Shown: one piece after another, positions 1-64,000 of the stretch | How the letters are laid out: every line of letters starts with the position of its first letter | Numbering within the stretch: position 1 is the first letter of the stretch | NCBI GenBank assembly: GCA_944363035.1 | Contig: CALVTS010000004.1 | Location: forward strand, 601-64,600 | Direction of reading: 5' to 3' | DNA length: 64,000 bases | Origin: an uncultured Clostridia bacterium | GTDB lineage: Bacteria > Bacillota > Clostridia > Christensenellales > CAG-917 | Notes under the pieces: generated by a model | What the model was told of the DNA's origin: nothing | The model's input: the letters and a program-made list of their open reading frames with translations, nothing else | The model's database searches: none | Made by a program: the position numbers and the translations under genes

Positions 1-249
1 GGGGAGGCAGGCGACGGCAAGCATGAGCAACGCGCGCCCGTTGCCTTTGCGGAAGAGAGCGAGGATGGAGCGGCGCATGACGACGAGCACCGAAAGCAGG
101 GTCCCGAGGTGGAGGCAGATGTTGAAAAAGAGATCTTCCTCCCCCACGCCGAGTTTTTCCAAAAGGAGGAGATGTCCCGAGGAGGAGACGGGCAAAAATT
201 CTCCCGCTCCCTGCACCAGCCCGAGAAACACAGCTTCGAGGACGTCCAT
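1..249 (-). CDS. uppP: Undecaprenyl-diphosphatase UppP/BacA, N-terminal 83 codons (gene continues past window start)
   Basis: Not in ORF track (open at edge). Minus-strand ATG at 249-247 preceded by GGAGG. Translation MDVLEAVFLGLVQGAGEFLPVSSSGHLLLLEKLGV carries the UppP EFLPxSSSGH signature. Confidence 0.8.
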   Translation of the reverse strand, partial: MDVLEAVFLGLVQGAGEFLPVSSSGHLLLLEKLGVGEEDLFFNICLHLGTLLSVLVVMRRSILALFRKGNGRALLMLAVACLP

Positions 250-406
250 CCCTCCTCCCTTGCCGCCGACGGGAAAATGCCCGCGTTTTCTTTACTAATC
301 GGCGGCGTTGATTTATAATTATTCTACTATATTACTTATCGGCGGAAAACAGAACCCGCGGGAGGACCGGGACGGAGAGTCTCTTCTCCTTCGGGGCAGG
401 AGGAAT

Positions 407-1489
407 ATGAAATTAGGAGTCGTGGGACTTCCCAACGTCGGCAAGAGCACCCTCTTCAACGCCATCACCAAGGCGGGGGCGGCGGCGGCGAACTACGCCT
501 TTTGCACCATAGAGCCCAACGTGGGCGTGGTGGCGGTGCCGGATGAGAGGCTGGACAAGCTCGCCGCGCTTTACGACAGCAAAAAGATCACTCCCACCAC
601 GCTGGAATTCGTGGACATCGCGGGGCTCGTCAAGGGCGCGTCGAAGGGGGAGGGACTTGGCAACAAGTTTCTTTCGCACATCCGCGAGGTGGACGCCGTC
701 GTGCACGTAGTCAGGTGTTTCGACGACGAAAACATCATCCACGTGGACGGCAGCGTGGATCCCCTCCGCGACATGGAGACGATAAATCTCGAACTGATAT
801 TCGCGGATCTTGAGACGTTGGAGCGCCGCATCGCCAAGGCGCAGTCCATGCTGAAAGCGGACAAAAAGTATGCCGAGGACGCGGACAGGCTGGACAGGAT
901 GAAAGCGTGGCTGGAAAGCGGGAAACCCCTGCGTTCCATGCCAATGGACGAGGAGTTCAGGGCTTTTTCGGAGGAACAGTTCCTGCTCACGAGCAAGCCG
1001 GTCATATATGTCGCCAACGTGGACGAGAGCGGCATCGCGGGCAACGCCTACACCGAGAAGGTCCGCGAAGCGGCGGCGGCAGAGGGTGCGGAGTGCATAG
1101 TGCTCTGCGCAAAGCTGGAGGAGGATCTCAGCGAGCTCGACGACGAGGAGCGCGCCATGTTCATGTCAGAATACGGGCTCGAAGAGAGCGGGCTGGACAA
1201 GCTGGTCAAGGCGTCATATAAGCTCCTCGGGCTCATCAGCTACCTCACCGCGGGCGAGAAGGAGACGAGGGCGTGGACCATCGTCAAAGGCACCAAAGCC
1301 CCGCAGGCGGCGGGCAAGATACACAGCGATTTCGAAAAGGGGTTCATCCGCGCCGAGATCGTGGATTACGAGACTTTGCTGGAATGCGGTTCCTTTGCGG
1401 CGGCGAAGGAAAAGGGCAAGGTGAGGAGCGAGGGCAAGGATTACGTCATGCGCGAAAACGACGTGGTGCTCTTCCGCTTCAATGTCTGA
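407..1489 (+). CDS. ychF: Ribosome-binding ATPase YchF (OLA1 family GTPase)
   Basis: ORF 308..1489. Internal ATG at 407 follows AGGAGG and gives MKLGVVGLPNVGKSTLFN (G1 P-loop). C-terminal TGS-like end DVVLFRFNV. Confidence 0.92.
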   Translation: MKLGVVGLPNVGKSTLFNAITKAGAAAANYAFCTIEPNVGVVAVPDERLDKLAALYDSKKITPTTLEFVDIAGLVKGASKGEGLGNKFLSHIREVDAVVHVVRCFDDENIIHVDGSVDPLRDMETINLELIFADLETLERRIAKAQSMLKADKKYAEDADRLDRMKAWLESGKPLRSMPMDEEFRAFSEEQFLLTSKPVIYVANVDESGIAGNAYTEKVREAAAAEGAECIVLCAKLEEDLSELDDEERAMFMSEYGLEESGLDKLVKASYKLLGLISYLTAGEKETRAWTIVKGTKAPQAAGKIHSDFEKGFIRAEIVDYETLLECGSFAAAKEKGKVRSEGKDYVMRENDVVLFRFNV

Positions 1490-1497
1490 GAGGGTAT

Positions 1498-3195
1498 ATG
1501 TTTGAAAAAGAGATAGCGAAAAGCATAGCCGCGGCAAGCGGCGGCGCGCTCGCCGAGGCTGAGGTCGAAGCGGCGCTGGAAACTCCCAAGGAGAGCAGGC
1601 TCGGAGACCTCGCTCTGCCTTGTTTCAAATTCGCAAAAACTTTGCGCAAAGCGCCTCCGCTCATCGCGAAGGAGCTGGCGGAGTCCCTCCTCCCACCCGA
1701 CATCGTGGGACGCACCGAGGTCGCGGGAGGATATCTCAACTTCTTCTTTTCGGCCGATGCGCTCTGCGGCAGGCTCGCGTCCGCGGCGGACAGGGACTGG
1801 ACGGTGACCGCGGGAGAGCGGGAGGGAGAGGGCAAGACGGTGCTTTTGGATTTCAGCTCCGTCAACATCGCGAAACCCTTCCACATCGGGCACCTTTCCA
1901 CCACGGTGATAGGCGCGGCTCTTTACCGCATTTTCGCATTTCTCGGCTACACTCCCGTGGGGATAAACCACCTCGGGGACTGGGGGACGCAGTTCGGCAA
2001 GCTCATCGTGGCGGTGAAGAAGTGGTCGGACATCGACGAGGTGAGGGCGAAGGACGAATATTTCCTGAACTCCCTCTATGTGCGTTACCACAAAGAGGCG
2101 GAGTCCGACCCATCCATGGACGAGGAAGCGAGGGCGTGGTTCAAGCGCATCGAGGACGGCGACAGGGAAGCCACGGCGTATTTCGACGTCTTCAAAGAGG
2201 TCACCATGCGCGCGGTGGGGAAGATATACGACCGCCTCGGAGTCAAGTTCGACAGCTACGCGGGCGAGAGCTTCTACAACGACAAGATGCAACCCTGCCT
2301 GGACATCCTGAAAGAGAAGGGATTGCTCACCCTCTCCGAGGGCGCGGAGGTGGTCAGGCTGGACGAGTGGGATATGCCTCCCTGCCTTCTCGTGAAGGCG
2401 GACGGCGCGACTCTTTACGCGACGCGCGACATCGCGGCGGCGTATTACCGTGCAAAGACATACGATTTCTACAAATGCCTTTATGTCGTGGCGTATCAGC
2501 AGAATCTGCACTTCAAGCAACTGTTTAAGGTGCTTGAACTGATGGGTTTTGAAAAAGCGGCGGATATGGAACACGTCGCGTTCGGCATGGTGTCGTTGGA
2601 GGACGGCTCCATGAGCACCCGCAGCGGGAGGGTGGTATGGCTCTCCGAGGTACTGGACAAGGCGGTGGAAAAGGCGAGGAAGATCATCGAGGAAAAGAAT
2701 CCCGAGGAGGCGGACAAGGACGCCGTGGCGGAGAGCGTGGGCGTGGGCGCTGTGGTCTTTTCGGCGCTGTGGAACAACCGCATCAAGGACATAGTTTTCT
2801 CCTTTGACAAGGTGCTCAATTTCGACGGAGAGACCGCGCCCTACGTGCAGTACACTCACGCGAGGTGCGCCAGCGCGCTGAGGAAAGGGGGAGACTTCGA
2901 CCTCGCGGCGGCGGATATGAGAGCGATCTCCTCCGAGGAGGGGCTGGACGTGGTGAAGTGCCTTTTGGGGTTCGAGGACGCGGTGAGGCTCGCGGCGAAG
3001 ACCCGCGAACCCTGCTATGTGACCCGTTACGCCGTGGAACTTGCCGAAAAGTTCAACCGATTCTATATCGGGCACAGGATAATCGGCGAGGACAGGGGCG
3101 CGACCAACGCCAGGCTCTTCCTCGCGTATATGACCAAGAGTACTCTCGCCGCCGCGCTCGGGCTCATCGGCATTTCCGCTCCCGAGAGTATGTGA
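1498..3195 (+). CDS. argS: Arginine--tRNA ligase
   Basis: Frame of ORF 1273..3195. ATG at 1498 gives MFEKEIAK. Class I HIGH region KPFHIGHLST, with the ArgRS-type layout and a C-terminal anticodon-binding domain. Confidence 0.9.
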   Translation: MFEKEIAKSIAAASGGALAEAEVEAALETPKESRLGDLALPCFKFAKTLRKAPPLIAKELAESLLPPDIVGRTEVAGGYLNFFFSADALCGRLASAADRDWTVTAGEREGEGKTVLLDFSSVNIAKPFHIGHLSTTVIGAALYRIFAFLGYTPVGINHLGDWGTQFGKLIVAVKKWSDIDEVRAKDEYFLNSLYVRYHKEAESDPSMDEEARAWFKRIEDGDREATAYFDVFKEVTMRAVGKIYDRLGVKFDSYAGESFYNDKMQPCLDILKEKGLLTLSEGAEVVRLDEWDMPPCLLVKADGATLYATRDIAAAYYRAKTYDFYKCLYVVAYQQNLHFKQLFKVLELMGFEKAADMEHVAFGMVSLEDGSMSTRSGRVVWLSEVLDKAVEKARKIIEEKNPEEADKDAVAESVGVGAVVFSALWNNRIKDIVFSFDKVLNFDGETAPYVQYTHARCASALRKGGDFDLAAADMRAISSEEGLDVVKCLLGFEDAVRLAAKTREPCYVTRYAVELAEKFNRFYIGHRIIGEDRGATNARLFLAYMTKSTLAAALGLIGISAPESM

Positions 3196-3232
3196 GGGGA
3201 GCCGCGTGAGAGGGCAAACAGAGCTCAAACAG

Positions 3233-3261
3233 TTGACATAAGTTTCTCTTTTATATATAAT
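3233..3261 (+). promoter_or_regulatory. Consensus sigma-A-type promoter for the rpmH operon
   Basis: TTGACA (3233-3238), 17-nt spacer, TATAAT (3256-3261), ~118 nt upstream of rpmH. Confidence 0.7.
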
Positions 3262-3379
3262 GACTCAGCGTATCTTCGCTCGCACACGGGCGTCATGCGC
3301 ATATCGGAGAAATAATGGCTTTGGATCCGCGTCGGCGGACGGGCCGCAATAAAAAGGGGCGGCAGCCCACGGAGGCAAT

Positions 3380-3514
3380 ATGAAACAGACTTATCAACCC
3401 AAGAAGAGACAGAGAAGCAAAGTGCACGGTTTTCGTGAGAGGATGAAGTCCACCAGCGGCAGAAAGGTGCTCAAACGTCGCCGCGCAAGAGGCAGAAAGA
3501 ACCTCACCGCGTAA
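3380..3514 (+). CDS. rpmH: 50S ribosomal protein L34
   Basis: 44-codon ORF below the track cutoff: [52 protein letters not shown]. Directly abuts rnpA. Confidence 0.95.
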
Positions 3515-3856
3515 ATGAAACGCGAGTTCCGCCTGAAAAAGCGGGCGGCGTTCACCTATGTCTACAAGAGGGGGGAACGCGTCCGCACCCGTCACCTGAC
3601 GTTGCTTTTCGCAAGATCGGGAGAGGGGTTGAAGATAGGGCTCTCGGTCTCGCGCAAGGTGGGCGGGGCGGTCACGCGCAATCACGTGAAGAGGCTGTTG
3701 CGCGAGGCGCTCACCCCCATCCTGCCCGTCATCGATCCCTCTTTTTTGTACGTGATAGTCGTGCAACCTTCCGCGGCGGAGCTCGATCTTCAAGCCGTCC
3801 GCGCCGAGACGACAAAGCTCTTTTCGAGGGCGGACAAGCTTTCGGAGGGCAAATGA
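3515..3856 (+). CDS. rnpA: Ribonuclease P protein component
   Basis: 113 aa basic protein, MKREFRLKKRAAFTYVYKRG...; conserved position after rpmH. Confidence 0.9.
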   Translation: MKREFRLKKRAAFTYVYKRGERVRTRHLTLLFARSGEGLKIGLSVSRKVGGAVTRNHVKRLLREALTPILPVIDPSFLYVIVVQPSAAELDLQAVRAETTKLFSRADKLSEGK

Positions 3857-4095
3857 AGAGGGCGGTACAGGCGCTGATATTGCTGTATAAACGCACGCTT
3901 TCGCCGTTTATCGGGCGGCATTGTGCGTACACTCCCACCTGTTCCATGTATGCGTACGACGCGGTGGAACGCTACGGCGCGGTGGCAGGCGGGATAATGG
4001 GACTGTTGAGGGTGCTGAGGTGCAACCCGTTTTGCAAAGGCGGCTTCGACCCCGTGCCCGAAAATTACAGAGGTAGGATCAAATGGCTCGTGTAG
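3853..4095 (+). CDS. yidD: Membrane protein insertion efficiency factor YidD
   Basis: LILLYKRTLSPFIGRHCAYTPTCSMYAYDAVERYG motif. Overlaps the rnpA stop. Ends in TAG. Confidence 0.9.
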   Translation: MKRAVQALILLYKRTLSPFIGRHCAYTPTCSMYAYDAVERYGAVAGGIMGLLRVLRCNPFCKGGFDPVPENYRGRIKWLV

Positions 4096-5276
4096 ATTAC
4101 AGACGCCGCAAGATGTTCAGAATATACGCAGTGGCATTGTTGCTGATACTGAGCGTTTTCATCCTTTCGGCGTGCAATGCGGACAGCGGCTCCTTCGACG
4201 CGTCGGGGGGCTCGGTGTCGCAACCTTCCCATTTCATTGCCAAGCTCATGCTGGGACTTGACGAGGACATAGCCGTATTCGGCTGGTCCGTCGTCGCGTT
4301 CACCGTCATCCTGAAGCTGGTGCTGTCCCCCCTCGACATCTGGCAGAAGGTGGTCTCCCGCCGCAACGCCAAGGCGATGGAGAGGATGCGCCCCCAGCTC
4401 GAGGCGCTTGCCGAGAAGTGCGGCGACGACAAACAGCGCTATCAGCAGGAGCAGATGGCTCTTTACAAGAAAGAGAAGTACTCCATGCTCGGGATGTGCC
4501 TGCCCTCCATCATCACGCTGGTGGTGTTCTTCGTGGTGTTCACGGGATTCCGCGAGATGGTGGGCTATCAGTTCGCGCAGGACTACGTGGACAGCTATAC
4601 CACCTTTGACAATGTGATGACCGAGGAGCTCGGCGAGGACTACGAGTCCATGGACAAGACGGGCGAGAATGCGGAAAAATACAACGCCGCCGTGGACAAA
4701 GCTCAGACCGCGGTCTATGAAAGATATTTCTCGGAGGAGCGCACCGACAGGCGCGGGTTCCTCTGGATACACAACATCTTCGTGTCCGACAACTGGCAGG
4801 ACGGCGTGCCCGATTATCTCGTCGCCACGGGACAGGAGGGCTTCGGTATGTCCAAGATCACCGGCGTCATGAAGGACGAATACGAGCTGGTCATGGGCAA
4901 GGTCATTGGCGCCGACAGAGCGGGCTGGGGCAAGGGCGACGCGAGCTGGAACGGCTGGATGTTGCTTCCCGCGCTGTCCATCGCGCTCACATTCGTCTCT
5001 CAGAAGCTGCTTTCCAAGTCTCAGGGAGCGCCTCCTCCCACCGCCGACGGCAAGAAGGGTGCGGACGGTATGCAGGGCTCCATGAAGATGATGCAATATT
5101 TCATGCCGATAATGATAGGCGTGTTCTCTCTGTTCTATTCCGCCGCATTCGCGTTGTACACTTTCACCAGCTCTCTGGTGTCCATAGTCTTCCAGTTCGC
5201 GTTCACTGTCGTGGGCAAGATACTGGACAAGCGCGCGGAGAAGAAGACGGGAGGTCTCACGCCCGCAAGAAGATAA
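4083..5276 (+). CDS. yidC: Membrane protein insertase YidC/SpoIIIJ family (lipoprotein-type signal, LSAC lipobox)
   Basis: Position after yidD. N-terminal signal with lipobox, multi-TM 60-kDa-insertase-like C-terminal half. True start may be the MFRIYAV methionine at 4113. Confidence 0.85.
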   Translation: MARVDYRRRKMFRIYAVALLLILSVFILSACNADSGSFDASGGSVSQPSHFIAKLMLGLDEDIAVFGWSVVAFTVILKLVLSPLDIWQKVVSRRNAKAMERMRPQLEALAEKCGDDKQRYQQEQMALYKKEKYSMLGMCLPSIITLVVFFVVFTGFREMVGYQFAQDYVDSYTTFDNVMTEELGEDYESMDKTGENAEKYNAAVDKAQTAVYERYFSEERTDRRGFLWIHNIFVSDNWQDGVPDYLVATGQEGFGMSKITGVMKDEYELVMGKVIGADRAGWGKGDASWNGWMLLPALSIALTFVSQKLLSKSQGAPPPTADGKKGADGMQGSMKMMQYFMPIMIGVFSLFYSAAFALYTFTSSLVSIVFQFAFTVVGKILDKRAEKKTGGLTPARR

Positions 5277-5289
5277 GATAGGAGAAAAA

Positions 5290-6159
5290 ATGGAAAGATC
5301 TGTTGTGGTCAAGGCGAGCAATGTGGAGCTCGCCGTGGAAAAGGCTCTGGCGGAACTCGAAGTCACTCGGGACAGAGTCAGAGTGGAGGTCCTGCAAAAG
5401 GGAGGGCTCTTCCAGAGGGCGGAAGTCAGGGTCACCGTCGAGGAGACTGCGGCGACGCTTGCCGAGGATTTCGTGAACGGCATACTTTCCGCGATGGGGC
5501 TCAAAGCCCGCGCGGCGGCGAGCGAACGCGACGGCGAGATAGTCGTGGACATCACGGGCGAGGACGGCGGCGCGGCGATAGGATACCGCGGCGAAGTGCT
5601 GGACTCCATACAATTCCTTGCGCGCACCTACGTCAATCAGGAAAAGAACGGTTCGGCGAAGATAGTCGTGGACTGCGAGAATTACCGCGCCAAACGCCGC
5701 GAGACTCTCGTCGCGCTTGCGGGCAGGCTTGCCGAAAAGGCGTACCGCACCCGCAGAAAGGTGGTGCTCGAACCCATGAATCCCTTTGAACGCCGCATCA
5801 TCCACGGCGCGCTCATGGACAGCGAGACAGCCGAGACTCACTCCGAGGGAGAGGACGCCGCAAGACACGTCGTCATCGTCCCCAAGGGGGTGGAGCTCCG
5901 CGAGGACAGACCCCGTACGGGGCGCAGAGAGGGACGCCGCGACGGGCGCAGAGAGGGCGCGAGACGGGACGGCAGACGCGATGAAAGACGCGGCGCGCAC
6001 GAGGACAGGCGGGAACGCAGAAGACCCCGCACCGAAGAAGAGGAAGTCCCCGACGGCAGGGAGTACCGCGGCTATTATACCGACTCCTTCGTCAAGGCGG
6101 AGACGCCCAAGAGCGGTCCTCCCAAATTCAAGAGTTTCGGAGGCGGGAAGAAGCGCTGA
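5290..6159 (+). CDS. jag: Jag/KhpB RNA-binding protein (Jag_N, KH, R3H) with ~90-aa Arg/Glu/Asp-rich C-terminal extension
   Basis: Synteny after yidC. KH-like IGYRGEVLDSIQFL and R3H-like EPMNPFERRIIHGAL. Tail RTGRREGRRDGRREGARRDGRRDERRG... Confidence 0.85.
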   Translation: MERSVVVKASNVELAVEKALAELEVTRDRVRVEVLQKGGLFQRAEVRVTVEETAATLAEDFVNGILSAMGLKARAAASERDGEIVVDITGEDGGAAIGYRGEVLDSIQFLARTYVNQEKNGSAKIVVDCENYRAKRRETLVALAGRLAEKAYRTRRKVVLEPMNPFERRIIHGALMDSETAETHSEGEDAARHVVIVPKGVELREDRPRTGRREGRRDGRREGARRDGRRDERRGAHEDRRERRRPRTEEEEVPDGREYRGYYTDSFVKAETPKSGPPKFKSFGGGKKR

Positions 6160-6160
6160 T

Positions 6161-7477
6161 ATGCGTGCGATAACAGCCATTTCGACGCCCGTAGGGGCGG
6201 GTGGTATCGGGATACTGCGCGTGTCCGGCGAGGACGCGCTGAAAGTGTCCGATACCATTTTCATTTGCAAGGACGGAGAGCCTCTTTCAAAGAGGGCTCT
6301 CGTCATGCGTTTCGGGACGTTTGACGCAGGAGATTTCCGCGACAAGGGTTACGCGGTCTATTTCCCCGCCGCCAAGGCGTATACGGGGGAGGACACCGTG
6401 GAGTTTTATCTCCACGGCGGAGTGCGCATAATGCAGGGGGCGCTGGACGCCGCTTTGCGCGCGGGCGCGCGCCTTGCCGAAAGAGGGGAGTTCACCAAAA
6501 GAGCGTATCTCGCGGGCAGGCTCTCTCTCGCGGACGCCGAAGGCGTGGCGGACATGATATCCGCCGAAAGCGCCGCCGCTCTCCGCGCCGCATATAGGCT
6601 TATGGAGGGCAGGCTGAGCCGAGAGATAGACGCCCTCACCGATGAGCTGGGCGGCATCCTCACGGGGCTGGAAGCCTCTTTGGATTATCCCGACGAGATG
6701 GAGGACGAAGTCCTGCCTCCGCTCGCCGAGGAGCTCGGACGGGCGCTCTCGCGGGTGGACGCCCTGCTCGCCACGGCAAAGACGGGCAGGATGGCGAAAT
6801 ACGGCGTCACCGCCGTCCTCGCGGGCAGACCCAATGCGGGCAAGAGCTCTTTGATGAACGCTCTGCTCGGGGAGGAGCGCGCCATCGTCACGGACATCGC
6901 GGGCACCACCAGGGATACGCTGGAAGGCAGTTTCGAGTGCGACGGCGTGAGGATAAACCTCGTGGATACCGCAGGCATAAGAGAGAGCGAGGACAGGATA
7001 GAGAGCGAGGGAGTGCGGCGTGCGCTCCGCGCCGCAGAAGGCGCCGACGTGGTGTTGTATGTGGTGGACACCACCGCGCCCTGCGAGGAGGAGATACCCT
7101 CCTTCGGGGAGGCGCGGGTCTTCACGGTGCGCAACAAGTGCGACGTCACCTCCTTCAAATGTCCGCGGATGTACGGGTGCTTCGCCGTGAGCGCCTTGGA
7201 CGGCAGAGGGGTGGAAGAATTGCGCCACGCGATCGCCGCGCTCTATGCAGAGGGCAAGACCGCAGACGGAGAGATCATCACATCCGAAAGGCACAAAGGC
7301 GCACTTTATCGTGCGAAACGCGCGCTTGAAAGCGCGATATCGTCACTTGGCGGAACGGTAGACCTCACTCTCGTGGACCTCAGGGAAGCGTATGACGCCC
7401 TTGGGGAGATAACGGGGAAGACCGCCACCGAGGACGTGGTGGACGCCATATTTGCGAAGTTCTGCGTGGGCAAATGA
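6161..7477 (+). CDS. mnmE: tRNA modification GTPase MnmE
   Basis: ATG at 6161 within ORF 5786..7477 gives MRAITAISTPVGAGGIGILRVSG. G1 GRPNAGKSSLMNAL. C-terminal FCVGK. Confidence 0.93.
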   Translation: MRAITAISTPVGAGGIGILRVSGEDALKVSDTIFICKDGEPLSKRALVMRFGTFDAGDFRDKGYAVYFPAAKAYTGEDTVEFYLHGGVRIMQGALDAALRAGARLAERGEFTKRAYLAGRLSLADAEGVADMISAESAAALRAAYRLMEGRLSREIDALTDELGGILTGLEASLDYPDEMEDEVLPPLAEELGRALSRVDALLATAKTGRMAKYGVTAVLAGRPNAGKSSLMNALLGEERAIVTDIAGTTRDTLEGSFECDGVRINLVDTAGIRESEDRIESEGVRRALRAAEGADVVLYVVDTTAPCEEEIPSFGEARVFTVRNKCDVTSFKCPRMYGCFAVSALDGRGVEELRHAIAALYAEGKTADGEIITSERHKGALYRAKRALESAISSLGGTVDLTLVDLREAYDALGEITGKTATEDVVDAIFAKFCVGK

Positions 7478-7551
7478 TCTTTCCGTACGGCGAGATCGCA
7501 CCCCGCCCGAGCCGAGACGCGGGCTAGGATCAAAAGGAAGAAAAACGGACG

Positions 7552-9411
7552 ATGCAACGTGAAAAGTACGAGATCATAGTGGTGGGCGGCGGGCACGCCG
7601 GCGTGGAAGCCGCGCTCGCCTGCGCGAGGAAAGGACACGACACTCTCATGTTGTGCCTCGGGCTCGGCACCGTCTCTATGATGGCGTGCAATCCCGCGAT
7701 CGGGGGCACCGCAAAGGGACACCTCGTGCGGGAGATAGACGCGTTGGGCGGAGAGATGGCGCTTGCCGCCGACAAGGCGCTGGTGCAGATAAAGATGCTC
7801 AATTCCGCAAAAGGCCCCGCAGTTTTCTCCCTGCGCGGGCAGGAGGACAAGGCGGTCTATCAGAGGGTGATAGCCGACGCTCTGAGACGCACTCCTCGGC
7901 TCACGGTGCGAGTGGGCGAGGGCGTGGAGGTGCTCCTTTCGGGGGGCGCGGTGTGCGGAGTGAAACTTGCCGACGGGGAGGAGATATTCTCGGACAGCGT
8001 CATCCTTGCCACCGGGGTGTATCTCAACGGCAAGGTGATAATAGGGGAGTATTCCAAAAGCTCCGGTCCCTCCGGGCACCCCCCCGCGATCGGGCTCACG
8101 GACAGCCTTCTGAGGCTCGGGCTCCCCGTGAGGAGGTTCAAGACGGGCACGCCCGCGCGCATATACCGTGACTCCATAGACTTTGACGAGATGGAGATAC
8201 AGCTCGGCGAAAATACGGACAGGTTCTCCTTTATGTCCGAGGTCGGGAGCTTTCCGGAAGAGCCCTGCTGGCTCACTTACACCAACGAGCGCACGCACGC
8301 GATCATCATGGAGAACATCTCCCGTTCCCCTCTCTACAACGGGAGCATAAGCGGCATAGGTCCCCGCTACTGCCCCTCCATAGAGGACAAGATCATGCGG
8401 TTCAGGGACAAGGAGAGGCATCAGATATTCGTCGAACCCGAAGGGCTCGGGAGCGACGAGATGTACATCCAGGGCATGAGCAGTTCTCTGCCGCATGACG
8501 TGCAGGAGGCGATGTACCGCACCATCCCCGGGCTCACGCGGTGCAGATTCGCGAAATACGCCTACGCGATAGAGTACGACTGCGTTGACCCCACCTCCCT
8601 TTACCCCACGCTGGAAAGCAAACTCCTCCCCGGGCTGTACCTTGCGGGCCAGCTCAACGGGAGCAGCGGCTACGAGGAGGCGGCGGCGCAGGGGCTCATG
8701 GCGGGGCTCAACGCCTCTTTGCGGCTGGAAGGACGGGAAAAAATGGTGCTTGCCCGCGACGAGGCGTACATCGGCGTCCTCATCGACGACCTCGTCACCA
8801 AGGGTACGAACGAACCCTACCGCATGATGACCGCGAGGGCGGAACACCGCATAAAACTCCGTCAGGACAATGCGGATATGCGCCTCACCGCAAAGGGCTA
8901 TGCGGCGGGTCTCGCCACGGAGGAGAGGATGCGCCGCACAGAGGAAAAACGGGAGATGATAGAGCGCGTCATGACTTTTTCTTCCCGCGTGCTGCCGCGC
9001 GCCGAGGCGGAAGCCGTGCTCAAAAAGAGAGGAGAACCCGTGCCGCAGAAACCTCTCACCTTCGGAGAGCTCGCAAGACGGCCCGCCGTCACGGCGGAGG
9101 ACGTCGCGGGATTTCTGCCCTTCGAGTGTTCTCGCGAGGCGTTGTCCGCCGCAGTCGTGGAGCTCAAATACGAGGGCTATCTCAAAAAACAGGAACAGGC
9201 GGTCAAAGAACAGCGCCGCCTCGAAGAGAAGCTCCTGCCTCCCGACATCGACTATTTCTCGATCTCCGCGCTGAGGCTGGAAGCCAGGCAAAAGCTGGAC
9301 AGGATACGTCCCCTCAACCTCGGGCAGGCGAGCAGGATATCGGGGGTCTCGCCCGCAGACATCGCCGTGCTCATCGTCCTGCTCTCTCGGGGAACGGAGC
9401 GCGGCGAATAG
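7552..9411 (+). CDS. mnmG: tRNA uridine 5-carboxymethylaminomethyl modification enzyme MnmG (GidA)
   Basis: 619 aa. FAD motif IVVGGGHAGVEAA. Full-length GidA-like. Follows mnmE. Confidence 0.95.
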   Translation: MQREKYEIIVVGGGHAGVEAALACARKGHDTLMLCLGLGTVSMMACNPAIGGTAKGHLVREIDALGGEMALAADKALVQIKMLNSAKGPAVFSLRGQEDKAVYQRVIADALRRTPRLTVRVGEGVEVLLSGGAVCGVKLADGEEIFSDSVILATGVYLNGKVIIGEYSKSSGPSGHPPAIGLTDSLLRLGLPVRRFKTGTPARIYRDSIDFDEMEIQLGENTDRFSFMSEVGSFPEEPCWLTYTNERTHAIIMENISRSPLYNGSISGIGPRYCPSIEDKIMRFRDKERHQIFVEPEGLGSDEMYIQGMSSSLPHDVQEAMYRTIPGLTRCRFAKYAYAIEYDCVDPTSLYPTLESKLLPGLYLAGQLNGSSGYEEAAAQGLMAGLNASLRLEGREKMVLARDEAYIGVLIDDLVTKGTNEPYRMMTARAEHRIKLRQDNADMRLTAKGYAAGLATEERMRRTEEKREMIERVMTFSSRVLPRAEAEAVLKKRGEPVPQKPLTFGELARRPAVTAEDVAGFLPFECSREALSAAVVELKYEGYLKKQEQAVKEQRRLEEKLLPPDIDYFSISALRLEARQKLDRIRPLNLGQASRISGVSPADIAVLIVLLSRGTERGE

Positions 9412-9445
9412 GGGGTTCTCCGACACGCGTTGCGGAGCGAGCCTT

Positions 9446-9526
9446 ACCGTATAGGAAAGGCGAATGACACGGTTCGGGCAGGATTCTCTTGCGTCGGATC
9501 GGATTTGTATTATTCCGCTTCGGCAT
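9446..9526 (+). repeat. Partial (right-end) copy of the 281-bp element at 36722-37002
   Basis: Ungapped hand alignment to 36922-37002 gives 59/81 identical positions, including ACCGTAT, AAGGCG, ATGAC, CGGTTC and GTATTATTCC...GGCAT. Sits between the mnmG stop and the spoIIR stop. Confidence 0.6.
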
Positions 9527-9539
9527 TCGCACGCCTTTT

Positions 9540-10103
9540 TCACCCGAAGAGGGAATCCAGCAATTCTTTCACCCATGAGACGTACACTATCTCCTCGCCG
9601 TTTGAGGCGGGGAGGAAACAAAGAGGGGGAAACGCCACGCACCACCAGTTGTCCCCCTTGCCTTCGCCCAGGCTTATGATCAGCGCGTCATACACCCCCT
9701 CGGGGAAGACGTAGCCGTCGTAGACTCTCTCGGGGAAAGCCTCCTTTTTCAACGAAACACGCACGTCATAGTCAAAACCGTTTTCATAAAGCGTTGTTTT
9801 TGCGATATCGCGCAAATTTTCCTTTTCGTTTTCCAGAGTCTCCAACGCGTCCGAGCGGCAGGCGCAGTCCTCCAGTTTTTCGGAAAGATACGCGGTCACG
9901 CTGTCGCGCACGGCGAGTTTGACCCGTTGGTCCTCTTCGCCGTTGCTGTTGGCCCTGATATGTATCCTCACTACTTCTTCGGAAAGGGAGGCGGAGTTTT
10001 TCGGGAGCACGAAGTTCTCTTTCGCTCCGCAGGCGGTGAGGGCGGCGACCGCCGTGACGGCAATCGCAACAAGGAAAAATGCGAGCAGGTATTTCTTTTT
10101 CAT
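9540..10103 (-). CDS. spoIIR: Stage II sporulation protein R
   Basis: 187 aa with signal peptide. VVRIHIRANSNGEEDQRVKLAVRD and DNWWCVAFPPLCF are typical SpoIIR motifs. Confidence 0.88.
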   Translation of the reverse strand: MKKKYLLAFFLVAIAVTAVAALTACGAKENFVLPKNSASLSEEVVRIHIRANSNGEEDQRVKLAVRDSVTAYLSEKLEDCACRSDALETLENEKENLRDIAKTTLYENGFDYDVRVSLKKEAFPERVYDGYVFPEGVYDALIISLGEGKGDNWWCVAFPPLCFLPASNGEEIVYVSWVKELLDSLFG

Positions 10104-10189
10104 GATGACCTCGCGGGGAGTATTGCCTTTGAGGCGTTACGGTATACATAAAAATCTCACCGCCGCCGAAACTAGGCGCGGAGGTGACT

Positions 10190-11128
10190 ATGCAAAGCGC
10201 AAAAAAAGGGAAACTTCTGTTTTGCGGGATCGCGCTCGCGCTTGCCCTCCTGATGTGCGCCGTCTGCCTGTTTGCGGCGGCTGAGGATACCGCAAGCGCG
10301 GCAAATCTCGGGCAGGGTAGCACTGGGGACAAGGTGAGCGAGATGCAACGCAAGCTCAAAAACTGGGGATATTACGACGGCTCGGTGGACGGCATATTCG
10401 GTTCGGGCACGAGAAAGGCGGTGGAGTATTTCCAGCGCACCAACGGACTCACACCCGACGGCGTGGTGGGACGCGCGACTGCGGCGGCTCTCGGCATGAC
10501 CCTTTCCGGGAGTTCCTCGGGAGGGAACGAGTCGTCTTCCGGAGTCCTGCGCAGGGGTAGCTCGGGAGACAGGGTGAGCGAGATGCAACGCAAACTCAAA
10601 AACTGGGGATATTACGAGGGCTCGGTGGACGGCGTGTTCGGTCAGGGCACCGAGAGCGCGATCAAGTATTTCCAGCGCACCAACGGGCTCACGCCGGACG
10701 GCGTGGTGGGACGCGCGACTGCGGCGGCTCTCGGCATGACTCTTTCGGGGAGTTCCTCGGGCGGCGGCGAAAGCGTGTCCTCCTCCGATCTCGAACTGCT
10801 CGCGCGCGTGGTGTACGGCGAGGCGAGAGGGGAGGAATATATCGGTCAGGTAGCGGTCGCCGCCGTGGTGCTCAACCGCGTGGCGAGCCCGAGTTTCCCG
10901 GGCACCATCGCGGGGGTGGTGTATCAGGCGGGCGCATTCGACTGCGTGGCGGACGGGCAGATAAACCTCTCTCCCGACGACACCGCGAGGAGGGCGGCGC
11001 AGGACGCGCTGAACGGCTGGGATCCGACCTACGGCTGTCTGTTTTATTACAATCCGCGCACGGCGACTTCGGCGTGGATGCTGTCAAGACCCGTCAAACT
11101 TGTCATCGGACAACACAATTTCTGCTAG
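10190..11128 (+). CDS. sleB: Spore cortex-lytic enzyme SleB (two PG_binding_1 domains plus SleB/CwlJ hydrolase domain)
   Basis: ATG at 10190, 5 nt after GGAGG (track start 10184 is GTG). Duplicated GSSGDxVSEMQRKLKNWGYY...GLTPDGVVG modules. C-terminal LLARVVYGEARGEEYIGQVAVAAVVLNRV. Confidence 0.9.
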   Translation: MQSAKKGKLLFCGIALALALLMCAVCLFAAAEDTASAANLGQGSTGDKVSEMQRKLKNWGYYDGSVDGIFGSGTRKAVEYFQRTNGLTPDGVVGRATAAALGMTLSGSSSGGNESSSGVLRRGSSGDRVSEMQRKLKNWGYYEGSVDGVFGQGTESAIKYFQRTNGLTPDGVVGRATAAALGMTLSGSSSGGGESVSSSDLELLARVVYGEARGEEYIGQVAVAAVVLNRVASPSFPGTIAGVVYQAGAFDCVADGQINLSPDDTARRAAQDALNGWDPTYGCLFYYNPRTATSAWMLSRPVKLVIGQHNFC

Positions 11129-11137
11129 GAGGACGCA

Positions 11138-12577
11138 ATGAGACCTAAAAATTTAGAGGAAAAGAAGCAGGCTCTCGAAGCCTATGCCGCCGAGCTCGCC
11201 GAGGAGGACAACGGCGCGGGAAAGAGAGGGGCGAAACGCGCGAAGAAGAAGCGCGCCGCAAAGACCGCGGTGTTCTCGGTGACGGCGGCGCTTGCGGTGG
11301 GAGCGATAGCGGGGCTCTCGGTCGCGCTGGCGTACAGCGAGGATATGAACTCTCTCCGCTCGGAATATATGCGGGATATGGAGGGAGTGTACACCCGCCA
11401 CTATTACGACCTCAGCGACAGCGCGAACGCGCTGGACGTCGCGCTAGGCAAACTCAACGCGGCTTACACCGCCTCTGCCCAGCAGGACATCCTCTACGAC
11501 GTCTGGAACGCGGCGGGGCTTGCCGGGGTGAGCCTCTCGGCGTTCGAGGGAGGAGAGGAGGGCGTCATGCAGGCGAGCAAGTTCGTCAACCAGACGGGGG
11601 ATTACGCGCACTATCTCGCCGAAAGGCTGGACGACGGCGAGCCTCTCTCCCGCGAGGAGACGGAAAAGCTCGCGAAGCTCCGCGCGATGACGGGGGTGCT
11701 CCGCCGCGCGCTGGGCGAAACGCGGGAGGGCATCTCGGAGGGCAGGCTCTTTTTGGGGGAGGACGGGATGCTTTCAGAGCTCACGGGCGCGTTCGACGCA
11801 TTCGCCGACCCCGAGGTGGACTATCCCGAGATGATATACGACGGGCCCTTTTCGGACGCGTTGGAACACCGTGAGTGCAAGGCGGTGAAGGGTATGGAAA
11901 GGATAACTCCCGAGGAGGGCGCGGAGCTTTTGAGGGAGTATATCGCGGACGCTTCGGCGATAGAGTATCTCGACCGCACGGAGTCCGACGCGGTGACCCT
12001 CAATTATTCCGTGACGACGGAGGCGGGACGCGGGTTTGCCCAGCTCACCGAGGAGGGCGGGATGCTCATTGCGTACAACATCCTGCCCGAAAGGCGCGCG
12101 GCGGCGGAGGGAGATCCGCAGGCGTGCGCGGTCGCGAGGGCTTTCGCAAAAAGAGCGGGCTACGGAGACCTCGCGGTGGTGTGGTGCGCGTCGGCGCAGG
12201 GGACGACCTATGTCAATCTCACTCCCGTGCAGGACGGCGCGGTGCTATATCCCGATCTCATCAAGGTCAAGGTGGACGAGGGGAGCGGGGAAGTGACGGG
12301 CTTGGACGCGACGCACTACCTTTACAATCACACCGACCGCACCCTGCCCGAGGCGAAACTGACCGTGGCAGAAGCGGAGGCAAAACTCTCCCTGCCCGCG
12401 GTGAGCGAAGGCAGGCTCGCGCTCATCCCGATGGACGAGACCAAAGAGGTGCTCACCTACGAATTCGAGTGCGAGAGGGAGGGGACCTATTTCGTGTATA
12501 TCGACGCCCTGACGGGGGAGGAGACCAACATCCTCTATGTCATCGACGACACCGAGCAAGGGGAGATGCTGATGTGA
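11138..12577 (+). CDS. ypeB: Germination protein YpeB
   Basis: 479 aa, N-terminal TM segment, PepSY-like C-terminal repeats. Immediately downstream of sleB as in the sleB-ypeB operon. Confidence 0.8.
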   Translation: MRPKNLEEKKQALEAYAAELAEEDNGAGKRGAKRAKKKRAAKTAVFSVTAALAVGAIAGLSVALAYSEDMNSLRSEYMRDMEGVYTRHYYDLSDSANALDVALGKLNAAYTASAQQDILYDVWNAAGLAGVSLSAFEGGEEGVMQASKFVNQTGDYAHYLAERLDDGEPLSREETEKLAKLRAMTGVLRRALGETREGISEGRLFLGEDGMLSELTGAFDAFADPEVDYPEMIYDGPFSDALEHRECKAVKGMERITPEEGAELLREYIADASAIEYLDRTESDAVTLNYSVTTEAGRGFAQLTEEGGMLIAYNILPERRAAAEGDPQACAVARAFAKRAGYGDLAVVWCASAQGTTYVNLTPVQDGAVLYPDLIKVKVDEGSGEVTGLDATHYLYNHTDRTLPEAKLTVAEAEAKLSLPAVSEGRLALIPMDETKEVLTYEFECEREGTYFVYIDALTGEETNILYVIDDTEQGEMLM

Positions 12578-12676
12578 CGCGCTCCTTTCGGCAGAGTGAC
12601 CCCCCGCACGACGTAATACGCCCGCGCCCTGCCTAAGAGCCCTGCGTCAGGAAAGAGAAGAATAAGGATAATATGC

Positions 12677-12703
12677 AAAAACGCACGTTCACCGTGCGTT
12701 TTT
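12677..12703. terminator. Bidirectional intrinsic terminator between convergent ypeB and the kinase gene
   Basis: AAAAACGCACG-ttcac-CGTGCGTTTTT. Confidence 0.75.
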
Positions 12704-12725
12704 GTGTTGTAAACGCGGTGATATG

Positions 12726-14291
12726 TCAGCTTTTCGGCACGGGGTACTTGCGGTTGTAGGCGCGGATGTTGATGAAGGTCTTCCTGTTTTTGCGGTAGAT
12801 GCGCTCGTACACCGTGTGGTAGATCTGCATATATTTTTCGTGATTCTTCATGTCGGGCATATAGCACTTGTCCTCGTGCACCATGCGGGATATCGCCTGT
12901 TGAGGGGTCTTGAAAGTGCCCAGCCCCATATACGTGAGCATGGCGCAACCCAACGCGCTGTTCTCGTATGTCTGCGTCTTGCAGACGGGGAGCCCGAGGA
13001 TGTCGGCGAGGATGCGGCACACGCGGTCTGAGGTGGAGCCGCCGCCCGAGATCATCACGCTCTTGATGTTGTATCCCGCGCGCTCCTGCATACTCATGAG
13101 ACCCTCGTAGAGCCCGTAGCCTATGCCCTCTATTATGGCGCGGTAGAAATGCGCGCGCGTGTGCACGTCCGAAAAACCTATCATGGTGCCCTTCGCCCAC
13201 GGGATCTTGATCTTGGGAGACCAGTAGGGTTGGAGCACGAGCCCTTCGTTGCCCACGGGGGTGACGTCAAGCAGTTCGTCCAGAAGCTCCTCGGGGGAGC
13301 ACCCGAGCTCGGCGGCGCGCACGCACTCCTTTTCGCCGAACTGTTCCTTGAACCAGGTCACCATCCAGCACCCGCGGAATATCTCCACCTCGGGGTTGTA
13401 CAGCCCCTTTATGACGGCGGGATAGGGAGGCATGAAAGCCTCGGGTTCGACGTACTTGCGGGTGGTGAACTGTATCGTGGCGGTGGTGCCCATGCTGATG
13501 GACGCCTTGTCGGGTCCGAGCACCCCCGAGCCGAAGGTCTCGCAGCCCTTGTCCGAGCCGCACGCGATGACGGGCAGACCCTCTTTGAGCCCCGTCTCAG
13601 CCGCCGCTTTCGCGGTGATGTGTCCGAGGACGGAGGTGGAATCCACGATGTCTATCATCTTGTCCGCGCCCGCGTCCGTGAGATAGGTGTTGATGACCTT
13701 TTTTGTCTGCCACTTCTGATGCTTGTAGTCAAAGGGGAGGTGTCCTATCTGGGACGCCACGCTGTCGCAGAGGTTGCCCGTCAGGCGGAAGTTGATGTAG
13801 CCTGAGAGCTGGATTATTTTGTGGGTGTTTTCCCACACTTCGGGTTCGTTTTCGTGCACCCAGTTCATCTTGGTGACCTTGCGGATGCCGCAGTAAGGCT
13901 CCCACATCTTCGCGGCTTTGAGGATGAGCTTCTGCGAGAAGGGGATCGCCTCCTCCACACGGGAGCACTCGCGCTCGTCCAGCCACACCATGAAGGGGCG
14001 GAGCACCTTGCCGTTCTTGTCCACGAATGTGATGGTGTCGCGGATGGTGGTCACGCCGACGGCGACGATGCGGTCGAACCCGAGAGGATATTCCTCTTTG
14101 AGGCGGTGCACCGCTTTCACCATATTGTCCCAGTAGGTCTCGGGATACTGTTCCGCCCAGCCGCTGTTCAGCGAAAAATACGGGGTGAAAGGCACTTTCG
14201 CCTTGCAAATCTCCATGCCGCGGTCGTTGTATATTATCGCGCGGACGCTCTGCGTGCCGAAATCGACGGAAAGTACGTAATCGTTGCTCAT
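12726..14291 (-). CDS. FGGY-family carbohydrate kinase (xylulokinase/glycerol-kinase-like)
   Basis: ATG at 14291 after AAGGGAG (track start 14312 is TTG). N-terminal VDFGTQSVRA and C-terminal ISGGGSTS FGGY signatures. Confidence 0.85.
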   Translation of the reverse strand: MSNDYVLSVDFGTQSVRAIIYNDRGMEICKAKVPFTPYFSLNSGWAEQYPETYWDNMVKAVHRLKEEYPLGFDRIVAVGVTTIRDTITFVDKNGKVLRPFMVWLDERECSRVEEAIPFSQKLILKAAKMWEPYCGIRKVTKMNWVHENEPEVWENTHKIIQLSGYINFRLTGNLCDSVASQIGHLPFDYKHQKWQTKKVINTYLTDAGADKMIDIVDSTSVLGHITAKAAAETGLKEGLPVIACGSDKGCETFGSGVLGPDKASISMGTTATIQFTTRKYVEPEAFMPPYPAVIKGLYNPEVEIFRGCWMVTWFKEQFGEKECVRAAELGCSPEELLDELLDVTPVGNEGLVLQPYWSPKIKIPWAKGTMIGFSDVHTRAHFYRAIIEGIGYGLYEGLMSMQERAGYNIKSVMISGGGSTSDRVCRILADILGLPVCKTQTYENSALGCAMLTYMGLGTFKTPQQAISRMVHEDKCYMPDMKNHEKYMQIYHTVYERIYRKNRKTFINIRAYNRKYPVPKS

Positions 14292-14545
14292 AAATTCTCC
14301 CTTTGACGTCAAAAAACGCTCAAATTAAGCATACACCTCACCGAAAAGTGTGTCAATAGACAACAAAAGGCGGGTGTCGTTTTAGCGCGGAGAGAGGCGG
14401 GTCAAGAACGCGTGCGCGACCGCTGAAAAGGCGAAAAATAGTCTTTGCCGTTAACGGAGGCTTAAATCAGGCTTACAAAAAGGGAGAACGAGCGAGGATA
14501 CGGAAGGTTCGGGAGGTAGATGAAGATGGGAGGAGGAAGGGGAGG

Positions 14546-14578
14546 GCAAAAAGAAAAGGCGGCGTTTGCGCCGCCTTT
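14546..14578 (-). terminator. Intrinsic terminator after the BNR lipoprotein gene
   Basis: Minus strand reads GGCGGCG-caaa-CGCCGCC followed by TTTTCTTTTT. Confidence 0.7.
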
Positions 14579-14603
14579 CGGATGTGTTGAGTCGGATCCG
14601 TCG

Positions 14604-16142
14604 TCAGTCCAGAGGAATGCCCGCGAGGTCGAAGAGGTCGGTCACGGTGAAGCGCTTGGACATGATATAGGTGTCGCCGCCGCGTTCCGGATCGTCCGCA
14701 GGGGAGAAGGTTCCGTATGCGGCGGTGACAAAGGTGCCGTCGTCATAAACGACCAGCCCCGCATATCCGGTGTCCGCGTTGGCGAATTCCTGTATCTCGG
14801 TGTCTCCGGCGTTGTAGGTGTGCGCCATCTTGACGAGCATATCGCCGTGTCCGTCCGCACCCAGTTTGAGGTCCTCGTAGTCGCCGATCCAGGTCACCCA
14901 GCCGCGGGATTTCCAGTTGTAGGGCTCGGTGATGTTCCTTCTATAAAAGATGTTGCGCATGGTGATGACCAGCTTGCCCGTGACGGGGTCGTATTCCGCC
15001 TTATGTCTTTCTCCCGTGAGCTCGGCAGAGAGGGTCTGCGGCTCGCTCCAAGTCTCGCCCTCGTCAGTCGAGAAGGTGACGTAGGAGAAGGAATTCTTGG
15101 AGTTGACGCGGAAGATCGCGGCAAGTTCGTTCCCGTCGGGGGAGCGGAGGACTTCCGTCTCGCAGAATGCGTAGCCGCCTATGTCGAGGATGGGGATGTA
15201 ATTCTCCTCATATTCTCTCCACTCGCCGTTCTGTCCCAGCATACGCACGGGCTCGGACCACTCCATCTGTCCCTCTTCGTTGAAGGTGAGATAGGTCTTG
15301 TAGACGGTGAAGTTCCTGTCGTCGTGGTAGAGCCCCATCCATTTGTCGATGAAGTTGCCGTTTTCGTCCTTCATTTGGGTGAGACTGCTCATCGCGACGA
15401 CGGCGTCGAATTTTTTCGCGCCGCCGAGGCGGTAGTACTCTTCGCGCACGGCGTTGGGACCGTAGAAGTTTTCAAGCTCCGACCACACCAGCCCGTCGCA
15501 TCCGCCGTCGGGATCGAGGGATACGGACACAGCCGCGTCCCAGCCTTCGCCCAGGTTGCCTTCTGCGGGCCAGCTGGGACGTCCCGCGATGAGGACGAGC
15601 TTTTGGGTGCCGTCGGTGAAGTTGAGTTTATAGATGGTGGGGGTCTCCTCGGTGCCTGCGTAGCACTCGGGCAGATCCAGCGTCTCCCAGGTCAAGCCCC
15701 TGTCATGGCTTATGCGCATGAACGTGCCGCCCGTGCCGTGACCGAGAGAGAACGCGGTGATGATGTCCCCGTTGTCCAGCAGGACGCTGTCGGGATGGGC
15801 GAGGTAGCTCCTGCCCGTGATGGCTTCGTCGCCGAGCACCACTTGGTCGTAAAGGTAGGAGTACTGTTCGGGAGTGCCTGCGGGCATGGCGGAAAGATCG
15901 ACGATCACGGGATAGGGATCTTCTTTCACGGGATCGTTTTCGGGGAGGGAAGGCTCCGTCGTTTCGTCGGTATCGACCGTGTCGTCCGCGGCGCCGACCG
16001 CGTCGTCGGAGACAGGCGCGGAGGGAAGCGGAGCCGTCGTCTCGGCAGAGACTCCTTTTGCGGGATCGTCGTCACAGCCTGCAAGTACAAAGGGCAATGC
16101 CATAATGAGGATGAGCACAAGCGCCAAAACACGTTTTTTCAT
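14604..16142 (-). CDS. Secreted lipoprotein with BNR/Asp-box repeats (sialidase-like glycoside hydrolase fold)
   Basis: ATG at 16142 after AAGGAGTG gives MKKRVLALVLILIMALPFVLAGC (lipobox). Asp-boxes SHDRGLTW and STDEGETW. Confidence 0.75.
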   Translation of the reverse strand: MKKRVLALVLILIMALPFVLAGCDDDPAKGVSAETTAPLPSAPVSDDAVGAADDTVDTDETTEPSLPENDPVKEDPYPVIVDLSAMPAGTPEQYSYLYDQVVLGDEAITGRSYLAHPDSVLLDNGDIITAFSLGHGTGGTFMRISHDRGLTWETLDLPECYAGTEETPTIYKLNFTDGTQKLVLIAGRPSWPAEGNLGEGWDAAVSVSLDPDGGCDGLVWSELENFYGPNAVREEYYRLGGAKKFDAVVAMSSLTQMKDENGNFIDKWMGLYHDDRNFTVYKTYLTFNEEGQMEWSEPVRMLGQNGEWREYEENYIPILDIGGYAFCETEVLRSPDGNELAAIFRVNSKNSFSYVTFSTDEGETWSEPQTLSAELTGERHKAEYDPVTGKLVITMRNIFYRRNITEPYNWKSRGWVTWIGDYEDLKLGADGHGDMLVKMAHTYNAGDTEIQEFANADTGYAGLVVYDDGTFVTAAYGTFSPADDPERGGDTYIMSKRFTVTDLFDLAGIPLD

Positions 16143-16434
16143 GATATCACTCCTTAAGCCCGCGGGTCGTATAAGCCCACACACTAAAAGTATGTAACAC
16201 TTCTCAAAGGGTGTCAAGCAAAAGAATTTATGCTTAAATTATATAAAAATATAGGCGCGCGCCCTTTCCCGCACCCCAAGATGTGGACGCGGCGCGCATG
16301 GCGTCCGCACGCGGATACGGATAGCGTGACAGGTGTCGGACGAGGAGCATTTGACAATTTTTTTACACTCTTTCCCAACGATCGTGACATCCGTTTTTTA
16401 TCATCGAGGCAGAAAGAAACTTCGGGAGGCAACG

Positions 16435-16746
16435 ATGAGCACAAAAGAATTGACCATGATGTCCGATATATGTCCCGCTCGTGAGCGCGCCGAAAAGAAT
16501 GCCCGCGCTCGTGTGAAGAAAGCGTCCCTCGCGTCGATGTTGCGCGCCGCATTTTCCTCCTTCGTGACAGCCGCGGGAGCGGCGTCCTTCGGGTTCGGAT
16601 TCGCCCTGCTTGCCGAAAGACAGAAGGACCTCGGTTTCATAGACGTCGTCATCGCTCTTGCGGTCACGGCGGGAGCAGCGCTTGCGGTTTGCGGGATAGT
16701 CTCCCTCGTGCGTATGTTCAGAGAGGGGAGGAGCGCCGCCGAATAA
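16435..16746 (+). CDS. Small hypothetical membrane protein (103 aa)
   Basis: ATG at 16435 after GGGAGG. Two predicted TM segments. No recognised family. Confidence 0.5.
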   Translation: MSTKELTMMSDICPARERAEKNARARVKKASLASMLRAAFSSFVTAAGAASFGFGFALLAERQKDLGFIDVVIALAVTAGAALAVCGIVSLVRMFREGRSAAE

Positions 16747-16762
16747 GGCTTCGCGCAATGTG

Positions 16763-18277
16763 ATGAAAAATACGAATTACGTTGTAAGAGGCAAGGAAAA
16801 GTTCGGCTACGGCTTTGCCGCGGTCGGCAGTTATATGGTGTCCGGCATAGTGTCCTCCTATTTTCTGAGCTATGTCACGGACATCCTCATCGTGGAATCC
16901 TGGGCGTTCATCATCGCCCTCATCCTCGTGGGCAGGATCAGCGACATGATCACGGATCCGCTCATGGGCATCATTGTGGACAAGACGCGCACAAAGGCGG
17001 GGAAGATGCGTCCCTACGTCAAAGTAGGCGCGTTTTTCATAGGCATAGTCGCCATACTGATGTACTTCCCGCTTGCGGGAGAACAGCCCGCGAAAATGGC
17101 GTGGGCGATGATAATGTACGTCGGGTTCGGGCTGGCATATACGCTTGTTGACGTGCCCGCGATGGGCATGATGAGCGTCGCCACCCCCGACAAGGATGAG
17201 CGCGCATCTCTTTTGTCCTTTTACGTCACGGTGGGGTCCGTCGGCGGGCTCATGCCCACCGTGATATACATGGTGCTGGACTTCTTCGTCCCCTCCAAGT
17301 GGGTATACTTCGTGCTCGCGGTCATAGTCGGCATAGTGGCGTTCGCCGCCTATCTGTACCTCTATTTCCACAGCAAGGAGAGGTTTTCCACCGTCACCGA
17401 GCAGATAAAGGTCAAGGATATGGTCAGAGCCGTGGCGAAAAACAAGCCCATGGCGCTCGCCCTCCTCATGTCCATGCTCGCCTCCCCGAGATACATGATA
17501 ATGTCCGTGGCGGTGTACATCTCCACCTACGTCGTCATCATCCCCGGGCTGGAAGCGGGCACCGTGCTCCTGCTGCTCTACGTCGTCGTGGGCGTCGGGA
17601 TGTTCGCGGGCATACTGCTCACCCCGCCCGCATACAAAAAGCTCGGCTACAAAAACGCCGCCCTGCTTTACGGCGGGATAGGCGCGGTGTTTTTGGGATG
17701 CGGCTTCGGCGTGGGCACGGTCAATATCTTCGCCGCGCTCCCGTTCATGACCATAGGCGGGCTCGGGCTCGGCGCGTACAACACCCTCCCGTACCCCATG
17801 GTCGGCGACAGTCTGGATTATCTCGAATGGAAGACGGGGGAGAGGATGGAAGGCATCTGTTTCAGCCTCAATTCCTTCGTCACCAAGTTCAACAACGCCG
17901 TGGGCGTGCTCGGAGTCATCGTCGGGCTCATGGTGGTCGGCTACGTACAGCCCGAGGTGTCGGGAGAGTTTTTGGAACAGAGCGTATCCACCCGCAACGG
18001 GATGTTCGCGCTGGCTACGCTGGTGCCCGCGATAGGATTCGCCCTCTCCCTCATCCCCATGCTCTTTTACGATTTCACGGGCAAGCGCAGGGAGAAGATA
18101 CTTGCCGAGCTCGAGGAGCGCCGCGCCGCAAAAGCGGCGGCGACCGCAGGCGAAGTCGTGATAGAGGAGGAGGCGTGTCCCTCCCTCACCGAGACGGTGT
18201 TCGAAACAGAGACCGCAAAGGGGCTCCCCGCCGAGGAGAGCGCGGGAGAGGAGAGCGCGCCCGTCCGAGAAAGATGA
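16763..18277 (+). CDS. Glycoside-pentoside-hexuronide (GPH):cation symporter family transporter
   Basis: ~500 aa, 12-TM layout. N-terminal KEKFGYGFAAVGSYMVSGIVSSYFLSYVTD and RISDMITDPLMGIIVDKT are typical of MelB/GPH. Start 16760 (GTG) or 16763 (ATG). Confidence 0.8.
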   Translation: MKNTNYVVRGKEKFGYGFAAVGSYMVSGIVSSYFLSYVTDILIVESWAFIIALILVGRISDMITDPLMGIIVDKTRTKAGKMRPYVKVGAFFIGIVAILMYFPLAGEQPAKMAWAMIMYVGFGLAYTLVDVPAMGMMSVATPDKDERASLLSFYVTVGSVGGLMPTVIYMVLDFFVPSKWVYFVLAVIVGIVAFAAYLYLYFHSKERFSTVTEQIKVKDMVRAVAKNKPMALALLMSMLASPRYMIMSVAVYISTYVVIIPGLEAGTVLLLLYVVVGVGMFAGILLTPPAYKKLGYKNAALLYGGIGAVFLGCGFGVGTVNIFAALPFMTIGGLGLGAYNTLPYPMVGDSLDYLEWKTGERMEGICFSLNSFVTKFNNAVGVLGVIVGLMVVGYVQPEVSGEFLEQSVSTRNGMFALATLVPAIGFALSLIPMLFYDFTGKRREKILAELEERRAAKAAATAGEVVIEEEACPSLTETVFETETAKGLPAEESAGEESAPVRER

Positions 18278-18287
18278 ACGAAATTTT

Positions 18288-19496
18288 ATGAAGCTTGTTT
18301 CCGATATTCGAAAGATCGTTGTCCCTCGTCAACTGCGGGTCGGAGTGGTTTCCGACTCGCAGTTGACACCTTATCCCCATAAGACTCCCACCACTTTCGA
18401 GCGCAATCTGCTTGCCGCCTGCCGCACCATGAAAGCGCTCGGATGCAACTTCGTGGTGTACGCCGGCGACATCTGCAACCGCGCCTCGAAGAGAGGGTAT
18501 GAAACGTACAAACGGTGTTTTGATGCCGCATTCGGTGAGGATAAACCCGTTGTTTTGTCGATAATGGGGAATCACGACTACTATTTCCATCCCTGCCCGC
18601 GCCACCTTTTCGAGAGGGAGCTGGGGCAAAGCCCGTGGACGCATTACGTCGTCAACGGCTGGCATTTCATCGGCGCGTCGCCCGACGGATGCGGTATGCA
18701 CCGAGGCTATTCGAGGGTGCGCGGTTGGCTGGAAAGAGAGCTGACCGCCGCAACGTCCGACGGCTCTTCCCGCCCCGTCTTCGTCGTCACGCACAACGCT
18801 CCTCGCGGCACGGTGTACGGCAGCGACCGCTGGGGGGACGACAGCCTTGCCGGGCTCTTCGACGCCTATCCCCGCGTGGTCAATTTTTCGGGGCATACCC
18901 ATTACTCCCTCCTGGATGAGAGAAGTTTTTGGAGGGGGAGATTTGCGGCTTTCAACACCCAGTCCCTCTCCTACGTCGAGATGGAAAAGGGAAAGGCGAA
19001 CGGAAGCGTGCCTCCGCTTGCCCACTCCGCGCCCATGGGCTACGTCATGGATCTTGAGGGTGACACCGCGACGGTGATGAGGTATAATATGCTCACGGGA
19101 AAGGAAGAGCTCCCCGAAAGGCGGGTCATATTGCCCGCGCGCGGGAGCGCGCCCTCTTCCTCTCCTCCCGTGTTCGGGAGGGGCGGCGGCAGAGCGCGGA
19201 ATACCCCCGAGGGGACGCTCATCACATTCCCGAGAGCGAAAAACGCGCATTCCTATGAGCTTGGCTATCCCGACGGCGAGGTGCAGACCTATTTTTCGGA
19301 TTTCTACCTCGGCGACCGCGAGGATGGGGAGGAAGAGACTCTCCTCATCTTCGGCAGGAGGGCGGGAAGGACGGACATCACCGTGACCGCGCTGTCCTCC
19401 TCGGGAGAGAGGAGCGCGGAGAGCATAGTGATAAAGGGCGCGGATGTGCTCGCCCGCAAATATCGCAGAAAACTCGCACCGGAGATATGGTACTGA
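18288..19496 (+). CDS. Calcineurin-like metallophosphoesterase
   Basis: Motifs SDSQ, AGDICN, GNHDYY, GHTHYS in canonical order. Confidence 0.8.
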   Translation: MKLVSDIRKIVVPRQLRVGVVSDSQLTPYPHKTPTTFERNLLAACRTMKALGCNFVVYAGDICNRASKRGYETYKRCFDAAFGEDKPVVLSIMGNHDYYFHPCPRHLFERELGQSPWTHYVVNGWHFIGASPDGCGMHRGYSRVRGWLERELTAATSDGSSRPVFVVTHNAPRGTVYGSDRWGDDSLAGLFDAYPRVVNFSGHTHYSLLDERSFWRGRFAAFNTQSLSYVEMEKGKANGSVPPLAHSAPMGYVMDLEGDTATVMRYNMLTGKEELPERRVILPARGSAPSSSPPVFGRGGGRARNTPEGTLITFPRAKNAHSYELGYPDGEVQTYFSDFYLGDREDGEEETLLIFGRRAGRTDITVTALSSSGERSAESIVIKGADVLARKYRRKLAPEIWY

Positions 19497-20170
19497 TGGA
19501 TATCGCCCGCCTCAAAGGATACTTGTTCGACCTTGACGGCACCTTGCTCGCCTCCACCCGCTTCTGGCATGAGGCATACGGCAAGGCGCTCGCGCGTTTC
19601 GGCGTGGAGATGCCCGCCGATTACGTTGAGCACGTCAATCACCTCAACATCGCTTCGGGCACGGCTTACACCGCCGAAAGATTCGGCATAGAGGGCGGCG
19701 CCGCAAGCGTGGAAAGAGTGTGGCGGGAACTGGCGGGAGACGCCTATGCGGAAGAGATAGAACTCACGCCACACGCAAAAGAGCTGCTTTATGCGCTGAA
19801 AAATGCAGATAAACACCTTGGTATTGCAACAGCGCTCGATCTCGAGCTTGCGCAAGCGTGTCTTGAAAGACACGGCGTATGGGGGCTTTTCGAGACATTC
19901 GTGACAGTGGGAGACGTGGGGAAGGACAAGAGTTCTCCCGCAGTATATCTTTCGGCGGCGGAGAGGCTCGGGCTGTCTCCCTGCGAGTGCGCGGTGTTCG
20001 AGGACGGCGAGACGGGTGCGCGTTCCGCTCATTCGGCAGGGTTCTTCGTGGCGGGGGTCGCGGACCCGTACAGCGGGAGCGATCCCGCGCATATGCGCGC
20101 CGTGTGCGACCGTTACGAAAAAGATCTCGGGGGTTATCTTGCCGACTTCGCGCCCTCCGTGCGGCGTTGA
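19496..20170 (+). CDS. HAD-IA family hydrolase (beta-phosphoglucomutase-like)
   Basis: DLDGTLL motif I. C-terminal FEDGETGARSAHSAG. ATG at 19496 overlaps the upstream TGA (alternative ATG at 19487). Confidence 0.8.
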   Translation: MDIARLKGYLFDLDGTLLASTRFWHEAYGKALARFGVEMPADYVEHVNHLNIASGTAYTAERFGIEGGAASVERVWRELAGDAYAEEIELTPHAKELLYALKNADKHLGIATALDLELAQACLERHGVWGLFETFVTVGDVGKDKSSPAVYLSAAERLGLSPCECAVFEDGETGARSAHSAGFFVAGVADPYSGSDPAHMRAVCDRYEKDLGGYLADFAPSVRR

Positions 20171-20211
20171 CCCGAGGCGTATTTTAAGTTAAGATATAGT
20201 CGGAGGGAGAT

Positions 20212-21132
20212 ATGTCCGACGTTCGTACGCCGTCCAAAGCAGGGTTCATCGCATTCGTCATATTGTCCGTCGCGGCTCTGATGACGGATTTCGCGTCCCT
20301 TGTGCTCGTCACCACATGGTTGAGGGGGACGGAGGCGGCGTATCCCGTATATGCGGTGGGCGCGGCTCTCACCCTCGCGGCGGCTGTCATCCTCATCGTC
20401 CGCCGAAAGGACATCGCGACCATCGCAAAAGACGCGATGCTTTCCGCAAAATTTTTTGCCTCTCTCAGGCGTTACAGCATTTTCGAGCGCGCCTTTTCGG
20501 ACTATGGTTGGCGCACCTTGCTCTCGGCGTTCATAGTGCTTGCGGGCAACATTGTCTATGTCAGCTATCTCATCTGGATGGCGGTTGCATACATCTCGCC
20601 GTGGTATGCCGCGCTCGCGGGATTCTACGCGTGGCTCGTCATCATGCGCGCGGGAGTGGTGCTCGCCGAAAGGCTCACGGCAAAGAGGGCGGGCACGTCC
20701 TCCGCTCCTCAGAAAGACAGACACATCATCGCCCTCGTCAACGGTGTTTTGCTCATAGTGGCGGGCGGCGTCATCGCCGCGCCCTCCGTGCAGATGTCGA
20801 TAGGGCTCTATCCCGAGGGTATGGGCGTCGCCGACGTGGTCGTCAACACCGTGTTCTCCTTTGTAAAATGCTCTTCGGCGGCGGTGCAGAGCGTGAGAGC
20901 GGCAGGCTATAAAGACCCCGTCACCCGAGAACTCAGAAATATAGGTCTCGTCACCGCTTTCATGTCCATGCTCATGTTGCAGACCACCATAATCGCGGTT
21001 TTCGCGCACGGCTACTCCATGTGGGAATATGTGGTGGGACTTGCCGTCATCGTCGCGACCTCCACCGTCGTCATGGGCGTAGTGTCCGTGGCTCGCAACG
21101 GATACGCCCTCACCCACGCCAAAGAGGAGTGA
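20212..21132 (+). CDS. Hypothetical polytopic membrane protein
   Basis: GGAGGGAG RBS, 306 aa, ~7 hydrophobic segments. No recognised motif. Confidence 0.6.
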   Translation: MSDVRTPSKAGFIAFVILSVAALMTDFASLVLVTTWLRGTEAAYPVYAVGAALTLAAAVILIVRRKDIATIAKDAMLSAKFFASLRRYSIFERAFSDYGWRTLLSAFIVLAGNIVYVSYLIWMAVAYISPWYAALAGFYAWLVIMRAGVVLAERLTAKRAGTSSAPQKDRHIIALVNGVLLIVAGGVIAAPSVQMSIGLYPEGMGVADVVVNTVFSFVKCSSAAVQSVRAAGYKDPVTRELRNIGLVTAFMSMLMLQTTIIAVFAHGYSMWEYVVGLAVIVATSTVVMGVVSVARNGYALTHAKEE

Positions 21133-21140
21133 GTAGGTAA

Positions 21141-21191
21141 AGCCCCCCGTTTACGGGGCAAAAGAAAACGCCGCCCGTTTGGGCGGCGTTT
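21141..21191. terminator. Tandem hairpins / bidirectional terminator between convergent genes
   Basis: GCCCC-ccgtttac-GGGGC, then AAAACGCCGCCC-gttt-GGGCGGCGTTT. Confidence 0.7.
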
Positions 21192-21204
21192 GCGTAACTC
21201 AGCA

Positions 21205-24813
<3,609 letters not shown>

Positions 24814-25020
24814 CTATCCCGAAAAGTTTTAGTCAATCAACTGCACTAAAATAAAATCGACTTGCGACTGTATTACGGTAAACATATATGCACGCGCGTG
24901 CGAAGATGTCCTCCCCGCGCCCTGTCTTTCCGAGGTCGCCTCGGGACGGCGGCGGGGATTTTCAGGGAAACGCGCAATCCGTTTTGCAATCCCGCCGAGG
25001 TGTGTTATACTTCTTGTATT

Positions 25021-25854
25021 ATGCCGCAGATAGAACTAATAAACGTCAGCTACTCTTACAGGACGGGCGAAGGTCAGTCGGTGCGCGCGCTCCGCAACGT
25101 CTCCTTTTCTGTGGAAAAGGGGGAATTCGTCGCGCTTGCGGGCATGAACGGGAGCGGCAAGAGCACTCTCGCCAAATTGCTCAACGGGCTCTTCGTGCCC
25201 TCGGCGGGGGATGTGGTCATCGACGGGATGAACACCCGCGACGAGGAGAGGACTTTCGACATCCGCAGAAAGGCGGGCATGGTGTTCCAGAACCCCGACA
25301 ATCAGATGGTCGCAACCATAATAGAGGACGACGTGGCTTTCGGACCGGAGAACCTCGGCGTCCCGCGCGAGGAGATGATCGAGCGCGTGGACAGGGCTCT
25401 CGACGCCGTGGGGATGCAGGAGTACCGCACCCGCAGCGCAAGCAAGCTCTCGGGAGGACAGAAACAGCGCGTCGCGATAGCGGGCGTGCTCGCCATGGAG
25501 CCCGAGATCATCATTTTTGACGAATCCACTTCCATGCTCGATCCCGAGGGACGAGCAGAGATAATGGATGTGGCGAAAAAGCTCAACGAGAAGGGCATCA
25601 CCGTCATCGCCATCACCCACAATATGGACGAGGCGGCGATGGCGGACAGGATCATCGTCCTGCGCAAGGGCAGAAAGGTGCTGGACGGCACCCCAAAAGA
25701 GGTGTTCGCCTCTCCCGAAGTGGAGGCGTGCGGGCTCGCTCTTCCCCCCGCGACGGAGCTCGCGAGGATGCTCTCGGAGCGCGGCTTCCGCTTTGACGGG
25801 ACTGTGACGGACGAGGAGGAATTGGTGGAGGGCATATGCTCGCAGTCGAACTGA
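25021..25854 (+). CDS. ecfA1: ECF transporter ATPase component EcfA1
   Basis: ATG at 25021 gives MPQIELINVSYSY. Walker A GMNGSGKST. Signature LSGGQKQR. Confidence 0.9.
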   Translation: MPQIELINVSYSYRTGEGQSVRALRNVSFSVEKGEFVALAGMNGSGKSTLAKLLNGLFVPSAGDVVIDGMNTRDEERTFDIRRKAGMVFQNPDNQMVATIIEDDVAFGPENLGVPREEMIERVDRALDAVGMQEYRTRSASKLSGGQKQRVAIAGVLAMEPEIIIFDESTSMLDPEGRAEIMDVAKKLNEKGITVIAITHNMDEAAMADRIIVLRKGRKVLDGTPKEVFASPEVEACGLALPPATELARMLSERGFRFDGTVTDEEELVEGICSQSN

Positions 25855-26738
25855 AAAAACTTTCCTACACTTATTCCGTCAAGACCCCCTTTGAAAAGCG
25901 CGCGCTGGACAACGTGGATCTCGCGATAGAAAAAGGGGAATTCGTCGGGCTCATCGGCGCGACGGGTTCAGGCAAATCCACCCTCATACAGCACCTCAAC
26001 GGACTTGTCAAGGTGCAGGAGGGGGAGGCGATGGTCGCCGGTATGAACGCCTCCGATAAGAAGACTCTCAAAAAACTGCGCTTCACCGTGGGGATGGTGT
26101 TCCAGTATCCCGAATATCAGCTCTTCGAGGAGACGGTGGCGAGAGACGTGGCTTTCGGTCCCAAGAACATGAAGCTGGAAAAGGAGGAGGTGGACCGCAG
26201 GGTGCGCCGCGCCATGGAGGTGGTGGGACTCCCTTACGAGGAATTTGCCGAGCGCAGTCCCTTCGAGCTCAGCGGCGGCGAAAAACGCCGCGCCGCGATA
26301 GCGGGCGTCATAGCCATGGAGCCCGAGATCCTCGTCCTGGACGAGCCCGTCGCGGGGCTGGATCCCGTCGGCAGACGCGAGATACTCGCCCTCGTGCGCA
26401 AATTGCACGAGGAGGTCAGCCCCACCGTCATCATGGTGTCTCACTATATGGACGACATCGCCGAGATGGCGGATAGGATAGTCGCTCTGAAAGACGGCAG
26501 AGTGGTCGCGGACGGGTCTCCCGCCGAGGTGTTCGGCGCAAGGGAGAAACTCGCGGCGGCGGGGCTTTCTCTCCCCACCGCCGCGCGCATAGCGGACAAA
26601 CTCGCGGCAAGGGGCATAGTCCTGCCCCGCACCATAGTCACGCCCGTCGCTCTCGCGGACGCGCTGGCGGAGCTAAAAGCCAAGCGCGCGGAAAAGGAAT
26701 CCGAGGACAGGGAAGGGGAGGAGGAAAAGGATGTTTAA
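25836..26738 (+). CDS. ecfA2: ECF transporter ATPase component EcfA2
   Basis: Walker A GATGSGKST. Signature LSGGEKRR. Overlaps the ecfA1 end. Confidence 0.9.
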   Translation: MLAVELKKLSYTYSVKTPFEKRALDNVDLAIEKGEFVGLIGATGSGKSTLIQHLNGLVKVQEGEAMVAGMNASDKKTLKKLRFTVGMVFQYPEYQLFEETVARDVAFGPKNMKLEKEEVDRRVRRAMEVVGLPYEEFAERSPFELSGGEKRRAAIAGVIAMEPEILVLDEPVAGLDPVGRREILALVRKLHEEVSPTVIMVSHYMDDIAEMADRIVALKDGRVVADGSPAEVFGAREKLAAAGLSLPTAARIADKLAARGIVLPRTIVTPVALADALAELKAKRAEKESEDREGEEEKDV

Positions 26739-27573
26739 GGATATAGCGTTCGGACAGTACTATCCCTCCGGCTCCGTCGTGCACCGCATGGACCCCCGCG
26801 CGAAACTCCTGCTCACCATACTCTTCGTGGTGGCGATATTCTTTGTCAACACCTATTTCGGTTTCATGCTCACTGCGGCGGTGCTCCTTCTCATCATCCT
26901 CATCGCCAAGCTCCCGATGCTCTCCGTACTGAAATCGGTGAGGGCGGTGCTGTTCATCGTGCTGTTTGCCGCAGTCATCAATCTTTTCATGATAAAAGAC
27001 GGCGAGATACTGTGGAGCTGGAAAGCGCTCCAAATCACCGATCAGGGTGTTCACACCACCATAAAGATGGCGTTAAGGCTGGTTTTGCTCATCAGCGGAG
27101 CTTCTCTGCTCACCCTCACCACCACTCCCGTGGAGGTGGCGGACGGCACCGAGAGCCTCATCAAGCCCCTCAAATATCTCAAAGTCCCCGTGCACGACAT
27201 AGCAATGATAATGAGCATCGCGCTGAGGTTCATCCCCACCCTTTTCGAGGAGACCAACAAGATAATCTCCGCGCAGAAAGCGAGGGGCGCGAGCTTTGAT
27301 ACGGGAGGGCTCGTGGCGAGAGCGAAGGCTCTGCTCCCCGTGCTCATCCCCCTCTTCGTCAACTCTTTCAGGCGCGCGGACGAACTCGCGTTCGCCATGG
27401 ACGCCAGGTGTTACAACGCCACGGAGAACCGCACCAAGATGAAGGTGATGAAGATAGGCGTCGCCGACATCGTCGGCTCCCTGTTCATCGCCGCATATTT
27501 CGTCGCGGTGCTTCTGGACAGATACTATTTCAACGGAGCGATGGACTCCCTGATCTTCGGAGGACTGGTGTGA
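26731..27573 (+). CDS. ecfT: ECF transporter transmembrane component EcfT
   Basis: 280 aa CbiQ-like membrane protein. ARGASF and FRRADELAFAMDARCY motifs. Operon position. Confidence 0.88.
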   Translation: MFKDIAFGQYYPSGSVVHRMDPRAKLLLTILFVVAIFFVNTYFGFMLTAAVLLLIILIAKLPMLSVLKSVRAVLFIVLFAAVINLFMIKDGEILWSWKALQITDQGVHTTIKMALRLVLLISGASLLTLTTTPVEVADGTESLIKPLKYLKVPVHDIAMIMSIALRFIPTLFEETNKIISAQKARGASFDTGGLVARAKALLPVLIPLFVNSFRRADELAFAMDARCYNATENRTKMKVMKIGVADIVGSLFIAAYFVAVLLDRYYFNGAMDSLIFGGLV

Positions 27574-28343
27574 GGTTCCGCGCGGTCATTTCATATTTCG
27601 GGAAGGAGTATGTGGGCTGGCAACGCCAGCTCAACGGACCCAGCGTGCAAGAGGCGCTGGAACGCGCTCTTTCCGAGACGTTCGGCGCGCCCACCCACGC
27701 CACCGCGAGCGGGAGGACGGACGCCGGCGTACACGCCGAGGGACAGGTCGTCCACTTTGACGCGGACACCGCCATACCCCCCGAAAAGATACCCTTTGCG
27801 GTCAATACCCGCCTTCCGGACGACATAAGTATGCTCTCGTGCGAACCCGTGAGCGAGGATTTCAACGCCAGGTTTTCGGCGAAAAGGAAGACATACCGTT
27901 ATGATATATACGTCTCCCGCCACCGCCGTCCCGTGCTGGAACAGACCCACGCGCACGTCGTCACCCCTCTTTCGCTCACGGCGATGCGCGCCTGCGCGGA
28001 CGCGATAGAGGGAGAGCACGATTTCAAGGGGTTCGAGGCGAGCGGTTCCGCAGTGAAGAGCACGGTGCGCACCGTGTATTCCATAGAACTGAAAGCGGAG
28101 GGCGCGGCGGAGGACGGGACTCTTTCGGAAGGGAGGCTTTCCGTCTATGTCACGGGCAACGGATTTTTGTACAACATGGTGCGCATAATAGCGGGCACCC
28201 TGGTGTACGCGGGGCAGGGCAAACTGAGCGTCGAGGACGTGGAGCGGGTGCTGGAAACAGGGGATCGCACCCTCGCGGGCAAGACTCTGCCTCCTCACGG
28301 GCTCACCCTTGTGAGCGTGGGATACGGAGAGGAAAAATGCTGA
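27570..28343 (+). CDS. truA: tRNA pseudouridine(38-40) synthase TruA
   Basis: GTG at 27570 overlapping the ecfT stop gives (M)RFRAVISYFGKEYVGWQRQ. Catalytic GRTDAGVHA. Confidence 0.9.
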   Translation: MRFRAVISYFGKEYVGWQRQLNGPSVQEALERALSETFGAPTHATASGRTDAGVHAEGQVVHFDADTAIPPEKIPFAVNTRLPDDISMLSCEPVSEDFNARFSAKRKTYRYDIYVSRHRRPVLEQTHAHVVTPLSLTAMRACADAIEGEHDFKGFEASGSAVKSTVRTVYSIELKAEGAAEDGTLSEGRLSVYVTGNGFLYNMVRIIAGTLVYAGQGKLSVEDVERVLETGDRTLAGKTLPPHGLTLVSVGYGEEKC

Positions 28344-28714
28344 CGGTAGGATTCGAAAAGGACGCGGCGACCCTTGAAAAACTTTATGCTGATCTTGGCA
28401 TATCCGAGCGGGTGAGCGGCGCGAATTTCGTGATGAGGGAGGACGGCGAGCCCGTCGGGCTCATGCGCGCCGAAATAGGCGATAATGTCACAATAACGCA
28501 TTTCAAGATAAAAAACGAGCAGATAAACCCCGGGGATAAGGAGTTCTTTCTGCGCGCGATGCTTTTCAAGTTTTCTCTCAATCCCATACCTCTCGCGGTG
28601 AAAGGGGAGCATCCCGAATTGCTTCGTTTCGGCTTTCGTTTCGAGGACGGCTATATGAGGCTGGATTCCTCAAAGGCGGATCTTCGCGGGGACTGCGAGG
28701 GAAAGAAGTCTTAG
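28337..28714 (+). CDS. Hypothetical protein (125 aa)
   Basis: GGAGAGGA RBS. Overlaps the truA stop. No recognised motif. Confidence 0.5.
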
Positions 28715-28874
28715 TAATTCCCTTGATTTTACGTTTTTTGTTTCTCGCGCGCGCTTGTCAAATGCGCGCATATGGTGTACCCTATATCCAATGGGGGCGC
28801 GAGTCCCCACGCGTTTCCTTTCCTCCTCGGGAGGGAGCGCAATCTCATTCGCGCTCAGCGCACACGGACAGGAT

Positions 28875-30506
28875 ATGACAAAAAGGACAGACATCCCCGC
28901 TCCCGCCAATTTCATCGAGGACATCATCGTCGAGGACCTCAAAAGCGGCAAGCACGACAAGATAATCACGCGTTTTCCGCCCGAGCCCAACGGCTATCTC
29001 CACATCGGGCACGCGAAAGCCATATGCATAAACTTCGGCATAAAGGAAAAATTCGGCGGCGAATGCAACCTCCGCTTCGATGACACCAACCCCGTCAAAG
29101 AGGACGTGGAGTATATGGAGAGCATAAAAGAGGACATCCGCTGGCTGGGGTTCGAGTGGGATCGCGAACTGCACGCTTCGGACTATTTCGGCAGAATGTA
29201 CGAGTGCGCCGTCAAGCTCATCAAAGAGGGCAAGGCGTACGTGTGCGATCTTTCCGCCGAGGAGATCCGCGCCACCAGGGGCACCCTCACCGAGCCCGGC
29301 AAGGAGAGCCCATACCGCGATCGCAGCGTGGAGGAGAACCTCAGGCTTTTTGCCGAGATGAAGGAGGGCAAATACGCCGACGGCGAAAAGGTGCTCCGCG
29401 CCAAGATAGACATGGCGTCCCCCAACATCAATATGCGGGATCCCGTCATATACAGGATCTGCCACGCCGAGCATCCCCACACGGGGACGGAGTGGGTGAT
29501 ATATCCCATGTACGACTTCGCGCATCCGCTCGAGGACGCGATCGAGGGCATCACGCATTCGCTGTGTTCCTTGGAATTCGAAAATCACCGCCCCCTCTAC
29601 GATTGGGTGACGGAAAACTGCGGTTTTGACCCTCGTCCCAGGCAGATAGAGTTCGCAAGGCTCAACCTCACCCACACCGTGATGAGCAAGCGTTTTCTCA
29701 AAAGGCTGGTGGACGAAAAGGTGGTGAGCGGCTGGAACGATCCCAGACTTTCCACCCTCTCGGGCATACGGGAGAGAGGGTATCCTCCCGAGGCGGTGAG
29801 GGATTTCTGCGGCAGGATAGGAGTCGCCAAGGCGGACAGCGTGGTGGACATCGCCATGCTGGAACATTGCGTCAGGGAGTATCTCAACGAACACGCCGTG
29901 AGGGCGATGGCGGTGCTCCGTCCCCTCAAAGTGGTGGTGGACAACTATCCCGAGGACGCCGAAGAGACGCTGACTTTGGAGAACGTTCCCCGCGACCCCG
30001 AGGCGGGCGTGCACGAGATGACCTTCTCCCGCGAGCTGTACATTGAAAGGGAGGATTTTTCTTTGGATCCTCCCCCCAAATATTTCCGTCTCAGACCGGA
30101 CGGCATGGTGAGGCTGAAAGGCGCGTACATCGTGCGTTGCGTCGGCTGTGAGACGGACGCGGACGGCGTCCCCGAGGTCGTGCACGTGGAATATATCCCC
30201 GGCACCCGCTCGGGCGAAGAGGGCGCGGGGATAAAAGTCAAAGGCACCGTGCACTGGGTCAACGCGCGCGACGCGGAGGATATCGCCGTCCATGTCTATG
30301 ACTATCTCATAAAAGACGGCGACGGGGACTATATGGACAGGCTGGACCCCGACTCCCACACCGTTCTTCACGGCAAGGCGGAGCGCTTCCTCGCGGGGGC
30401 GGCGAAAGGGGAGAGATTCCAGTTCCTGCGAGAGGGATATTTCGTCTCCAAAGGGGATGGCGAATTCAACTGCATCGTGGGACTGAAAGAGGGTTCAAAA
30501 CCCTGA
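28875..30506 (+). CDS. glnS: Glutamine--tRNA ligase
   Basis: ATG at 28875 gives [22 protein letters not shown] region [19 protein letters not shown]-like VMSKR. Confidence 0.9.
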
Positions 30507-30570
30507 AAGCGGCTTGTCACACGCCAGAAACGGCGTTATAATGTGCTAATAAGAATTCGAGAGGTGAAGT

Positions 30571-31668
30571 ATGTTCACTTGTAAGGTGTGCGGGAGCGAA
30601 GTGGAACGCGGTCAGGCGTATTGCGCCACCTGCGGAGCCGAAGTGATCCGAAACTACGAAGTGAAATGTCCTGCCTGCGGCACCCGCAACAACGCGGGGA
30701 GCCGTTTCTGCGCGAACTGCGGAGAGCTCCTCGGGGTGCTCCGTCGTCCCGTGTGCGCCATTTGCGGAGAGGAGAATCTCCCCGGCGCGAAATACTGCTC
30801 GCATTGCGGCGCCCCCGTGGAGGATCCCGACAATCCCTTCACCCGCGAGGACGTGATGGAGATGCGCAAAAACAAGATGAACGCCGACCTCCTCGTCAAG
30901 GAGCGCATGGACGGCGCCGAAAAGGAGATCGCCCGCATGAAACGCCGCGTGGAGCGGGACAAGGCGAAGGCGATGCAGGACGTCGAGGACTATCGCCGCA
31001 AGACCAACGACGAGCTCACCAAACAGGCGGTCATGCTGGACGCCTACCGCGACAAGGTCAACGAACTGGGCTCCGAGGACGTGGCTCAGCTCAAAAAGCT
31101 GTCCGCCGCAGTCAGGAACTATTCCGCGTTCTACGCCGACCCCTTCTCGGCGGCGGAGAATATGGACGAATTGAAGGATCCTTTCGTGTGCCCCGTGTGC
31201 GGAGCGGTCAACGCTTCCGACGCGCTCAGGTGCACGCGTTGCGGACGTCTGCGCGCCCGTTCGGTGGAGCTTTTGGCAAAGGGCAAGATCAAGCAGTCCG
31301 CGCCCATACGCAAAAAGACCAAGGTGCTCACCGCGCCCGAAGAGGACCTTTCCTCTCAGCACACCCCGACCTTCGAGGAGTTCGCGGGGGAGGCGTTCAA
31401 GGAGGCGCAGACCAAACCCATAGAAAAAGCGGACGCAGAAAAGGAAGCCCCCAATTTCTCGGGAGCCCCGCATTTCGCGGGAGGAGCTTTCCCCTACGGC
31501 TATCCCTACGGCGCGCCCGTGTTCTACAACAAGGAGACGGGGGAGCCCTATCAGATGCCTCCCATTGTCCAGCCCGTGGCATTCGTCCCGTATGTCACGC
31601 AGGATCAGCCTTTGATGCAGTACGTCCCCGCAGACGAGTACGCCTCGGACGGCGACGCCAACAAGTGA
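30571..31668 (+). CDS. Multi-zinc-ribbon protein with coiled-coil middle and Pro/Tyr-rich C-terminus (unknown function)
   Basis: Four CxxC...CxxC ribbons near the N-terminus (CKVCG..CATCG, CPACG..CANCG, CAICG..CSHCG) and one more (CPVCG..CTRCG). C-terminal PPIVQPVAFVPYVTQD motif. Confidence 0.7.
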   Translation: MFTCKVCGSEVERGQAYCATCGAEVIRNYEVKCPACGTRNNAGSRFCANCGELLGVLRRPVCAICGEENLPGAKYCSHCGAPVEDPDNPFTREDVMEMRKNKMNADLLVKERMDGAEKEIARMKRRVERDKAKAMQDVEDYRRKTNDELTKQAVMLDAYRDKVNELGSEDVAQLKKLSAAVRNYSAFYADPFSAAENMDELKDPFVCPVCGAVNASDALRCTRCGRLRARSVELLAKGKIKQSAPIRKKTKVLTAPEEDLSSQHTPTFEEFAGEAFKEAQTKPIEKADAEKEAPNFSGAPHFAGGAFPYGYPYGAPVFYNKETGEPYQMPPIVQPVAFVPYVTQDQPLMQYVPADEYASDGDANK

Positions 31669-31669
31669 T

Positions 31670-32446
31670 ATGAAGGATTCTTTCGCGAAAAAGGATGTGC
31701 CGGTGGACGAAGCCGGCATAAGGCTCGCGCCGAAGCCCCTGGACGGCGCGTCGGAGAAGAGGATGCCTGCCGTAGTGCAGGATCTGGTCATCTCTCCCAG
31801 GCTGGAATATGAGGGCGAGGAGGAGGAGACAGCCTCCACCGCCTCGGACTATCAGCCTGCCGAAAGGGACGCGGGCAGACAGTGGAAGAGGATGGTGCGC
31901 ACCCGCAATTTCATCTCTTCCGTCATCATGCTGGTCGCTTCCGCCGCGGTGCTTTTGCCCTACATACTAGCGGCGGCGGGCGTGACGGCGCAGGACATCC
32001 CGTTCAAGCTCATTCCCGAGCGTTTCGACGTGATCTCGGGGTGGATAGACGCCTTCCGCGTCACCGCAGACGCGGGCTGGCAGGGGGAGATCGTAAAGTC
32101 CGTCTGGCTTGCGATGATCCCGGACATGATCCTGACCCTCGGGCTCATCGTCGTGATCGCGGGAGTGGTCAAGGCGGCGACGGGGCTCATGGGCGCGATA
32201 CGTCCCCGCAGATATACCGCGGGCGCGGTCGTCTATCTTCTCACGGTGGCGGCGGTGTTCATAGCCGCGCTCGTCGGAGCGGAGGAGATAGGGCTCCCTC
32301 GCATAGACTTCATGCAGGACTTCATCCGCGGCTGGGACAGCAGCGAATTTTTCACTCTGTTCGCGAGCGCGGGGATATACGTCGTATCCGCGGCGGTGTG
32401 CTCATTCATCACTCCTCTGCGCACGGGCTACACCAGAGTGCGTTAG
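31670..32446 (+). CDS. Hypothetical membrane protein (acidic N-terminus plus ~4 TM)
   Basis: Starts 1 nt after the upstream stop. Hydrophobic C-terminal two thirds. Confidence 0.6.
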   Translation: MKDSFAKKDVPVDEAGIRLAPKPLDGASEKRMPAVVQDLVISPRLEYEGEEEETASTASDYQPAERDAGRQWKRMVRTRNFISSVIMLVASAAVLLPYILAAAGVTAQDIPFKLIPERFDVISGWIDAFRVTADAGWQGEIVKSVWLAMIPDMILTLGLIVVIAGVVKAATGLMGAIRPRRYTAGAVVYLLTVAAVFIAALVGAEEIGLPRIDFMQDFIRGWDSSEFFTLFASAGIYVVSAAVCSFITPLRTGYTRVR

Positions 32447-32486
32447 AGACCCAATAGGTTGCGCCCATGCGGCGCACGGAGGAAAT

Positions 32487-33338
32487 ATGGCAAAGAAAGA
32501 AAGTCAAGTGTTCATACCCGAGCAGGAAACGCCTCCCGCAGCGTCTCCCGCCGAAGAACCCGTGCTTTACGAGAGCGAGGCTTACGGTTCTCCTCAGCCC
32601 GACGAGGGCGCGACCACCACGGTCATGAAGCCCGTGGGGATAGGCGGTCCCGTCCCCATAGTCGCGCCCAAACACAACACCATACAGCTCCAGCCCATAG
32701 TCGTGCCTCTCGCCGTCGTGCCATACATGACTCAGGACAGCGACATTCTGCGCACCGAGAGCGGGAGAAAGGGCGAGGACGCCGAAAACGCGGCTTCCGC
32801 GGCGGAATTCCAAAGGGCGGAACAGGCGACGAGACACCGCGCGCATTCCAAGGCGTGCAAGAGGGCGTTCTCGGCGGTGATGCTCTTCTTCTCCGCATTG
32901 ATGGTGGCGGCGTTCGTCACCTCCTACATAAAGCCCGAACTCGCGGCGGAATACGTCCTCTTCAAGGTGGACGTGATAGGGCAGATAAAGTTTTGGGTGG
33001 AATTCGGCGAGCCCGTGGACTACTGCGTCACCATAGTCAACGCGGTGGCGGCGGCGTGCGCGGCGGCGGGGTTCGTCATCGCGCTCTGTTCCCTCGCGCT
33101 CGGGAGATATCCGCGCAAGACTTTCATGTTGCTCACATTCCTTGCCGCGGCGGCATATGCGGCAGAGATAATATACGAAGTTGTCGAGGAGGTCTTCCTC
33201 CCCGACGCGAGCGTGGACGTGTTCACGATGCTTGCCATCGCGGGGACAGCGTTCATACTCTCGGTGATATTTGCCGCCGTCTGCATAAAGAGAGAGGACA
33301 GAGAGGACGTCATGCTCCGTTCGGACAGCGAGATATAG
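32487..33338 (+). CDS. Hypothetical membrane protein (Pro-rich N-terminus plus ~4 TM), architecture like 31670..32446
   Basis: GGAGGAAAT RBS. N-terminal QPIVVPLAVVPYMTQD motif shared with the C-terminus of 30571..31668. Confidence 0.6.
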   Translation: MAKKESQVFIPEQETPPAASPAEEPVLYESEAYGSPQPDEGATTTVMKPVGIGGPVPIVAPKHNTIQLQPIVVPLAVVPYMTQDSDILRTESGRKGEDAENAASAAEFQRAEQATRHRAHSKACKRAFSAVMLFFSALMVAAFVTSYIKPELAAEYVLFKVDVIGQIKFWVEFGEPVDYCVTIVNAVAAACAAAGFVIALCSLALGRYPRKTFMLLTFLAAAAYAAEIIYEVVEEVFLPDASVDVFTMLAIAGTAFILSVIFAAVCIKREDREDVMLRSDSEI

Positions 33339-33430
33339 CGGTCCCGAAACTCGCGCTCGGCGGACAGCGAGATACGCGGGGCGCTCGGCGAGCGCCCCTT
33401 TTCATAAATGATTAAGAGTAGAAAGAGAAA

Positions 33431-34213
33431 ATGTCGATAAGCATCGTGTCGCTGGCAAGCGGCAGCAAGGGGAATTCCACGCTGGTGTTTTCCGAAAACA
33501 CGGCGATATTGGTGGACGCGGGGGTGTCCTATTCCCGTCTCAACGAGGCATTGCGCAGGTTCGGGCTGTCCACCGCCAAACTTGACGGGGTGGTGATAAC
33601 TCACGAACACACCGACCACATCGCCGCACTGCCCAGAGTAGGTAAGGATACGCGCGTATACGCGCACCCTAAGACCGCCGAAGCCATCCTGCGCAGACAG
33701 GGAGAACTCCACGGCTACACCGAGACGGAGTTTTTCGAGGGCGGGTTCTTCATCGGCGACATCGAGGTCATCCCCTTCCGCATCCCGCACGACGCGGCGT
33801 ATCCTTTGGGGTATTCCTTCCGTCTGAAAACGGGAGCGCAGGTGAGCGTGGCGACGGATATGGGCAGACCCACCGTCGGCGTATACAACAACATCCGCGA
33901 GAGCGAAGCGGTGCTCATAGAGGCGAATCACGACATCGGGATGTTGAGGTCGGGGAACTATCCCGAAGCGCTCAAACGCAGGATCTTGGGGGATATGGGG
34001 CATCTCAGCAATGACATGACCGCATTGTTCGCCGAAAGGCTCGCGGGGTCTGCGGTGCGCACCATGCTCCTCGGGCATCTCAGCGAAAACAACAATCTTC
34101 CCGAGCTCGCGCTCGGCGCCGTCTGCGGACGGTTGCGCGAAAGAGCGTGCTCGGACATAGCCGTGGCTGTGGCATATCAAAATAAGGCGAGCGAGGTCTA
34201 CGAAGTAAAATGA
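33431..34213 (+). CDS. MBL-fold metallo-hydrolase (YycJ/WalJ-like)
   Basis: SGSKGNSTLV and ITHEHTDH motifs. 260 aa. Lies upstream of rlmH as in Firmicutes. Confidence 0.85.
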   Translation: MSISIVSLASGSKGNSTLVFSENTAILVDAGVSYSRLNEALRRFGLSTAKLDGVVITHEHTDHIAALPRVGKDTRVYAHPKTAEAILRRQGELHGYTETEFFEGGFFIGDIEVIPFRIPHDAAYPLGYSFRLKTGAQVSVATDMGRPTVGVYNNIRESEAVLIEANHDIGMLRSGNYPEALKRRILGDMGHLSNDMTALFAERLAGSAVRTMLLGHLSENNNLPELALGAVCGRLRERACSDIAVAVAYQNKASEVYEVK

Positions 34214-35322
34214 GAAAGAGCCTGATGGCAAGCGAAAGCGGAAGCCTTTATCTCTTCGCCCTGTGCGGGATATCCATACTGGGCAACATCTTCGCTTATG
34301 CGCTCTCGGGAGTGACGGGGAAGTTCGCGGGACTCAGCGTGGCGAGCTGGGTGAGTTATGCCGTCACCCAGGTGGCGATAGTGCTCGTGGTGTGGCTGTT
34401 CTCGATGTGGCGCAAATACGATCTTATCTCCGTCGCCAAGCTCCGTCCCATGAAAAACCCCTACCGCTACATCCTTCTCCTGCCCATCACGATAATGACC
34501 ATCGTGGCGTTTTTGCCGGTGTCCATGCTCTTCAACAAGTTCTTTTCCGTGATAGGTTTCGTCGGGGGAGTGACGGCAGGCAGCATCGACTTCGAAAACG
34601 CGGGCATATTCATCCTCGCAGTCTTCGTGATGGGGTTGCTCCCCGCCCTCGGCGAGGAGTTGCTCATGCGCGGCAACATCCTCCCCGGACTGACTTCGAG
34701 GGGAGCGGTGTTCGGGGTGTTCATTTCGGCGTTGCTCTTTTCGCTGTTGCACGCCAACCCCGTACAGACGGGCTATCAGTTCTGCCTCGGAGTTGTGCTC
34801 GCGGTGCTGTTCATGACCTCTCGGTCGCTGGTGCCCTGCGTCGCGGTGCACTTCCTCAACAACTTCTTCTCCCTGCTCATGACGGCGTATATCCCCGAGA
34901 TAGACCAAGCCATCCTGGATCTCGGCGCGTTCAACTGGCTGACGGGCACGGTGAGTTTCGTGGTCGGCACCTTCCTCCTCGTGCTCCTGCTTTACGCCTA
35001 CTACCGCCTCGGAGACGAGAGGAGGGAAAGGAACGGGTTCAAAGTGGTCAAAAACAGCGCCGTCTTTGACGAATATACCATCACCGTCTATCCCGAAGAG
35101 CCCGCTTCCGAGAAGAAGCGGCTGAAAGGCTTGGGAGAAGGGGTGAGATATTTCGCTTCCCTCTTCACAAAAAAAGGCTGGCATGACACCGAACGCGCCC
35201 TCTTCCTCTGTTGCGACGTGCAGTATCTGGGGAAGTCACAGCCCATGTTCGGGCTTTGGATAGCGATAGGGCTGGCGGCGGCATACTGGCTCATCACCCT
35301 CATCGTGGGGCTCGCGCTTTGA
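34210..35322 (+). CDS. CPBP-family intramembrane glutamic endopeptidase (CAAX protease-like)
   Basis: GEELLMRG, FSLLHAN and HFLNN motifs in order. Polytopic. Confidence 0.8.
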   Translation: MRKSLMASESGSLYLFALCGISILGNIFAYALSGVTGKFAGLSVASWVSYAVTQVAIVLVVWLFSMWRKYDLISVAKLRPMKNPYRYILLLPITIMTIVAFLPVSMLFNKFFSVIGFVGGVTAGSIDFENAGIFILAVFVMGLLPALGEELLMRGNILPGLTSRGAVFGVFISALLFSLLHANPVQTGYQFCLGVVLAVLFMTSRSLVPCVAVHFLNNFFSLLMTAYIPEIDQAILDLGAFNWLTGTVSFVVGTFLLVLLLYAYYRLGDERRERNGFKVVKNSAVFDEYTITVYPEEPASEKKRLKGLGEGVRYFASLFTKKGWHDTERALFLCCDVQYLGKSQPMFGLWIAIGLAAAYWLITLIVGLAL

Positions 35323-35332
35323 GGACGCGCCT

Positions 35333-35794
35333 ATGCTCAGGATAAACGTCATCGCCGTAGGCAGGCTCAAAGAAAGGTTTTTCGAGGACGCGGTGGGGGA
35401 GTATGCAAAAAGGCTCTCCGCCTACTGCGCCTTTTCCGTGACGGAAGTCCCGCCCGCGCCTGCGGCAAAATCCCCCTCAGAGCAGAGCTCGCAGGAGACG
35501 GAGGCTCTTTTGTCCAAGGCAAAGGGCTGTGTGGTCGCCCTGGACGGCAGAGGGAAGAGGATGTCCAGCGAGGAGCTCGCCCGTTTCATCGCGGAAAGGA
35601 GCGCGGCGGGGACGTCGGAGTTCAGTTTTCTCATCGGGGGCAGTCACGGGCTGGACGCGTCCGCTCTCTCCCGCGCCGACGAGAGGATATCCTTCGGCGC
35701 GATGACCTTCCCCCACCAGCTGTTCAGGGTCATGCTGACCGAACAGCTCTACCGTGCGCTCACGATATGCGCCGGCACCCCCTATCACAAGTGA
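35333..35794 (+). CDS. rlmH: 23S rRNA (pseudouridine1915-N3)-methyltransferase RlmH
   Basis: 153 aa SPOUT protein. MLRINVIAVGRLKE start and LSFGAMTFPHQLFRVMLTEQLYRA end. Confidence 0.9.
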   Translation: MLRINVIAVGRLKERFFEDAVGEYAKRLSAYCAFSVTEVPPAPAAKSPSEQSSQETEALLSKAKGCVVALDGRGKRMSSEELARFIAERSAAGTSEFSFLIGGSHGLDASALSRADERISFGAMTFPHQLFRVMLTEQLYRALTICAGTPYHK

Positions 35795-35801
35795 GGCGGA
35801 T

Positions 35802-36257
35802 ATGACCCGTACCGATGAAGAGTTCATGAAAAGAGCCTTGGCTCTCGCCGTCGAGTGCGCCGCTCGGGACGAAGTGCCCGTGGGCGCGGTGGTGGTCAAG
35901 GAGGGCAGTATCGTCGCAGAGGGATGCAACTTCAAGGAAAGGGAGAATTGCGCCGTCCGACACGCCGAGATAGTGGCGTTGGAGCGCGCGGCGAAAGTCC
36001 TCGGCAACTGGTGGTTGGAGGATTGCGAGGTCTACGTCACTCTGGAACCCTGTCCCATGTGCGCGGGGGCGATGATCAACAGCAGGATAAAACGGGTGGT
36101 CTTCGGCGCGTACGACCCTAAGACGGGCGCGGCGGGGAGCAAGGTGGACCTTTTCGCCCCGGGGCTCTTCAATCACGACGTGGAAGTGGAAGGAGGAGTG
36201 CTCCGCGAGGAATGCGCGGCGTTGCTCAGCGAGTTTTTCCGCGCAAAACGGGGCTGA
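35802..36257 (+). CDS. tadA: tRNA-specific adenosine deaminase TadA
   Basis: ATG at 35802. Zinc motifs HAEIVALE and PCPMCAGA. Confidence 0.9.
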   Translation: MTRTDEEFMKRALALAVECAARDEVPVGAVVVKEGSIVAEGCNFKERENCAVRHAEIVALERAAKVLGNWWLEDCEVYVTLEPCPMCAGAMINSRIKRVVFGAYDPKTGAAGSKVDLFAPGLFNHDVEVEGGVLREECAALLSEFFRAKRG

Positions 36258-36389
36258 ACGGAGGGAAAGAGAAAGAAATCCCCCGTTTGTGACATGAAAC
36301 TTTGCATCGCGGCTTACCGCGGTGCTATTTTCTTTTTGCCGGCAAGGCTGTCTGTCGTCCGCGCAAATACGCAGAAGGAGACAGCAGCA

Positions 36390-36611
36390 ATGGACAAGAA
36401 AAAAGTGATTTTTGTTGTCATCACCGTGGTTTCCGTCCTCGCATCGCTGGTTGCGTGCGCGCTCGGATTGCCGTATTCTCCCGTGAACATCACGTTGGAC
36501 GGGACGGATGCGTGCCTCGAAGCCCCCGCCCCCGGGGCGGGCGCGGATGCGGCTGACGCCGCGAATGCGGTGAGCGGGAGCGCGGTCTCCGCCGTGACGG
36601 GGACGCACTGA
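36390..36611 (+). CDS. Small putative lipoprotein (73 aa)
   Basis: AAGGAG RBS. MDKKKVIFVVITVVSVLASLVAC lipobox-type signal. Ala/Gly-rich tail. Confidence 0.45.
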   Translation: MDKKKVIFVVITVVSVLASLVACALGLPYSPVNITLDGTDACLEAPAPGAGADAADAANAVSGSAVSAVTGTH

Positions 36612-36661
36612 CGCTCCTGCCGGCATCCTCCCTCTCCCGCGACATCGCGGGGAGGGGAAAC

Positions 36662-36695
36662 TCGCGGCGCGGGTCTCCCGCGCCGCGTTCCTTTT
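36662..36695 (+). terminator. Intrinsic terminator
   Basis: CGCGGCGCGGG-tct-CCCGCGCCGCG followed by TTCCTTTT. Confidence 0.75.
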
Positions 36696-36721
36696 GCGCC
36701 TTTGAAAAGGGGAGGGGCAGG

Positions 36722-37002
36722 CATGCCAGACAGGAATAATACGAACCAGCCTCGGAGCAATTCTTTTCGGCGCTTTTGCACAGCCGAAACTTGCCAATAT
36801 GTACACTATTGCCTGCGTTCCGCCCGTGCAACATCATCCGAAAATCTCTTGCTCTGAGGTGCTAGCAGTTCCGCGCCAACCGATTTTTGGCTGAGCAAGG
36901 AAGTTGCCGCCGCTAATACCCCACCGTATTGGCAAGGCGGATGACGCGGTTCAGGCGGAAATCGGCGGCGCTGAACCTGATTCGTATTATTCCTGTCTGG
37001 CA
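36722..37002 (+). repeat. 281-bp element with perfect 23-bp terminal inverted repeats (MITE-like or long closing stem of a structured RNA)
   Basis: ATGCCAGACAGGAATAATACGAA (36722-36744) is the exact reverse complement of 36980-37002. No ORF. Several internal helices. Partial copy at 9446-9526. Confidence 0.6.
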
Positions 37003-37057
37003 TATCACGCAGACGCGGCGCATATCCTGATAAGAATCACAAACAAGGAGGCGGAAT

Positions 37058-38074
37058 GTGAGGCTAAGGATCTTGTTTTCGGAAAGCGAGCGCTCCTCGG
37101 TGCGCATTTTGGGCAGGAGCGCGGAGGAATATCTTTCAAGGGAGTTTGCAGATTTCCCCTGCGAGAGAGGGAGGGCGGAAGAGCTCCCTCCCCCCGAGGA
37201 AGGGGAGACTCTCGCCGTCATCCCCCTCGATATGCCCCTCGTCACCGTCGAGGACGTGCGGGAGGGGATTGCGCGCGTCAGGAAGTACGGGCTGAAGGAG
37301 CTCATGCTGGGAGGTGCGGAAAGCGGCGCGAAACTCATAGTCGGCGGGGAGGGCAGGACGGGCTACACCCTCGACTCGCCGCACTTTGTCAAAGTTGATA
37401 GTGCAAAAAATCGCGCGTTGGTGTATAATCAAATGAAAGAACGCGTGATAACGCGGTTGCTCGAGGCGGGCGTCTTTCTGCCCGATCCCTCTCTCGTCGC
37501 GGTGGACGACACCGTGACGGTGTCCGCAGGGGCGGAGCTTTTGCCATTTTGCAGGCTGGAAGGAGACACTACCGTCGCAGAGGGGGCTCGCATCGAGGGG
37601 GCGTATCTGAAAGATTGCGTCATCGGGCGGGACGCACGCGTCCTCATGTCCCATTTGACGGGCACGCGCGTGGGCGCACGCTCGGAAGTGGGACCTTTCG
37701 CGCGCCTGAGAGACGCCGTCATCGGGGAGGACTGCCGCATAGGCGACTTTGTGGAGGTCAAAAATTCCTCGGTGGGGGAGGGCGCGAAGAGCGCGCATCT
37801 TGCCTATATCGGGGACGCGGACGTGGGGGCGAAGGTCAACGTCGGGTGCGGGACGGTGTTTTGCAACTACGACGGGAAAAACAAGCACCGCACCGCCGTC
37901 GGCGACCGCTGTTTCATTGGCGCGAACGTCAATCTGGTCGCCCCGTTGAGGCTGGGTGAGGGCTCTTTCGTCGCGGCGGGCACCACGGTCACGGAGGACG
38001 TGCCGTCGGACGCGTTCGTCATCGGCAGGAGCCGTCAGACGGTGAAGACGGACTCAAAACGCAAAAACACTTAG
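37058..38074 (+). CDS. GlmU-like protein: intact left-handed beta-helix acetyltransferase domain, short degenerate N-terminal nucleotidyltransferase domain
   Basis: GTG at 37058, 6 nt after AAGGAGG. C-terminal hexapeptide repeats and NYDGKNKHRTAVGDRCFIGANVNLVAP typical of GlmU. N-terminal region is ~115 aa and lacks the LxxGxGTxM signature. Synteny glmU-(prs)-pth-mfd. Confidence 0.7.
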   Translation: MRLRILFSESERSSVRILGRSAEEYLSREFADFPCERGRAEELPPPEEGETLAVIPLDMPLVTVEDVREGIARVRKYGLKELMLGGAESGAKLIVGGEGRTGYTLDSPHFVKVDSAKNRALVYNQMKERVITRLLEAGVFLPDPSLVAVDDTVTVSAGAELLPFCRLEGDTTVAEGARIEGAYLKDCVIGRDARVLMSHLTGTRVGARSEVGPFARLRDAVIGEDCRIGDFVEVKNSSVGEGAKSAHLAYIGDADVGAKVNVGCGTVFCNYDGKNKHRTAVGDRCFIGANVNLVAPLRLGEGSFVAAGTTVTEDVPSDAFVIGRSRQTVKTDSKRKNT

Positions 38075-38103
38075 GCGGGGACCTCCCCGCCGCGGGAGGT
38101 CTT

Positions 38104-38682
38104 ATGTATCTGGTGGTAGGGCTGGGGAACCCCGGCGCAAGATACCGCAACACCTATCACAACATCGGGTTCATGACGGCGGACGCGCTTGCGGAAAAAT
38201 GCAAGCTCCGCTTCACGGGCAAGGAGTGCGCCGCGCTCACCGCAAAGGGGAAGATAGGCGGCGTGCCCTTCGTCGTCGCGAAGCCGCAGACATATATGAA
38301 CCTTTCGGGGGAGAGCGTGCGACAGCTCGTGCGCAAGTACTGCGACTCCGAGGAGGAGCTCGTGGTGGTGTACGACGACGCCGACCTTCCCGTGGGCAGG
38401 ATGCGTTTCCGCGAGGAGGGGAGCGCGGGCACCCACAACGGTATGAGGAGCATAGTCGCCGAGCTCAACACCACCTCTTTCAAACGTCTGCGCATAGGCA
38501 TAAAGACAGAGGAATTAGCCGCAAAAGAGGTTGAAATAGTCGATTTGGTGCTTTCAAAGGTCGATTATGCCGACAAGCCCGCAATAGACAGGTGCGTTGC
38601 CGAAGCCGCGGACGCGCTTTTTGAACTCATCTCCGGCAAGGACATACAGCGCATAGAGGAAAGATTGAACAAAAGAAAATGA
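38104..38682 (+). CDS. pth: Peptidyl-tRNA hydrolase
   Basis: MYLVVGLGNPG start. HNGMRS motif. 192 aa. Confidence 0.93.
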   Translation: MYLVVGLGNPGARYRNTYHNIGFMTADALAEKCKLRFTGKECAALTAKGKIGGVPFVVAKPQTYMNLSGESVRQLVRKYCDSEEELVVVYDDADLPVGRMRFREEGSAGTHNGMRSIVAELNTTSFKRLRIGIKTEELAAKEVEIVDLVLSKVDYADKPAIDRCVAEAADALFELISGKDIQRIEERLNKRK

Positions 38683-41600
38683 CTCCCGAACTTCTCGACA
38701 TACGCAATATGGGGGAGGAGCTCGCCTGCCTCGCCCGACTGGACGAGCCTCGGTTGCCCGGGGAGCTTTCGGCTGTCTCGGTGGTGCGCATCACGGACGG
38801 CGCGAAGGCGCATCTTGCGGCGAGCATCCCCGGCAAACGGATATACGTCGCGCCCGATCCTCCCGCCGCAAGGAGTATGTTCTCCAAGATATCCTCATTC
38901 CCGGGAGTGAGGGCGGTCTTTCTTTCCCACCGCGACGACGTGCTCATGTGCCGCAACGCCTATTCTCTCAGAGGCGCGGCAGAAAGGGGGGCGGCGTTGG
39001 GCAGGGCGGCGTGCGGGGACGCGGACATCGTGGTGGTCTGCGCGGACGCGCTTTTGCAAAAATATCCCCGCGCCGAGACGATCGCCGAATATTCCGTTCG
39101 CTTCGCCGTCGAGGATGTGATATCTCCGCAGGATGCGGCGGACAGACTTGCGCGGGCGGGCTATTCCCGACGGGAGATGGTCGCCGACCCCGGCGAATTC
39201 GCTCTGCGCGGCGACATCCTGGACGTGGTGACCTCGGAGGGCGCGTACAGGATAAACTTCTTTGACGAGCTCGTAGAGAGCGTCAAGAGCATAGACCTTT
39301 CGAGTATGCTTTCGGTGGACGACCTCGGCGAGGTGAGGATATATCCCGCTTCCGACACGGTGTTTTCAAAGGAGGACGCCGAGGAGGTGAAGAGCGCGCT
39401 TTCCTCCCATGCCGTCAACCCCGTCGCTTCCTCTTTGGAGAGCAGGGTGACGTGGGGAGCGGCTCCCGCAGAGCTCGCGTGGGCGCAGGTGTTTTCCTCG
39501 GGCTCCTCATTTTTGTTCGACTGTTTCGGCGCGGACGCTCGTCCCGTCGTGATCTTTGACGAACCCAAGATAATAGCGGACAAGTTCGAAGTCCTCACCA
39601 AGGAATTCCGCGGCAGGATAGACCCTCTCGTCACGGCGGGGGAGATACTCCCCGAGCACGCTGACGCGCTGTATGCGCCGAGCGAAGTGCGCCGCAGGAT
39701 AATGCTTGCCCGCAAGGTGTCCTTCACCTCGCTGGAACTCGGCAATCCCCTTTTTGCTCCCACCAAACTGCTCACCCCCAAGACCCGTCCCGTCACCAAG
39801 TACTATCTCGCGCCGGACAGCGTGGGGCAGGACCTGAAAAATTTCGTGCTGAGCGGGTTCAGGGTGCTGGTGTGCACCGGGAGCCCCGAGAGAGCGAAGA
39901 GCGTCAGAGAGAGCCTTGCCGAACAGGACGTCGGCACGGAGTATTCCGTTGACGGGGAGGGGAGCGCGTCGGTGCGCGTCACTCCTCTCGGCATAGAGAC
40001 GGGCTTTGTCTATCCCGCCGAAAAGGTGGCGGTGATAGGGGTGTCCGAGTGCGTGGGCAAACGGCGCGGCGCGAGCATCGCTTTGCCGAAAACGCAGTTT
40101 ACCGCACCGAAAGCGGGTGATTATGTGGTGCATCGTGTGCATGGCATAGGTCTGTGCGAGGGCACCACCATCATGAAAGCGGGAGAATTCGAAAAGGAAT
40201 ACGTCATCCTCCGCTACCGCGACGGAGACGTGCTTTACGTCGCCACGGATCAGATGGACAACCTCCAAAAATTCGTGGGAGAGGAAAATCCCCGTCTCAA
40301 CAAGATAGGGGGCAAGGAGTTCGCAAGAGAAAAGGACAAGGTCAAAAAGTCCGTGCGCAAACTCGCGGTGGACCTTTTGCGCCTCTATGCCGAGCGCGAA
40401 AAGAAAAAGGGGCACGTCTACGCTCCCGACACGGTGTGGCAAAAGGAGTTCGAGGACGAGTTCGAATATGAGGAGACCGCAGACCAGTTGAAAGCCATCG
40501 AGGCGGTCAAGCAGGATATGGAGCAGGGCAAGATAATGGACAGACTGTTTGTCGGAGACGTCGGTTTCGGCAAGACGGAAGTCGCTTTCCGCGCCATGTT
40601 CAAGACTGTGATGGACGGCAAACAAGCCGTGCTTGTCGCGCCCACCACCATCCTCGCCCGCCAGCATCACGAAAATCTCACCAAGAGGCTGGAGCCTTTC
40701 GGCATAGAATGCGCCCTCCTCACCAGATTGCAGACCTCTTCCGAGAACGCAGAGACCGTGCGCAGGCTCGCGGACGGAACTCTTTATATGGCGATCGCCA
40801 CTCACAAAGTGCTCTCCAAGGGGGTGGAGTTCAAGGATCTCGGGCTCCTGGTGCTGGATGAGGAACAGCGTTTCGGCGTGGAGCACAAGGAATTGCTCAA
40901 AGCCCGCAATCCTCTCGTCAACGTGCTCACGCTTTCCGCGACGCCCATCCCGCGCACCCTCAACATGGCGCTGTCCGGAGTGCGTGACATCTCTCTTTTG
41001 GAGACCGCTCCGAGGGGCAGGCTCCCCGTGCAGACATACGTCATACCCTATTCGGACGCGCTTGTCGCCGACGCGGTGACGAGGGAATGCGCCCGAGGAG
41101 GGCAGACTCTCATCCTCCTCAACGACATCGACGCGCTGGAAGGGTTCGGCGCGAAACTCTCCTCCATGCTCCCTGCGGGGACCGGGATCGTCACCGCGCA
41201 CGGGCAGATGACGGGGGGAGAGCTGGAAAAGCGTATCGCCGCGTTCTACGAAAAGAAGTATGACGTCCTCATCGCCACCACCATAATAGAAAACGGCATC
41301 GATCTGCCGGACGCCAACACCCTGATAGTTGTGGATTCGGGCAGATTCGGGCTGTCGCAACTGTACCAGCTCCGCGGACGGGTGGGCAGACGCGGAGTGC
41401 TGGCGCACGCCTATTTCACCGTGCCCGAAAACGGCGTCCTCACCTCGGATGCCGAAAAGCGCCTCCGCGCGCTCATGGAGAACACCGAGATAGGCAGCGG
41501 CTTCCGCATAGCCCTTTCCGACCTTTCCATACGCGGGGCGGGGACCCTCCTCGGCGCCGAACAGCACGGGCACATCGAAAGGGTGGGCTACGAGATGTAC

Positions 41601-42116
41601 ATCGAGCTCCTCAACGAAGCCGTGGAGGAGATGCGCACGGGCAGAAAGACGGAGGAGATAAGGGAAGTGGAGATGAAGGTGGACGTGCCCGCTTTCATAC
41701 GCGACGGCTATGTCAGCGGCAGGGACAAACTGCGCATCTACAAGCGTATCGCCACGGTGTCCACCGCGGCGGAGAGGAATGCGGTGCTCTCCGAGCTTTC
41801 CGAGGTCTACGGCGCGCCCGACGACGCGCTCGTCAACCTCGTGGACGTGGCGCTTCTCAAAAATCTCGCGCGCGGTTTCGGAGCGGCGAGGGTCATCCTC
41901 AACCGCAATGGAGCGGGAGTGGTGTTCGCCGACGCGGGCGTGTTCGGGGACGAGACTTTGATGAAAGCGGTCGCCGCGCACCGCACGGACGCGGTGTTGA
42001 CGAGCGCCATACCGCCCTCTCTCATCTTTGACGTCAAGGGGCTGTCCAACACGGACAAGCTGGCGAAACTCATCTCATTTTTCGAGGAAGCGGTCTCGGG
42101 GACGGAGGCGGCTTGA
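38679..42116 (+). CDS. mfd: Transcription-repair coupling factor Mfd
   Basis: 1145 aa. Helicase motifs GDVGFGKTEVA and LLVLDEEQRFG. ATGA overlap with pth. Confidence 0.95.
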   Translation: MTPELLDIRNMGEELACLARLDEPRLPGELSAVSVVRITDGAKAHLAASIPGKRIYVAPDPPAARSMFSKISSFPGVRAVFLSHRDDVLMCRNAYSLRGAAERGAALGRAACGDADIVVVCADALLQKYPRAETIAEYSVRFAVEDVISPQDAADRLARAGYSRREMVADPGEFALRGDILDVVTSEGAYRINFFDELVESVKSIDLSSMLSVDDLGEVRIYPASDTVFSKEDAEEVKSALSSHAVNPVASSLESRVTWGAAPAELAWAQVFSSGSSFLFDCFGADARPVVIFDEPKIIADKFEVLTKEFRGRIDPLVTAGEILPEHADALYAPSEVRRRIMLARKVSFTSLELGNPLFAPTKLLTPKTRPVTKYYLAPDSVGQDLKNFVLSGFRVLVCTGSPERAKSVRESLAEQDVGTEYSVDGEGSASVRVTPLGIETGFVYPAEKVAVIGVSECVGKRRGASIALPKTQFTAPKAGDYVVHRVHGIGLCEGTTIMKAGEFEKEYVILRYRDGDVLYVATDQMDNLQKFVGEENPRLNKIGGKEFAREKDKVKKSVRKLAVDLLRLYAEREKKKGHVYAPDTVWQKEFEDEFEYEETADQLKAIEAVKQDMEQGKIMDRLFVGDVGFGKTEVAFRAMFKTVMDGKQAVLVAPTTILARQHHENLTKRLEPFGIECALLTRLQTSSENAETVRRLADGTLYMAIATHKVLSKGVEFKDLGLLVLDEEQRFGVEHKELLKARNPLVNVLTLSATPIPRTLNMALSGVRDISLLETAPRGRLPVQTYVIPYSDALVADAVTRECARGGQTLILLNDIDALEGFGAKLSSMLPAGTGIVTAHGQMTGGELEKRIAAFYEKKYDVLIATTIIENGIDLPDANTLIVVDSGRFGLSQLYQLRGRVGRRGVLAHAYFTVPENGVLTSDAEKRLRALMENTEIGSGFRIALSDLSIRGAGTLLGAEQHGHIERVGYEMYIELLNEAVEEMRTGRKTEEIREVEMKVDVPAFIRDGYVSGRDKLRIYKRIATVSTAAERNAVLSELSEVYGAPDDALVNLVDVALLKNLARGFGAARVILNRNGAGVVFADAGVFGDETLMKAVAAHRTDAVLTSAIPPSLIFDVKGLSNTDKLAKLISFFEEAVSGTEAA

Positions 42117-42166
42117 CTTTTGTATCCCCGCGCCGCAGACGGACTGAGGGAGAGCTTCGATACGCG

Positions 42167-42204
42167 CTTTGCGTGCGCCGATGATAGGGCGCGCAAAGTT
42201 TTTT
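42167..42204 (+). terminator. Intrinsic terminator after mfd
   Basis: CTTTGCGTGCGCC-gatgatag-GGCGCGCAAAG followed by TTTTTT. Confidence 0.7.
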
Positions 42205-42364
42205 GTTGTCTTTGAGAGCAGGGAAGGGGCGCAAAGGGCTTTTTTAGGGAAAAGAGAGGGTATTAAAGCGTCTATTTATATTCAAAACGCTTGCGGGCGC
42301 GTCCGCGTGTGTGTATAATAGTCATACTATTGTAATCAATCCGTCAAACCTTTTCGGAGTGTAT

Positions 42365-44647
42365 ATGAAAAAAAGAATCGCAATTTTGTTGGTCCTCATA
42401 ATCGCGCTGTTCGTATGCGTCGGCGCGCTTGCGGGTTGCAACTCCATCATCGTGCTCAACGAGGACAGGGACGCCAATCAGGTGGTCGCCTCCGTGAGCT
42501 ACGAAGGGCAGACCTACAACATCCGCAAGTTCGAGTTGGAGCTCAGTTTCAATTCCTACGCTTATGTGTACCACACCTACTACGGCATGAGCTATCAGGA
42601 GGTGGCGGACTATCTGTTGCAATCCCTCGCCCAGCGTGAACTGCTCGTGCTGTTCGCCAAGGCGGAGCTTGTGGAACTTGCGGGTCTCGACGCCGCTCCT
42701 GCGGACGTCACCGTGAAGCAACTGCTCTCGGAAAGCGAGCGCGACCGCGCGGTGAAGAATGTCAACGAGGACGTCCTTTCCGCGATAAATTCCGCCGTGG
42801 AGTCCCTCATCGGCGCGAACAACGGCTCTTCCTCCGGCTCTTCGGACAAGGAAGAGTATGAGGAATACAACGGCAAGGACGCCATCACCGTCCTCTTCGA
42901 CTCTCAGGGCGGCAGCGCGGTCGAGCGTCAGCGCATAAAGAGCGGCACCACCGCTTTCGAGCCCGACGATCCCACCCGCGACGGCTACACCTTCTACGGC
43001 TGGTACACCGATCCCGAGTGCACCGAAAAGTTCGATTTCGCCACCGAACTCACCCAAAAGACCACGCTCTACGCCAAATGGGCGGAGTATCTCGAGCCCC
43101 GTCCCGTGCGCGAAGCCGAGGAGGAGGATCCCGACGCGGATTACGATCCCGACGCCTCTCTTCCCGAGGCGGATCGCGCTCCCCGCGCTTTCGACGGCGA
43201 GGATAAGCTCACTGCGGAGTACCGCAAGCTCATCATGAGCGGCGAGGTCGAGCTGGATTGCCTTTCCGCCTACTCCGAAGACAAGAGAGCGGAGTATCTC
43301 GACTTGTACCTCGACGACGCGGCGGAGGATGTCGCAAACGACTTTGCCGAGCTCCGCACCGGCTACGATTACTATCTCGACAACGAGATGAAGACCCTCC
43401 TCATCACCAGATTGGAGCGCAAGCTCGGCGAGAGCTCTTCCGTCACCGAGGCGGAGGTGCAGGCGCGCTTCGACAAGATGGTGGAGGACAACCGCGAGAC
43501 TTACGGCGGCAACCGCACCTCCTATGAGTCCGCGCTCACAGACGCGCTCGCCTCTTCCTACTATCACGAATACAAGGATTACGGGTTCGTCATCAACATC
43601 CTTCTCCGTCTGCCCGACGAGGATCTCGCCGTGCTCACCGAGATGGTGGAGGACGGGGTGTATGCCGACGGCGTCATAGAGAAAAAACGCGACGCCCTCC
43701 TCAAAGAGATGGAGATCCACGTCAGCAATCCCGACTACGATCCCGAATATACCTGCGACAAGCATCCTTGCGAAGCGGGCTCCGATTGCGATCCCATGAC
43801 CTGCCCCGAACACGAGTGCGTCGGCACCGTGAACGAGGGCGCGGATTGGAACAACATCGTGGAGTTCGTCTACAACAAGGAGACCGGTGAGGCGGAGATC
43901 AGATACAACGTCACCGCCTGCCCCTCCATGGCGTATCTGCCCGGCACCGTTCCCGCCTTCTCGGACGGCGAGCAGACGGGCATAGTGGAGCAGATCTATC
44001 AAAGTTTCGAAAAGGTCACCCAAGCCGTAAGCGACGGGATGTCCCGCGTGCTCGGAGTCTACTGGATGCGCGAGCTCGCCACCGCCTGGCTCTATCTCGT
44101 AGGAGATGACGAGGGCGGCACCACTTCGAGCTCCAACAACGGCGGGCTCGGATATATGATCACGCCCGAGGGCACGGATTCCGGCTACATCGACGCTTTC
44201 ACCGATCAGGCGCGCGCGCTCGTCAAGCAGGGCACAGGCTCCTACACCACGGGCGGGTTCGAGGAGTCCTACGTCTTCGGCGACAGCTTTATCGAGTCGG
44301 GTTCCACAAGCGGCGCATATGCCGGCATTTTCATCCTCGTCGCGACCTCCGTGCCGTATGACGACAGCCTCCTCGGCGTCGTCGAAAACGAGGACGGCAG
44401 CTATTCCGAGATCACTCTCGGTTACTCCGCCACCCCCGACGTGCTCCCCCTCGATTATGTCATAGAGTACGGTCCCACCCTCGAGGATTGCGTCACCATC
44501 CGTATGCAGATCGAGGAGACCCTCCTCTCCGGCAAACAAGCCGCCGTCTATGAGGAGACCGTCAACGCCTTCGGCGTCAAACACTTCGAGTCAAACATCT
44601 CCTATAATAGGGGGGCGTATGAGTCGTTGTGGGAGGACCTGGACTAA
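42365..44647 (+). CDS. Large PrsA/SurA-like foldase lipoprotein with inserted Listeria-Bacteroides repeat domain
   Basis: ATG at 42365 gives MKKRIAILLVLIIALFVCVGALAGC (lipobox). SurA_N-like N-terminus. ITVLFDSQGG...GYTFYGWYTDPECTEKFDF repeat. Degenerate parvulin-like GGLGYM...AFTDQARAL...AGIFILV near the C-terminus. Confidence 0.6.
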   Translation: MKKRIAILLVLIIALFVCVGALAGCNSIIVLNEDRDANQVVASVSYEGQTYNIRKFELELSFNSYAYVYHTYYGMSYQEVADYLLQSLAQRELLVLFAKAELVELAGLDAAPADVTVKQLLSESERDRAVKNVNEDVLSAINSAVESLIGANNGSSSGSSDKEEYEEYNGKDAITVLFDSQGGSAVERQRIKSGTTAFEPDDPTRDGYTFYGWYTDPECTEKFDFATELTQKTTLYAKWAEYLEPRPVREAEEEDPDADYDPDASLPEADRAPRAFDGEDKLTAEYRKLIMSGEVELDCLSAYSEDKRAEYLDLYLDDAAEDVANDFAELRTGYDYYLDNEMKTLLITRLERKLGESSSVTEAEVQARFDKMVEDNRETYGGNRTSYESALTDALASSYYHEYKDYGFVINILLRLPDEDLAVLTEMVEDGVYADGVIEKKRDALLKEMEIHVSNPDYDPEYTCDKHPCEAGSDCDPMTCPEHECVGTVNEGADWNNIVEFVYNKETGEAEIRYNVTACPSMAYLPGTVPAFSDGEQTGIVEQIYQSFEKVTQAVSDGMSRVLGVYWMRELATAWLYLVGDDEGGTTSSSNNGGLGYMITPEGTDSGYIDAFTDQARALVKQGTGSYTTGGFEESYVFGDSFIESGSTSGAYAGIFILVATSVPYDDSLLGVVENEDGSYSEITLGYSATPDVLPLDYVIEYGPTLEDCVTIRMQIEETLLSGKQAAVYEETVNAFGVKHFESNISYNRGAYESLWEDLD

Positions 44648-44769
44648 AACGCCGTCATTTGGCGAATAGCTTTGTCAAAGCCTCTGCCGTAGATGCTCAC
44701 TTACGATCAAGTAAGCTCCGCCTCTCGGCAGAGGCTTTTTCGCGCTCTTCATCCAAATGGCGACGTTTT
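44646..44769 (+). repeat. Module H1a: long hairpin starting inside the upstream stop codon
   Basis: Arms AAAACGCCGTCATTTGG (44646-44662) and CCAAATGGCGACGTTTT (44753-44769). Inner terminator-like hairpin GCCTCTGCCG...CGGCAGAGGC plus TTTTT (44680-44740). Confidence 0.7.
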
Positions 44770-44867
44770 CACCATACGAGCGTTCGGGTGAGGGTATCTC
44801 CTAACCCGTCGTACACTTATTCGGAGTGTGTTTGACTCCTACCTATACGCATTCGAAGACGGTCTCG

Positions 44868-44929
44868 CGCGCCGCTCAGCCAAACTTGCACAGCGGGCGT
44901 TTGCGCCCGCTCTTGCAAGTCGCGGCGCG
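44868..44929 (+). other. Module M copy 1: three-tier hairpin
   Basis: CGCGCCGC-tcagccaa-ACTTGCA-ca-GCGGGCG-tttg-CGCCCGC-tct-TGCAAGT-c-GCGGCGCG. Confidence 0.7.
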
Positions 44930-45177
44930 TATCTGCGACCTCGCAAGCTAGACGAATAATTAAGTAGACACGGGCTCGGTGCGCGTCGAGTCGCCCTCCT
45001 CGCCCCGCGAGCGACGTTCAGTCTATACTGGTATCCGCTTGATTATGTGAGTGCGAAACTCAAACCTTTTTCAAGAGGTGTTTTCATAAAGGCGCGGTTT
45101 GCGCCTTTATGAAAAAGTATATCCCGCATTTTAGGAGGACAGTCCTCTATTTCGAGTGGGGGAGGAGTCCCGAAGGG

Positions 45178-45230
45178 GAGGAGGGGGTACAATATTACCA
45201 TGTAAGGGGACGTAAACTCCATTTAATCAG
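45178..45230 (+). repeat. Module T copy 1 (tail module)
   Basis: GAGGAGGGGGTACAATATTACCATGTAAGGGGACGTAAACTCCATTTAATCAG. ~90% identical to the reverse complement of 51315-51367. Confidence 0.7.
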
Positions 45231-45557
45231 CCTGAATACGACGTGAACTTATTCAGAGCGTCCCTGAACCCGACGAATAAGTGTGCGTGGGGTTCAATCT
45301 AATTTAATTTGGGGGGTTACGTTCCCGCGACAGGGAAGTATTGTTGCCCCCTTCCTGCGGGTTTCCCCCAAAATCGTTCCCCCTTAAAAGGGAACCCACC
45401 ATTTTGGGGGAAACCTTCGGCGCTCGGGCATGAGGGCTACCGAGGACGGCGCCTCTGCGGCGCCGCCATGTTATGCCGCTTGCAATGCGCCCGCTTCGCG
45501 AAGAGAATGGCGCATTGCCGGCGCACTTTTCGTCTCGCCCTCGGCACTCACTTCGTC

Positions 45558-45607
45558 GCCGCCGACTTGCAAGAGGGCTACGCCCTGTGCAAGTTTGGCT
45601 AGGCGGC
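45558..45607 (-). other. Module M copy 2 (inverted orientation)
   Basis: Minus strand: GCCGCC-tagccaa-ACTTGCA-ca-GGGC-gta-GCCC-tct-TGCAAGT-c-GGCGGC. Confidence 0.65.
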
Positions 45608-45775
45608 TCCACTCCGAATAAGTTCACGTTGGGTTCAAACACACCCCGAATGAGTATACGTGGGAGTTCAAACACACCCCAAAGAGTTCACGTGGGAATC
45701 AAGCACGTTCCGAATAAATGTACGTAAAGTTCAAACACGCCCCAAATAAGTATACGTGGGAATCAAACGAGCATT

Positions 45776-46807
45776 TTATTTCTGCGGCTTGTTTGTGTCG
45801 GTTTTTTTGCGTTTGGGTTTTATGCGGAGCAACAATCCCTCGCGGGTGTGTTTGCGCAAAAAGGCGCGTATGCCGAACATCGCTTCGCGGGAGATGCGCA
45901 GGGCTTGCACCACCGCAAAGGCGTGCACCGCGAGCTTGCCCGTGCCGTGATAGTGTTCCACCTCCACGCCCAGGGAGCGCAGTTTTTCCACGAGGTCGAA
46001 AGTGAGTATGGCGAGGGCGTCGTACTGCGCCGAGATGGCGAATGTGGGCGGGAAATCCTTGGTGACGTGGTATATGGGCGAGATCTCGTTTTTTTCCTCT
46101 TCGGTGAGCTCGTCGAAGGGTTTTCCCCCGCAGTATGACTGGACGTAAAGTTCTATGTTGCGGAAGGGGAGCCCTATGGCTTTTTCCAGGTCGAAGACGC
46201 CGCAGTTGAGCACGAGTCCCGCGATCTTCTGGTGCCGACTTACGGGATCGAGGTCGAAGCGCGCGTTGTATTCGGGGTCGGATGAGATCGCGCCCGCCAT
46301 TGCCGAGAGATGCGCGCCCGCGGATTCGCCGCCCACAAATATGGCGTCCGTGTCGATGTTGTACTATTCGGCGTGCTGTTTGAGCCAGGCGAACGCCTTG
46401 TATATGTTGCGTATGGGCTCCGGATGGGGATAAAAAGGGGAGTGCCCGTAATAGAGGCTGACCACGAAGTATCCCGCCTCCGCGATGCGGGTGTTGAACG
46501 CCTCCCTCGTTTCCGGAAGCCCGCCTATCCAGCCGCCGCCGTGTATATAGACGAAGACGGGAGCCTTGATTTCGGGGTCTCTGTCCTTGCGCTGATAGAT
46601 GTTGAGATAGAGCCTTTCATTGTCGGGCGCGTAGCGCACGAACCTTGTCACGTCCACATTTATGGAGCGTTTGGCGTTGAACACGGTGAGGAATCCCAGC
46701 AGCTCGTTTTTGGCGTGTCCGGTGCGGACGTATGCGAATTTGACGTCGTAGAAGAGCTTTTCCTGAAACGCCTTCATGTCGTCGAGGGAGAATTTTTTTC
46801 TTTTCAT
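45776..46807 (-). pseudogene. Alpha/beta-hydrolase fold-3 esterase/lipase interrupted by one in-frame TAG
   Basis: Track ORFs 46364..46807 (HGGGW oxyanion motif VYIHGGGWIGG) and 45776..46336 (nucleophile elbow GGESAGA) are in the same frame, separated only by TAG at 46364-46366 (..AWLKQHAE*YNIDTDAIFVGGESAG..). Confidence 0.7.
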
Positions 46808-46847
46808 GGCAACTCCTTGGCGGCAGAGGTGATGTTTTGGGCAAGCA

Positions 46848-47627
46848 TTATTCCGCTTCGGTATAGAAATTTTTCCAGTCGGAGAGATTTTTCTCTGTCA
46901 CGCCGTACTCGGCGGCGAGGAAGTCCTCTATGCGCGGATATTTGTCGAATATGGACTTGTATGCGATGTCGAAGAGCTCCTCATGCACCCGCGAGGAATA
47001 CTCCACCACCTCGTAAAGTTCCTTGCGCAGGGGGAATTTGTGCATTATTTTCAGGATCTTGGAGTTGGAATTGGCGCGCAGGATGTTGGAGCGCAGATAT
47101 TCCTCCTTCGCCTGTTCCCGCGTTCTGCCCAGCGCGAGCTCTATCATCATGGCGGCGACGCCCGTCCTGTCCTTGCCCGCCGTGCAGTGGAATGCCACCG
47201 TCTTCCCCTCGTTCAGCCTGTCGAAGAGGAGCTTGTACGCGGGGCGCGCATAGGGCATATAAGCGTAGGAATCGCGGATGCCTTGCAATATCTCCCCGAA
47301 TTGTTCGTCGGAGCAGAAGAGCAGGGCGAGTTTTGTGCGGTTGGTGGGCGCGAGCACCTGAAATTTGGTGTCGCCGAAGACGGACGCGTTGACATATTCC
47401 ACTCCGAGGGGGAGCTCGTCGGGTTTTTCCTTGACCTCGCGGGGGACTCTGAGGTCCACCACGCAATCCAGCTTCAATCCGTCGAGGAAAACTTTGTCCT
47501 CTTCCGTCTTGGGTTTGAGGCGGCAGGTGCGGAAGATCTTTCCCTCTTTTATCCTGCCTCCCTGCGGGAGAGGGAGACCGCCCAGGTCTCTGAAATTGGA
47601 AAATGTCACGTTTGCGGGAATGTCCAT
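46848..47627 (-). CDS. Protein-tyrosine phosphatase-like protein (Y_phosphatase3 type)
   Basis: CX5R active-site loop HCTAGKDRTG. 259 aa. Confidence 0.8.
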   Translation of the reverse strand: MDIPANVTFSNFRDLGGLPLPQGGRIKEGKIFRTCRLKPKTEEDKVFLDGLKLDCVVDLRVPREVKEKPDELPLGVEYVNASVFGDTKFQVLAPTNRTKLALLFCSDEQFGEILQGIRDSYAYMPYARPAYKLLFDRLNEGKTVAFHCTAGKDRTGVAAMMIELALGRTREQAKEEYLRSNILRANSNSKILKIMHKFPLRKELYEVVEYSSRVHEELFDIAYKSIFDKYPRIEDFLAAEYGVTEKNLSDWKNFYTEAE

Positions 47628-47695
47628 ATCACGATTATATCAACATCCCGTCCGACGCGCAACAAACGCGCGGGATGTTTTTTCATTCCGAAGCG

Positions 47696-49003
47696 TCATA
47701 TCGCGAGCATGACCGCGAGCCCTCCGAGAGCGGCGGCAAGCGAGGGCAGGGTGATGAGCGCGCCCTTTTTCACAAAGTCGAAAAAGCGGAAATCCACCTT
47801 CTTGTGCTTGACTATGGACAGCCACATCATCGCGGACATGGAAGCCACCGGGGTAAGGAGGGACCCCATGTTGGAGCCTATCACGGTGGCGAACACCGCG
47901 GGCATGAGATTGGGCTCGGACACCGAGGAGAGTATCCCCACAAAGAACATACTCATCGGGAGGTTGTTCATCAGATTGCTCGCACCTGCCGACAACGCGC
48001 CGAAAGATATCATGGAGAGGTCGTTGTCAAAGACACCCGCGATCTTGTCGGTGACGCCGTTGTTCATGAGCGCCAGCACTACCACGAACATGGAAATGAG
48101 AAATGGCACCAGATGCCAGGGCATCCGCTTCGCCGTCTTTTTGAGGGGATGCAGGGATTGCTTTTTGGCAAGCAGGCATATCACCGCGCCCACCATGACC
48201 GCTCCCGCCGAACACAGGCACACTATCCACATATCCAGCCCTATGTAGGAGGAGATGATGAGCAGCACCGTGCACACGCCAAGCCCCGTCACTCCGACCA
48301 CGAGGGCGGGGACGTTTCTTATGGTCACTTCGAGTTCGCTCGCCTGCAAAGGGGCTTTCAGGCTTTTGCGGAATATCAGGAAGAGGAGCGCAAAGGACGT
48401 GACTGCGGCAAATATCGTGGGCAGAGCCATCATCCTCACGTATTCCATGAATCCCACCCCGAAGTAGGTGGCGATATACACGTTGGTGGTGTTGCCGATT
48501 ATCAGGAACATACTCCACGTGTTCGCGGCGACGTAGGTCATGAACACGAAGGGTATGGGATCGATGTTGCTGTTTTTGGCAAAATAGCAGATGAAGGGCG
48601 TGAATGTGAGCACGATGGTGCTGTTGGAGGTGAAGATGGTCACCGCCGAGATGATGAGATAGAGCAGGATGAACAGCTTCACCTGACTGGTGCCCGCGTG
48701 CTTCATCACCTTGGTTGCGAGCAACTTGAAAAAGCCCACCTTGTCCAGATATACGCTCATCGCGCTCATGGAAAGGAAGATGGCGAGTGTCTTCAACGGG
48801 TTCATGTCCGAATCGCCGAAGAACTGTTCCTCAAGCTGTCCGAGAGGGACCTCCCCCGTCGCTACGAGCACGATGGCGCAGACGAATGGCACCACCCAGT
48901 AGATGCGTATGCGCACTTTGCCGATGCGGGCTTTCGCGCCGAACGCGGTAGCCAGCACGACGCTGAGACAGGACAGACAGAGCATGGACACCGACAGAGC
49001 CAT
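47696..49003 (-). CDS. ArsB/NhaD-superfamily permease (anion/citrate-transporter-like)
   Basis: 435 aa, ~10-12 TM. GGAGG RBS. General similarity to ArsB/YbiR-type permeases. Confidence 0.7.
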   Translation of the reverse strand: MALSVSMLCLSCLSVVLATAFGAKARIGKVRIRIYWVVPFVCAIVLVATGEVPLGQLEEQFFGDSDMNPLKTLAIFLSMSAMSVYLDKVGFFKLLATKVMKHAGTSQVKLFILLYLIISAVTIFTSNSTIVLTFTPFICYFAKNSNIDPIPFVFMTYVAANTWSMFLIIGNTTNVYIATYFGVGFMEYVRMMALPTIFAAVTSFALLFLIFRKSLKAPLQASELEVTIRNVPALVVGVTGLGVCTVLLIISSYIGLDMWIVCLCSAGAVMVGAVICLLAKKQSLHPLKKTAKRMPWHLVPFLISMFVVVLALMNNGVTDKIAGVFDNDLSMISFGALSAGASNLMNNLPMSMFFVGILSSVSEPNLMPAVFATVIGSNMGSLLTPVASMSAMMWLSIVKHKKVDFRFFDFVKKGALITLPSLAAALGGLAVMLAI

Positions 49004-49139
49004 ATACGCACCTCCTTTTCTAATTTGAGAGGATACATAATATACTTAAATCGTACGGAAATCAACCGAATGCGGAAAAATTGTAAAAAATTTGTAAAAA
49101 TTTTTTACACCGTGCACCTCCCGCATTGCGGGACGGGGG

Positions 49140-49169
49140 TTGACAAAACTCCGCCCCCGAGACTACAAT
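49140..49169 (+). promoter_or_regulatory. Sigma-A-type promoter for the 49328 permease gene
   Basis: TTGACA (49140-49145), 18-nt spacer, TACAAT (49164-49169). Leaves a leader of ~150 nt. Confidence 0.6.
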
Positions 49170-49327
49170 CTTCTTGTGCCGCGGCGGCGCTTGCCCCCGC
49201 GTACTCCCGTCCGAGGGGGCGGAAAAGCTCGTCCGAAAATGCGGGAAAGTCCGGCGGACAAAGCCGTCGGGGACGTGGGATGAGAACGGCGCGCAAGGGC
49301 GTTGTTGCACGAAACGGAGGTTTAAGG

Positions 49328-50605
49328 GTGAAAATTGCGGCGTTAGTATTGTTTTTTGTCACTTACGTGCTTTTGTTGGCGTTGCCGAAATTCAGGTCGT
49401 ACATCGCCGCGTTCGTGGGAGTCCTCTTCCTTTGCCTCAACATCCTGCCTTGGCAGGAATTTGCCACCGCGATAGACTGGAACGTGCTCATGATTATCGC
49501 GGGCACCATGGGCATAGTCGCCCTGTTCATAGAATCCAAGATGCCGGCTCTGCTTGCCGATCTGCTCATCGCGCGTATGCCCAACGTCAAGTGGGCGATC
49601 ATCGCTCTCTCTCTGTTCGCGGGATTGGTGAGCGCGTTCGTGGACAACGTGGCGACGGTGCTGATGGTCGCGCCCATCGCGCTCAGCCTCTCCAAAAAGC
49701 TGGATATATCTCCCGTGCCCGGCATCATCGCCATCGCCGTTGCGTCCAACTTGCAGGGCGCGGCGACCCTCGTCGGCGACACCACCTCCATAATGCTCGG
49801 GAGCGCCACGGGCATGAGCTTCATAGATTTCTTTGTGATGGACGGCAAGATGGGTATGTTCTGGATAGTCCAGATCGCCGCTCTCGCCGCCACCGTATAT
49901 CTCCTCTTCGTCTTCCGCAAGGACAAGCAGAAGATAGAGTACACCGAGCGCACCGAGGTCAAGGACTTCTTCCCCTCCTTTCTCCTCATCGCGATGCTCG
50001 CCCTCCTCATCGGCACCTCCTTTGTCGCCGACAAGCCCGATGTCACTCCCGGCATCATCTGCGTCGGTCTCATGGTCGTCGGCATGATATACACCGTCAT
50101 CCGCCGCAAGGACTTTTCGGGGGTCAAAAACACCCTGAAAGAGATAGATTTCAAGACCTTGCTCCTCCTTGCGGGGATATTCCTCATCATCGGAGGGCTG
50201 GATTCCGTCGGCATCATCGACGACATCGCCGATATCCTCGTCAAGGCGAGCGGCGGCAACATCTTCGCGTTGTACTCCCTCCTCGTGTGGGCGTCCGTGC
50301 TCGTCTCTGCTTTCATCGACAACATCCCCTACGTCGCCACGATGCTGCCCGTCATAGCGGGCATAGCCACAGGCATGGGATTGGGCGCGGGGGAGAGCAT
50401 GGTGCTCTATCTCGGTCTGCTCTCGGGCGCCACTCTCGGCGGCAATCTCACCCCCATCGGTGCCTCCGCCAACATCACCGCCACCGGCATCCTCCGCAAA
50501 GAAGGCTACGAAGTCAAGACCCTCCAATACATGAAGATCAGCGTCCCCTTCACTCTGATAGCCGTATTGGTGGGGTATGGGTTGGTGTGGCTCGTCTACT
50601 CCTAA
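49328..50605 (+). CDS. ArsB/NhaD-superfamily permease
   Basis: C-terminal part of track ORF 47603..50605. GTG at 49328, 8 nt after GGAGG, gives (M)KIAALVLFFVTYVLL. FVDNVATVLMVAPIA and NLQGAATLVGDTTSIMLG motifs. Confidence 0.75.
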   Translation: MKIAALVLFFVTYVLLLALPKFRSYIAAFVGVLFLCLNILPWQEFATAIDWNVLMIIAGTMGIVALFIESKMPALLADLLIARMPNVKWAIIALSLFAGLVSAFVDNVATVLMVAPIALSLSKKLDISPVPGIIAIAVASNLQGAATLVGDTTSIMLGSATGMSFIDFFVMDGKMGMFWIVQIAALAATVYLLFVFRKDKQKIEYTERTEVKDFFPSFLLIAMLALLIGTSFVADKPDVTPGIICVGLMVVGMIYTVIRRKDFSGVKNTLKEIDFKTLLLLAGIFLIIGGLDSVGIIDDIADILVKASGGNIFALYSLLVWASVLVSAFIDNIPYVATMLPVIAGIATGMGLGAGESMVLYLGLLSGATLGGNLTPIGASANITATGILRKEGYEVKTLQYMKISVPFTLIAVLVGYGLVWLVYS

Positions 50606-50727
50606 AACGCCGCCATTTTGTGTGATACTGCGTCAGACGCCCTGCCACGATTGCTCACGTACGGAAAGTACGCCGCGCACCCGTGGACAGGGCATCTTCC
50701 TTGTCTGACGCAAAATGGCGGCGTTTT
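50604..50727 (+). repeat. Module H1b: long hairpin starting inside the upstream stop codon
   Basis: Perfect 17-nt arms AAAACGCCGCCATTTTG (50604-50620) and CAAAATGGCGGCGTTTT (50711-50727). Second tier GCGTCAGAC/GTCTGACGC. Interior unrelated to H1a. Confidence 0.7.
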
Positions 50728-50857
50728 CACCATACGAGCGTTTGGGCGAGGATATCTCCCAACCCATCGTACCATTGTTCGGTGTGTGCTTGAACTTCAC
50801 GTACACTTATTCGGAGTGTATTTTAATCTCACAAATACCCATTCGGAGACGGAACTA

Positions 50858-50915
50858 CGCGCCGCTCAGCCAAGCGTTCACAGGCGGCGTGCCGCCTCTT
50901 GAACGCCGCGGCGCG
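50858..50915 (+). other. Module M copy 3: three-tier hairpin
   Basis: CGCGCCGC-tcagccaa-GCGTTCA-ca-GGCGGC-gt-GCCGCC-tct-TGAACGC-c-GCGGCGCG. Confidence 0.7.
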
Positions 50916-51314
50916 CCCCCTGAGTGCCGAGCAACGCCGTAAACCTAAAAAGACACGGGCTTTAACTTGCGAGCGCCGAATTCCTCCTCCCGTGCCGGGC
51001 TTTCAGCAAGTGCAGGTCTCCGCTTGATTATGTGAGTGCGATATAAAAAACTTTTGTAGGAATGCGAAGTCAGTCCCGCATGATGCGGGGACTGAACTCG
51101 TTCGGACACGGGGGAGGAAAGCCCGCAGGGAAGGAGGGGGAGCCAACATTCACCCGCGAGACGTATAGCATGAGAGAGCGTGCTTGAACACGACGAATAA
51201 GTGTGTGTGGGATTCAGGCACACTTCGAATAAGTGCATGTGGGAGTCAAACACACCCCGAATGAGTATACGTGGGGTTCAAACGAGCACCGAAAGAGTGT
51301 GCGGCGTGCCCAAA

Positions 51315-51367
51315 CTAATTTAATGGAGTTTACGTCCCCTAACATGGAAGTATTGTACCCCCTCCTC
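51315..51367 (-). repeat. Module T copy 4 (inverted relative to copy 1)
   Basis: Minus strand: GAGGAGGGGGTACAATACTTCCATGTTAGGGGACGTAAACTCCATTAAATTAG. Confidence 0.7.
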
Positions 51368-51514
51368 ACTATACCCCACAAAATCACCTTTGGTGATGTT
51401 TGCGGAGACCTCGGACGCGCCGCTCAGCCAAGCGTGGTTTCATCTTCGAATGAGTGTGCGTTGAGTTCAAAGCAAAAGGAGCTCCGCTCTGTGCGAAAGT
51501 CCTTTTTTGCTTGC

Positions 51515-51541
51515 AAAAAAGCCGCTCTTTCGAGCGGCTTT
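51515..51541. terminator. Bidirectional intrinsic terminator (serves the minus-strand MFS gene)
   Basis: AAAAAA-GCCGCTC-tttc-GAGCGGC-TTT. Confidence 0.75.
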
Positions 51542-51560
51542 CGTGCTTTTGCGGGGGAGA

Positions 51561-53633
51561 TCAGTTGTCCAGCGATTCGAGGCGGATCTGTCTCTTTTCC
51601 TCTTTGGTGAGTTTCTTGCCCTTTCCGATGGGCTTGCTGTCGCCGTGCTTGACGAAGAGCATGAGCACTATGGAGAGGAACACGAATATCGCGCTGTAAA
51701 CGAACAGACCTTTGCTTGAGATGTTGTCCATGACCATGCCCGCGAACATGGGGGTGACCGCCTGGGCGGACATGGTGGCGACGTAGTAGTAGCCGGTGTA
51801 CTGACCCACCGTGGAATCGGTGGAGAGCTCCACCACCATGGGGAGGGTGTTGACGTTGATGATGATGAGCCCGAAGCCGGAGACGAGATAGAAGAGCGCG
51901 AAGAGCGCGGCGGGCACCATCTCGTTGGAGTCGGGTTTGACGACGATGAAGATGAGCAGGAAGCTCACCACCGCAAGGGCGAGACCTATCATGATGGTCT
52001 TGCGTCTGCCGAGCTTTGCCGCCATATATCCCACGGGGATGAACGCGATGGCGCTGAAGCCCATGCTGACGCCCGAGATGATGGACGCGATGCCCGCGTC
52101 AAGTCCCAGCGTCTTGGTGGTGTAGATGGAGAGGTTGCTGGACACCGCGTTGTAGCCCATGAACCACATGAATATGGAGCCGAGGATGAGCAGGAAGCTG
52201 ACAAAGCGGGACCTTTCCTCCTTGGACTTATCATTCCACCAATCCTTGGGAGTACGGTGTTTTTTGCCGCTGCTCTCCGAGACGATGAAGGGCTCGGGGG
52301 CGAGGAAGGGGTCTTCCTCCGCCACGGCGGCCGCTCCGTGCATGGGACGCATGGCCGCGTCGCAGTCCACGACGCTCTCGTCGGGAGAGACCGCGATGGC
52401 TTCCGTCTCCTCGTCGTCATCCGTGATGCCGTATTCTTCGCAGATCTCGTGGCAACGCTTGACCATCTTCTTTTCGCGCACGAGCGCGAGGAATCCCGCA
52501 AGCAACAAGAGCATCCCTGCCGCGACGGAGGAGAAGATGATGACGTAATTTTCCAGCCTCTCGCCGAAGAGCACGACGGTGTAGATGAGGAAGGCTATCG
52601 CGCCGCCCACGCCGCCGCAGAGGTTGATGACCGCATTGCCCTGAGAGCGCAGGGGCTTGGGAGTGACATCGGGCATGAGCGCGACGGCAGGGGAGCGGAA
52701 GGTCGCCATCGCGATGAGCACCAGAAGGAGGATGACCATATATACGGCTATGCTGGCGTGCCCTTCGGGGGTGTCGGTGACATTCACGTAGACCTGCTCG
52801 CTTATCCAGGTGTTCATGCCGGTGTCCACGTATTTGTTGTAATTGTCGTTGCCCGTCTTGATGTCGGCAAAGGTGATCTTGCCGTCGCCGTTCCAGTCAT
52901 AGCCGCCGGCTTCTTCGGGGACGACGTCCTCCAGAGCGACCTCCTCGCCTTTATAGGTGTAGGTCTCGGCGCCAAGCATACCGAGTATGGCTTTTGTGGC
53001 TTTGAAGTCGCCGTTGTAGCGGATCTCGAGGTATTCCTCGGCAGTTATGCCCTGACCTTCGTTGAGGTATTCGCCGAGGACGTAACCCTTGTCGCAGTAA
53101 TTGAGGTCGTTGCTGTTCCAGAAATACTCCAACCTTTCGGACATGAAAGCGTCGTCATTGAGCTGAGCGGTGAATTTCGCCTCGATGTTCATCGCTTTTT
53201 CCTGTTGACCTAGGGTGGAGATGGGGACGAATATCATCAGCACGACGGACGCCAGAGTGCCGATCACGATGAAAGGCGTGCGTCTGCCGAATTTGCGCAC
53301 CAATCTGCCGTGCGCGTTGTCCGAGAGTTTGCCGAAGAGGGGCAACATGAAGAGGGAGAGCAGATTGTCCAATCCCATGATGAGCCCTCGGATGGTGTTG
53401 TTCAGACCGTAAGCGTGTTCCAGAAGCAGAGGCACCACAAAGTCGTATGCCGTCCAGAAGATCATGATGATGGCGAATGCGAAACCGACTTTGAATGTCT
53501 GAGCGTAATCCAGCCTCAGCGGTTTTTTCGGAGCATCGTCTCCGCCGCCCTCCGTGACGAGATCGGGCTGCAAAGCGCCCTCGTCGGCGGCAAGCTCCGC
53601 GCTGTCCGCGACGCCGTTGAGTTTGTCGTCCAT
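51561..53633 (-). CDS. MFS/GPH-type transporter (690 aa) with two large loop insertions
   Basis: AAGGAGG RBS. MFS_2-like N-terminus (GLDNLLSLFMLPLFGKLSD..GRRTPFI). ~150-aa extracytoplasmic insert containing DWNGDGKITFAD. ~100-aa acidic central loop. Confidence 0.75.
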   Translation of the reverse strand: MDDKLNGVADSAELAADEGALQPDLVTEGGGDDAPKKPLRLDYAQTFKVGFAFAIIMIFWTAYDFVVPLLLEHAYGLNNTIRGLIMGLDNLLSLFMLPLFGKLSDNAHGRLVRKFGRRTPFIVIGTLASVVLMIFVPISTLGQQEKAMNIEAKFTAQLNDDAFMSERLEYFWNSNDLNYCDKGYVLGEYLNEGQGITAEEYLEIRYNGDFKATKAILGMLGAETYTYKGEEVALEDVVPEEAGGYDWNGDGKITFADIKTGNDNYNKYVDTGMNTWISEQVYVNVTDTPEGHASIAVYMVILLLVLIAMATFRSPAVALMPDVTPKPLRSQGNAVINLCGGVGGAIAFLIYTVVLFGERLENYVIIFSSVAAGMLLLLAGFLALVREKKMVKRCHEICEEYGITDDDEETEAIAVSPDESVVDCDAAMRPMHGAAAVAEEDPFLAPEPFIVSESSGKKHRTPKDWWNDKSKEERSRFVSFLLILGSIFMWFMGYNAVSSNLSIYTTKTLGLDAGIASIISGVSMGFSAIAFIPVGYMAAKLGRRKTIMIGLALAVVSFLLIFIVVKPDSNEMVPAALFALFYLVSGFGLIIINVNTLPMVVELSTDSTVGQYTGYYYVATMSAQAVTPMFAGMVMDNISSKGLFVYSAIFVFLSIVLMLFVKHGDSKPIGKGKKLTKEEKRQIRLESLDN

Positions 53634-53708
53634 AGATATCCTCCTTACCTGCGGCGCGCCTCGTCTCGGAAAACAGACAAAAAAGCGACGCGCGTATCAT
53701 ATGTGAAC

Positions 53709-53737
53709 ATTATACAGTAGATACACTTGTCTGTAAA
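53709..53737 (-). promoter_or_regulatory. Sigma-A-type promoter for the MFS gene
   Basis: Minus strand TTTACA, 17 nt, TATAAT. Confidence 0.6.
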
Positions 53738-53778
53738 GACTTTAACTTTTTCCCGAAGCCAAAATTAAAGATAATACG

Positions 53779-53812
53779 AAAAAAAACGCCCCGCGTCTGC
53801 GGAGCGTTTTTT
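53779..53812 (-). terminator. Intrinsic terminator after the zinc-ribbon membrane protein gene
   Basis: Minus strand CGCTCCGC-agac-GCGGGGCG followed by a T-run. Confidence 0.7.
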
Positions 53813-53824
53813 GACCTGTTACGT

Positions 53825-54694
53825 TCATGCGTGTTTCTTTTTCAGGCTCTTCAGGAAGATGAGGGAGAAGAACACGTGCAAGAGCCCTATCACCGCGGGA
53901 GCCAGAAGCAGGAATCTCATCCCGTTGATCACATATTCCATGAAGTATCCGCCTATGCCGCCCTCAAATTCCCAACCCAACAGGATGGGCCGGAAGAGGA
54001 TGCACAGAGACACCGCGAGCAGTCCGAGCGCCAGGATGAGATGTATCAGCCTGGGGTACTTCTTCACGATGAAGCCTATGAGCGCGAGCGCCGCGACGAC
54101 CAAAGTGAGAAGGAAGAAGATGATGGGCAACACCTCGAGCAGACCGTCGGCAACGCTTTCCTCGAAAACGGCTTTGAGATATTCCGCAGATCCGGTTTCC
54201 TCGTCGGCGAGAGTCTCGAGCATCCCGACGCCGTCAAAGGAGCCGAGGGCGAAGAGGAAGTCGCCTGCGGTGAGTTCCTCGGCGTTTTCGCCAAAGACGT
54301 CTTCAAGCGTACCGCCGCCCTGGTCGGCATAAAAATGACCGAGCAACGAGCAAACCAAAAGCAGAGCGGCGAAGATGAAGATCATCACGTTCCTGCTCCT
54401 GCCGGATTTCTTGGCGGGGCGTGCGACAGCCGCGCTCTGTTCCGCCGCGGTCGCGGGGACTGCGACAGCCGCGCCCGCGTTGTAGACGGGTTCGGAGGGA
54501 GCGGCATAGGGATTTGCGGGAGTGAAGGTGGGTTGCACCTGCGCGATGGAGGTGGGATTCGGCAACTTCACGCCGATCGTCACGCCGCAGCTCGGGCACT
54601 TGATCCTGTGCTTGTAGCCGTCGGGCAGATTTGCTGCGTTGGCAGGAGGCTGAAAACAGATTTCGGCTCTGCAACTCGGACATCTGGTGTACAT
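53825..54694 (-). CDS. Zinc-ribbon (MJ0042-type) N-terminal domain fused to a ~4-TM membrane domain (unknown function)
   Basis: MYTRCPSCRAEICF...KCPSCGVTIGVKLP, Pro/Ala-rich linker, then hydrophobic segments. AAGGAG RBS. Confidence 0.7.
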   Translation of the reverse strand: MYTRCPSCRAEICFQPPANAANLPDGYKHRIKCPSCGVTIGVKLPNPTSIAQVQPTFTPANPYAAPSEPVYNAGAAVAVPATAAEQSAAVARPAKKSGRSRNVMIFIFAALLLVCSLLGHFYADQGGGTLEDVFGENAEELTAGDFLFALGSFDGVGMLETLADEETGSAEYLKAVFEESVADGLLEVLPIIFFLLTLVVAALALIGFIVKKYPRLIHLILALGLLAVSLCILFRPILLGWEFEGGIGGYFMEYVINGMRFLLLAPAVIGLLHVFFSLIFLKSLKKKHA

Positions 54695-54790
54695 AGCTTT
54701 CTCCTTTCAAAGATATTATACACGCACATTATAAATGGATATGCGGATAAAGTCAAATGCAATCCGTTTTATTTTCAGGCGCTTTTCATG

Positions 54791-54819
54791 TTGCAACACA
54801 TGGTCGGATATGATACAAT
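54791..54819 (+). promoter_or_regulatory. Sigma-A-type promoter driving the cobalamin riboswitch
   Basis: TTGCAA (54791-54796), 17 nt, TACAAT (54814-54819). Confidence 0.65.
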
Positions 54820-54825
54820 CCACTT

Positions 54826-55045
54826 GCCTCGGGTGCGGCGAAAGCCGATAAACGGGAAGTCGGGTGAAGATCCCGCACAGCCCCCGCTACTGTAAGGTGA
54901 AACGGAGCACGCCATTCCTGTATGCAGGGAGAAGGCGCCGCGGCGCGAGCCGACCGAAGTCAGGAGACCGGCCCGAGAGCGTCAAGCAGTTGTTTCGGTG
55001 GGAGACGACGGCGTGTTTCGCCTTGCCTTCCGCAGAAAACGGGAG
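54826..55045 (+). promoter_or_regulatory. Cobalamin (B12) riboswitch
   Basis: Core GGGAAGTCGGGTGAAGATCCCGCACAGCCCCCGCTACTGTAA and B12 box GAAGTCAGGAGACCGGCC. CCTCGGG...CCCGAG closing pair. Expression platform runs into the GGGAGG RBS. Confidence 0.85.
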
Positions 55046-55053
55046 GTTTTTTT

Positions 55054-55506
55054 ATGAAACGTACGCTCAACGGCAAGTGCATCGCGATCGCGCTCGTCCT
55101 GCTTTTCGCGCTCTTCGGCGCATTGGCGTTTGTCGCCTGCGACGCCCCGGACGGCGACGAGAGGGGGGAGCTTTCCTCCGTCACGCTCATTCTGGGGGAC
55201 GGGGAGGCGGTCTCCTTCGAGACGGACGCGAAATATCTTTACGGCGCGCTCTCGGACTATTGCGATGACCACGGGCTCGTCCTGGAAGGGGAGGAGAGCG
55301 AATACGGGTTTTTCCTCACCCGCGTAGGCGACCTCGTGCAGGGTGAGGGCAGATACATCATGGTGTATCACGACATCGACGACGTCGCGCTCATCACCCC
55401 CGGCTACGACCGCGAACAGGGCGGGAAGGTCTTTCATTCCTCCGCGCAGGGAGTCTCATCCCTGCCTGTCATGGACGGAGCCTCTTATCTGATAGTTTTG
55501 CAATAA
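55054..55506 (+). CDS. DUF4430-like secreted lipoprotein (transcobalamin-like fold family), B12-riboswitch controlled
   Basis: MKRTLNGKCIAIALVLLFALFGALAFVAC lipobox. ~150 aa. First gene after the riboswitch. Confidence 0.65.
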   Translation: MKRTLNGKCIAIALVLLFALFGALAFVACDAPDGDERGELSSVTLILGDGEAVSFETDAKYLYGALSDYCDDHGLVLEGEESEYGFFLTRVGDLVQGEGRYIMVYHDIDDVALITPGYDREQGGKVFHSSAQGVSSLPVMDGASYLIVLQ

Positions 55507-55530
55507 AAGCTGTTTTTATGTCGATATCGT

Positions 55531-56163
55531 ATGTCTGAACCGCTGTTTTCGCAAAAAATCCCCGAAAACGAGAGCGTGTCCTCTGAGAGGGCGCGCGTCT
55601 CGTCGGCGGGGAAAGGCAGGCTCGCGGCGGCGTATGTGGCGAGAGTGGCGGTGATGTCCGCGATGCTCACCGCGCTCAAATTCGCGCTGTCCTTCGTCCC
55701 CAACGTGGAGGTGGTCACCCTGCTCGTCATGGTGTACGCCGCGGCGTTCGGGGCGGCTTACGCCCTGCCCGCGACGGTGATCTTCTGCGCCGTGGAGACC
55801 GCGATATACGGCGCGGGGAGCTGGGTCGTCCTCTACTTCGTCTACTGGCCATTGCTCGCCCTGTTGTCCTGCTTGGCGTTCGGCAAGCTCCGCAGGCTCT
55901 CTCTTTGGCTCTCGCCCGCGGCGGCGGCGTTCGCGGCGGTGATGTCCGCGTTCTTCGGGGTGCTCTCGGCTTGTTGCGATACGCTGTACGTTGCCGTGGG
56001 GTTCCCGGGGTTGGATCTTGCGGCGTATTGGACGGCGTACTATCTCAGAGGGCTGGCGTTCGACGGGGTGCACATCCTCTCCAACGCGATAGTGGTCGGC
56101 GTGCTCTTTCTCCCTCTGCTTTCGGCGGGCAGGCGGATAAGGAGGGGGAGCGCGCGCGTCTGA
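55531..56163 (+). CDS. Putative ECF-transporter S component (CbrT-like by context)
   Basis: 210 aa, ~6 TM, small hydrophobic protein in a B12-riboswitch operon. An ecfA1A2T module is present at 25021-27573. Confidence 0.55.
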   Translation: MSEPLFSQKIPENESVSSERARVSSAGKGRLAAAYVARVAVMSAMLTALKFALSFVPNVEVVTLLVMVYAAAFGAAYALPATVIFCAVETAIYGAGSWVVLYFVYWPLLALLSCLAFGKLRRLSLWLSPAAAAFAAVMSAFFGVLSACCDTLYVAVGFPGLDLAAYWTAYYLRGLAFDGVHILSNAIVVGVLFLPLLSAGRRIRRGSARV

Positions 56164-56315
56164 GAGACGCGTCTTTTTTTCGGCTTTTTCCGTCAATATC
56201 CGCACGGCTCCCCGAAAAGTGTCGTCAAATCGCAACTTTTGGAGTCTTCGGACCTCTTTTGTCGTTTGTGTGAAACCCCTGTTGCAAGGTGATAGTATTT
56301 TGCGCGGAGGTAGTT

Positions 56316-56648
56316 ATGGCAAACATCAGACATCCCGATTGCGCGATAAGAAGTCTGGCGTCCGAAGCCAAGCGAAGACTGCGCGAGGGCGCTTATCAAA
56401 AGGAACTCGGCGGCGCTTTCCCGTACGGCGCGAGCCCCGCTCAGAAGAGGCTGTACATAAGGCTCAAAGAGCTTTTGGACAAGGGAGAGGAAGTGGTCAA
56501 TCCCATCCGTCAGCTCGCCGACGAGGAACTGCTTTCCCGCCTTTCCCACGCCGACAAACAACGCTACGTTTTCCAGCTCGCCGCGGATTACACCGCGATG
56601 AAGAGGGAATTGGACCATCGTCTTGCGACGGCGAGGGGGGAGCTGTGA
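56316..56648 (+). CDS. Hypothetical protein (110 aa)
   Basis: ATG at 56316 after GGAGG. Helical, charged. 3' end overlaps the convergent yabQ ORF. Confidence 0.45.
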   Translation: MANIRHPDCAIRSLASEAKRRLREGAYQKELGGAFPYGASPAQKRLYIRLKELLDKGEEVVNPIRQLADEELLSRLSHADKQRYVFQLAADYTAMKRELDHRLATARGEL

Positions 56649-56997
56649 ACCTTTTTGCGGCTTTCGAGAGGCGGGAGAGGAGAGAATCTTCCCTTTCGAG
56701 TTTTTTCGCGAGCTTTTCGGAGGCGAGCGCGGCGAGCCGCGAAAGGATATCCCTCACGATGAGAAGAGAGATAAGGAATGCGACGGCGCAGTAGAGCGCG
56801 GGTCTTCCGTTTGAGCCTGTTTCGGCAGAGAGCAGGAAGAGCAGGGTCACCGCCACGGTCGCGAAAAGATCCGCCGCGAAGCGGTGCAGGGGAGGGAGTT
56901 TTTTGACCGAGTAAAGGAAGGTGAGAGGCGCCGCCGCCCCTCCGAATCCCGCGGCAACGAGCGCGGCGAACAATTGCGCTCCCACCGACGCGGTCAT
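56497..56997 (-). CDS. yabQ: Spore cortex biosynthesis protein YabQ-like membrane protein
   Basis: ATGA overlap with the yabP stop. Three hydrophobic segments then a charged region. The last ~50 aa (Pro/Arg/Ser-rich) are of doubtful reality. Confidence 0.6.
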   Translation of the reverse strand: MTASVGAQLFAALVAAGFGGAAAPLTFLYSVKKLPPLHRFAADLFATVAVTLLFLLSAETGSNGRPALYCAVAFLISLLIVRDILSRLAALASEKLAKKLEREDSLLSRLSKAAKRFTAPPSPSQDDGPIPSSSRCNPRRAGKRSVVCRRGKGGKAVPRRRADGWD

Positions 56998-57272
56998 TTG
57001 AAGATGCGTTTTATCACGGAAGAGGGCTTCGCGCCCGTGGAATAGCGCATAGCGGTGACATATCCCGCCGCGCTCAGTCTGCCGCTGTCGAGGTCCAGCC
57101 CCTTGACCGCGAGGTCGTGTCCCGCGACGGCGAGGGTCTCCCCCTCGAGTTCTATCTCTATGAGCTTGTCCGTAAAAGTCGGGACGGCTTTCACTCCCGT
57201 GACGGTGAGGAGTCTGTGCTCGCTGAGTTGCAGGGAATGCGGCGAAGTTTTTTTGTTTGCGGCGTCGGACAT
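56994..57272 (-). CDS. yabP: Sporulation protein YabP
   Basis: 92 aa. LQLSEHRLLTVTGVKAVPTFTDKLIEIELEGETLAVAGHDL matches the YabP pattern. AAGGAG RBS. Confidence 0.8.
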   Translation of the reverse strand: MSDAANKKTSPHSLQLSEHRLLTVTGVKAVPTFTDKLIEIELEGETLAVAGHDLAVKGLDLDSGRLSAAGYVTAMRYSTGAKPSSVIKRIFK

Positions 57273-57378
57273 ACGGATCTCCTTGGACGTGATACTGTTC
57301 AGTTATATGCCGCGCCCTCCTCTCTCATTCGCGCCGAGAGGGGATTCGATTGACAATCCTTCCGAAAAATAATAGAAT

Positions 57379-58678
57379 GTATCTCGAATTATCTTCGCGC
57401 GTGCGGACGCGCAACGGTGAGGACGTGAAAAAGAAAGGCTTGAAGACCTATCGCCTGGACGTATCGGCGCAATTTTATCCCATCATCTCCACCAAAAAGG
57501 CGCAGAGCGTGTTCAGGCTCTCCGCCCTGCTCGCGAGGGAGGTGGATCCCGTCCTGCTCCGTGAGGCGGCAGGAGACGTGCTGAGGCGTTTCCCCACCTT
57601 CAAAGTGCGGCTGAGACGCGGTTATGCCTGGTACTATTTCGAGGAAAATACCGAGGACGTGAAAGTGTTCCCCTCCACGGGGAAGATACTCCGTCCCATC
57701 GACACCCGCGAGACCGCGGGATATCTCTTCCGCATCTCCTATTCCGCGCGGGAGATAGAGTTCGAGGTCTTTCACGCCGTGTGCGACGGCATGGCGGCGC
57801 TGGAATTCCTGAAAGCGCTGTTGTGGAGATACGCCGTGCTCTCGGGCGCGCCCGTCGAAGGCGGAGAGGGGATAGCGGATCTCGACGCACCTCCGTCCGA
57901 GGAAGAGGCGGAGGACGCGTTTTACCGCTATTACACTCCGATACGCTTGGGCGACATCGACCTGAAAGGACTGATGGGGGAACTCCCCCTCCTTTTGCCG
58001 GGGACGATAGCCGAGGAGGGGTACGGCGGCACTTTCGTGAGCGCGAAAGCCTCCTCCGTCGCCGCCTGCGCCAAAAGGATGGGCGCTTCTTTCACCGCTC
58101 TCGTATGCGGCGCGCTGGCGTATTCGGTGGAGAGGATGTCGGACTGTTCGCGTCCCATAGTCATCATGGTTCCCGTCAATCTGCGCACCATGTTCCCCTC
58201 CGCGACCATGCGCAACTTCGTCAATTTCGTGCGGCTGGTGTTCAAGCCGCGCGAGTGCGCGAAGATAGAGGAGTATGTCGCCTCGGCGGCGGCGCAGCTC
58301 AAAGAAAAGGCGACCAAGGAGGAGATGAAAAAGTTCTTCGCCACCACGGTGCGCACCGAAAGCTCCCTGCTCATGCGCGTCACCCCTCTCTTCATAAAGA
58401 TACTCGGCGCGAGGATAGGACGCTTTTTCCTGAAATCCCGCCAGACCATGATATTCAGCAACGTGGGCAGGGTGCGTCTGCCCGAGGGATGCGGAGTGGA
58501 GAGAGTGCTCTTCAACCTCAACGTGTCCAAGACCTCCAAGGTCAACGTGGGCGCGGTGACGCTGGGGGAGGAGACCTCTTTCGCGTTCACCCGAGCGGTG
58601 AAGGAGAGGTCGCTGGAAGAGGAGTTCAGACGCACGCTGGAAGCGCTCGGCGTCGCTCCGTCGCCCGCCGCAGAGTGA
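57379..58678 (+). CDS. Condensation/alcohol-acetyltransferase-like protein (HxxxDG acyltransferase superfamily)
   Basis: Active-site-like FHAVCDG. ~430 aa. Start uncertain (track 57350; ATG 57379; GTG 57425). Confidence 0.6.
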
Positions 58679-58747
58679 GACAGCTTCGGGGCAAAACGAC
58701 ACAAAAAGAGTTTTAACGACAAAAATCGACAGATAAACAGAGGCATT

Positions 58748-60529
58748 ATGAAAAAATTGGATTCCGCACAACTTCGCAAAGCGTATTTGGACTTCTTCCG
58801 CGAGAGGGGTCACGTGGTCATCCCCACGGCGTCCCTCATCCCGGAAAACGACCCCACGGTGCTCTTCACCACGGCGGGGATGCACCCCCTCGTCCCCTAT
58901 CTTCTCGGGGAGAAACATCCTGCGGGCAAACGGCTCACGGACGTGCAGATCTGCGTGCGTACGGGGGACATCGACGAGGTGGGCGACGCCTCACATTGCA
59001 CCTTTTTCGAGATGCTGGGCAACTGGTCTCTCGGCGATTATTTCAAGAAGGAATCCATCACGTGGAGTTTCGAGTTCCTCACCGAGGTCTTGGGCATCCC
59101 TGCCGAGAGGCTCGCGGTGAGCGTGTTCGGCGGGGACGAGGATTGCCCCCGCGACGACGAGAGCGCGGATATCTGGAAGAGCCTCGGGCTCCCGGAAGAT
59201 CACATCTTCTTCCTGCCCAAGAAGAACAACTGGTGGGGACCCGCCGGCGTCACCGGACCCTGCGGTCCCGACACCGAGATATTCCTGGATACGGGCAAGC
59301 CTGCCTGCTCGGAGGAGTGTTCCCCCGCCTGCGACTGCGGCAAGTATCTGGAGATCTGGAACAACGTCTTCATGCAGTACTATAAGGGCGCGGACGGCAA
59401 ACTTTCCCCCATGGAACACCGCAATGTGGACACGGGCATGGGGTTGGAGCGCACTCTCGTCACTTTGGGGGGCTATTCCTCCGTTTACGAGACGGACGTC
59501 TTCGATTTCGCGATCGCGAGGCTCGAAGAGCTCAGCGGCAGGAAGCACGGCGAGGAAGAGGAGAGCACCGCCGCGATGAGGATAATCGCCGATCACACCC
59601 GCACCGCCACATTCCTGCTCGGGGACACCCGACCGATCTCCCCCTCCAACGTGGATCAGGGCTACGTCCTGCGCAGGCTCATCCGCCGCGCGATGCGCTA
59701 CTGCCGCGTGCTGGGGGTTGGCTTCGAGGCGCTCACCGAACTCGCCATGCTCTTTGTGGACAAATACGGCGAGGCGTATCCCTCTCTCGAAAGGCAGAGA
59801 GCCCGCATTTCCGAGGAATTGGAGACCGAAAAGAACAAGTTCGCAAAGACCATCGAGCAGGGGCTCAAAGAGTTTGACAAGATACTCACCCACATCCCCG
59901 TCGGCACCTTCCCCGGCAAGACGGCGTTCAGGCTGTACGATACGTTCGGGTTCCCCATCGAGATGACGGAGGAGCTCGCGAAGGAGAGGGGATACACTCT
60001 TGATCGCGCGGGTTACGACAAGGCTTTCATTGAACATCAGGAAAAGTCCAAGGCGGGCGCGGAGCAGAAGTTCAAGGGCGGGCTCGCAGACGGCGGCGAA
60101 CAGACCGCGAGGTTGCACAGCGCCACCCATCTTCTCAACTACGCCTTGAAGAAGGTGCTCGGCGACGATGGCATCTCCCAGCGCGGGAGCAACATTACAC
60201 CCGAGAGACTGCGCTTCGATTTCAACTTTCCCCGTCCTCTCACTCCCGAGGAGATAAAGAGGGTGGAGGACGTCGTCAATGAGGAGATAGCCTCCGCCTC
60301 TCCCGTGAAGTGCGAGGAGATGAGCGTGGAGGAGGCAAAGGCGCAGGGCGCGGTGGGCGTGTTCGGCGACAGATACGGCGAAGTGGTCAAGGTGTACACC
60401 ATCGGGCACAGCAAGGAGATATGCGGAGGTCCTCACGCGGGCAACACCTCCGAGCTCGGGAAGTTCCGCATCGCAAAGGAGCAGAGCTCTTCTGCGGGCG
60501 TGAGAAGGATAAAGGCGGTGTTGGAATGA
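58748..60529 (+). CDS. alaS: Alanine--tRNA ligase, short form (catalytic plus editing domains, no C-Ala domain)
   Basis: N-terminus [37 protein letters not shown] and [15 protein letters not shown]. Editing motifs HSATHLL and CGGPH. Ends right after [10 protein letters not shown] at 593 aa. Confidence 0.8.
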
Positions 60530-61353
60530 TGTACGCCGATTCTCATGTGCACACCGCGTTTTCCTCGGACGGCAAGGACCCCGTCTCGGCGGTGACGGCT
60601 GAGGCGGAAAGGAAGGGGCTTTGCTATCTTGCCACCACCGATCACCTGGATTACGATCTCAAATTCGGTCACAACCGTTCCCCCATCCCGTGGAAACACA
60701 TAGACCTTGCCGCCTATCGCCGCGCTTGGGAGGAGGGCGCGGACGCTCTTGCGAAAAAGGGCAGTCCCCTGAAATTCCGTTTCGGCATAGAGGCGGGGTT
60801 CTCCCCCGAAAAGCAGGTGCAGGACAAGTACCTCGAACTCTTCGACAGGATGAGATTCGACGTGGTGATAAATTCCGTGCACTTCGTCAACGGCTGGGAC
60901 GTCTATTTCCCCAACGCCTTTTTCTTCAAATCGCGGCGGCGGATGTACGGCGACTATCTCGACCTCGTGCTCCAAAGCCTGGACGCGCCATATCACTATG
61001 ACATCGTGGCGCACATCGGCTACGTCACCCGCAACGCGCCCTACAAAAAGAAGGTGTTGGAGTACGCCGATTTTCCCGACAAATTCGACGCTATCCTCCA
61101 CGGCATAATAGAGCGCGGCAAAGCCTTGGAGGTCAACACACACACCACCCTCTTCCCCACAGAGGAGATCCTCCGCAAGTACTATGCCTACGGCGGCAGG
61201 AAACTTTCGTTCGGCTCGGATTCCCATCACGCCGAGCTTTGCAAGGACTATCAAAAGACGGTCGCCCTCCTCAAAGAGATAGGTTTCACCGAGTTCACCG
61301 TCTTTGAAAGAGGCGTGAACGGCGAATCCTCCGAGACCGCTATCCCGTTCTGA
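60526..61353 (+). CDS. PHP-family histidinol-phosphatase-like hydrolase
   Basis: ATG at 60526 overlaps the ala[20 protein letters not shown] and TDHLDY metal-binding motifs. Confidence 0.8.
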
Positions 61354-61462
61354 AAGAGCGGCGTTCCCTCATTTTTGCGGGGGACGCGTCCGCCGCAGAA
61401 GGGAGCCATAACAGGGCACAAAAAACAGGGTATAAAAAACAGGGTGCAATAAACAGAGCACG

Positions 61463-61497
61463 AAAAAACGCCGCCGAGGAAAACTCGACGGCGTTTT
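61463..61497. terminator. Bidirectional intrinsic terminator between convergent PHP and upp genes
   Basis: AAAAAA-CGCCGCCGAG-gaaaa-CTCGACGGCG-TTTT. Confidence 0.75.
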
Positions 61498-61507
61498 CGG
61501 GTCCATT

Positions 61508-62146
61508 TCACTTCGTGCCGAAGAGGCGGTCTCCCGCATCCCCCAGCCCGGGCAGGATGTAGCCGTGTTCGTTGAGGCAACGATCCAGGGTGGAGACGAA
61601 TATCTCCACGTCGGGGTGCGCCTCGGCTACGGTCTCGATGCCCGTGGGCGCGGCGATTATGCTCATCAGCATTATCTTCTTGCATCCGCGGTCTTTCAGG
61701 AAACCTATTGCGGCGGACGCGCTCCCGCCCGTCGCGAGCATGGGATCGAGGAGGATCGCGATGCTGTTTTCTATGCCGTCGGGCAGTTTGCAGTAATATT
61801 CGTGAGGTTCCAGAGTCTCCTCGTCGCGGTACAGCCCTATGTGTCCCACGCGTGCGGTGGGGAAGAGGGTGTGCACGCCGTTGACCATGCCCAGCCCCGC
61901 GCGCAGGATGGGCACGACTGCGACCGCGCCGTCCGCGACCATGGTCTGCTCTGTGAGTTCGAGGGGAGTCTGCACCATCACTTTTTTGGTGGGGACGTGC
62001 TTGAAGCTCTCGTACACCATGAGGGTGGTGATCTCCTCAACCAGCTCGCGGAACTCTTTCATCCCGGTGTTGACGTCGCGGAGTATCGCGATCTTATGTC
62101 TGATGAGAGGGTGATCCAGGATGGTGACGTTGGGATAGTCTTTCAT
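61508..62146 (-). CDS. upp: Uracil phosphoribosyltransferase
   Basis: ATG at 62146 after AAGGAGG gives MKDYPNVTILDHPLIRHKIAILR. PRPP motif LLDPMLATGGSA. Confidence 0.93.
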   Translation of the reverse strand: MKDYPNVTILDHPLIRHKIAILRDVNTGMKEFRELVEEITTLMVYESFKHVPTKKVMVQTPLELTEQTMVADGAVAVVPILRAGLGMVNGVHTLFPTARVGHIGLYRDEETLEPHEYYCKLPDGIENSIAILLDPMLATGGSASAAIGFLKDRGCKKIMLMSIIAAPTGIETVAEAHPDVEIFVSTLDRCLNEHGYILPGLGDAGDRLFGTK

Positions 62147-62147
62147 G

Positions 62148-63752
62148 TCATTCCTCCTTGGTTTCGGTTTCTGCCGTGACCGACGCCGTCTCTTCGGCGT
62201 CCGCGGTCTTAGGCGCATCGTCCGCGATGTTCTCCGCGTCCTCCTCTCCGTGCAGGAGCTTGGGCTCTACGGAGTTCTCGACGGCGGCGGAGGGAACGCT
62301 GGCTTCCTCTTCGCCCTGACCGAGCTTGCCCTTTTCTATCTTGTTCATCACGGCGTAGGTGATGATGCCGAGGATGAGCGCGGTGGCGATGGAGGTCACG
62401 GTGATGGCTTTGTCCACAAGTCCGTCGCCTGCGATATGATAGGGGATCTGGATGGCGAGCCCGCCTATGCCCGCGATGAGTATCGCGCTGACGACAAAGA
62501 GGTTCTTGTTTTCCCCGAGGTCGATGTCCTTGAACATTTTGAGACCGCTCACCGCGATGAAACCGTAGAGGGTGAAGCACACGCCGCCCATGACCGCCGC
62601 GGGTATGGTCTGCAGAAGCGCCATGATGGGGGAGAGGAAGGAGAGCACCACGCACATGATGGCGGTGACGAAGATGGTGCGCACCGAGGCGTTGCCCGTG
62701 ATGGCGACGCAACCCACGGATTCGCCGTAGGTGGTGTTGGGGCAGATGCCCAGGATGGTGCCGGCGATGGAGCCCACGCCGTCGCCCAGCAGAGTGCGTT
62801 TGAGTCCGGGTTCTCCCTCGACGAGGTCGCGGCCTATGATGGAGCCAAGGTTCTTGTGGTCGGCGATGTGTTCCGCAAACACGACGAGCGCCACGGGGAT
62901 GAATGCGAGCGCCACTTCCGCCACGCCCTGTCCGTTGAGGAGCACCGCGCCCTCGACGCCCGTGCGAGCTTCGCCGTCGATGATCTCTCTGATGCCTTCG
63001 ATGAGGGCGAAATCGGGATAGTTGAGGAAGGCGGTCACGCCCACGAAGTTGCCCGCTTCGTCCACGAAGTTGTTGACCAGGGGACCGAAGTCCACTATTT
63101 TGAGGTAGTCCACGTCGAAGCCGAGTCCGAACGCGGTGAATATCGCCGCCACCACATAGCCCGCTCCGATGCCGATGATGAAGGGGATGAGCTTCATGGT
63201 CTTGAAACGCTTCTGACCCGAGCACACGACGACGGTGAAGAAGGTGACCAAGCCGCAGAAGAGCGCGACAAGGTTGTACGCTCCGTTGACGGAGTCGCCC
63301 GCCGCCGTGGTGATGCTGGTCACCGCACTGCCTGCGAGGGACAGACCGATGAGCGCCACGGTGGGCCCTATGACCACGGGAGGCATCAGCTTGGACACCC
63401 ATTTGGTGCCGGCAAAGTGGATGACCACCGCGATGATGACGTAGACGAGTCCCGCAAACGCCGCGCCCACCAAAATGCCCAGATAGCCGAAAGAGGTCGC
63501 CGCGATGAGGGAACTGATGAACGCGAAGGAACTGCCGAGGAACACAGGGCTCTTGAATCTGGTGAAGAGCAGATATACAAGAGTCCCGACGCCCGCGCCG
63601 AGGATGGCGGCGGGCACTTGCGTGGGAAGACCGATCGCAACGGGTACGGCGATGGTCGCCGCCATTATCGCGAGAAGCTGTTGCAATGCAAGCACCAGCA
63701 ATTTCCCGAACGGCGGCTTGTCGTTGATGTCGTAGACGAGATTGACTGCCAT
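62148..63752 (-). CDS. uraA: NCS2-family uracil/xanthine permease with acidic C-terminal extension
   Basis: ATG at 63752 gives MAVNLVYDINDKPPFGKLLVLALQQLLAIMA. NCS2 pattern. Stop is 1 nt from the upp start. Confidence 0.8.
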   Translation of the reverse strand: MAVNLVYDINDKPPFGKLLVLALQQLLAIMAATIAVPVAIGLPTQVPAAILGAGVGTLVYLLFTRFKSPVFLGSSFAFISSLIAATSFGYLGILVGAAFAGLVYVIIAVVIHFAGTKWVSKLMPPVVIGPTVALIGLSLAGSAVTSITTAAGDSVNGAYNLVALFCGLVTFFTVVVCSGQKRFKTMKLIPFIIGIGAGYVVAAIFTAFGLGFDVDYLKIVDFGPLVNNFVDEAGNFVGVTAFLNYPDFALIEGIREIIDGEARTGVEGAVLLNGQGVAEVALAFIPVALVVFAEHIADHKNLGSIIGRDLVEGEPGLKRTLLGDGVGSIAGTILGICPNTTYGESVGCVAITGNASVRTIFVTAIMCVVLSFLSPIMALLQTIPAAVMGGVCFTLYGFIAVSGLKMFKDIDLGENKNLFVVSAILIAGIGGLAIQIPYHIAGDGLVDKAITVTSIATALILGIITYAVMNKIEKGKLGQGEEEASVPSAAVENSVEPKLLHGEEDAENIADDAPKTADAEETASVTAETETKEE

Positions 63753-63794
63753 AAGATATATCTCCCTGATGTTATTTTTTGCCTTCCGACGCAC

Positions 63795-63821
63795 AAAAAA
63801 ACGTCCCCGAAAGGGGGACGT
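63795..63821 (-). terminator. Leader (attenuator) terminator upstream of uraA
   Basis: Minus strand ACGTCCCC-ctttc-GGGGACGT followed by TTTTTTT, located between the promoter and the uraA start. Confidence 0.7.
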
Positions 63822-63946
63822 ATCGCGTCAATGCGAGAAAGAGAGGATGCTCAGAACGGGCATGACGCGCGCCGCTTCGAAAAACACTTTTCCTTCCCTC
63901 ATTTCTCCCTCCGCCGAGGCGTTGACGTCTCGGAGCGTTTTCAAAA

Positions 63947-63975
63947 GTATATCACGCTCCGACAAATTTTGACAA
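63947..63975 (-). promoter_or_regulatory. Sigma-A-type promoter for the uraA-upp leader
   Basis: Minus strand TTGTCA, 17 nt, TATACT. Confidence 0.55.
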
Positions 63976-64000
63976 GACCTTTTTTCGCGCGCGATACAAT

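Follow-up and report, generated by a model that had tools for sequence, protein, structure and literature searches.

A Probable MITE-Like Transposable Element from an Undescribed Non-Coding Repeat Family of Uncultured Gut Clostridia

The 281-bp element at positions 36723-37003 of the window (the whole 64-kb stretch of DNA that was analysed) is most probably a copy of a non-autonomous, non-coding MITE-like transposable element that has spread through a clade of uncultured gut Clostridia; we put the probability of this reading at about 0.78. The element belongs to a repeat family with conserved ends that is dispersed between genes, is present or absent at orthologous sites, carries AT at its junctions and is inverted in some strains. 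The family is undescribed and new for this poorly known group of uncultured bacteria, but it would be a mobile element of a common kind rather than a regulatory RNA. It breaks short-read assemblies at many loci and marks recent rearrangements, namely inversion, truncation and exchange of flanks between strains. It could be a strain-typing marker and a bait for its transposase.

Position and Architecture of the Element

The preliminary description of this DNA had located the element at 36722-37002; its length of 281 bp and its repeats were right, but every position was one base too low (Table 1). The plus strand is arbitrary and follows the orientation of the family profile. The perfect 23-bp terminal inverted repeats (TIRs) were recovered as described, with ATGCCAGACAGGAATAATACGAA at 36723-36745 and its exact reverse complement at 36981-37003, and had matches in 0 of 100 shuffles. 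They extend to 27 bp with one mismatch, and a repeat search gives 36 nt at 86%. As in MITEs, TIRs bound the element, and they are kept in all full copies. These terminal repeats of 23-27 bp, which would be the ends bound by a transposase, enclose two long imperfect palindromes (arms 1 and 2). The interior helices seen earlier hold as well, CCTCGGAGCAA (36750-36760) pairing with TTGCTCTGAGG (36849-36859) with one G-U. The tip of arm 1 is a hot spot of truncation and insertion around element positions 103-111, near which breaks or insertions occur in L016b/L034, L035, L051, the L057-type alleles and L024 (L numbers designate loci). In arm 2, the alignment of copies shows a tip hairpin (36912-36919 with 36926-36933) with a hypervariable loop and a constant stem.

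The element has the size of a MITE, for which the limit is about 500 bp, and the lack of coding capacity (281 bp here, 244-517 bp across copies). That it contains no open reading frame had been noted before and stands: its short ORFs have no frame conservation, and the copies vary by indels of 1 nt and 37 nt. A coding reading was considered, as both ends open with ATG and read MPDRNNT in either direction; it was rejected because indels between copies destroy the frame.

Table 1. Coordinates of the element, its parts, its neighbours and its homologues (window positions unless a locus is named).
Feature	Position	Strand	Basis
Full copy of the repeat family	36723..37003	+	nhmmer E 2.7e-103; full-length homologues 76-92% identity
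Left TIR	36723..36749	+	23 bp perfect (36723-36745), 27 bp with 1 mismatch
Right TIR	36977..37003	+	23 bp perfect (36981-37003)
Terminal AT, putative 2-bp target duplication, left copy	36723..36724	.	invariant in full copies
Terminal AT, putative 2-bp target duplication, right copy	37002..37003	.	as for the left AT
Arm 1, imperfect ~112-bp palindrome	36749..36860	.	basal helix 36749-36760 with 36849-36860
Arm 2, imperfect ~109-bp palindrome	36868..36976	.	basal helix 36868-36896 with 36949-36976
Intrinsic terminator of the upstream small membrane-protein gene (context)	36663..36697	+	11 G-C pairs and T-run
Leader of the glmU-like/pth/mfd operon	37004..37057	+	TGATAAGAAT box 37028-37037 (probable promoter), AAGGAGG ribosome-binding site 37045-37051
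Degenerate 85-nt 3'-end remnant	9442..9526	+	profile positions 197-281, 74.6% over 71 nt
Full-length homologues	L016, L046, L049, L042, L055, L032, L053, L033, L009, L024		76-92% identity

The terminator described upstream of the element is present, with its stem at 36663-36687 and a T-run ending at 36697, although the distance to the element is 25 nt and not 26. Likewise, the GTG of the glmU-like gene lies at 37058, 54 nt past the element end rather than 55. The 54-nt leader between them is identical across strains regardless of the orientation of the element. We place the promoter of the operon in this leader because the TGATAAGAAT box aligns with a TGGCATAAT box in the sister species; the box probably marks a promoter downstream of the insertion. 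The window copy would thus have landed in a safe slot, past a terminator and some 25 nt ahead of what is probably the core promoter, and need have no effect on either flanking gene. The known control of the glmU-like/pth/mfd operon is unchanged by our finding.

The glmU-like protein (37058-38074, plus strand; 338 aa) matched only hexapeptide repeats in Pfam, with no nucleotidyltransferase match. Its N-terminal domain had been called degenerate; more than 6,500 homologues share the architecture of about 340 aa, which is therefore not damage caused by the insertion. Homologues of similar length adjoin pth and mfd; the protein thus belongs to a short family of its own, and the gene is no damaged glmU.

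State of the Locus in Other Strains

Other strains of the same species, whose flanks differ by about 0.7%, show three states at the right junction, where GGCAT is followed by ATCACGCAG. The element is forward in the window lineage and in L061; its body is inverted in L059 and probably in L004; and it is inverted and truncated to element positions 1-111 in L057, L058, L060 and L062. The truncated alleles have also lost 25 nt of the left flank, and their junction has 6-bp microhomology. Within the window lineage, whose contigs are 0-1 differences apart over 3 kb, the element is forward in 7/7 readable contigs, and orientation is kept in four other orthologous pairs across assemblies; at the level of contigs, inversion would therefore be rare rather than a fast phase variation. 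After the insertion, the inverted repeats may have destabilised the locus, so that in other strains the body was flipped, or flipped and cut by a microhomology deletion.

The interior of the element is about 5% different between strains (9 of 190 positions in L059 1-192, and ~7 of 111 in L057 3836-3946), while the flanks differ by only about 0.7%. This excess points to conversion by other copies or to mutation driven by hairpins.

A Dispersed Repeat Family

Short patterns matched 17 genome stretches and 30 metagenome stretches, and by profile search the true copies amounted to 5 Clostridia MAG loci and about 24 metagenome loci. The MAG loci were found with a degenerate right-end pattern, and the metagenome loci with a 21-nt pattern taken from the part of the interior that is conserved best. 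Among the MAG carriers is Candidatus Caccalectryoclostridium excrementigallinarum, classed in Christensenellaceae. At least 12 loci were present in the gut assembly OZGX01 (12-16x coverage) and 7 in UMHM01, while the MAG BRZ_ET bin92 held 3 pieces of the element. Multiple copies per genome with unrelated flanks are the dispersal expected of a MITE. Eleven full-length copies of 244-517 bp were 76-92% identical to the window copy; all of them run from ATGCC to GGCAT, with unrelated sequence on either side. Every copy lies between genes; the neighbouring genes are on the same and the opposite strand about equally often, and some copies lie between convergent genes. Many contigs with the downstream gene stop 27-54 nt into the element, as is usual in assembly at multi-copy repeats.

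The second, partial copy in the window, previously given as 9446-9526, was confirmed and extends over 9442-9526 (nhmmer E 3e-12). This remnant sits between mnmG and spoIIR in a 128-nt spacer that is identical in 10 contigs, covering all strains seen; a contrast of filled and empty sites was sought here, and the strains were all identical.

Several copies are variants of the common plan. Some contain a 43-45-nt hairpin unit (...CGGGGTCCCCGAGTGAAAATCTATGATTTTCAGTTGGGG...) in arm 2, always at one fixed point after GAGCAA: it occurs twice in tandem in L024 (about 4140-4230) and also in L033 (about 2040-2085), L031 (about 9400-9445) and L039 (about 3140-3190), and was not found outside copies of the element. 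The L039 copy (2925-3234) has lost its right terminal repeat, and the inner part of its arm 2 is inverted between the 12-bp inverted repeat at the base of that arm, CAGTTCCGCGCC / GGCGCGGAACTG, a further sign of recombination or conversion among copies. L046 (1-366) and L049 (5276-5856) have right flanks that are 98% identical and left flanks that are unrelated, and such one-sided sharing indicates a rearrangement at the element. A further solo sequence that resembles the ends lies about 190 nt off in the left flank of L049. Solo TIR-like sequences of 20-25 nt were also seen in L011, from a lower-GC Clostridia MAG, at 1101-1123, 1203-1222 and 6419-6443; one of them is exact over 25 nt, and no element body or mobility gene lies between them.

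An ORF in L042 (1753-3201, plus strand) that resembles a phage terminase large subunit, as judged by eye from the translation only, begins 39 nt from a copy; some copies therefore lie at or within prophage regions. In the viral scans, one 21-nt match and 27 matches to the loose end pattern fell into ~7 unrelated sequence groups with no element body, and we judged these matches to be chance. L078 (1530-1549) and 13 related contigs, a family of gut viral contigs of about 20 kb each, carry GTATTATTCCGGGACGGCAT, which on the other strand reads ATG CCG TCC CGG AAT AAT (MPSRNNT) and so resembles the terminal MPDRNNT. The profile search found no element in them, and this resemblance is probably chance too.

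Empty Sites and Target of Insertion

An empty tadA-glmU region was found in the sister species, the closest other species found (glmU-like protein 65% identical). It shares the gene order MBL hydrolase, CPBP protease, rlmH, tadA, small membrane protein, glmU-like, pth, mfd, and its spacer at the window locus is 199 nt long with no trace of the element. In a further pair L055 is filled and the orthologous L027 is empty, with flanks 92-94% identical. Both cases are insertion polymorphism of the kind seen with MITEs. A MITE had been one of two readings offered in the preliminary description, and it is supported by the many unrelated intergenic sites, the presence/absence polymorphism, the assembly breaks and the AT-bounded insert.

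The empty site of L027 reads ...TGTCCGGC-AT-GCGGTCG, and the filled site of L055 reads ...GGTCCTGC-AT-[GCCAG...CTGGC]-AT-GCGGTCG. L027 has one AT where L055 has AT on both sides; a single AT would therefore have become two. Flanking target-site duplications had been named at the outset as something to look for: AT flanks every copy, and the sole empty site, itself an old end remnant, has one AT. A 2-bp target duplication is thus probable from these junctions, while the AT at both ends could be part of the repeat, and a deletion between direct repeats would explain the empty site of L027 equally well.

In L055, what lies immediately left of the AT is a degenerate 3' (right-end) remnant. Similarly, L009 carries a tandem of a 95-nt right-end fragment and a full copy with one AT in common, and in L031 the copy directly adjoins a TIR fragment of 13 nt. 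Judged from these junctions, new copies would clearly tend to insert right beside the ends of older ones. The first flank base after the AT is a purine in 32/44 distinct ends, compared with 52% in the background, and GC stands next to the AT in 9/44, which suggests a weakly palindromic target Y-AT-R. To our knowledge AT, unlike TA, is not a target of any characterised family.

Fold, Pairing and Alternative Readings

The second reading offered at the outset was a structured RNA, either a ~280-nt non-coding RNA gene or a cis leader of the glmU-like operon, with the 23 bp as its closing stem. The extreme stability of the fold speaks for it, with z about -10: the whole element reaches -137 kcal/mol (z -10.3) on the plus strand and -143 kcal/mol (z -9.9) on the minus strand, in a predicted Y shape of a closing stem and two long arms. 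Pairing is also well kept. Across copies 98% of the cells stay paired; 5 pairs changed on both sides, a number equalled by 8/500 shuffles, and the 10 cells with double-sided changes were reached by 0/500. In helix 1, which joins the left end with the right end, the alignment gives 25 pairs, 96% of cells paired and 3 pairs changed on both sides. On the plus strand, arm 2 and the basal part of arm 1 keep several G-U pairs, and the tip loop of arm 2 varies over its constant stem. However, palindromic DNA under selection on its ends, or templated repair, would give the same pairing signal, and we regard a structured RNA as extremely improbable. Strand asymmetry, the property that would tell the two apart, gives no support to an RNA. 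Arm 1 alone folds better on the minus strand (z -6.4, against -4.9 on plus) and arm 2 on the plus strand (z -6.0, against -2.7 on minus); the two arms favour opposite strands and are therefore DNA palindromes rather than one RNA. Among 11 copies folded singly, the more stable strand was plus in 7 and minus in 4, and singleton mismatches are A-C about as often as G-U. Rfam covariance models run against 36723-37003 gave nothing at the gathering threshold or at E<=10, and a promoter or terminator of its own was not found in the element. Furthermore, copies keep neither a set position nor a set orientation relative to genes, viable strains of this species carry the element inverted or half-deleted at this same locus, and the sister species lives without it. 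A very stable intergenic fold is not always a regulatory RNA.

The asymmetry of G-U and A-C was tried as an RNA test: alifold hinted at a plus-strand bias, but folds per arm and per copy showed no consistent strand. A cis-regulatory leader was rejected on the ground of the mixed gene contexts and orientations of the copies. The weak sub-threshold Rfam matches fall on the upstream terminator only. In this region the tandem terminator hairpins (36620-36694, plus strand) resemble the Burkholderia sRNA ncS54 with 26.7 bits against a gathering threshold of 43 (E 5.5e-4), which we judged to be generic similarity of GC hairpins.

Invertible promoters such as E. coli fimS, the Bacteroides fragilis polysaccharide promoters and the flagellar and cwpV switches of Clostridioides difficile are 150-350 bp long, are flanked by 9-30-bp inverted repeats, lie upstream of an operon and occur in both orientations. 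A 281-bp segment with 23-27-bp inverted repeats, 54 nt upstream of an operon, is of typical size for such an inverton, in which a site-specific invertase would flip it and switch glmU-like/pth/mfd and, at other copies, other neighbouring genes. Both orientations occur at an identical right junction among strains of one species, and the repeats are common genome-wide, as they are with the invertible promoters of B. fragilis. Nevertheless, this is very unlikely, as the lineage-stable orientation and the mobile, context-free copies are not those of a switch. All 7/7 contigs of the window lineage have one orientation, changes appear only between lineages about 0.7% apart, and the four other orthologous pairs are orientation-stable. 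A consensus scan of both strands found 0 sigma-70-like sites inside the element, and none in the operon leader either; a hand-found TTGCAC-17-TAGTAT on the minus strand matches 7/12 consensus positions. No invertase or other recombinase was found among the window ORFs tested or beside the copies examined, copies between convergent genes have nothing to drive, and insertion polymorphism, tandem copies and remnants are not switch-like. A different mobile class is also unlikely, if less so: a small circle that a serine or tyrosine recombinase integrates, or a single-stranded hairpin moved by an HUH enzyme. A serine recombinase leaves a 2-bp core at both junctions, and crossover could occur at the central AT of a palindromic end-to-end junction (...CTGGC-AT-GCCAG...); joined ends would make a perfect 44-bp palindrome centred on AT. 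Diverse target flanks are unlike an attachment site. HUH-driven movement like that of REPIN/RAYT or IS200/IS605 would agree with a whole element of nested palindromes that stay complementary, and the solo end-like 20-25-mers do occur as singlets. REPINs and REPs with their RAYT are intergenic, hairpin-forming doublets of inverted short repeats that decay into singlets; each REP unit is a short palindrome that has a conserved GTAG-type head and leaves no duplication. In contrast, the 23-nt end of our element is not self-complementary and thus not REP-like, its conserved body is 230 bp long, AT stands on both sides as a putative duplication, and the one-sided conserved flanking tetranucleotide needed by IS200/IS605 is missing. 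Neither beside the copies examined nor among the window ORFs tested was a recombinase or HUH gene found.

Mobilisation and Comparison with Known Systems

As a MITE-like element, the copy would be moved in trans by a transposase encoded elsewhere, and insertion at an AT dinucleotide would leave AT on both sides as a 2-bp duplication. Copy-out-paste-in DDE transposases of the IS30 type would fit its behaviour best, a likening made because of the 2-bp duplication and the targeting of its own inverted repeats. IS30 makes a 2-bp target duplication and prefers palindromic hot spots or its own inverted repeats; it forms abutted IR-IR junctions 2 bp apart, and it gives rise to inversions and deletions (PMC9333248). 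Gut Clostridia frequently carry IS30 transposases (PMC12823448). On the side of the element, the AT-AT junctions, the copies abutting old ends in L009, L055 and L031, and the inverted or deleted state of the window locus elsewhere are similar, and the three junctions are compatible with a 2-3-bp duplication and own-inverted-repeat targeting in the style of IS30. The resemblance is behavioural only; no IS30-type transposase or full-length element with these ends was found.

The search for a mobilising enzyme gave no candidate. Pfam on 30 window ORFs, together with the pre-annotated ORFs of the matching contig, revealed no transposase or recombinase in the 64-kb window, and none was found beside the copies examined (ORFs near truncated copies and the L011 region). 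Pairs of element ends 1-3 kb apart were absent from every locus, and blastn against plasmid and phage collections gave no match. The autonomous partner that a MITE would have was thus not found in the window, in the 100+ loci or among short exact-pattern matches in genome, metagenome and viral collections, an absence that short exact patterns make weak evidence.

In kind, the closest systems are bacterial MITEs such as the Correia elements (NEMIS/CREE) of Neisseria and RUP of Streptococcus pneumoniae. These are 100-155 bp long, with TIRs of ~26 bp and a 2-bp target duplication at a TA target; Correia elements encode no transposase, and none is known for them. Like these systems, the present family is small and non-coding, has TIRs and long hairpins, and occurs in many intergenic copies, which in Correia and RUP are often near gene starts. 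It differs in its AT instead of TA, in its length of 281 bp (about twice theirs), in its gut Clostridia host and in a body of two separate palindromes, three-way and not a single hairpin; there is no sequence similarity.

One observation counts against a merely decaying MITE: the interior is unusually conserved and palindromic across species, which decay would not require. The nested three-way palindrome might be the working part, a folded DNA hairpin or cruciform moved or flipped by a non-classical enzyme at the AT in the centre of the joined ends, although we find this very unlikely. If it were true, the flips of the whole element and of a single arm between strains would be products of the hairpin reaction, and the copy upstream of glmU-like/pth/mfd could be a slow heritable switch.

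Other Features of the Window

A cobalamin riboswitch (Rfam RF00174, 93.9 bits) was detected at 54814-54990 on the plus strand; the ORFs downstream of it had no Pfam match. A SleB-like spore cortex hydrolase (10184-11128, plus strand) adjoins spoIIR. Its alleles are 312, 232 and 210 aa long across strains (L068-L077), and they differ in the number of PG_binding_1 repeats.

Follow-up and report, generated by a model that had tools for sequence, protein, structure and literature searches.

The intergenic gap at positions 44645-45775 of the window (the whole stretch of 64,000 nucleotides that was analysed) is occupied by structured, lineage-specific repeats in a mosaic arrangement, with three families stacked in it, namely a long palindromic hairpin (H0), units of 32 nt and a core of about 330 nt with a covarying fold (Table 1). 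This cluster (R1) and a sister cluster (R2) are probably mosaic clusters of non-autonomous, lineage-specific interspersed structured repeats, located in R1 at a convergent 3' junction. They are best read as comparable to BIME, SPRITE or BOX elements, with a core that appears unusually large and complex. The core itself represents an undescribed family, of which genomes in one clade of uncultured gut Clostridia (Ca. Limadaptatus and its relatives) each carry 10 copies or more.

Organisation of the R1 and R2 clusters

The R1 gap is about 1.1 kb long, contains no credible gene and is bounded by two convergent stop codons, exactly as had been proposed in an earlier reading made without database searches (hereafter the sequence-only reading). 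The upstream gene had been called PrsA-like in that reading; its only Pfam domain is Flg_new (Listeria-Bacteroides repeat), so that this identity is not shown. The downstream neighbour, described as an esterase gene, is an esterase fragment on the minus strand, namely the C-terminal half of a gene that is split in two.

Table 1. Coordinates (window numbering) of the R1 and R2 clusters, their parts and the genes bordering R1.
Feature	Position	Strand	Evidence or remark
Upstream gene ORF	42311-44647	+	stop TAA = 44645-44647
R1 H0, palindromic long hairpin, 125 nt	44645-44769	+	fold, family alignment, terminator-like site
Leader CACCATACGAGCGTTCGGGTGAGGGTATCTCCTAACCC, common to R1 and R2	44770-44807	+	direct repeat D3
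About 1.7 units of 32 nt, consensus CCCACGTAYACTYATTCGGRGTGTGTTTGAAY	44808-44862	+	repeat families D5, I2, I7; register from sequence
Core A, CCTCCTC subfamily, ~360 nt	44851-45212	+	nhmmer E 9e-84; alignment of 46 cores; covariation
Core A, three-tier hairpin M, internal loop TCAGCCAA	44868-44929	+	
Core A, helix P2	44935-44943 / 44987-44994	+	
Core A, long-range helix P3	44995-45006 / 45158-45167	+	CCTCCTC pairs with GGGGGAGGAG
Core A, conserved 23-mer	45034-45056	+	identical to 51019-51041
Core A, private inserted perfect hairpin	45081-45115	+	
Core A, G-rich 3' domain	45158-45199	+	
Element A 3' tail, ends ATTTAAT (45221-45227)	45200-45227	+	read from sequence
Two 32-nt units 3' of core B	45228-45298	-	repeats D15, I15; orientation from sequence
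Core B, paralogous subfamily, ~310 nt	45299-45608	-	nhmmer, fold z -4.6
Core B, 3' domain GGGGGAAACCCGCAGGAAGGGGGC...AAATTAAATTAG	45299-45361	-	
Core B, perfect hairpin	45362-45413	-	
Core B, hairpin M, loop CTAGCCAA	near 45556-45608	-	
Five 32-nt units 5' of core B	45609-45775	-	TRF, D1, unit register
Downstream convergent ORF	45776-46336	-	stop = 45776-45778
R2 cluster	50603-51470	+	
R2 H0	50603-50727		
R2 leader and units	50728-50848		
R2 core A, TTCCTCC subfamily	50841-51167		nhmmer E 5e-87
R2 units, ~4.5	51175-51320	-	
R2 inverted core fragment, 5'-truncated	~51321-51390		
R2 stray hairpin-M 5' fragment and one unit	51415-51470		

That R1 represents a decayed coding region or an artefact of assembly has a probability close to negligible. 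Metagenome contigs do break here (same-species contigs from other samples end inside R1) and the gap holds ORFs of up to 123 aa, as such a reading would have it. However, the Pfam search of these ORFs returned no significant match, the single MazE-like one falling below threshold (E 0.0055, 17.1 bits against a cut-off of 22), and the 123-aa ORF is disrupted by stops in the 92%-identical L013 copy. Insertions measure 46, 44, 40, 33 and 4 nt and indel lengths do not keep to multiples of three, R1 was assembled independently in several samples with 99.6-100% identity, and dozens of homologous copies exist in other genomes.

Within R1, elements A (+) and B (-) are arranged tail-to-tail, and blastn pairs 44792-44956 with 45529-45679 in inverted orientation. 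The sequence-only reading had taken them for two convergent, diverged copies of one modular element; the convergence and the modular build hold, but the two cores belong to paralogous subfamilies. Other type-B cores were found by nhmmer in L013 (92% by blastn), L112, L034, L083, L041 and L018. Both perfect hairpins noted earlier are present, the one at 45081-45115 being an insertion into core A that is otherwise seen in L123 only.

The similarity to R2 extends over 501 alignment columns (44611-45070 with 50569-51055, E 3e-48) and includes the leader (direct repeat D3, 44755-44858 and 50713-50816, 80% identity) as well as the 23-mer, whose identity in both clusters had been noticed from the letters. 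TRF recovered the degenerate sub-repeats of about 32 nt at a period of 32, counting 5.0 of them at 45610-45768 and 2.8 at 51194-51283, and the array of five starts right next to the stop codon that ends the esterase fragment on the minus strand. Units share the orientation of the core that they flank, on its 5' as well as on its 3' side, and are not inverted around it. The region as a whole had been described as heavily structured; its units are thermodynamically unremarkable, both in the array 45630-45775 (z about +0.5) and in the stretches upstream of cores (z -1.4). The predicted ATTTAAT tail is found at the end of element A, and related tails (ACGT-N-CCAATTAAA) come after several other cores.

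Copy number and host range

At least 47 full-length cores, of which at least 46 are distinct, were found by nhmmer among the matches listed. Of the distinct cores, at least 11 belong to one MAG and the others to Ca. Limadaptatus and to metagenome contigs, many of these with a human gut label. A 20-mer scan detected 11 copies in MAG BRZ_ET__bin92, two in Ca. Limadaptatus stercoravium and one in another Clostridia MAG. Metagenome copies were gathered with a gapped hairpin-M pattern and confirmed with nhmmer, and the core counts are lower bounds.

Fold of the core

The fold of the core is kept by compensatory substitutions and accommodates inserted hairpins at fixed points. It comprises a three-tier hairpin (M) with an invariant UCAGCCAA internal loop, a long-range helix CCUCC.../...GGAGG of 16-17 bp, which closes a central domain holding the near-invariant 23-mer, and a G-rich domain at the 3' end. 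In the core alignment (A2, 46 distinct cores), hairpin M and the long-range helix are paired in 89.3% of cells, compared with 43-54% when partners are slid; the covariation score is 0.169 against 0.025-0.057 in controls; and 139 double-change cells are observed against 58 in shuffles, with 0 of 500 shuffles attaining 139. Alignment pairs 82:120, 84:118 and 86:116 switch between AU and GC, and pairs 92:109, 93:108, 295:448, 296:447 and 299:443 also alternate. The three-tier hairpin and the pyrimidine/purine pairing put forward in the sequence-only reading are thus both supported by covariation, as is its idea that structure is conserved where sequence is not. The invariance of the outer stem and loop of hairpin M, and that of the 20-mer in genome matches, is partly forced by the search patterns; the near-invariant unpaired stretches GACACGGGC and GGGGGAGGAAAGCCCGAAGGGAAGGAGGGGG are not imposed by the search.

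These properties bear on an unlikely but not trivial explanation, according to which the core would be a functional large non-coding RNA gene family (e.g. ribozymes or RNP scaffolds) maintained either by the host or through a selfish cycle based on RNA, its dispersal being secondary and H0 and the units being mere neighbours. A multi-helix core of more than 300 nt with a long-range helix would suit such a family, as would the unpaired stretches just mentioned and the restriction of length differences to hairpin insertions at fixed points, which is also known from structured RNAs. However, no support was obtained for the helices of the central domain, and strand asymmetry is weak: G-U and A-C cells stand at 19:12 in the best core helices and at 48:27 in H0. 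This weak asymmetry also counts against the interspersed-repeat reading, and so does the minus strand of the R2 core, which folds no worse than its plus strand.

The H0 hairpin

H0, the third and far more abundant repeat family at R1, was absent from the sequence-only description. The upstream gene takes its stop codon from bases 1-3 (TAA) of H0, the outer stem is formed by AAAACGCCGTCATTTGG and CCAAATGGCGACGTTTT, and an inner G+C stem followed by T5 (44720-44735) is terminator-like. The R1 copy folds at -59.9 kcal/mol (z -9.1) and the R2 copy at z -8.1. About 51 copies are present in the loci examined, often as tandem arrays of up to five, and compensatory double changes affect 23 of the 33 pairs of the consensus. 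The termini are inverted (CTRA...TYAG, then about 15 complementary nt), and left ends lie on stop codons in 21 of 33 cases (28 ends overall). A second subtype, to which the R2 copy belongs, has no T-run; the scan for stem and T-run covered the two copies of the window. The terminal TRA of H0 also forms the stop codon of the adjoining gene, whose intrinsic terminator H0 could supply or replace. The 28 ends on stop codons raise the question of whether H0 is targeted there or whether terminators fused to stop codons are selected.

Less probable again than a non-coding RNA family is a purely DNA-level role, in which all three families would serve as single-stranded DNA hairpin substrates for a trans-encoded transposase of the HUH/Y1 type (RAYT-like) or of another kind, i.e. 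an analogue of REP/BIME with no RNA role. The near-perfect palindrome of H0, its CTRA...TYAG ends and its tandem arrays are compatible with this, and so are the nearly equal folding of both core strands and an excess of G-U over A-C of only about 1.6-1.8-fold. By contrast, the 330-nt element, with its conserved loops and long-range helix, is much larger and more complex than substrates of the REP type, and the oriented stem and T5 of one H0 subtype are sensible on the transcribed strand only.

Genomic context and presence/absence

Both sites are polymorphic between relatives, whose orthologous gaps were compared as the sequence-only reading had proposed. They are filled in the window, in L109 (85% nucleotide identity, elements at the same sites) and in L009 of bin92. 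In three syntenic relatives (L142, L143 and L144), the R1 site measures 78-230 nt and the R2 site 105-192 nt, both sites holding a plain terminator but lacking a core, and the clusters are therefore insertions. The flanks of the filled window site and of the empty sites are too diverged for a target-site duplication to be read, no terminal inverted repeats of the core elements were found, and across about 60 loci (8-14-kb stretches around copies) no recurrent non-syntenic protein, transposase-like or other, lies less than 3 kb from a core, a reach that a single distant gene would escape. Mobility is consequently deduced solely from presence/absence between species, and the missing recurrent transposase also speaks against the DNA-level role. 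Several species carry elements at orthologous sites (PyrB, BipA, CitMHS and Flg_new sets), a pattern that mobility explains no better than long residence or a host function would.

This shared occupation would also be expected of a non-coding RNA gene family, as would the 86-88% identity that core blocks keep at an orthologous site where the remaining intergenic DNA is unalignable. Such a family is, however, harder to reconcile with at least 10 copies per genome beside unrelated housekeeping genes, with sister species devoid of the core at both loci, with truncated and nested copies (R2 51321-51390) and with the result that no promoter-like sites were found. Cores lie in 19 convergent, 13 tandem and four divergent gaps, and in tandem gaps seven are co-oriented with the genes and six anti-oriented, i.e. 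there is no transcription-linked orientation bias. The lack of such a bias, together with the enrichment in convergent gaps, as for REP and SPRITE (PMC3184786), would suit DNA hairpins.

Comparison with known families

A search of R1 and R2 against Rfam 15 at E<=10 gave only sub-threshold noise (miRNA and snoRNA models), five other core loci gave no match, and no phage or plasmid match was obtained; the earlier failure to place the region in a family is thereby upheld. The sole Rfam match of the whole window at the gathering threshold is a cobalamin riboswitch (54814-54990); ROOL, GOLLD, OLE, raiA, HEARO/omega RNA, group I and II introns and small ribozymes do not reach it.

Several other candidates were rejected: (i) a type III toxin-antitoxin system with a ToxI-like array of about 36 nt, since no family-matched ORF follows the 32-nt units and the arrays flank a non-coding core, (ii) a CRISPR array, since the units are head-to-tail without spacers, and (iii) a group IIC intron, since neither a group II model match nor an ORF is present and the core measures about 330 nt only. 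In bacteria, class C group II introns are multi-copy structured RNAs found just downstream of intrinsic-terminator hairpins. The core shares this position after a terminator-like hairpin, but it is about half the size of a minimal ribozyme and has neither a reverse-transcriptase ORF nor a recognisable domain V/VI. Like MITEs, cores and H0 are multi-copy, non-coding and shorter than about 500 bp and show presence/absence at orthologous sites (R1 and R2); no autonomous transposase-coding relative lies within 3 kb of the cores at about 60 loci.

REP units are short stem-loop-forming sequences of about 20-40 nt, and BOX elements have the layout boxA-boxB(n)-boxC with an internal unit of about 45 nt in variable number. 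As with REP/BIME of Enterobacteria and Pseudomonas, R1 and R2 are mosaic clusters of structured, non-coding, multi-copy extragenic units with no transposase linked to each copy; here, however, the lengths are 125 nt for H0 and about 330 nt for the core, which also has conserved loops and a long-range helix, and there is no sequence relationship. The order units(n)-core-units(m) resembles that of BOX, but BOX has no module like the 330-nt core, and its units are internal whereas here they flank the core. SPRITE, likened by description, is the best analogue of H0, which has a G+C stem (with a T-run in the R1 copy), lies at gene 3' ends and belongs to clusters enriched in convergent gaps; H0 differs in starting on a stop codon, in forming tandem arrays of up to five, in being accompanied by large cores and in its phylogenetic group. 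REP elements are reported to favour convergent gene gaps and to affect mRNA stability, SPRITE to be terminator-like with the same enrichment, and BOX elements of S. pneumoniae to be non-autonomous and transcribed (PMC3184786).

Possible mode of action and significance

If R1 and R2 are clusters of non-autonomous interspersed repeats, the repeats of R1 would have built up where two convergent genes meet at their 3' ends, and the elements may have spread in trans through a machinery recognising their fold. The fold would act in single-stranded nucleic acid, with a modest preference for RNA produced by read-through from the adjoining gene over single-stranded DNA. The terminator-like H0 hairpin located in R1 between the gene and core A argues against efficient read-through. 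The clusters could also influence how the mRNAs on either side form their 3' ends or how stable these mRNAs are.

Bacteria have few large covariation-supported folds (more than 300 nt), and those known have in the past proved to be ribozymes or RNP scaffolds. ROOL, GOLLD, OLE, raiA and HEARO RNAs exceed 300 nt, have such folds and conserved unpaired stretches, and several of them are tied to mobile DNA. The core is similar in size, in its multi-helix covarying fold and in its conserved unpaired stretches, but its chromosomal copies, at least 10, sit at the 3' termini of unrelated genes, and it gives no covariance-model match. It is a long shot that the ORF-less core is a new large catalytic or guide-like RNA driving its own spread, with docking of H0 on stop codons reflecting targeting through translation termination or mRNA 3' ends rather than DNA transposition and selection. 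With at least 10 copies per genome and no Rfam match, the core is in any case a new candidate for RNA biochemistry. As the clusters break metagenome assemblies and create spurious ORFs in this clade, a model of them would improve MAG annotation.

Organisation and coding capacity of R1

R1, the gap between two convergent genes of the window, is a real, non-coding, structured repeat cluster. The sequence-only reading had described this gap as bounded by two stop codons and free of any credible gene, and ORF and Pfam checks agree on both points. Indeed, (i) Pfam gives nothing significant for the ORFs within the gap (≤123 aa), the sole match being a sub-threshold MazE-like one (E 0.0055, 17.1 bits vs a cut-off of 22), (ii) the longest of them is broken by stops in a 92%-identical copy from another genome, and (iii) copies differ in length by 46, 44, 40, 33 and 4 nt, differences that are not tolerable for coding sequence. 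The PrsA-like identity proposed for the upstream gene was not demonstrated, a Flg_new repeat domain being its only Pfam match. The minus-strand esterase is split into two ORFs of the window (45776-46807), of 147 aa (46364-46807) and 186 aa, and its homologue is an intact single gene of 346-349 aa in the syntenic relatives L142 and L143; the split reflects either a frameshift in a pseudogene or faulty sequencing beside the repeat cluster.

The 32-nt sub-repeats (units), the three-tier hairpin (hairpin M), the CCTCCTC/GGGGGAGGAG pairing, the two perfect hairpins, the ATTTAAT tail and the 23-mer common to the sister cluster R2 were all recovered as that reading had placed them. Read on both strands, R1 is made of three kinds of module, namely the hairpin H0, element A and element B (see table). 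The H0 of R1 resembles a terminator in that T5 follows its inner G+C stem. Inside each element, units and core have the same orientation, and elements A and B are arranged tail-to-tail. The sub-repeat arrays were also considered as stable RNA hairpins, which was rejected (z about +0.5). The two upstream genes look alike over their final ~35 nt; these tails were rejected as part of the element, since both C-termini are native and are also conserved in element-free relatives. What looks like debris from a further element lies at the right edge of R2 (51415-51470): 21 stray nt repeat the hairpin M 5' strand and loop (ACGCGCCGCTCAGCCAAGCGT, exactly as at 50857-50877), and one 32-nt unit comes next.

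Coordinates of the R1 and R2 modules, flanking genes and companion repeats (L numbers, database loci)
Feature	Position	Strand	Remarks
Upstream gene	42311-44647	+	TAA stop at 44645-44647
H0 of R1	44645-44769		125-nt long hairpin; first bases are the upstream stop codon; -59.9 kcal/mol, z -9.1
Element A	core 44851-45212; tail ending ATTTAAT at 45227	+	38-nt leader common to R2, then ~1.7 units of 32 nt, core and tail
Element B, five units of 32 nt	45775 back to 45609	-	
Element B, paralogous core	45608 back to 45299	-	
Element B, two further units	45298 back to 45228	-	
Esterase ORF	45776-46336	-	BD-FAE/Abhydrolase_3 domain; stop codon 45776-45778
R2	50603-51470		H0-leader-units-core A layout as R1, then minus-strand units and a 5'-truncated inverted core fragment
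Fourth mini-family	L012:6426-6594, L008:4252-4420, L021:2931-3349, L070:3747-4110, L011:4358-4728, L020:561-972		
bin92 core-adjoining repeat family	L012:~7110-7290; also L009, L013, L017, L018, L021		

Copies and spread of the core

A search for an exact 20-mer taken from the 23-mer common to R1 and R2 gave 11 occurrences in the MAG 'uncultured Clostridia bacterium BRZ_ET__bin92' (bin92), two in Ca. Limadaptatus stercoravium and one in a further Clostridia MAG; a match in Sarmatiella was discarded as chance. The window does not belong to bin92, with which it shares 74-81% identity over the syntenic Mfd/Flg_new region. Metagenome contigs were searched with a gapped pattern for the three-tier hairpin, copy counts from the matches listed being lower bounds, and a profile built from the first copies confirmed at least 47 full-length cores (46 distinct), many of them from human gut-labelled contigs. 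A further 69 pattern matches were set aside as chance (G+C-rich DNA, mostly soil-type records, no hairpin). Type B copies are present at six or more additional loci, including one that is 92% identical to the window copy, and individual assemblies hold 8-10 copies or more. In other samples, contigs of the species to which the window belongs break off within R1, as is to be expected for a multi-copy repeat.

Core fold

A model composed of hairpin M (three tiers), the long-range helix P3 (UUCCUCC.CCCGUGCCG with CGGCACGGG.GGAGGAA) and three small hairpins was tested on an alignment of 46 core sequences (A2). In this alignment 89.3% of cells are paired, against 43-54% once the 3' partners have been slid along by 1-3 columns, the covariation score is 0.169, against 0.025-0.057 after sliding, and there are 139 double-change cells, against 58 ± 7 in shuffles, none of 500 reaching the observed value. 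Covariation thus supports the three-tier hairpin and the pyrimidine/purine long-range pairing that had been drawn from the sequence. In hairpin M, five pairs of the middle and upper tiers switch between AU and GC, or among GC, UA and CG. Three pairs of P3 also alternate, and the subfamily that includes the R1 core re-forms this helix from another sequence (CUCCUC/GAGGAG). Since the search patterns demanded the hairpin M outer stem and loop (metagenome matches) and the 20-mer (genome matches), the invariance of these parts is partly by construction; no such constraint applied to the covarying tiers, to P3 or to the G-rich 3' domain.

Large length differences are limited to hairpin insertions at a few fixed points of the core, such as the 45081-45115 hairpin of R1, which is otherwise present only at the locus L123. 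For the central domain, two competing helices were considered, an extended GUGCAG...CCGC / GCGAGG...GCAC helix (51% paired) and a local GUCCCGCA...UGCGAGGAC hairpin (69% paired), and neither was established.

Known families, partners and genomic context

The sequence-only reading could place R1 in no family, and the Rfam check it had named gave the same outcome: Rfam 15 at the gathering threshold returned nothing relevant to the clusters in the window, R1 and R2 included, or in five other loci, and at E≤10 only noise. The only Rfam match in the window is a cobalamin riboswitch (RF00174) at 54814-54990 (+), with 93.9 bits. Furthermore, the core had no blastn match in phage and plasmid collections, and a scan of viral contigs gave only one chance match in coding DNA. 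All-against-all BLAST of 841 neighbouring ORFs revealed no recurrent partner protein near cores, only syntenic housekeeping sets and spurious ORFs within repeats.

Cores lie in convergent (19), tandem (13) and divergent (4) gaps, and this mostly convergent placement agrees with the pattern of tolerated insertion that has been reported for REP and SPRITE (PMC3184786). Co-orientation with transcription was suggested by a same-strand upstream gene in 28 cases vs 14. However, this impression is an artefact, since any element in a convergent gap scores as same-strand; in tandem gaps seven cores are co-oriented with the genes and six anti-oriented, hence no transcription-linked orientation bias. The genes upstream of cores (ABC transporter, PyrB-PyrI, ProRS, GDH, CitMHS, histidine kinase, UvrD, FtsZ, BipA and alpha-galactosidase) are unrelated housekeeping genes with no common functional theme.

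The H0 family and companion repeats

About 51 copies of H0, often in tandem arrays of 3-5, were counted among the loci examined. Compensatory double changes affect 23 of the 33 consensus pairs (46 copies), around a conserved apical CACGTACG-N5-GTACG. The ends are inverted (CTRA...TYAG) and a stop codon is carried in either orientation. At 28 ends (17 left, 11 right) a flanking ORF of 170-1000 codons has the terminal TRA as its in-frame stop, and in a separate count 21 of 33 left ends lie on a stop codon; ends off stop codons face other repeats or contig ends. Where element-free relatives are comparable (CitMHS, Flg_new), the stop codon is at its native position.

Across genomes (loci L008-L139), the outermost H0 of each array starts exactly on the TAA/TGA of the adjoining gene, as at 44645-44647 and 50603-50605 of the window and in L083:741-865, L034:5712-5836 and L017:4319-4441. 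At PyrB-PyrI (L014, L125), the ORF enters the hairpin arm by ~16 nt (ORF end 2613 vs H0 2505-2629), apparently stopping at a TAG within it. A fourth mini-family, of ~36-46-nt hairpins bracketed by GGGGNCCCC...GGGG (e.g. GGGGTCCCCGTCGCGAAATCTTTGATTTCGGGATGGGG), is inserted inside H0 copies and at fixed points within cores. In bin92, a repeat family absent from the window (GGGACAAATGGGGACGGGGCAAAAATGTTCAAATG...CATTTGAACATTTGCGCCCCCAAGCCCC...CCCCGGCTTTACCCCGTCCCC) adjoins cores.

Empty and filled sites in relatives

Three relatives (L142, L143 and L144) were found via CitMHS, the adjacent gene, of which they carry homologues (84-88% protein identity; ~77-80% nucleotide identity for L142 and L143), and their orthologous intergenic regions were compared, as had been suggested from the sequence. 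They keep the gene order Flg_new -> <- esterase ... CitMHS -> and are element-free at both sites, where only 78-230 nt (R1) and 105-192 nt (R2) are present, each time with a plain stem-loop terminator; no core was found in the 33 kb examined. A closer relative (L109, 85% nucleotide identity) has H0, units and core at the R2 site, and bin92 has a cluster of a different subfamily at the R1 site. These empty and filled sites indicate that the clusters were inserted in one sub-lineage and later underwent turnover or homogenisation. The 10 nt of the R1-site terminator stem in the relatives (AAACGCCGTC CCG...CGG GACGGCGTTT) recur in the outer stem of the window H0, which may therefore have originated by insertion into the loop of an ancestral terminator; this is only a lead, since the spacing of the stem to the stop codon differs between the two.

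Nature of the clusters

The best-supported reading, by analogy with described repeats, is that R1 and R2 would represent a BIME-like mosaic of non-autonomous structured repeats. H0 most closely resembles the terminator-like SPRITE element and the units-core-units layout recalls BOX elements (PMC3184786), whereas the 330-nt core is without counterpart among described interspersed repeats, by comparison with PMC3184786 and established knowledge. In size and fold complexity the core resembles the large 'ornate' RNAs, and it deserves experimental attention.

Four observations bear on whether the fold acts as RNA or as ssDNA: the excess of G-U over A-C cells is small (19:12 in core helices, 48:27 in H0), both core strands fold about equally well, a scan for promoter-like sites gave nothing above shuffles, and a terminator-like hairpin lies between the gene and core A in R1. 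RNA is tentatively favoured, by inference from the stem-plus-T5 of H0, which has an orientation, from the conservation of unpaired stretches and from an architecture that tolerates insertions.

Two other repeats were observed in the window. A 36-nt inverted repeat (36723-36758 / 36968-37003, 86% complementary) flanks 209 nt and may mark either a small segment capable of inversion or a MITE, and two 210-nt direct repeats (10315-10524 / 10555-10764, 88% identical, 240 nt start-to-start) are probably a duplicated domain inside a gene.

Follow-up and report, generated by a model that had tools for sequence, protein, structure and literature searches.

A three-tier hairpin as the 5' module of an apparently undescribed, non-coding repeat family in gut Christensenellales

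The question raised by this locus is what kind of unit the three-tier hairpin M, which recurs in the intergenic DNA of a Clostridia chromosome, belongs to, and on which nucleic acid its fold would act. The window, meaning the whole stretch of 64,000 nucleotides analysed, is ordinary chromosome with 59% G+C and carries Mfd, a CitMHS transporter, and an MFS transporter. Homologues of the MFS protein assign the organism of the window to Christensenellales. Repeated DNA is located in two long intergenic regions, referred to as islands (44648-45775, region A, and 50606-51560). Other repeats in the window are a 208-nt direct repeat (10315-10521 and 10555-10761; 89% identical, ~30 nt apart), a 42-nt repeat (25468/26289), and a 23-nt inverted repeat (36723/36981).

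The M hairpin in the window and in metagenomes

Sequence reading and fold prediction bore out the original prediction of three M hairpins and a 21-nt half copy, both as to their positions and as to their folding. These features are the following:

44868-44929, plus strand: M copy 1, the 5' module of type-1 element A1 (covariance model score of 81.8 bits)
45558-45607, minus strand: M copy 3, with a divergent outer stem and the bulge CTAGCCAA, fused to a type-2 body (48.1 bits)
50858-50915, plus strand: M copy 2, the 5' module of type-1 element B1 (84.1 bits)
51415-51435, plus strand: truncated 5' half of M, a remnant of 21 nt identical to 50857-50877

The architecture of M comprises an outer G+C stem, an 8-nt one-sided bulge faced by a single C, a 7-bp middle stem, a CA/TCT internal loop, and an inner hairpin. 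The bulge reads TCAGCCAA or (C)TAGCCAA, being 7 nt long in copy 3. Copy 1 is laid out as CGCGCCGC / TCAGCCAA / ACTTGCA / CA / GCGGGCG-TTTG-CGCCCGC / TCT / TGCAAGT / C / GCGGCGCG. Copy 2 possesses the same outer stem and bulge, a middle stem GCGTTCA/TGAACGC, of which three of the seven pairs differ from copy 1 on both sides with pairing kept, and an inner hairpin GGCGG-CGTG-CCGCC. For the latter, a 6-bp stem had been proposed; the predicted fold contains 5 bp and a tetraloop instead, because 6 bp would leave a 2-nt loop. Copy 3 is laid out as GCCGCC / TAGCCAA / ACTTGCA / CA / GGGC-GTA-GCCC / TCT / TGCAAGT / C / GGCGGC. The predicted minimum-energy folds of all three copies are exactly the three-tier hairpin, with z-scores relative to dinucleotide shuffles of -5.4, -3.4, and -2.6 for copies 1, 2, and 3, respectively, with RNA parameters. 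Within the window, CGCCGCTCAGCCAA is confined to three plus-strand sites; given these sites and 61 family members elsewhere, the motif is not a chance occurrence. A variant of the half copy was found at the corresponding site in other strains.

The wider motif search proposed along with the original prediction indeed yielded 61 further M copies. An exact-pattern scan of metagenomes (GCGCCGCTCAGCCAA-N25-55-CGCGGCGC) returned 85 loci, 61 of which were true hairpin matches, mostly from human-gut assemblies and 35 of them distinct; the resulting alignment of M (A3) contained 36 distinct hairpins. As the outer stem, the bulge, and the lone C of the scan-derived copies were fixed by the search pattern, these copies are uninformative on those three parts. 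Across the alignment, 95.2% of the cells were paired, versus 28-53% when the 3' partners were slid, and changes on both sides occurred in three of the seven middle-tier pairs and four of the seven inner-tier pairs. The middle tier existed in three versions, all fully complementary (ACTTGCA/TGCAAGT, ACTTTCA/TGAAAGT, and GCGTTCA/TGAACGC), thus requiring at least two compensated steps, which is a small number of events. For the inner tier, six or more versions were counted, each complementary over 4-8 bp and capped by a loop of 3-6 nt. M varied in length from 57 to 66 nt among the aligned hairpins (50-66 nt overall), which rules out a coding function. Hence, the compensatory changes claimed for every tier hold for the middle and inner tiers, whereas the outer stem, being fixed by the search, is weakly tested. 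Selection for pairing of the M stems is supported; the covariation events are few and their signal is clean.

The unpaired nucleotides had been described as invariant in all copies. Of the five copies sampled independently of the pattern (L001, L002, L113 twice, and window copy 3), three have the bulge TCAGCCAA, one from L113 has TCACCCAA, and window copy 3 has CTAGCCAA, so that the bulge is nearly constant, with three versions, but not identical. A covariance model of M built from A3 retrieved almost no variants with another outer stem or bulge in 681 kb of fetched DNA (527 kb and 154 kb), the conservation of the bulge being known from few independent copies. Neither junction turned out to be invariant: the 5' junction was CA in 30 of the 36 distinct hairpins, and the 3' junction was TCT in 18, GCT in 14, and different in the remaining four. 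A specific recognition surface, as put forward originally, may reasonably be assumed for M, although no binding partner was found. In L001, a 46-nt extra hairpin was inserted directly after TCAGCCAA.

The type-1 element and the modules of the islands

M is not autonomous; it is the 5' module of a multi-copy structured element of ~300-450 nt. This type-1 element, measured from M to its 3' end, belongs to an apparently undescribed family that is non-coding, highly folded, and present in many copies in gut Christensenellales. In the window, M lies inside a ~435-nt block that is 78% identical between the two islands. The modules run from a T module at the stop codon of the upstream gene, through a 40-nt linker and two to three tandem 32-nt units, to M; a second linker then joins M to the region containing the identical 23-mer, after which come a variable hairpin and a purine-rich 3' part. 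In addition, each island holds a second, convergent element on the minus strand, which in region A is the carrier of M copy 3. Besides the M copies, the following features were delineated:

44645-44769, plus strand: T module, a ~125-nt multi-tier hairpin starting at the TAA stop of the open reading frame 42311-44647
44790-44866, no strand assigned: units of 32-nt period (CGTACACTTATTCGGAG...), running straight into M copy 1
44868-45232, plus strand: A1, type-1 element of subtype I, consisting of M, linker, multi-hairpin domain, and purine-rich 3' part; a 91.8% identical copy occurs elsewhere in strain L113
44996-45008, plus strand: pyrimidine strand CTCCTC-G-CCCCGC of the long-range helix of A1
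45034-45056 and 51019-51041, plus strand: conserved 23-mer TCCGCTTGATTATGTGAGTGCGA, the M-independent probe
45156-45167, plus strand: purine strand R1 of A1, GTGGGG-GAGGAG, partner of 44996-45008
45169-45177, plus strand: C(GAA)G mini-hairpin of A1, followed by mirror arm R2 at 45178-45187
45233-45297, no strand assigned: two units of the 32-nt type in opposite orientation, between the convergent A1 and A2
45300-45607, minus strand: A2, a chimera of a type-2 body and M copy 3, convergent with A1; its body is 80-82% identical to the type-2 copies of L036, L038, L065, L100, and L106
45610-45772, no strand assigned: five tandem 32-nt units, running into M copy 3 (minus strand)
50603-50727, plus strand: T module, starting at the TAA stop of the CitMHS gene
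50761-50856, no strand assigned: 32-nt units, running into M copy 2
50858-51175, plus strand: B1, type-1 element of subtype II (element alignment)
50981-50993, plus strand: pyrimidine strand TTCCTC-CT-CCCGT of the long-range helix of B1
51108-51119, plus strand: purine strand R1 of B1, ACGGG-GG-GAGGAA, with mirror arm R2 at 51131-51140
51188-51314, no strand assigned: four tandem 32-nt units between B1 and B2, with one more unit at 51447-51471
51302-51410, minus strand: B2, 3' fragment of an element, convergent with B1 (repeat comparison)

On its sense strand, the element adopts a conserved fold made up of M, a long-range helix closing a multi-hairpin domain, and the purine-rich 3' part. In an alignment of 32 type-1 elements (A4; 299-313 nt, two subtypes), UUCCUC-N-CCCGU pairs with ACGGG-G-GAGGAA ~130 nt downstream, giving a helix of 12-13 bp that closes a domain of several hairpins. 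Three of its pairs covary (UA27/CG5, GC24/AU4/GU4, and UA25/CG7), and the same helix appears in the single-sequence minimum-energy folds of both type-1 copies of the window. A further helix, GUGCG/CGCAU, contains a G.U pair conserved in 29 of the 32 elements. In total, the type-1 element contains at least five hairpins besides the long-range helix over ~130 nt, as well as many conserved unpaired stretches (such as AGACACGGGC, the 23-mer, and AGTCCCGCAT). Pairing of the bulge AGCCAA with UUGGUU of the 23-mer region was rejected, as that partner varies (UUGAUU, UCGGUU) with the bulge unchanged.

The purine-rich 3' part is a mirror repeat of the form R1-C(GNA)G-R2 (45156-45187 and 51108-51140; in type 2 at 45355-45377 on the minus strand), examples being GGGGGAGGAA..CCCGAAGGG..AAGGAGGGGG, GGGGGAGGAG..GAGGAGGGGG, and, for type 2, GGGGGAAA..AAGGGGG. 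An A/G position co-varies in R1, in R2, and in the pyrimidine strand pairing with R1. This three-way change suggests a triple-strand interaction of the purine-motif kind, a thin signal of about three states. At the other end of the element, some type-1 copies start with ACGGGGAGGGGTGTCAC (P58-type; L036 6240-6257, L052 1500-1520, and L093). Some copies carry a 5' extension ACGGGGAGGGGTGT, which is inverted relative to the 3' end CAACACTCCCCTGT; ACGGGGAGGGGTGTCAC and this 3' end may either serve as terminal inverted repeats or pair to close the element as a whole. Next to the copies starting with ACGGGGAGGGGTGTCAC, the first outside base frequently falls within AAAT or ATAT, and the last bases of the element are ..GAACGGAATAAAAT.

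The islands are mosaics, in which M occurs on type-1 or type-2 bodies, T single or in tandem, the 32-nt units in numbers of zero to five, and a small palindrome at several positions. Type 2 has the leader, the GTGAGTGCCGAG segment, and the 3' end in common with type 1 but differs in the hairpin-rich middle. In L036, L038, L065, L100, and L106, type-2 copies carry a plain GCCGC-AACAG-GCGGC hairpin at the position of M, which is found only on the window copy. Indeed, A2 consists of M and GTGAGTGCCGAG from type 1 joined to a type-2 body; M is thus a swappable module, found on two different element bodies.

The T module was also retrieved, with a length of ~125-150 nt, from L001, L027, L032, L036, L038, L062, L065, L073, L076, L078, L081, L100, and L103. 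Its arms (..GCGCTATTTGGCGAATAACTGCGTCAG.. / ..CTTTCCTTGTTCTTCATCCAAATATCGCC..) and its apex (CACGTACGnnAAGTACGC) are conserved; the outer and inner stems differ among copies yet remain complementary. In nearly every case, it opens with the stop codon (TAA/TGA) of the gene upstream, and it occurs singly or in tandem, with three tandem copies in L113. The 32-nt units (consensus ~CGAATAAGTGTGCGTGGGGTTCAAACACAC), located directly upstream of M, resemble the left arm of T (GCRCTNATTCGG) and are 75-88% identical between strains, versus ~98% for the flanking genes. A palindrome of ~40 nt (GGGGTCCCCGCCGAGAAATC..GATTTTTCGGTGGGGT), with two G.T positions in one orientation, was found in L001 (4393-4438, inside M), L030 (~6950-7120), L032, L035, L038, L053, L100, and L123, and not in the window. 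It occurs in tandem behind elements and inserted in either orientation within them, namely behind the M bulge, behind M itself, within the pyrimidine loop, and at the T apex. Relative to L038, the element core is deleted in L030 and L039, which appears to be due to recombination between two palindrome copies.

Genomic context and strain turnover

The elements lie in repeat islands between genes, for the most part close behind the terminator of a gene in the same orientation, and they encode no protein in cis. By rough gene calls, 26 of 39 copies share the orientation of the upstream gene, and in 25 of 37 the downstream gene is opposite. Most elements follow terminators between convergent genes, and many start 25-100 nt past the terminator hairpin. 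At least 11 M copies were found on contigs of one assembly with ~130x coverage, and 11 copies were cut by contig ends, as is typical of dispersed repeats. When the 23-mer was used as an M-independent probe of representative genomes, it occurred in two, namely Candidatus Limadaptatus stercoravium (chicken gut) and an uncultured Clostridia genome, both having M ~150 nt upstream with the outer stem and bulge as in the window. Among relatives with 73-77% identical MFS orthologues, no M was found in ~104 kb.

No associated protein emerged. Clustering of open reading frames of at least 120 amino acids around 59 loci (455 kb) revealed no protein family recurring near the copies except housekeeping paralogues (ABC ATPase, P-type ATPase), none of 64 copies had an insert of the size of an open reading frame, and a Pfam search of the open reading frames overlapping the window islands gave nothing credible. 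Similarly, scans of viral contigs with an M 16-mer and a core 19-mer gave only chance matches inside unrelated coding sequence, whole-element BLAST against plasmids (PLSDB) and a phage collection gave no match, and Rfam 15, at gathering and permissive thresholds for both islands and L036, gave only sub-threshold chance matches for the element. The sole match above the gathering threshold in the window was a full-length cobalamin riboswitch (54814-54990, plus strand; 93.9 bits). A literature search did not retrieve a published description of the family.

Strain comparison within the window species, of which the flanking genes are 97.6-98.6% identical, revealed that both islands are strain-level hot spots, where elements are replaced, internally deleted, or missing and where synteny is broken in one strain. 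At the MFS/CitMHS island, B1 of subtype II is the element of the window, L113 and L124 carry a subtype-I element 91.8% identical to window A1, L123 a subtype-I element with an internal deletion of ~110 nt, and L125 only 32-nt units without an element, the locus being rearranged (in L125, Melibiase_2 and alpha-amylase genes lie downstream of the synteny break). At the other island, the place taken in the window by the type-2 element with M copy 3 is occupied in L113 by a B1-like element. L112, a contig of the same strain that is 99.98% identical to the window, was uninformative in this respect. No target-site duplication, transposase, or clean empty site was found among the copies, and therefore the differences between strains could reflect recombination between repeats instead of transposition.

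Nature of the fold and comparison with known systems

The leading explanation, adopted tentatively, is that M represents the conserved 5' hairpin of a non-coding modular repeat family, a non-autonomous mobile or recombining element that would most likely fold as RNA and in which M would dock a putative trans factor. The elements would be non-autonomous selfish or mobile units, spread or shuffled by recombination between islands, and their propagation would depend on a folded single strand, most likely an RNA transcript. M would serve as the docking hairpin of a putative trans-acting protein; its near-constant 8-nt bulge (UCAGCCAA) between G+C-rich helices may carry sequence information, with the stems needing only to pair. 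In favour of this explanation, M was always the 5' part of a larger type-1 element in the copies examined, besides the A2 chimera.

As to the nature of the single strand, RNA may be preferred, with less than even confidence, over single-stranded DNA, for which the case is weaker. The conserved G.U pair (29/32) and the G(CUUG)C tetraloops present in M lean to RNA and to the sense strand, and the long-range architecture and the orientation bias of the upstream gene count for RNA as well. Counting against RNA and for DNA are the lack of a conserved sigma-70-type promoter ahead of the elements in a promoter search, the position of most copies behind terminators, as a result of which RNA levels could be low, the GNA triloops, the purine mirror repeat, and the lack of a G.U excess in M. 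Indeed, at the M apex and in the linker C(GNA)G, the prevailing loops are GNA triloops (N being any base) with a C-G or U-A closing pair, and GNA triloops and purine mirror repeats are better known from stable DNA hairpins and triplexes. Further, G.U and A.C cells in M number seven and six, respectively, so that M itself is without strand asymmetry.

The main rival explanation, rather doubtful but the strongest of the alternatives, is that M would act as a hairpin of single-stranded DNA for an HUH/Y1 transposase or recombinase at replication forks, with the elements as non-autonomous passengers, modelled on REP/REPIN with RAYT, IS200/IS605 ends, and integron attC sites. M folds equally well with DNA parameters (z-scores of -5.6, -3.7, and -2.9 for copies 1, 2, and 3, respectively), and this explanation would also accommodate the triloops, the co-variation of the mirror repeat with the pyrimidine strand, the balance of G.U and A.C, the negative promoter search, both element orientations within one island, the adjacency of copies to other hairpins or terminators, and the cassette-like turnover of content between strains. 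However, clustering of open reading frames revealed no Y1/HUH or integrase gene recurring near ~60 copies, the sequences contain neither a GTAG head nor RYYYAAC/GTTRRRY cores, the element has a conserved G.U(T) pair, and its conserved structure, with a long-range helix over ~130 nt and at least five hairpins, goes far beyond the known needs of transposon ends.

An extension of the preferred explanation is that the mobile unit would be the RNA itself, a large (~0.3-0.45 kb) structured molecule of a new class, free of open reading frames, terminator-adjacent, and acting at the RNA level (retro- or ribozyme-type), with M for protein or target recognition and the pyrimidine strand and mirror repeat as a triple-strand core; this is considered unlikely. 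Equally unlikely is that the family consists of genes for structured non-coding RNAs acting in trans to the benefit of the host (RNP scaffold or sponge), in which M would be a protein-binding domain and nothing selfish would be involved. The information-rich conserved fold with covariation, the many conserved unpaired stretches, and the maintenance of the family across several species, including a metagenome-assembled genome from chicken gut, would fit such genes. Yet the loci are dispensable and decaying (the 110-nt deletion in one strain, no copy in another, and the core deletions in L030 and L039), family members are exchanged at one site, a promoter signal is lacking, and M is absent from the ~104 kb inspected of relatives whose MFS orthologues are 73-77% identical.

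A cis-acting 3'-end element, either a terminator or a block to 3'-exonucleases stabilising the upstream mRNA, as proposed for REP/BIME, seems very unlikely. The location of the copies downstream of, and mostly co-oriented with, the upstream gene and the very stable hairpins would agree with it, but a terminator usually precedes the element already, one third of the copies are anti-oriented, and the conserved unpaired nucleotides and the 130-nt helix would be needless for a simple exonuclease block. Indeed, an intrinsic terminator was rejected, as M is followed by GTATCTG, CCCCCTG, or GACGAAG without a T/U run and a terminator scan omits M. Least probable is a lack of structural selection, the compensated look stemming from palindromic repeats that descend from few master copies: the three middle-stem versions, with their few events, and the many near-identical copies would allow it, but none of the three contains a mismatch, complementarity is kept in six or more distinct inner-stem versions of 4-8 bp, the slid controls reach only 28-53% pairing versus the 95% observed, and covariation is also seen in the long-range helix, whose strands do not form a local palindrome.

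If the fold acts as RNA, the preferred explanation, the family would constitute an unreported class of large structured RNA from abundant, poorly studied human-gut Clostridia, with a defined architecture and dozens of natural variants. If it acts as single-stranded DNA, an uncharacterised system of Firmicutes that mobilises DNA by recognising hairpins would be indicated. In both cases, strain-level variation and contig breaks in gut metagenomes concentrate in these islands, and the family illustrates how mosaics are assembled from several hairpin modules, namely M, T, the 32-nt units, and a small palindrome. In practical terms, the 8-nt bulge in a stable hairpin offers a target that may be expected to bind something.

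Among known systems, BOX of Streptococcus pneumoniae, BIME/REP, ERIC, and Correia elements are modular interspersed repeats, with a mobilising factor that is unknown or acts in trans. The present element resembles them in being multi-copy, intergenic, without open reading frames, hairpin-forming, and often located 3' of genes, and in its modular build with one module, here the 32-nt unit, in variable tandem number. Its copies are likewise dispersed and intergenic (61 extra, 11 in one assembly, and contig breaks), and its islands are mosaics with variable modules and tandem numbers. It differs from these repeats, to which a sequence relationship would not be expected, in having a core of ~300 nt with a covarying long-range helix and many conserved unpaired stretches, far more structure than they are known to possess. 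A miniature inverted-repeat transposable element (MITE) would combine terminal inverted repeats with a target-site duplication and with filled and empty sites; in some copies, ACGGGGAGGGGTGT is inverted relative to CAACACTCCCCTGT, no duplication and no clean empty site were found, and L125 is without the element at a rearranged locus.

Hairpin-recognising mobile systems offer a second comparison. As in REP/REPIN-RAYT and IS200/IS605, M is an imperfect hairpin with stems that are free as long as they pair and few constant unpaired nucleotides, clustering behind genes. However, no RAYT or TnpA was found near any copy, and the rest of the element is structured too. REP/REPIN is an imperfect palindrome of ~20-40 nt with a GT(A/G)G head, and this assignment was rejected, since M measures 50-66 nt, has three tiers, an 8-nt one-sided bulge, and the 5' foot ACGCGCCGC, and is without a GTAG head. 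IS200/IS605 ends and their non-autonomous derivatives (PATEs) are characterised by a subterminal hairpin at either end, and autonomous copies carry tnpA/tnpB; among 64 copies, none bore an open reading frame, no neighbour protein was recurrent, and the element ends and target sites were imprecisely defined. With attC, M shares a tiered hairpin of two paired boxes and an unpaired spacer, a variable terminal stem-loop, conservation of structure above sequence, and cassette-like exchange of locus content, but gene cassettes are missing, no integrase was seen, and the unpaired part is one-sided. An integron attC site was rejected, as GCCAAAC and GCCAAGC fail RYYYAAC...GTTRRRY on either strand and the island open reading frames are without family support.

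Structured mobile RNAs form a third group. Group IIC introns are likewise structured multi-copy mobile RNAs of similar size, located just downstream of terminators in the orientation of the upstream gene, but no copy of the element has a reverse-transcriptase open reading frame, and a group II intron was rejected for want of any Rfam group II match even at E<=5, domains V/VI included. HEARO and omega-RNAs (IscB/TnpB transposons) are also large structured multi-copy RNAs riding mobile DNA, some copies being without an open reading frame, yet Rfam gave no HEARO match and no open reading frame of IscB/TnpB size lies beside ~60 copies. IS110 bridge RNA is encoded next to a DEDD recombinase gene, and its hairpins contain two-sided internal guide loops; it was rejected, as no adjacent recurrent open reading frame of recombinase size was found and the internal loop of M is 8 nt versus 1 nt. 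A K-turn reading of M was rejected on its defining features. Overall, the element would appear to work most like the modular interspersed repeats (BOX, BIME/REP) and the hairpin-recognising mobile systems (RAYT/REP, IS200/IS605, attC), and its terminator-adjacent placement may recall that of group IIC introns.

Follow-up and report, generated by a model that had tools for sequence, protein, structure and literature searches.

In the 64,000-nt stretch of DNA from an uncultured Clostridia bacterium analysed here (the window), a CitMHS-type permease gene, whose product is matched over its full length at 100% identity by a database protein of 441 aa, is followed by ~880 nt of modular DNA that we call R2 (50604-51480). 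R2 is a lineage-specific insertion built of interspersed repeats. It comprises one complete unit, in which a stop codon is followed by the H1 hairpin, 32-nt sub-repeats, and a ~330-nt core, together with fragments of two other units:

49280-50605, plus strand: CitMHS-type permease gene upstream of R2 (Pfam CitMHS; TAA stop at 50603-50605)
50604-50727, plus strand: H1b, a 124-nt imperfect-palindrome hairpin (-69.4 kcal/mol, z = -8.9)
50728-50772, plus strand: 45-nt block, a conserved junction after H1 and itself a degenerate sub-repeat (88.9% identical to 44770-44814; overlaps the in-register unit 50750-50781)
50750-50845, minus strand: three in-register 32-nt sub-repeats (21, 28, and 22 of 32 consensus matches; inverted repeat I2 with 51194-51278)
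50834-51161, plus strand: core of type A, ~330 nt, predicted multi-helix (nhmmer E = 2e-91 to the family profile; alignments A2 and A3)
51194-51321, plus strand: four forward 32-nt sub-repeats, three strong and one weak (TRF period 32, 2.8 copies; register analysis)
51315-51367, minus strand: inverted 3'-end remnant of another element, with the right arm of the G-box and module T (75% complementary to 45178-45279; nhmmer profile positions 303-344; T module 88%)
51398-51435, plus strand: direct 5' remnant of a third core, with the leader and first 21 nt of module M (M part 100% identical to 50857-50877, direct-repeat family D8)
51447-51478, plus strand: lone forward sub-repeat (consensus match in the 32-nt register)
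51482-51541, no single strand: terminator-like hairpins at the far end of R2 (minus-strand site 51498-51482; plus-strand and bidirectional site 51518-51541)
51561-53633, minus strand: convergent MFS gene adjoining the terminators (Pfam and ORF annotation of the window)

R2 also borders a 10.9-kb block that is absent from sister species. The protein cluster to which the permease belongs numbers 366 sequences from public assemblies.

As an earlier note on this DNA had proposed, R2 lies between convergent genes, starts at a stop codon, holds no credible ORF, and belongs to the same modular family as a second locus, R1, its modules being found at, or a few bases from, where they had been placed. 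The family is real and unusual: the two loci have modules in common far above chance, the similarity goes beyond low-complexity GC hairpins, and both left borders read CTAAAACGCCG, with TAA serving as the stop codon of the upstream gene (50603-50605 and 44645-44647), again as proposed. R1 is made up as follows:

44645-45775, no single strand: R1 as a whole, with the TAA stop at 44645-44647, H1a at 44647-44769, the 45-nt block at 44770-44814, and sub-repeats at 44792-44855 (minus strand)
44847-45218, plus strand: core of type A, R1 subtype with an extra 33-nt hairpin (profile search)
45298-45608, minus strand: core of type B (profile search and pairwise comparison)
45610-45774, plus strand: five forward sub-repeats (TRF; register analysis)

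Other parts of the earlier description are revised here. The 45-nt block is shared with R1, with five differences (88.9% of 45) rather than the six substitutions counted before, and reversed sub-repeats do precede module M, with three rather than four in register, the first overlapping the 45-nt block. The proposed architecture of two convergent, head-to-head copies at both loci is not supported in that form. At R2, the full unit is followed by a 53-nt inverted 3' remnant (51315-51367), to which the supposed truncated inverted copy on the right shrinks, and then by a direct 5' remnant (~51398-51435) and a direct sub-repeat; the M fragment (51415-51435) and the sub-repeat at 51447-51478, both previously assigned to the inverted copy, are thus in direct orientation. 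At R1, the inverted second element (45298-45608, minus strand) is of a different subtype, type B, whose resemblance to the first copy is confined to the 5' hairpin and the G-rich end at 3'.

R2 gives no coding signal. No internal ORF has a Pfam hit, variation shows no 3-base periodicity, and the longest antisense ORF resembles a single database protein, and that weakly; on these grounds we rejected a coding sequence, and the open frames in the 3' half are accounted for by T-poor composition. A known RNA family was likewise rejected: Rfam 15, run over the whole window at the gathering threshold, returned only a cobalamin riboswitch at 54814-54990; permissive searches of R2 and R1, with E limits of 10 and 5, yielded only chance hits, below threshold, to models of terminator-like or miRNA type; and there were none in four related loci. 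Known repeat families do not match R2 either, and full-text literature searches turned up no account of the family. A consensus scan found no promoter-like site inside R2, hexamer candidates near the 23-mer described below having the wrong spacing for a promoter, and the sole good terminator at R2 in the terminator scan is that at 51518-51541. Because R2 has no promoter-like site and is located upstream of its only good terminator, read-through transcription is most likely.

Copies of the family are found in several related genomes. An exact 20-mer scan detected 13 family loci in three genomes, 10 of which, with 11 core copies, are in the related uncultured Clostridia MAG CALVKQ01 (at least 11 core copies in this genome); a metagenome scan gave five further family contigs among six hits, and Ca. 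Limadaptatus is likewise a carrier of the family. Pairwise identity between copies ranges from 59 to 97%. In the syntenic relatives L022-L028, the gaps at the R1 and R2 sites are just 78-230 nt and ~105-195 nt, respectively, each with a plain terminator, and these short gaps in sister species identify R1 and R2 as insertions. The orthologous sites are accordingly polymorphic for presence and absence, L022-L028 being empty at both and the window, L002, L021, and L029 being filled. Two species carry differing core subtypes at orthologous sites, so that recombination or replacement fits as well as transposition, and L018 joins an R2-like H1 to an R1-like core, which means that modules reassort and that "one unit" is only approximate.

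As MITEs are, the family is short, non-coding, and multi-copy. The loci fetched around copies amount to ~250 kb in total, in which we saw no transposase; an all-versus-all ORF comparison over 14 loci gave only spurious in-repeat ORFs and orthologous flanks, with no recurrent neighbouring protein, and in L019, where two copies in inverted orientation lie 10 kb apart, the intervening DNA carries ordinary genes. Searches of viral contigs, plasmids, and phage genomes returned no match to the family, and a phage or plasmid origin was rejected. The family marks insertion hot spots, and R2, at the edge of the 10.9-kb block, may help in studying genome plasticity.

Within the window, the 32-nt sub-repeats are confined to the two loci. 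With up to three mismatches, their consensus has five matches in the window, all within R1 and R2, where none is expected; TRF reports period-32 arrays at 51194-51283 and 45610-45768, and, in contrast to the exact 32-nt register at R2, shuffling leaves 0-4 hits per 20 kb, which are unphased. Sub-repeats upstream of the core are always in the minus orientation seen at 50750-50845. On the two sides of the core, the arrays are inverted relative to each other in the window and look direct in CALVKQ01 (mafft flank alignment, judged by eye), and as both arrays appear to have the same orientation there, we rejected the idea that they are terminal inverted repeats of the core. In contrast to a CRISPR array, the units are contiguous without spacers, and no cas-like genes neighbour them. 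Type III toxin-antitoxin systems of the ToxI kind place tandem ~36-nt repeats upstream of a toxin ORF, whereas no ORF follows the present arrays, which adjoin the core or the convergent gene.

H1b opens the unit, and its basal stem begins within the permease stop codon, the AA of TAA pairing with the 3' UUUU. In related loci, 33 H1 matches were found. In the family alignment (A4), 27 of 41 pairs show a compensatory change and 89.8% of cells are paired, compared with 38-51% when the structure is slid; the internal stem is hypervariable yet compensated, and TAA to TGA is mirrored by TTA to TCA in the opposite arm. The aligned ends read TAAA(C/G)CGC...GCG(C/G)TTTA, with inverted termini of 17-20 nt. 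Window copies end in GGCGGCGUUUU (4 U), CALVKQ01 copies in 3 U, and those of L021 and L029 in no U, and the terminator scan did not call H1 an intrinsic terminator. The start at a stop codon extends to related genomes: the stop codon of an upstream long ORF lies at the start of H1 in 16/17 first copies, and the left flank of first copies reads N-T-(A/G)-A, also in 16/17. In 14 of 15 loci, H1 precedes the core in the same orientation, and its junction with the sub-repeats is conserved across copies, the 45-nt junction being present in L018 as well. Flanks of the form TA...TA are possible at the CALVKQ01 and L020 copies, where they are indistinguishable from the palindrome itself, and are absent at the TGA-type copies (L021 and L029) and at the right H1 borders of the window. 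We take H1 to be a hairpin module of the ERIC/REPIN kind, which either tolerates its place on the stop codon or makes use of it. That nearly every first copy sits on one suggests either that the element finds stop codons or that only such insertions survive, and a stable stem around a stop codon may affect termination, ribosome rescue, or mRNA decay.

Conserved ends, a variable paired centre, overlap with a stop codon, and tandem arrays are also hallmarks of integron attC sites, for example the Vibrio repeats. If the H1 arrays were attC sites of a cluster without an integrase and the remainder cassette-like cargo, one would account for an imperfect palindrome of 123-125 nt whose ends are conserved and whose centre is hypervariable yet remains paired, for its overlap with the stop codon of the preceding ORF, and for the tandem arrays of 2-4 H1 copies in CALVKQ01. 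We nevertheless regard this reading as extremely improbable. It is largely refuted by the end motifs, since GCTAAAC/GTTTAGC, TAAAAC/GTTTTCA, and CCTGAC/GTCAGG do not fit RYYYAAC/GTTRRRY; in addition, the preceding genes are syntenic housekeeping genes and not cassettes, no integrase is among the called genes of L021-L029, and H1 is symmetric between strands (24 G-U vs 21 A-C cells).

The core, as predicted from covariation, is a previously uncatalogued conserved multi-helix structure with the following parts in R2:

50858-50915, plus strand: module M, the 5' hairpin domain (helices 50858-50865/50908-50915 and 50874-50888/50891-50906)
50921-50978, plus strand: second domain, helix 50921-50934/50967-50978 around the conserved AGACACGGGC (6 of 11 pairs compensated)
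50981-51119, plus strand: long-range helix of UUCCUCCUCCCGUGCCGGG (50981-50999) with UCGGACACGGGGGAGGAA (51102-51119), closing the central domain (18 pairs, 4 compensated, 91% paired)
51019-51041, plus strand: 23-mer TCCGCTTGATTATGTGAGTGCGA, the same in R1 and R2 (19 of 23 columns invariant over 22 copies in A2)
51071-51094, plus strand: hairpin CAGUCCCGCA-uga-UGCGGGGACUG (sequence and single-sequence fold)
51110-51140, plus strand: G-box, a purine mirror repeat GGGGGAGGAA-AGCCCGCAGGG-AAGGAGGGGG, near-invariant across copies

Compensatory changes affect 7 of the 14 pairs of the inner helix of module M, for instance UA to GC in seven sequences. The 23-mer occurs exactly twice in the 64 kb (45034-45056 and 51019-51041; none expected in shuffles), and 20 of the 22 A2 copies, all but L019b and L021, keep its 20-nt core unaltered. 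It is predicted to fold into a small hairpin with loop UUGAUUAU (20/21 A3 copies) and to supply the 5' strand of helix GUGCG/CGCAU. The small hairpin (helix 10) is invariant, and pair 212:249 of helix 11 alternates between GC (11 sequences) and AU (10 sequences). The hairpin at 51071-51094 would be an alternative to, or part of, family helices 9 and 11, CCCGCAU pairing with the end of the 23-mer in the family structure. The left arm of the G-box doubles as the 3' strand of the long-range helix, and the mirror symmetry of the box is maintained in the R1 subtype and in type B.

Over the family, 92.2% of cells are paired, compared with 41-60% in slid controls, and there are 223 G-U vs 30 A-C cells, although the percentage paired and the G-U excess are inflated by prediction of the structure on the very alignment and strand tested. 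Changes on both sides are seen in 24 pairs (5-14 in controls), and the covariation score of 0.247, as against 0.122 or less, was reached by 0 of 500 shuffles. The mirror structure on the opposite strand is only 82% paired, and the excess of G-U over A-C cells indicates that the structured strand is the one co-oriented with the upstream gene. Because the fold of the single sequence barely beats shuffles (z = -1.6 on the plus strand and -2.3 on the minus strand), the case for the structure rests on covariation, of which much tracks three subfamily splits, so that the independent events are few. We regard the core as a new structured RNA, and the molecule that folds would be RNA rather than single-stranded DNA.

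The strand specificity and the many G-T pairs would, however, also be expected of a DNA-only element, in which H1 and the core are single-stranded-DNA structures used by an HUH (Y1) enzyme that is encoded in trans, after the manner of palindrome-associated elements derived from IS200/IS605 and of REPIN/RAYT systems. Such an element would insert 3' of N-T-A/G-A, stop codons included, and would need no RNA function. Terminal inverted repeats are missing from the core, which also shows no clear target duplication; first H1 copies consistently have T(A/G)A on their left; and H1 stems are hypervariable but compensated, as a shape-reading enzyme would have them. Filled orthologous sites also persist across species, as a REPIN study describes (bioRxiv 10.1101/2021.07.10.451892). 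We give this possibility a modest chance, because nested long-range helices of >100 nt with invariant unpaired stretches (the UUGAUUAU loop, AGACACGGGC, and the G-box) are rather what one expects of a folded RNA than of hairpins at transposon ends, H1 is a symmetric palindrome with no consistent GTAG or CGTC tag at its ends, no Y1 or RAYT gene occurs in any fetched locus, and the two L019 copies 10 kb apart are oppositely oriented, against a strict lagging-strand bias (n = 2).

If the core is RNA, it could serve the host. It would then be a domesticated regulator, a 3'-UTR structured sRNA or RNA-protein scaffold that stabilises mRNA, acts as a protein sponge via the GGA/GGAGG-rich G-box, or insulates convergent transcription, and that spread by recombination and is no longer mobile. 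Copies always lie downstream of and co-oriented with a gene and upstream of a terminator, they keep conserved sequence blocks although they are only 60-70% identical overall, identical sites are filled in different species, and ERIC-type hairpins have been reported to affect mRNA stability (PMC2229807). The truncated and nested fragments in the right third of R2, the small hairpin inserts within copies, the variation in presence and absence among close relatives, and the functional diversity of upstream genes (permease, surface protein, PTS EIIC, and rubrerythrin) are more like selfish spread than a regulon and make this explanation quite unlikely.

It is very unlikely that the copies are orphan guide-type RNAs, that is, scaffold RNAs of a nuclease or recombinase encoded elsewhere, following omega-RNA or bridge-RNA logic, most copies lacking an ORF as for HEARO before IscB was understood. 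None of ~25 copies adjoins a candidate enzyme, with no adjacent IscB or TnpB ORF, the HEARO and IS605-orfB models of Rfam go without a hit even when E is relaxed to 10, and the 3' flanks, instead of being unique guides, group into a small number of recurring classes. This is so even though the family is multi-copy, its structure is ornate, RNA-like, and strand-specific, an invariant core is combined with 3' flanks that vary, and subtypes A, B, and C are alike at the ends and unlike in the middle.

Altogether, we consider it rather probable that R2 arose by insertion, as a mosaic of interspersed repeats that are specific to the lineage and spread together as one oriented unit, and that its core is a new structured RNA. 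In our best reading, R2 is a non-autonomous composite mobile repeat that is co-transcribed as a 3' extension. The unit would insert after a host gene, the base of H1 taking in the stop codon; read-through from the permease gene would then, most likely, as judged from position, transcribe the unit as a long structured 3' extension; and the core RNA may be retained because the spread or persistence of the element depends on it, or may have been exapted by the host. R2 would represent one intact unit and the decayed pieces of two more. It is tempting to speculate that H1, the sub-repeats, and the core make up a selfish element of a new, RNA-centred class, which homes to host stop codons and rides on the transcripts of these genes, its ~330-nt RNA being catalytic or guiding a trans-acting enzyme, possibly with a purine-motif triple helix between the mirror-repeat G-box and an upstream pyrimidine tract, a proposal that we hold to be unlikely. 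If the core is a functional RNA, it would add a class of large structured RNA, absent from Rfam, from a gut lineage of Clostridia that has received little study, and its many natural copies per genome would suit structure determination.

Our model can be compared with several known systems. Class C group II introns, which insert after terminator hairpins, are likewise structured RNA elements downstream of a hairpin at gene 3' ends and in the orientation of the upstream gene; in contrast, the core is only ~330 nt, has no domain V/VI or D1-D4 match in Rfam (Intron_gpII and group-II-D1D4, E up to 10), comes without a reverse transcriptase, and is separated from the hairpin by sub-repeats. The 123-126-nt attC repeats of Vibrio cholerae resemble H1 in length, in being a hairpin with conserved ends and a variable paired centre, in overlapping a stop codon, and in forming tandem arrays, whereas H1 misses the core-site motifs and the strand asymmetry and was found without upstream cassettes or an integrase. 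Like the HEARO/IscB omega-RNA and TnpB RNAs, which are structured RNAs of mobile elements present in many copies per genome, the core is large, ornate, and multi-copy, a candidate structured RNA with conserved ends and subtypes that would spread with a mobile element; it differs in having no Rfam match and no adjacent IscB, TnpB, or other ORF in the copies examined, and in being tied to the 3' ends of host genes.

REP, REPIN, and BIME repeats with their RAYT are extragenic, often between convergent genes, arranged as multi-module mosaics in varied order and orientation with long hairpins, and persistent at orthologous sites across species, as is the present family. By contrast, H1 has no consistent GTAG/CGTC tag (CGTC occurs only in the right arms of L021 and L029), the DNA examined around copies contains no RAYT, and BIMEs contain no 330-nt element with long-range covarying helices. 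Of the same size class as H1 (124 nt) are ERIC/IRU, the 127-bp imperfect palindromes of enterobacteria, and the Correia/NEMIS and RUP hairpin MITEs, which are also multi-copy, non-coding, transcribed extragenic DNA by gene 3' ends (PMC2229807), and the H1 termini in CALVKQ01 are compatible with a TA target (C-TA...TA-G). H1 has no known sequence relation to these repeats, and its host belongs to another phylum; its TGA-type copies (L021 and L029) lack flanking TA, and its internal stem is hypervariable yet compensated. Unlike these palindromes, moreover, H1 has its terminus at an upstream stop codon in 16/17 first copies and is physically coupled to a 32-nt array and a 330-nt structured element.

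Locus R2 (50604-51480) and its sister locus R1 (44645-45775) belong to an oriented composite repeat, multi-copy and specific to the lineage, whose insertions lie at gene 3' ends. This repeat has two conserved structures, each independently supported: H1, an imperfect-palindrome hairpin of about 124 nt (H1a in R1, H1b in R2), and a core of about 330 nt whose structure is strand-specific and has the same orientation as the upstream gene. Direct reading of R2 (50400-51700) and R1 (44600-45900) recovered all modules listed in the earlier note. The 23-mer TCCGCTTGATTATGTGAGTGCGA occurs once in R1 and once in R2, and twice in the whole window (chance expectation 0), and both left borders are CTAAAACGCCG, with TAA at 44645-44647 and 50603-50605 ending the upstream ORFs, while the shared 45-nt block differs at 5 positions and not at 6. 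The description of both loci as two convergent copies holds in part: inverted elements exist, but R2 is one intact unit with remnants and the second element of R1 is a paralogue, type B. Moreover, repeat finding and a register scan place in direct orientation the fragment of module M (the 5' hairpin domain of the core) at 51415-51435 and the final sub-repeat, both previously thought to be inverted.

Features of R1, R2 and their neighbours
42311-44647, plus: Listeria-Bacteroides-repeat surface protein gene, left neighbour of R1
45298-45608, minus: type B core of R1 (about 310 nt)
45776-46336, minus: alpha/beta hydrolase gene, right neighbour of R1
47696-49003, minus: CitMHS-type permease gene, divergent partner of the next; same arrangement in annotated relatives
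about 49280-50605, plus: CitMHS permease gene, left neighbour of R2
50604-51161: intact unit of R2, followed by forward sub-repeats
50750-50845, minus: three 32-nt sub-repeats (register scan)
51194-51321, plus: four sub-repeats (register scan)
51315-51367: inverted 3' remnant
about 51398-51435: direct 5' remnant, then one more sub-repeat
51447-51478, plus: that sub-repeat (register scan)
51482-51541: real terminators, after the last sub-repeat
51561-53633, minus: MFS transporter gene, right neighbour of R2

Within the 64 kb, the similarity of R2 is limited to R1 and R2 itself (repeat finding, blastn); all five matches to a 24-nt sub-repeat consensus at up to 3 mismatches lie in R1/R2 (expected 0), and Tandem Repeats Finder assigns a 32-nt period to arrays at 51194-51283 and 45610-45768. 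Genes such as pth and mfd mark the window as ordinary chromosome, and it contains no tRNA genes. A 1000-aa ORF at 47603-50605 is an artefact of mechanical listing, the region being two divergent CitMHS-type permease genes.

The finding is real and wider than the earlier note could see, and the family extends beyond the window. An exact 20-mer scan with CCGCTTGATTATGTGAGTGC, one genome per species, returned 14 loci: ten in CALVKQ01, an uncultured Clostridia MAG whose mfd DNA is about 81% identical to that of the window, two in Candidatus Limadaptatus stercoravium (Eubacteriales incertae sedis), one in another Clostridia MAG and one chance match; the window's own genome was absent from the result set, and a metagenome scan contributed six more contigs, five of them belonging to the family. 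Across these loci a profile search found 23 near-full-length type A cores (11 in CALVKQ01) with 59-97% pairwise identity, falling into three subfamilies. Nothing similar was found in the viral contigs, plasmids and phage genomes searched, and literature searches returned no description of this repeat family.

The cross-species order is the stop of a co-oriented gene, 1-4 tandem H1, 2-5 32-nt sub-repeats and the core; at 14 of the 15 loci having both, H1 precedes the core in the same orientation, and the junction 3' of H1 is kept within genomes. The sub-repeat arrays flanking the core share one orientation in CALVKQ01 (flank alignment, by eye), so their inversion in the window should not be read as a defining terminal repeat. 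Type B, 92% identical in R1 to one CALVKQ01 copy and present also at L006 4252-4615 and L019 13572-13846 (L numbers denote fetched loci), shares with type A the 5' hairpin, the GAGTGCCGAG stretch and the 3' G-rich end; the middles differ, that of type B including the perfect hairpin GGTTTCCCCCAAAAT...ATTTTGGGGGAAACC. A third core variant has the 3' end alone in common. Hairpin inserts of about 40-45 nt of GGGG(T/A)CCCC type, a further family, are nested in H1 loops and in core copies (L005 6311-6356; L014 about 3078-3173; L020; after AGCCAAG in L004, L013, L016 and L019; inside the G-box loop in L013 and L019), suggesting that small repeats are still layering in these genomes. Downstream of some cores lies the module GTGGGGGTATAATACCCCCA, a hairpin with a TATAAT hexamer (L009 about 7850-7885; L011 about 6890-6925; L021 about 705-740).

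Comparison of gene order around the numerous permease orthologues identified five relatives (L022-L028; permease 84-89% identical) with the order of the window, in which the surface-protein/hydrolase gap (R1 site) measures 78-230 nt and that between the permease and the next gene (R2 site) about 105-195 nt. Because a simple bidirectional terminator is the sole content of each short gap, R1 (1.1 kb) and R2 are expansions of short terminator spacers. The orthologous R1 site is filled in CALVKQ01 (L002; H1 and core), and H1 copies lie immediately 3' of the permease stop in L021 and L029. Missing between the permease and UPRTase genes of L022-L028 is window 50620-61500 (about 10.9 kb), of which R2 is the left edge and which contains R2, the MFS transporter, unknown ORFs, a riboswitch, an AlaRS-like protein (58748-60529) and a PHP-domain protein (60310-61353); an ancestral-looking terminator is kept beside the UPRTase gene (61464-61497). 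Since L029 carries another gene set after the permease, the region 3' of this gene is a hot spot of variation. The riboswitch, a cobalamin aptamer at 54814-54990 (+; 93.9 bits, E = 4.8e-22) within the segment missing from sister species, is the sole Rfam match in the whole window, and the ORFs 3' of it (54922-55506 and others) have no Pfam match.

In the pairs L009/L018 and R1/L002, orthologous loci that follow the end of the same gene are occupied in both species, by different core subtypes, and in L018 an R2-like H1 (96% identity) is joined to an R1-like core (93%), pointing either to reassortment of modules or to repeated replacement at these sites. The empty R1-site terminator AAAAACGCCGTCCCGCGGGACGGCGTTTT (L022 1133-1161; L025 6440-6472) has the 11-mer AAAACGCCGTC of the H1a outer arm (window 44648-44658 and 44759-44769), which could reflect terminator mimicry or derivation of the H1 arms from the resident terminator.

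H1b (50604-50727) folds into a hairpin of very high stability (-69.4 kcal/mol, z = -8.9). Among 33 H1 matches in the fetched DNA, 20 full-length copies align as a rod-like hairpin with 41 pairs, 27 of them with compensatory changes, and 89.8% of cells paired, against 38-51% after sliding; the inner stem keeps its pairing although its sequence is hypervariable. Because G-U and A-C cells are balanced (24 vs 21), H1 is without strand preference. The upstream-frame stop codon is the start of the first H1 in 16 of 17 arrays, its last base at H1 position 0 or +1 (-4 in L004), and, in loci fetched to sufficient length, this frame is free of stops over 198 codons or more. The stop triplet is included in the basal stem, and copies with TGA in place of TAA (L021, L029) have TCA instead of TTA in the opposite arm. 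As orthologous proteins end at the identical residue with or without H1, the element sits on the native stop and truncates no gene. This position may reflect a targeting mechanism, or survival of harmless insertions alone. CALVKQ01 flanks fit a TA target as in IS630-like elements (C-TA...TA-G), whereas TGA-type copies do not; attC core-site motifs were absent from the H1 alignment.

Joint folding of 22 core copies with RNAalifold gave a structure of several domains, in which a number of independent helices carry compensatory changes. On the cleaned alignment A3 (21 sequences, 345 columns), the predicted structure has 92 pairs with 92.2% of cells forming standard pairs, versus 41-60% with partners slid 1-3 columns, both-side changes in 24 pairs versus 5-14, and a covariation score of 0.247 versus at most 0.122, values matched by none of 500 shuffles; the structure was predicted from the same alignment and strand used to test pairing, and many of the compensations follow the three subfamily splits.

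Best-supported core helices
50874-50888/50891-50906
50921-50934/50967-50978
50981-50999/51102-51119 (long-range)
51036-51043/51074-51081

With 223 G-U against 30 A-C cells, the mirror structure on the opposite strand would be only 82% paired, and the reverse complement gives a less favourable consensus fold. Single-sequence folding energy is undistinctive (z = -1.6 and -2.3). Near-invariant unpaired stretches, namely the UUGAUUAU loop within the 23-mer, AGACACGGGC and the G-box, are kept even at 60-70% copy identity. The core has no codon periodicity, no protein-family match and essentially no protein relatives, which excludes coding. The G-box, a purine mirror repeat (51110-51140; 45158-45187; 45339-45362, minus strand), co-varies in both arms with a pyrimidine tract 5' of it across three subtypes.

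G-box subtypes (pyrimidine tract, left arm, right arm)
UUCCUCC(G)CCC, GGGGGAGGAA, AAGGAGGGGG
CUCCUC(G)CCCC, GGGGGAGGAG, GAGGAGGGGG
UUUCCCCC, GGGGGAAA, AAGGGGG

The tract and two arms, with two independent changes, faintly suggest a purine-motif triple-helix geometry.

Because R2 contains no promoter-like site and the only good terminator comes after its unit, the unit is probably transcribed by read-through, in which case the permease mRNA would probably carry a long, structured tail at its 3' end. Given the known ribosome footprint, termination at 50603-50605 would require the ribosome to unpair the bottom of the H1 stem, so that hairpin formation would be coupled to translation. We suggest that the core works as RNA, which may serve spread of the element or a host role. 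The main rival is DNA-only single-strand transposition of the IS200/IS605 or REPIN kind, which likewise predicts strand-specific hairpins.

The family is best filed as interspersed mosaic repeats carrying a new structured-RNA candidate. The closest analogy of the core is HEARO-type mobile-element RNA, from which it differs in having no model match and no attached ORF. H1 works like the hairpin MITEs ERIC/IRU, Correia and RUP (PMC2229807) and like REPINs; it is without the sequence tags of those elements and adds the stop-codon rule. Finally, the R2/R1 mosaic resembles BIMEs.
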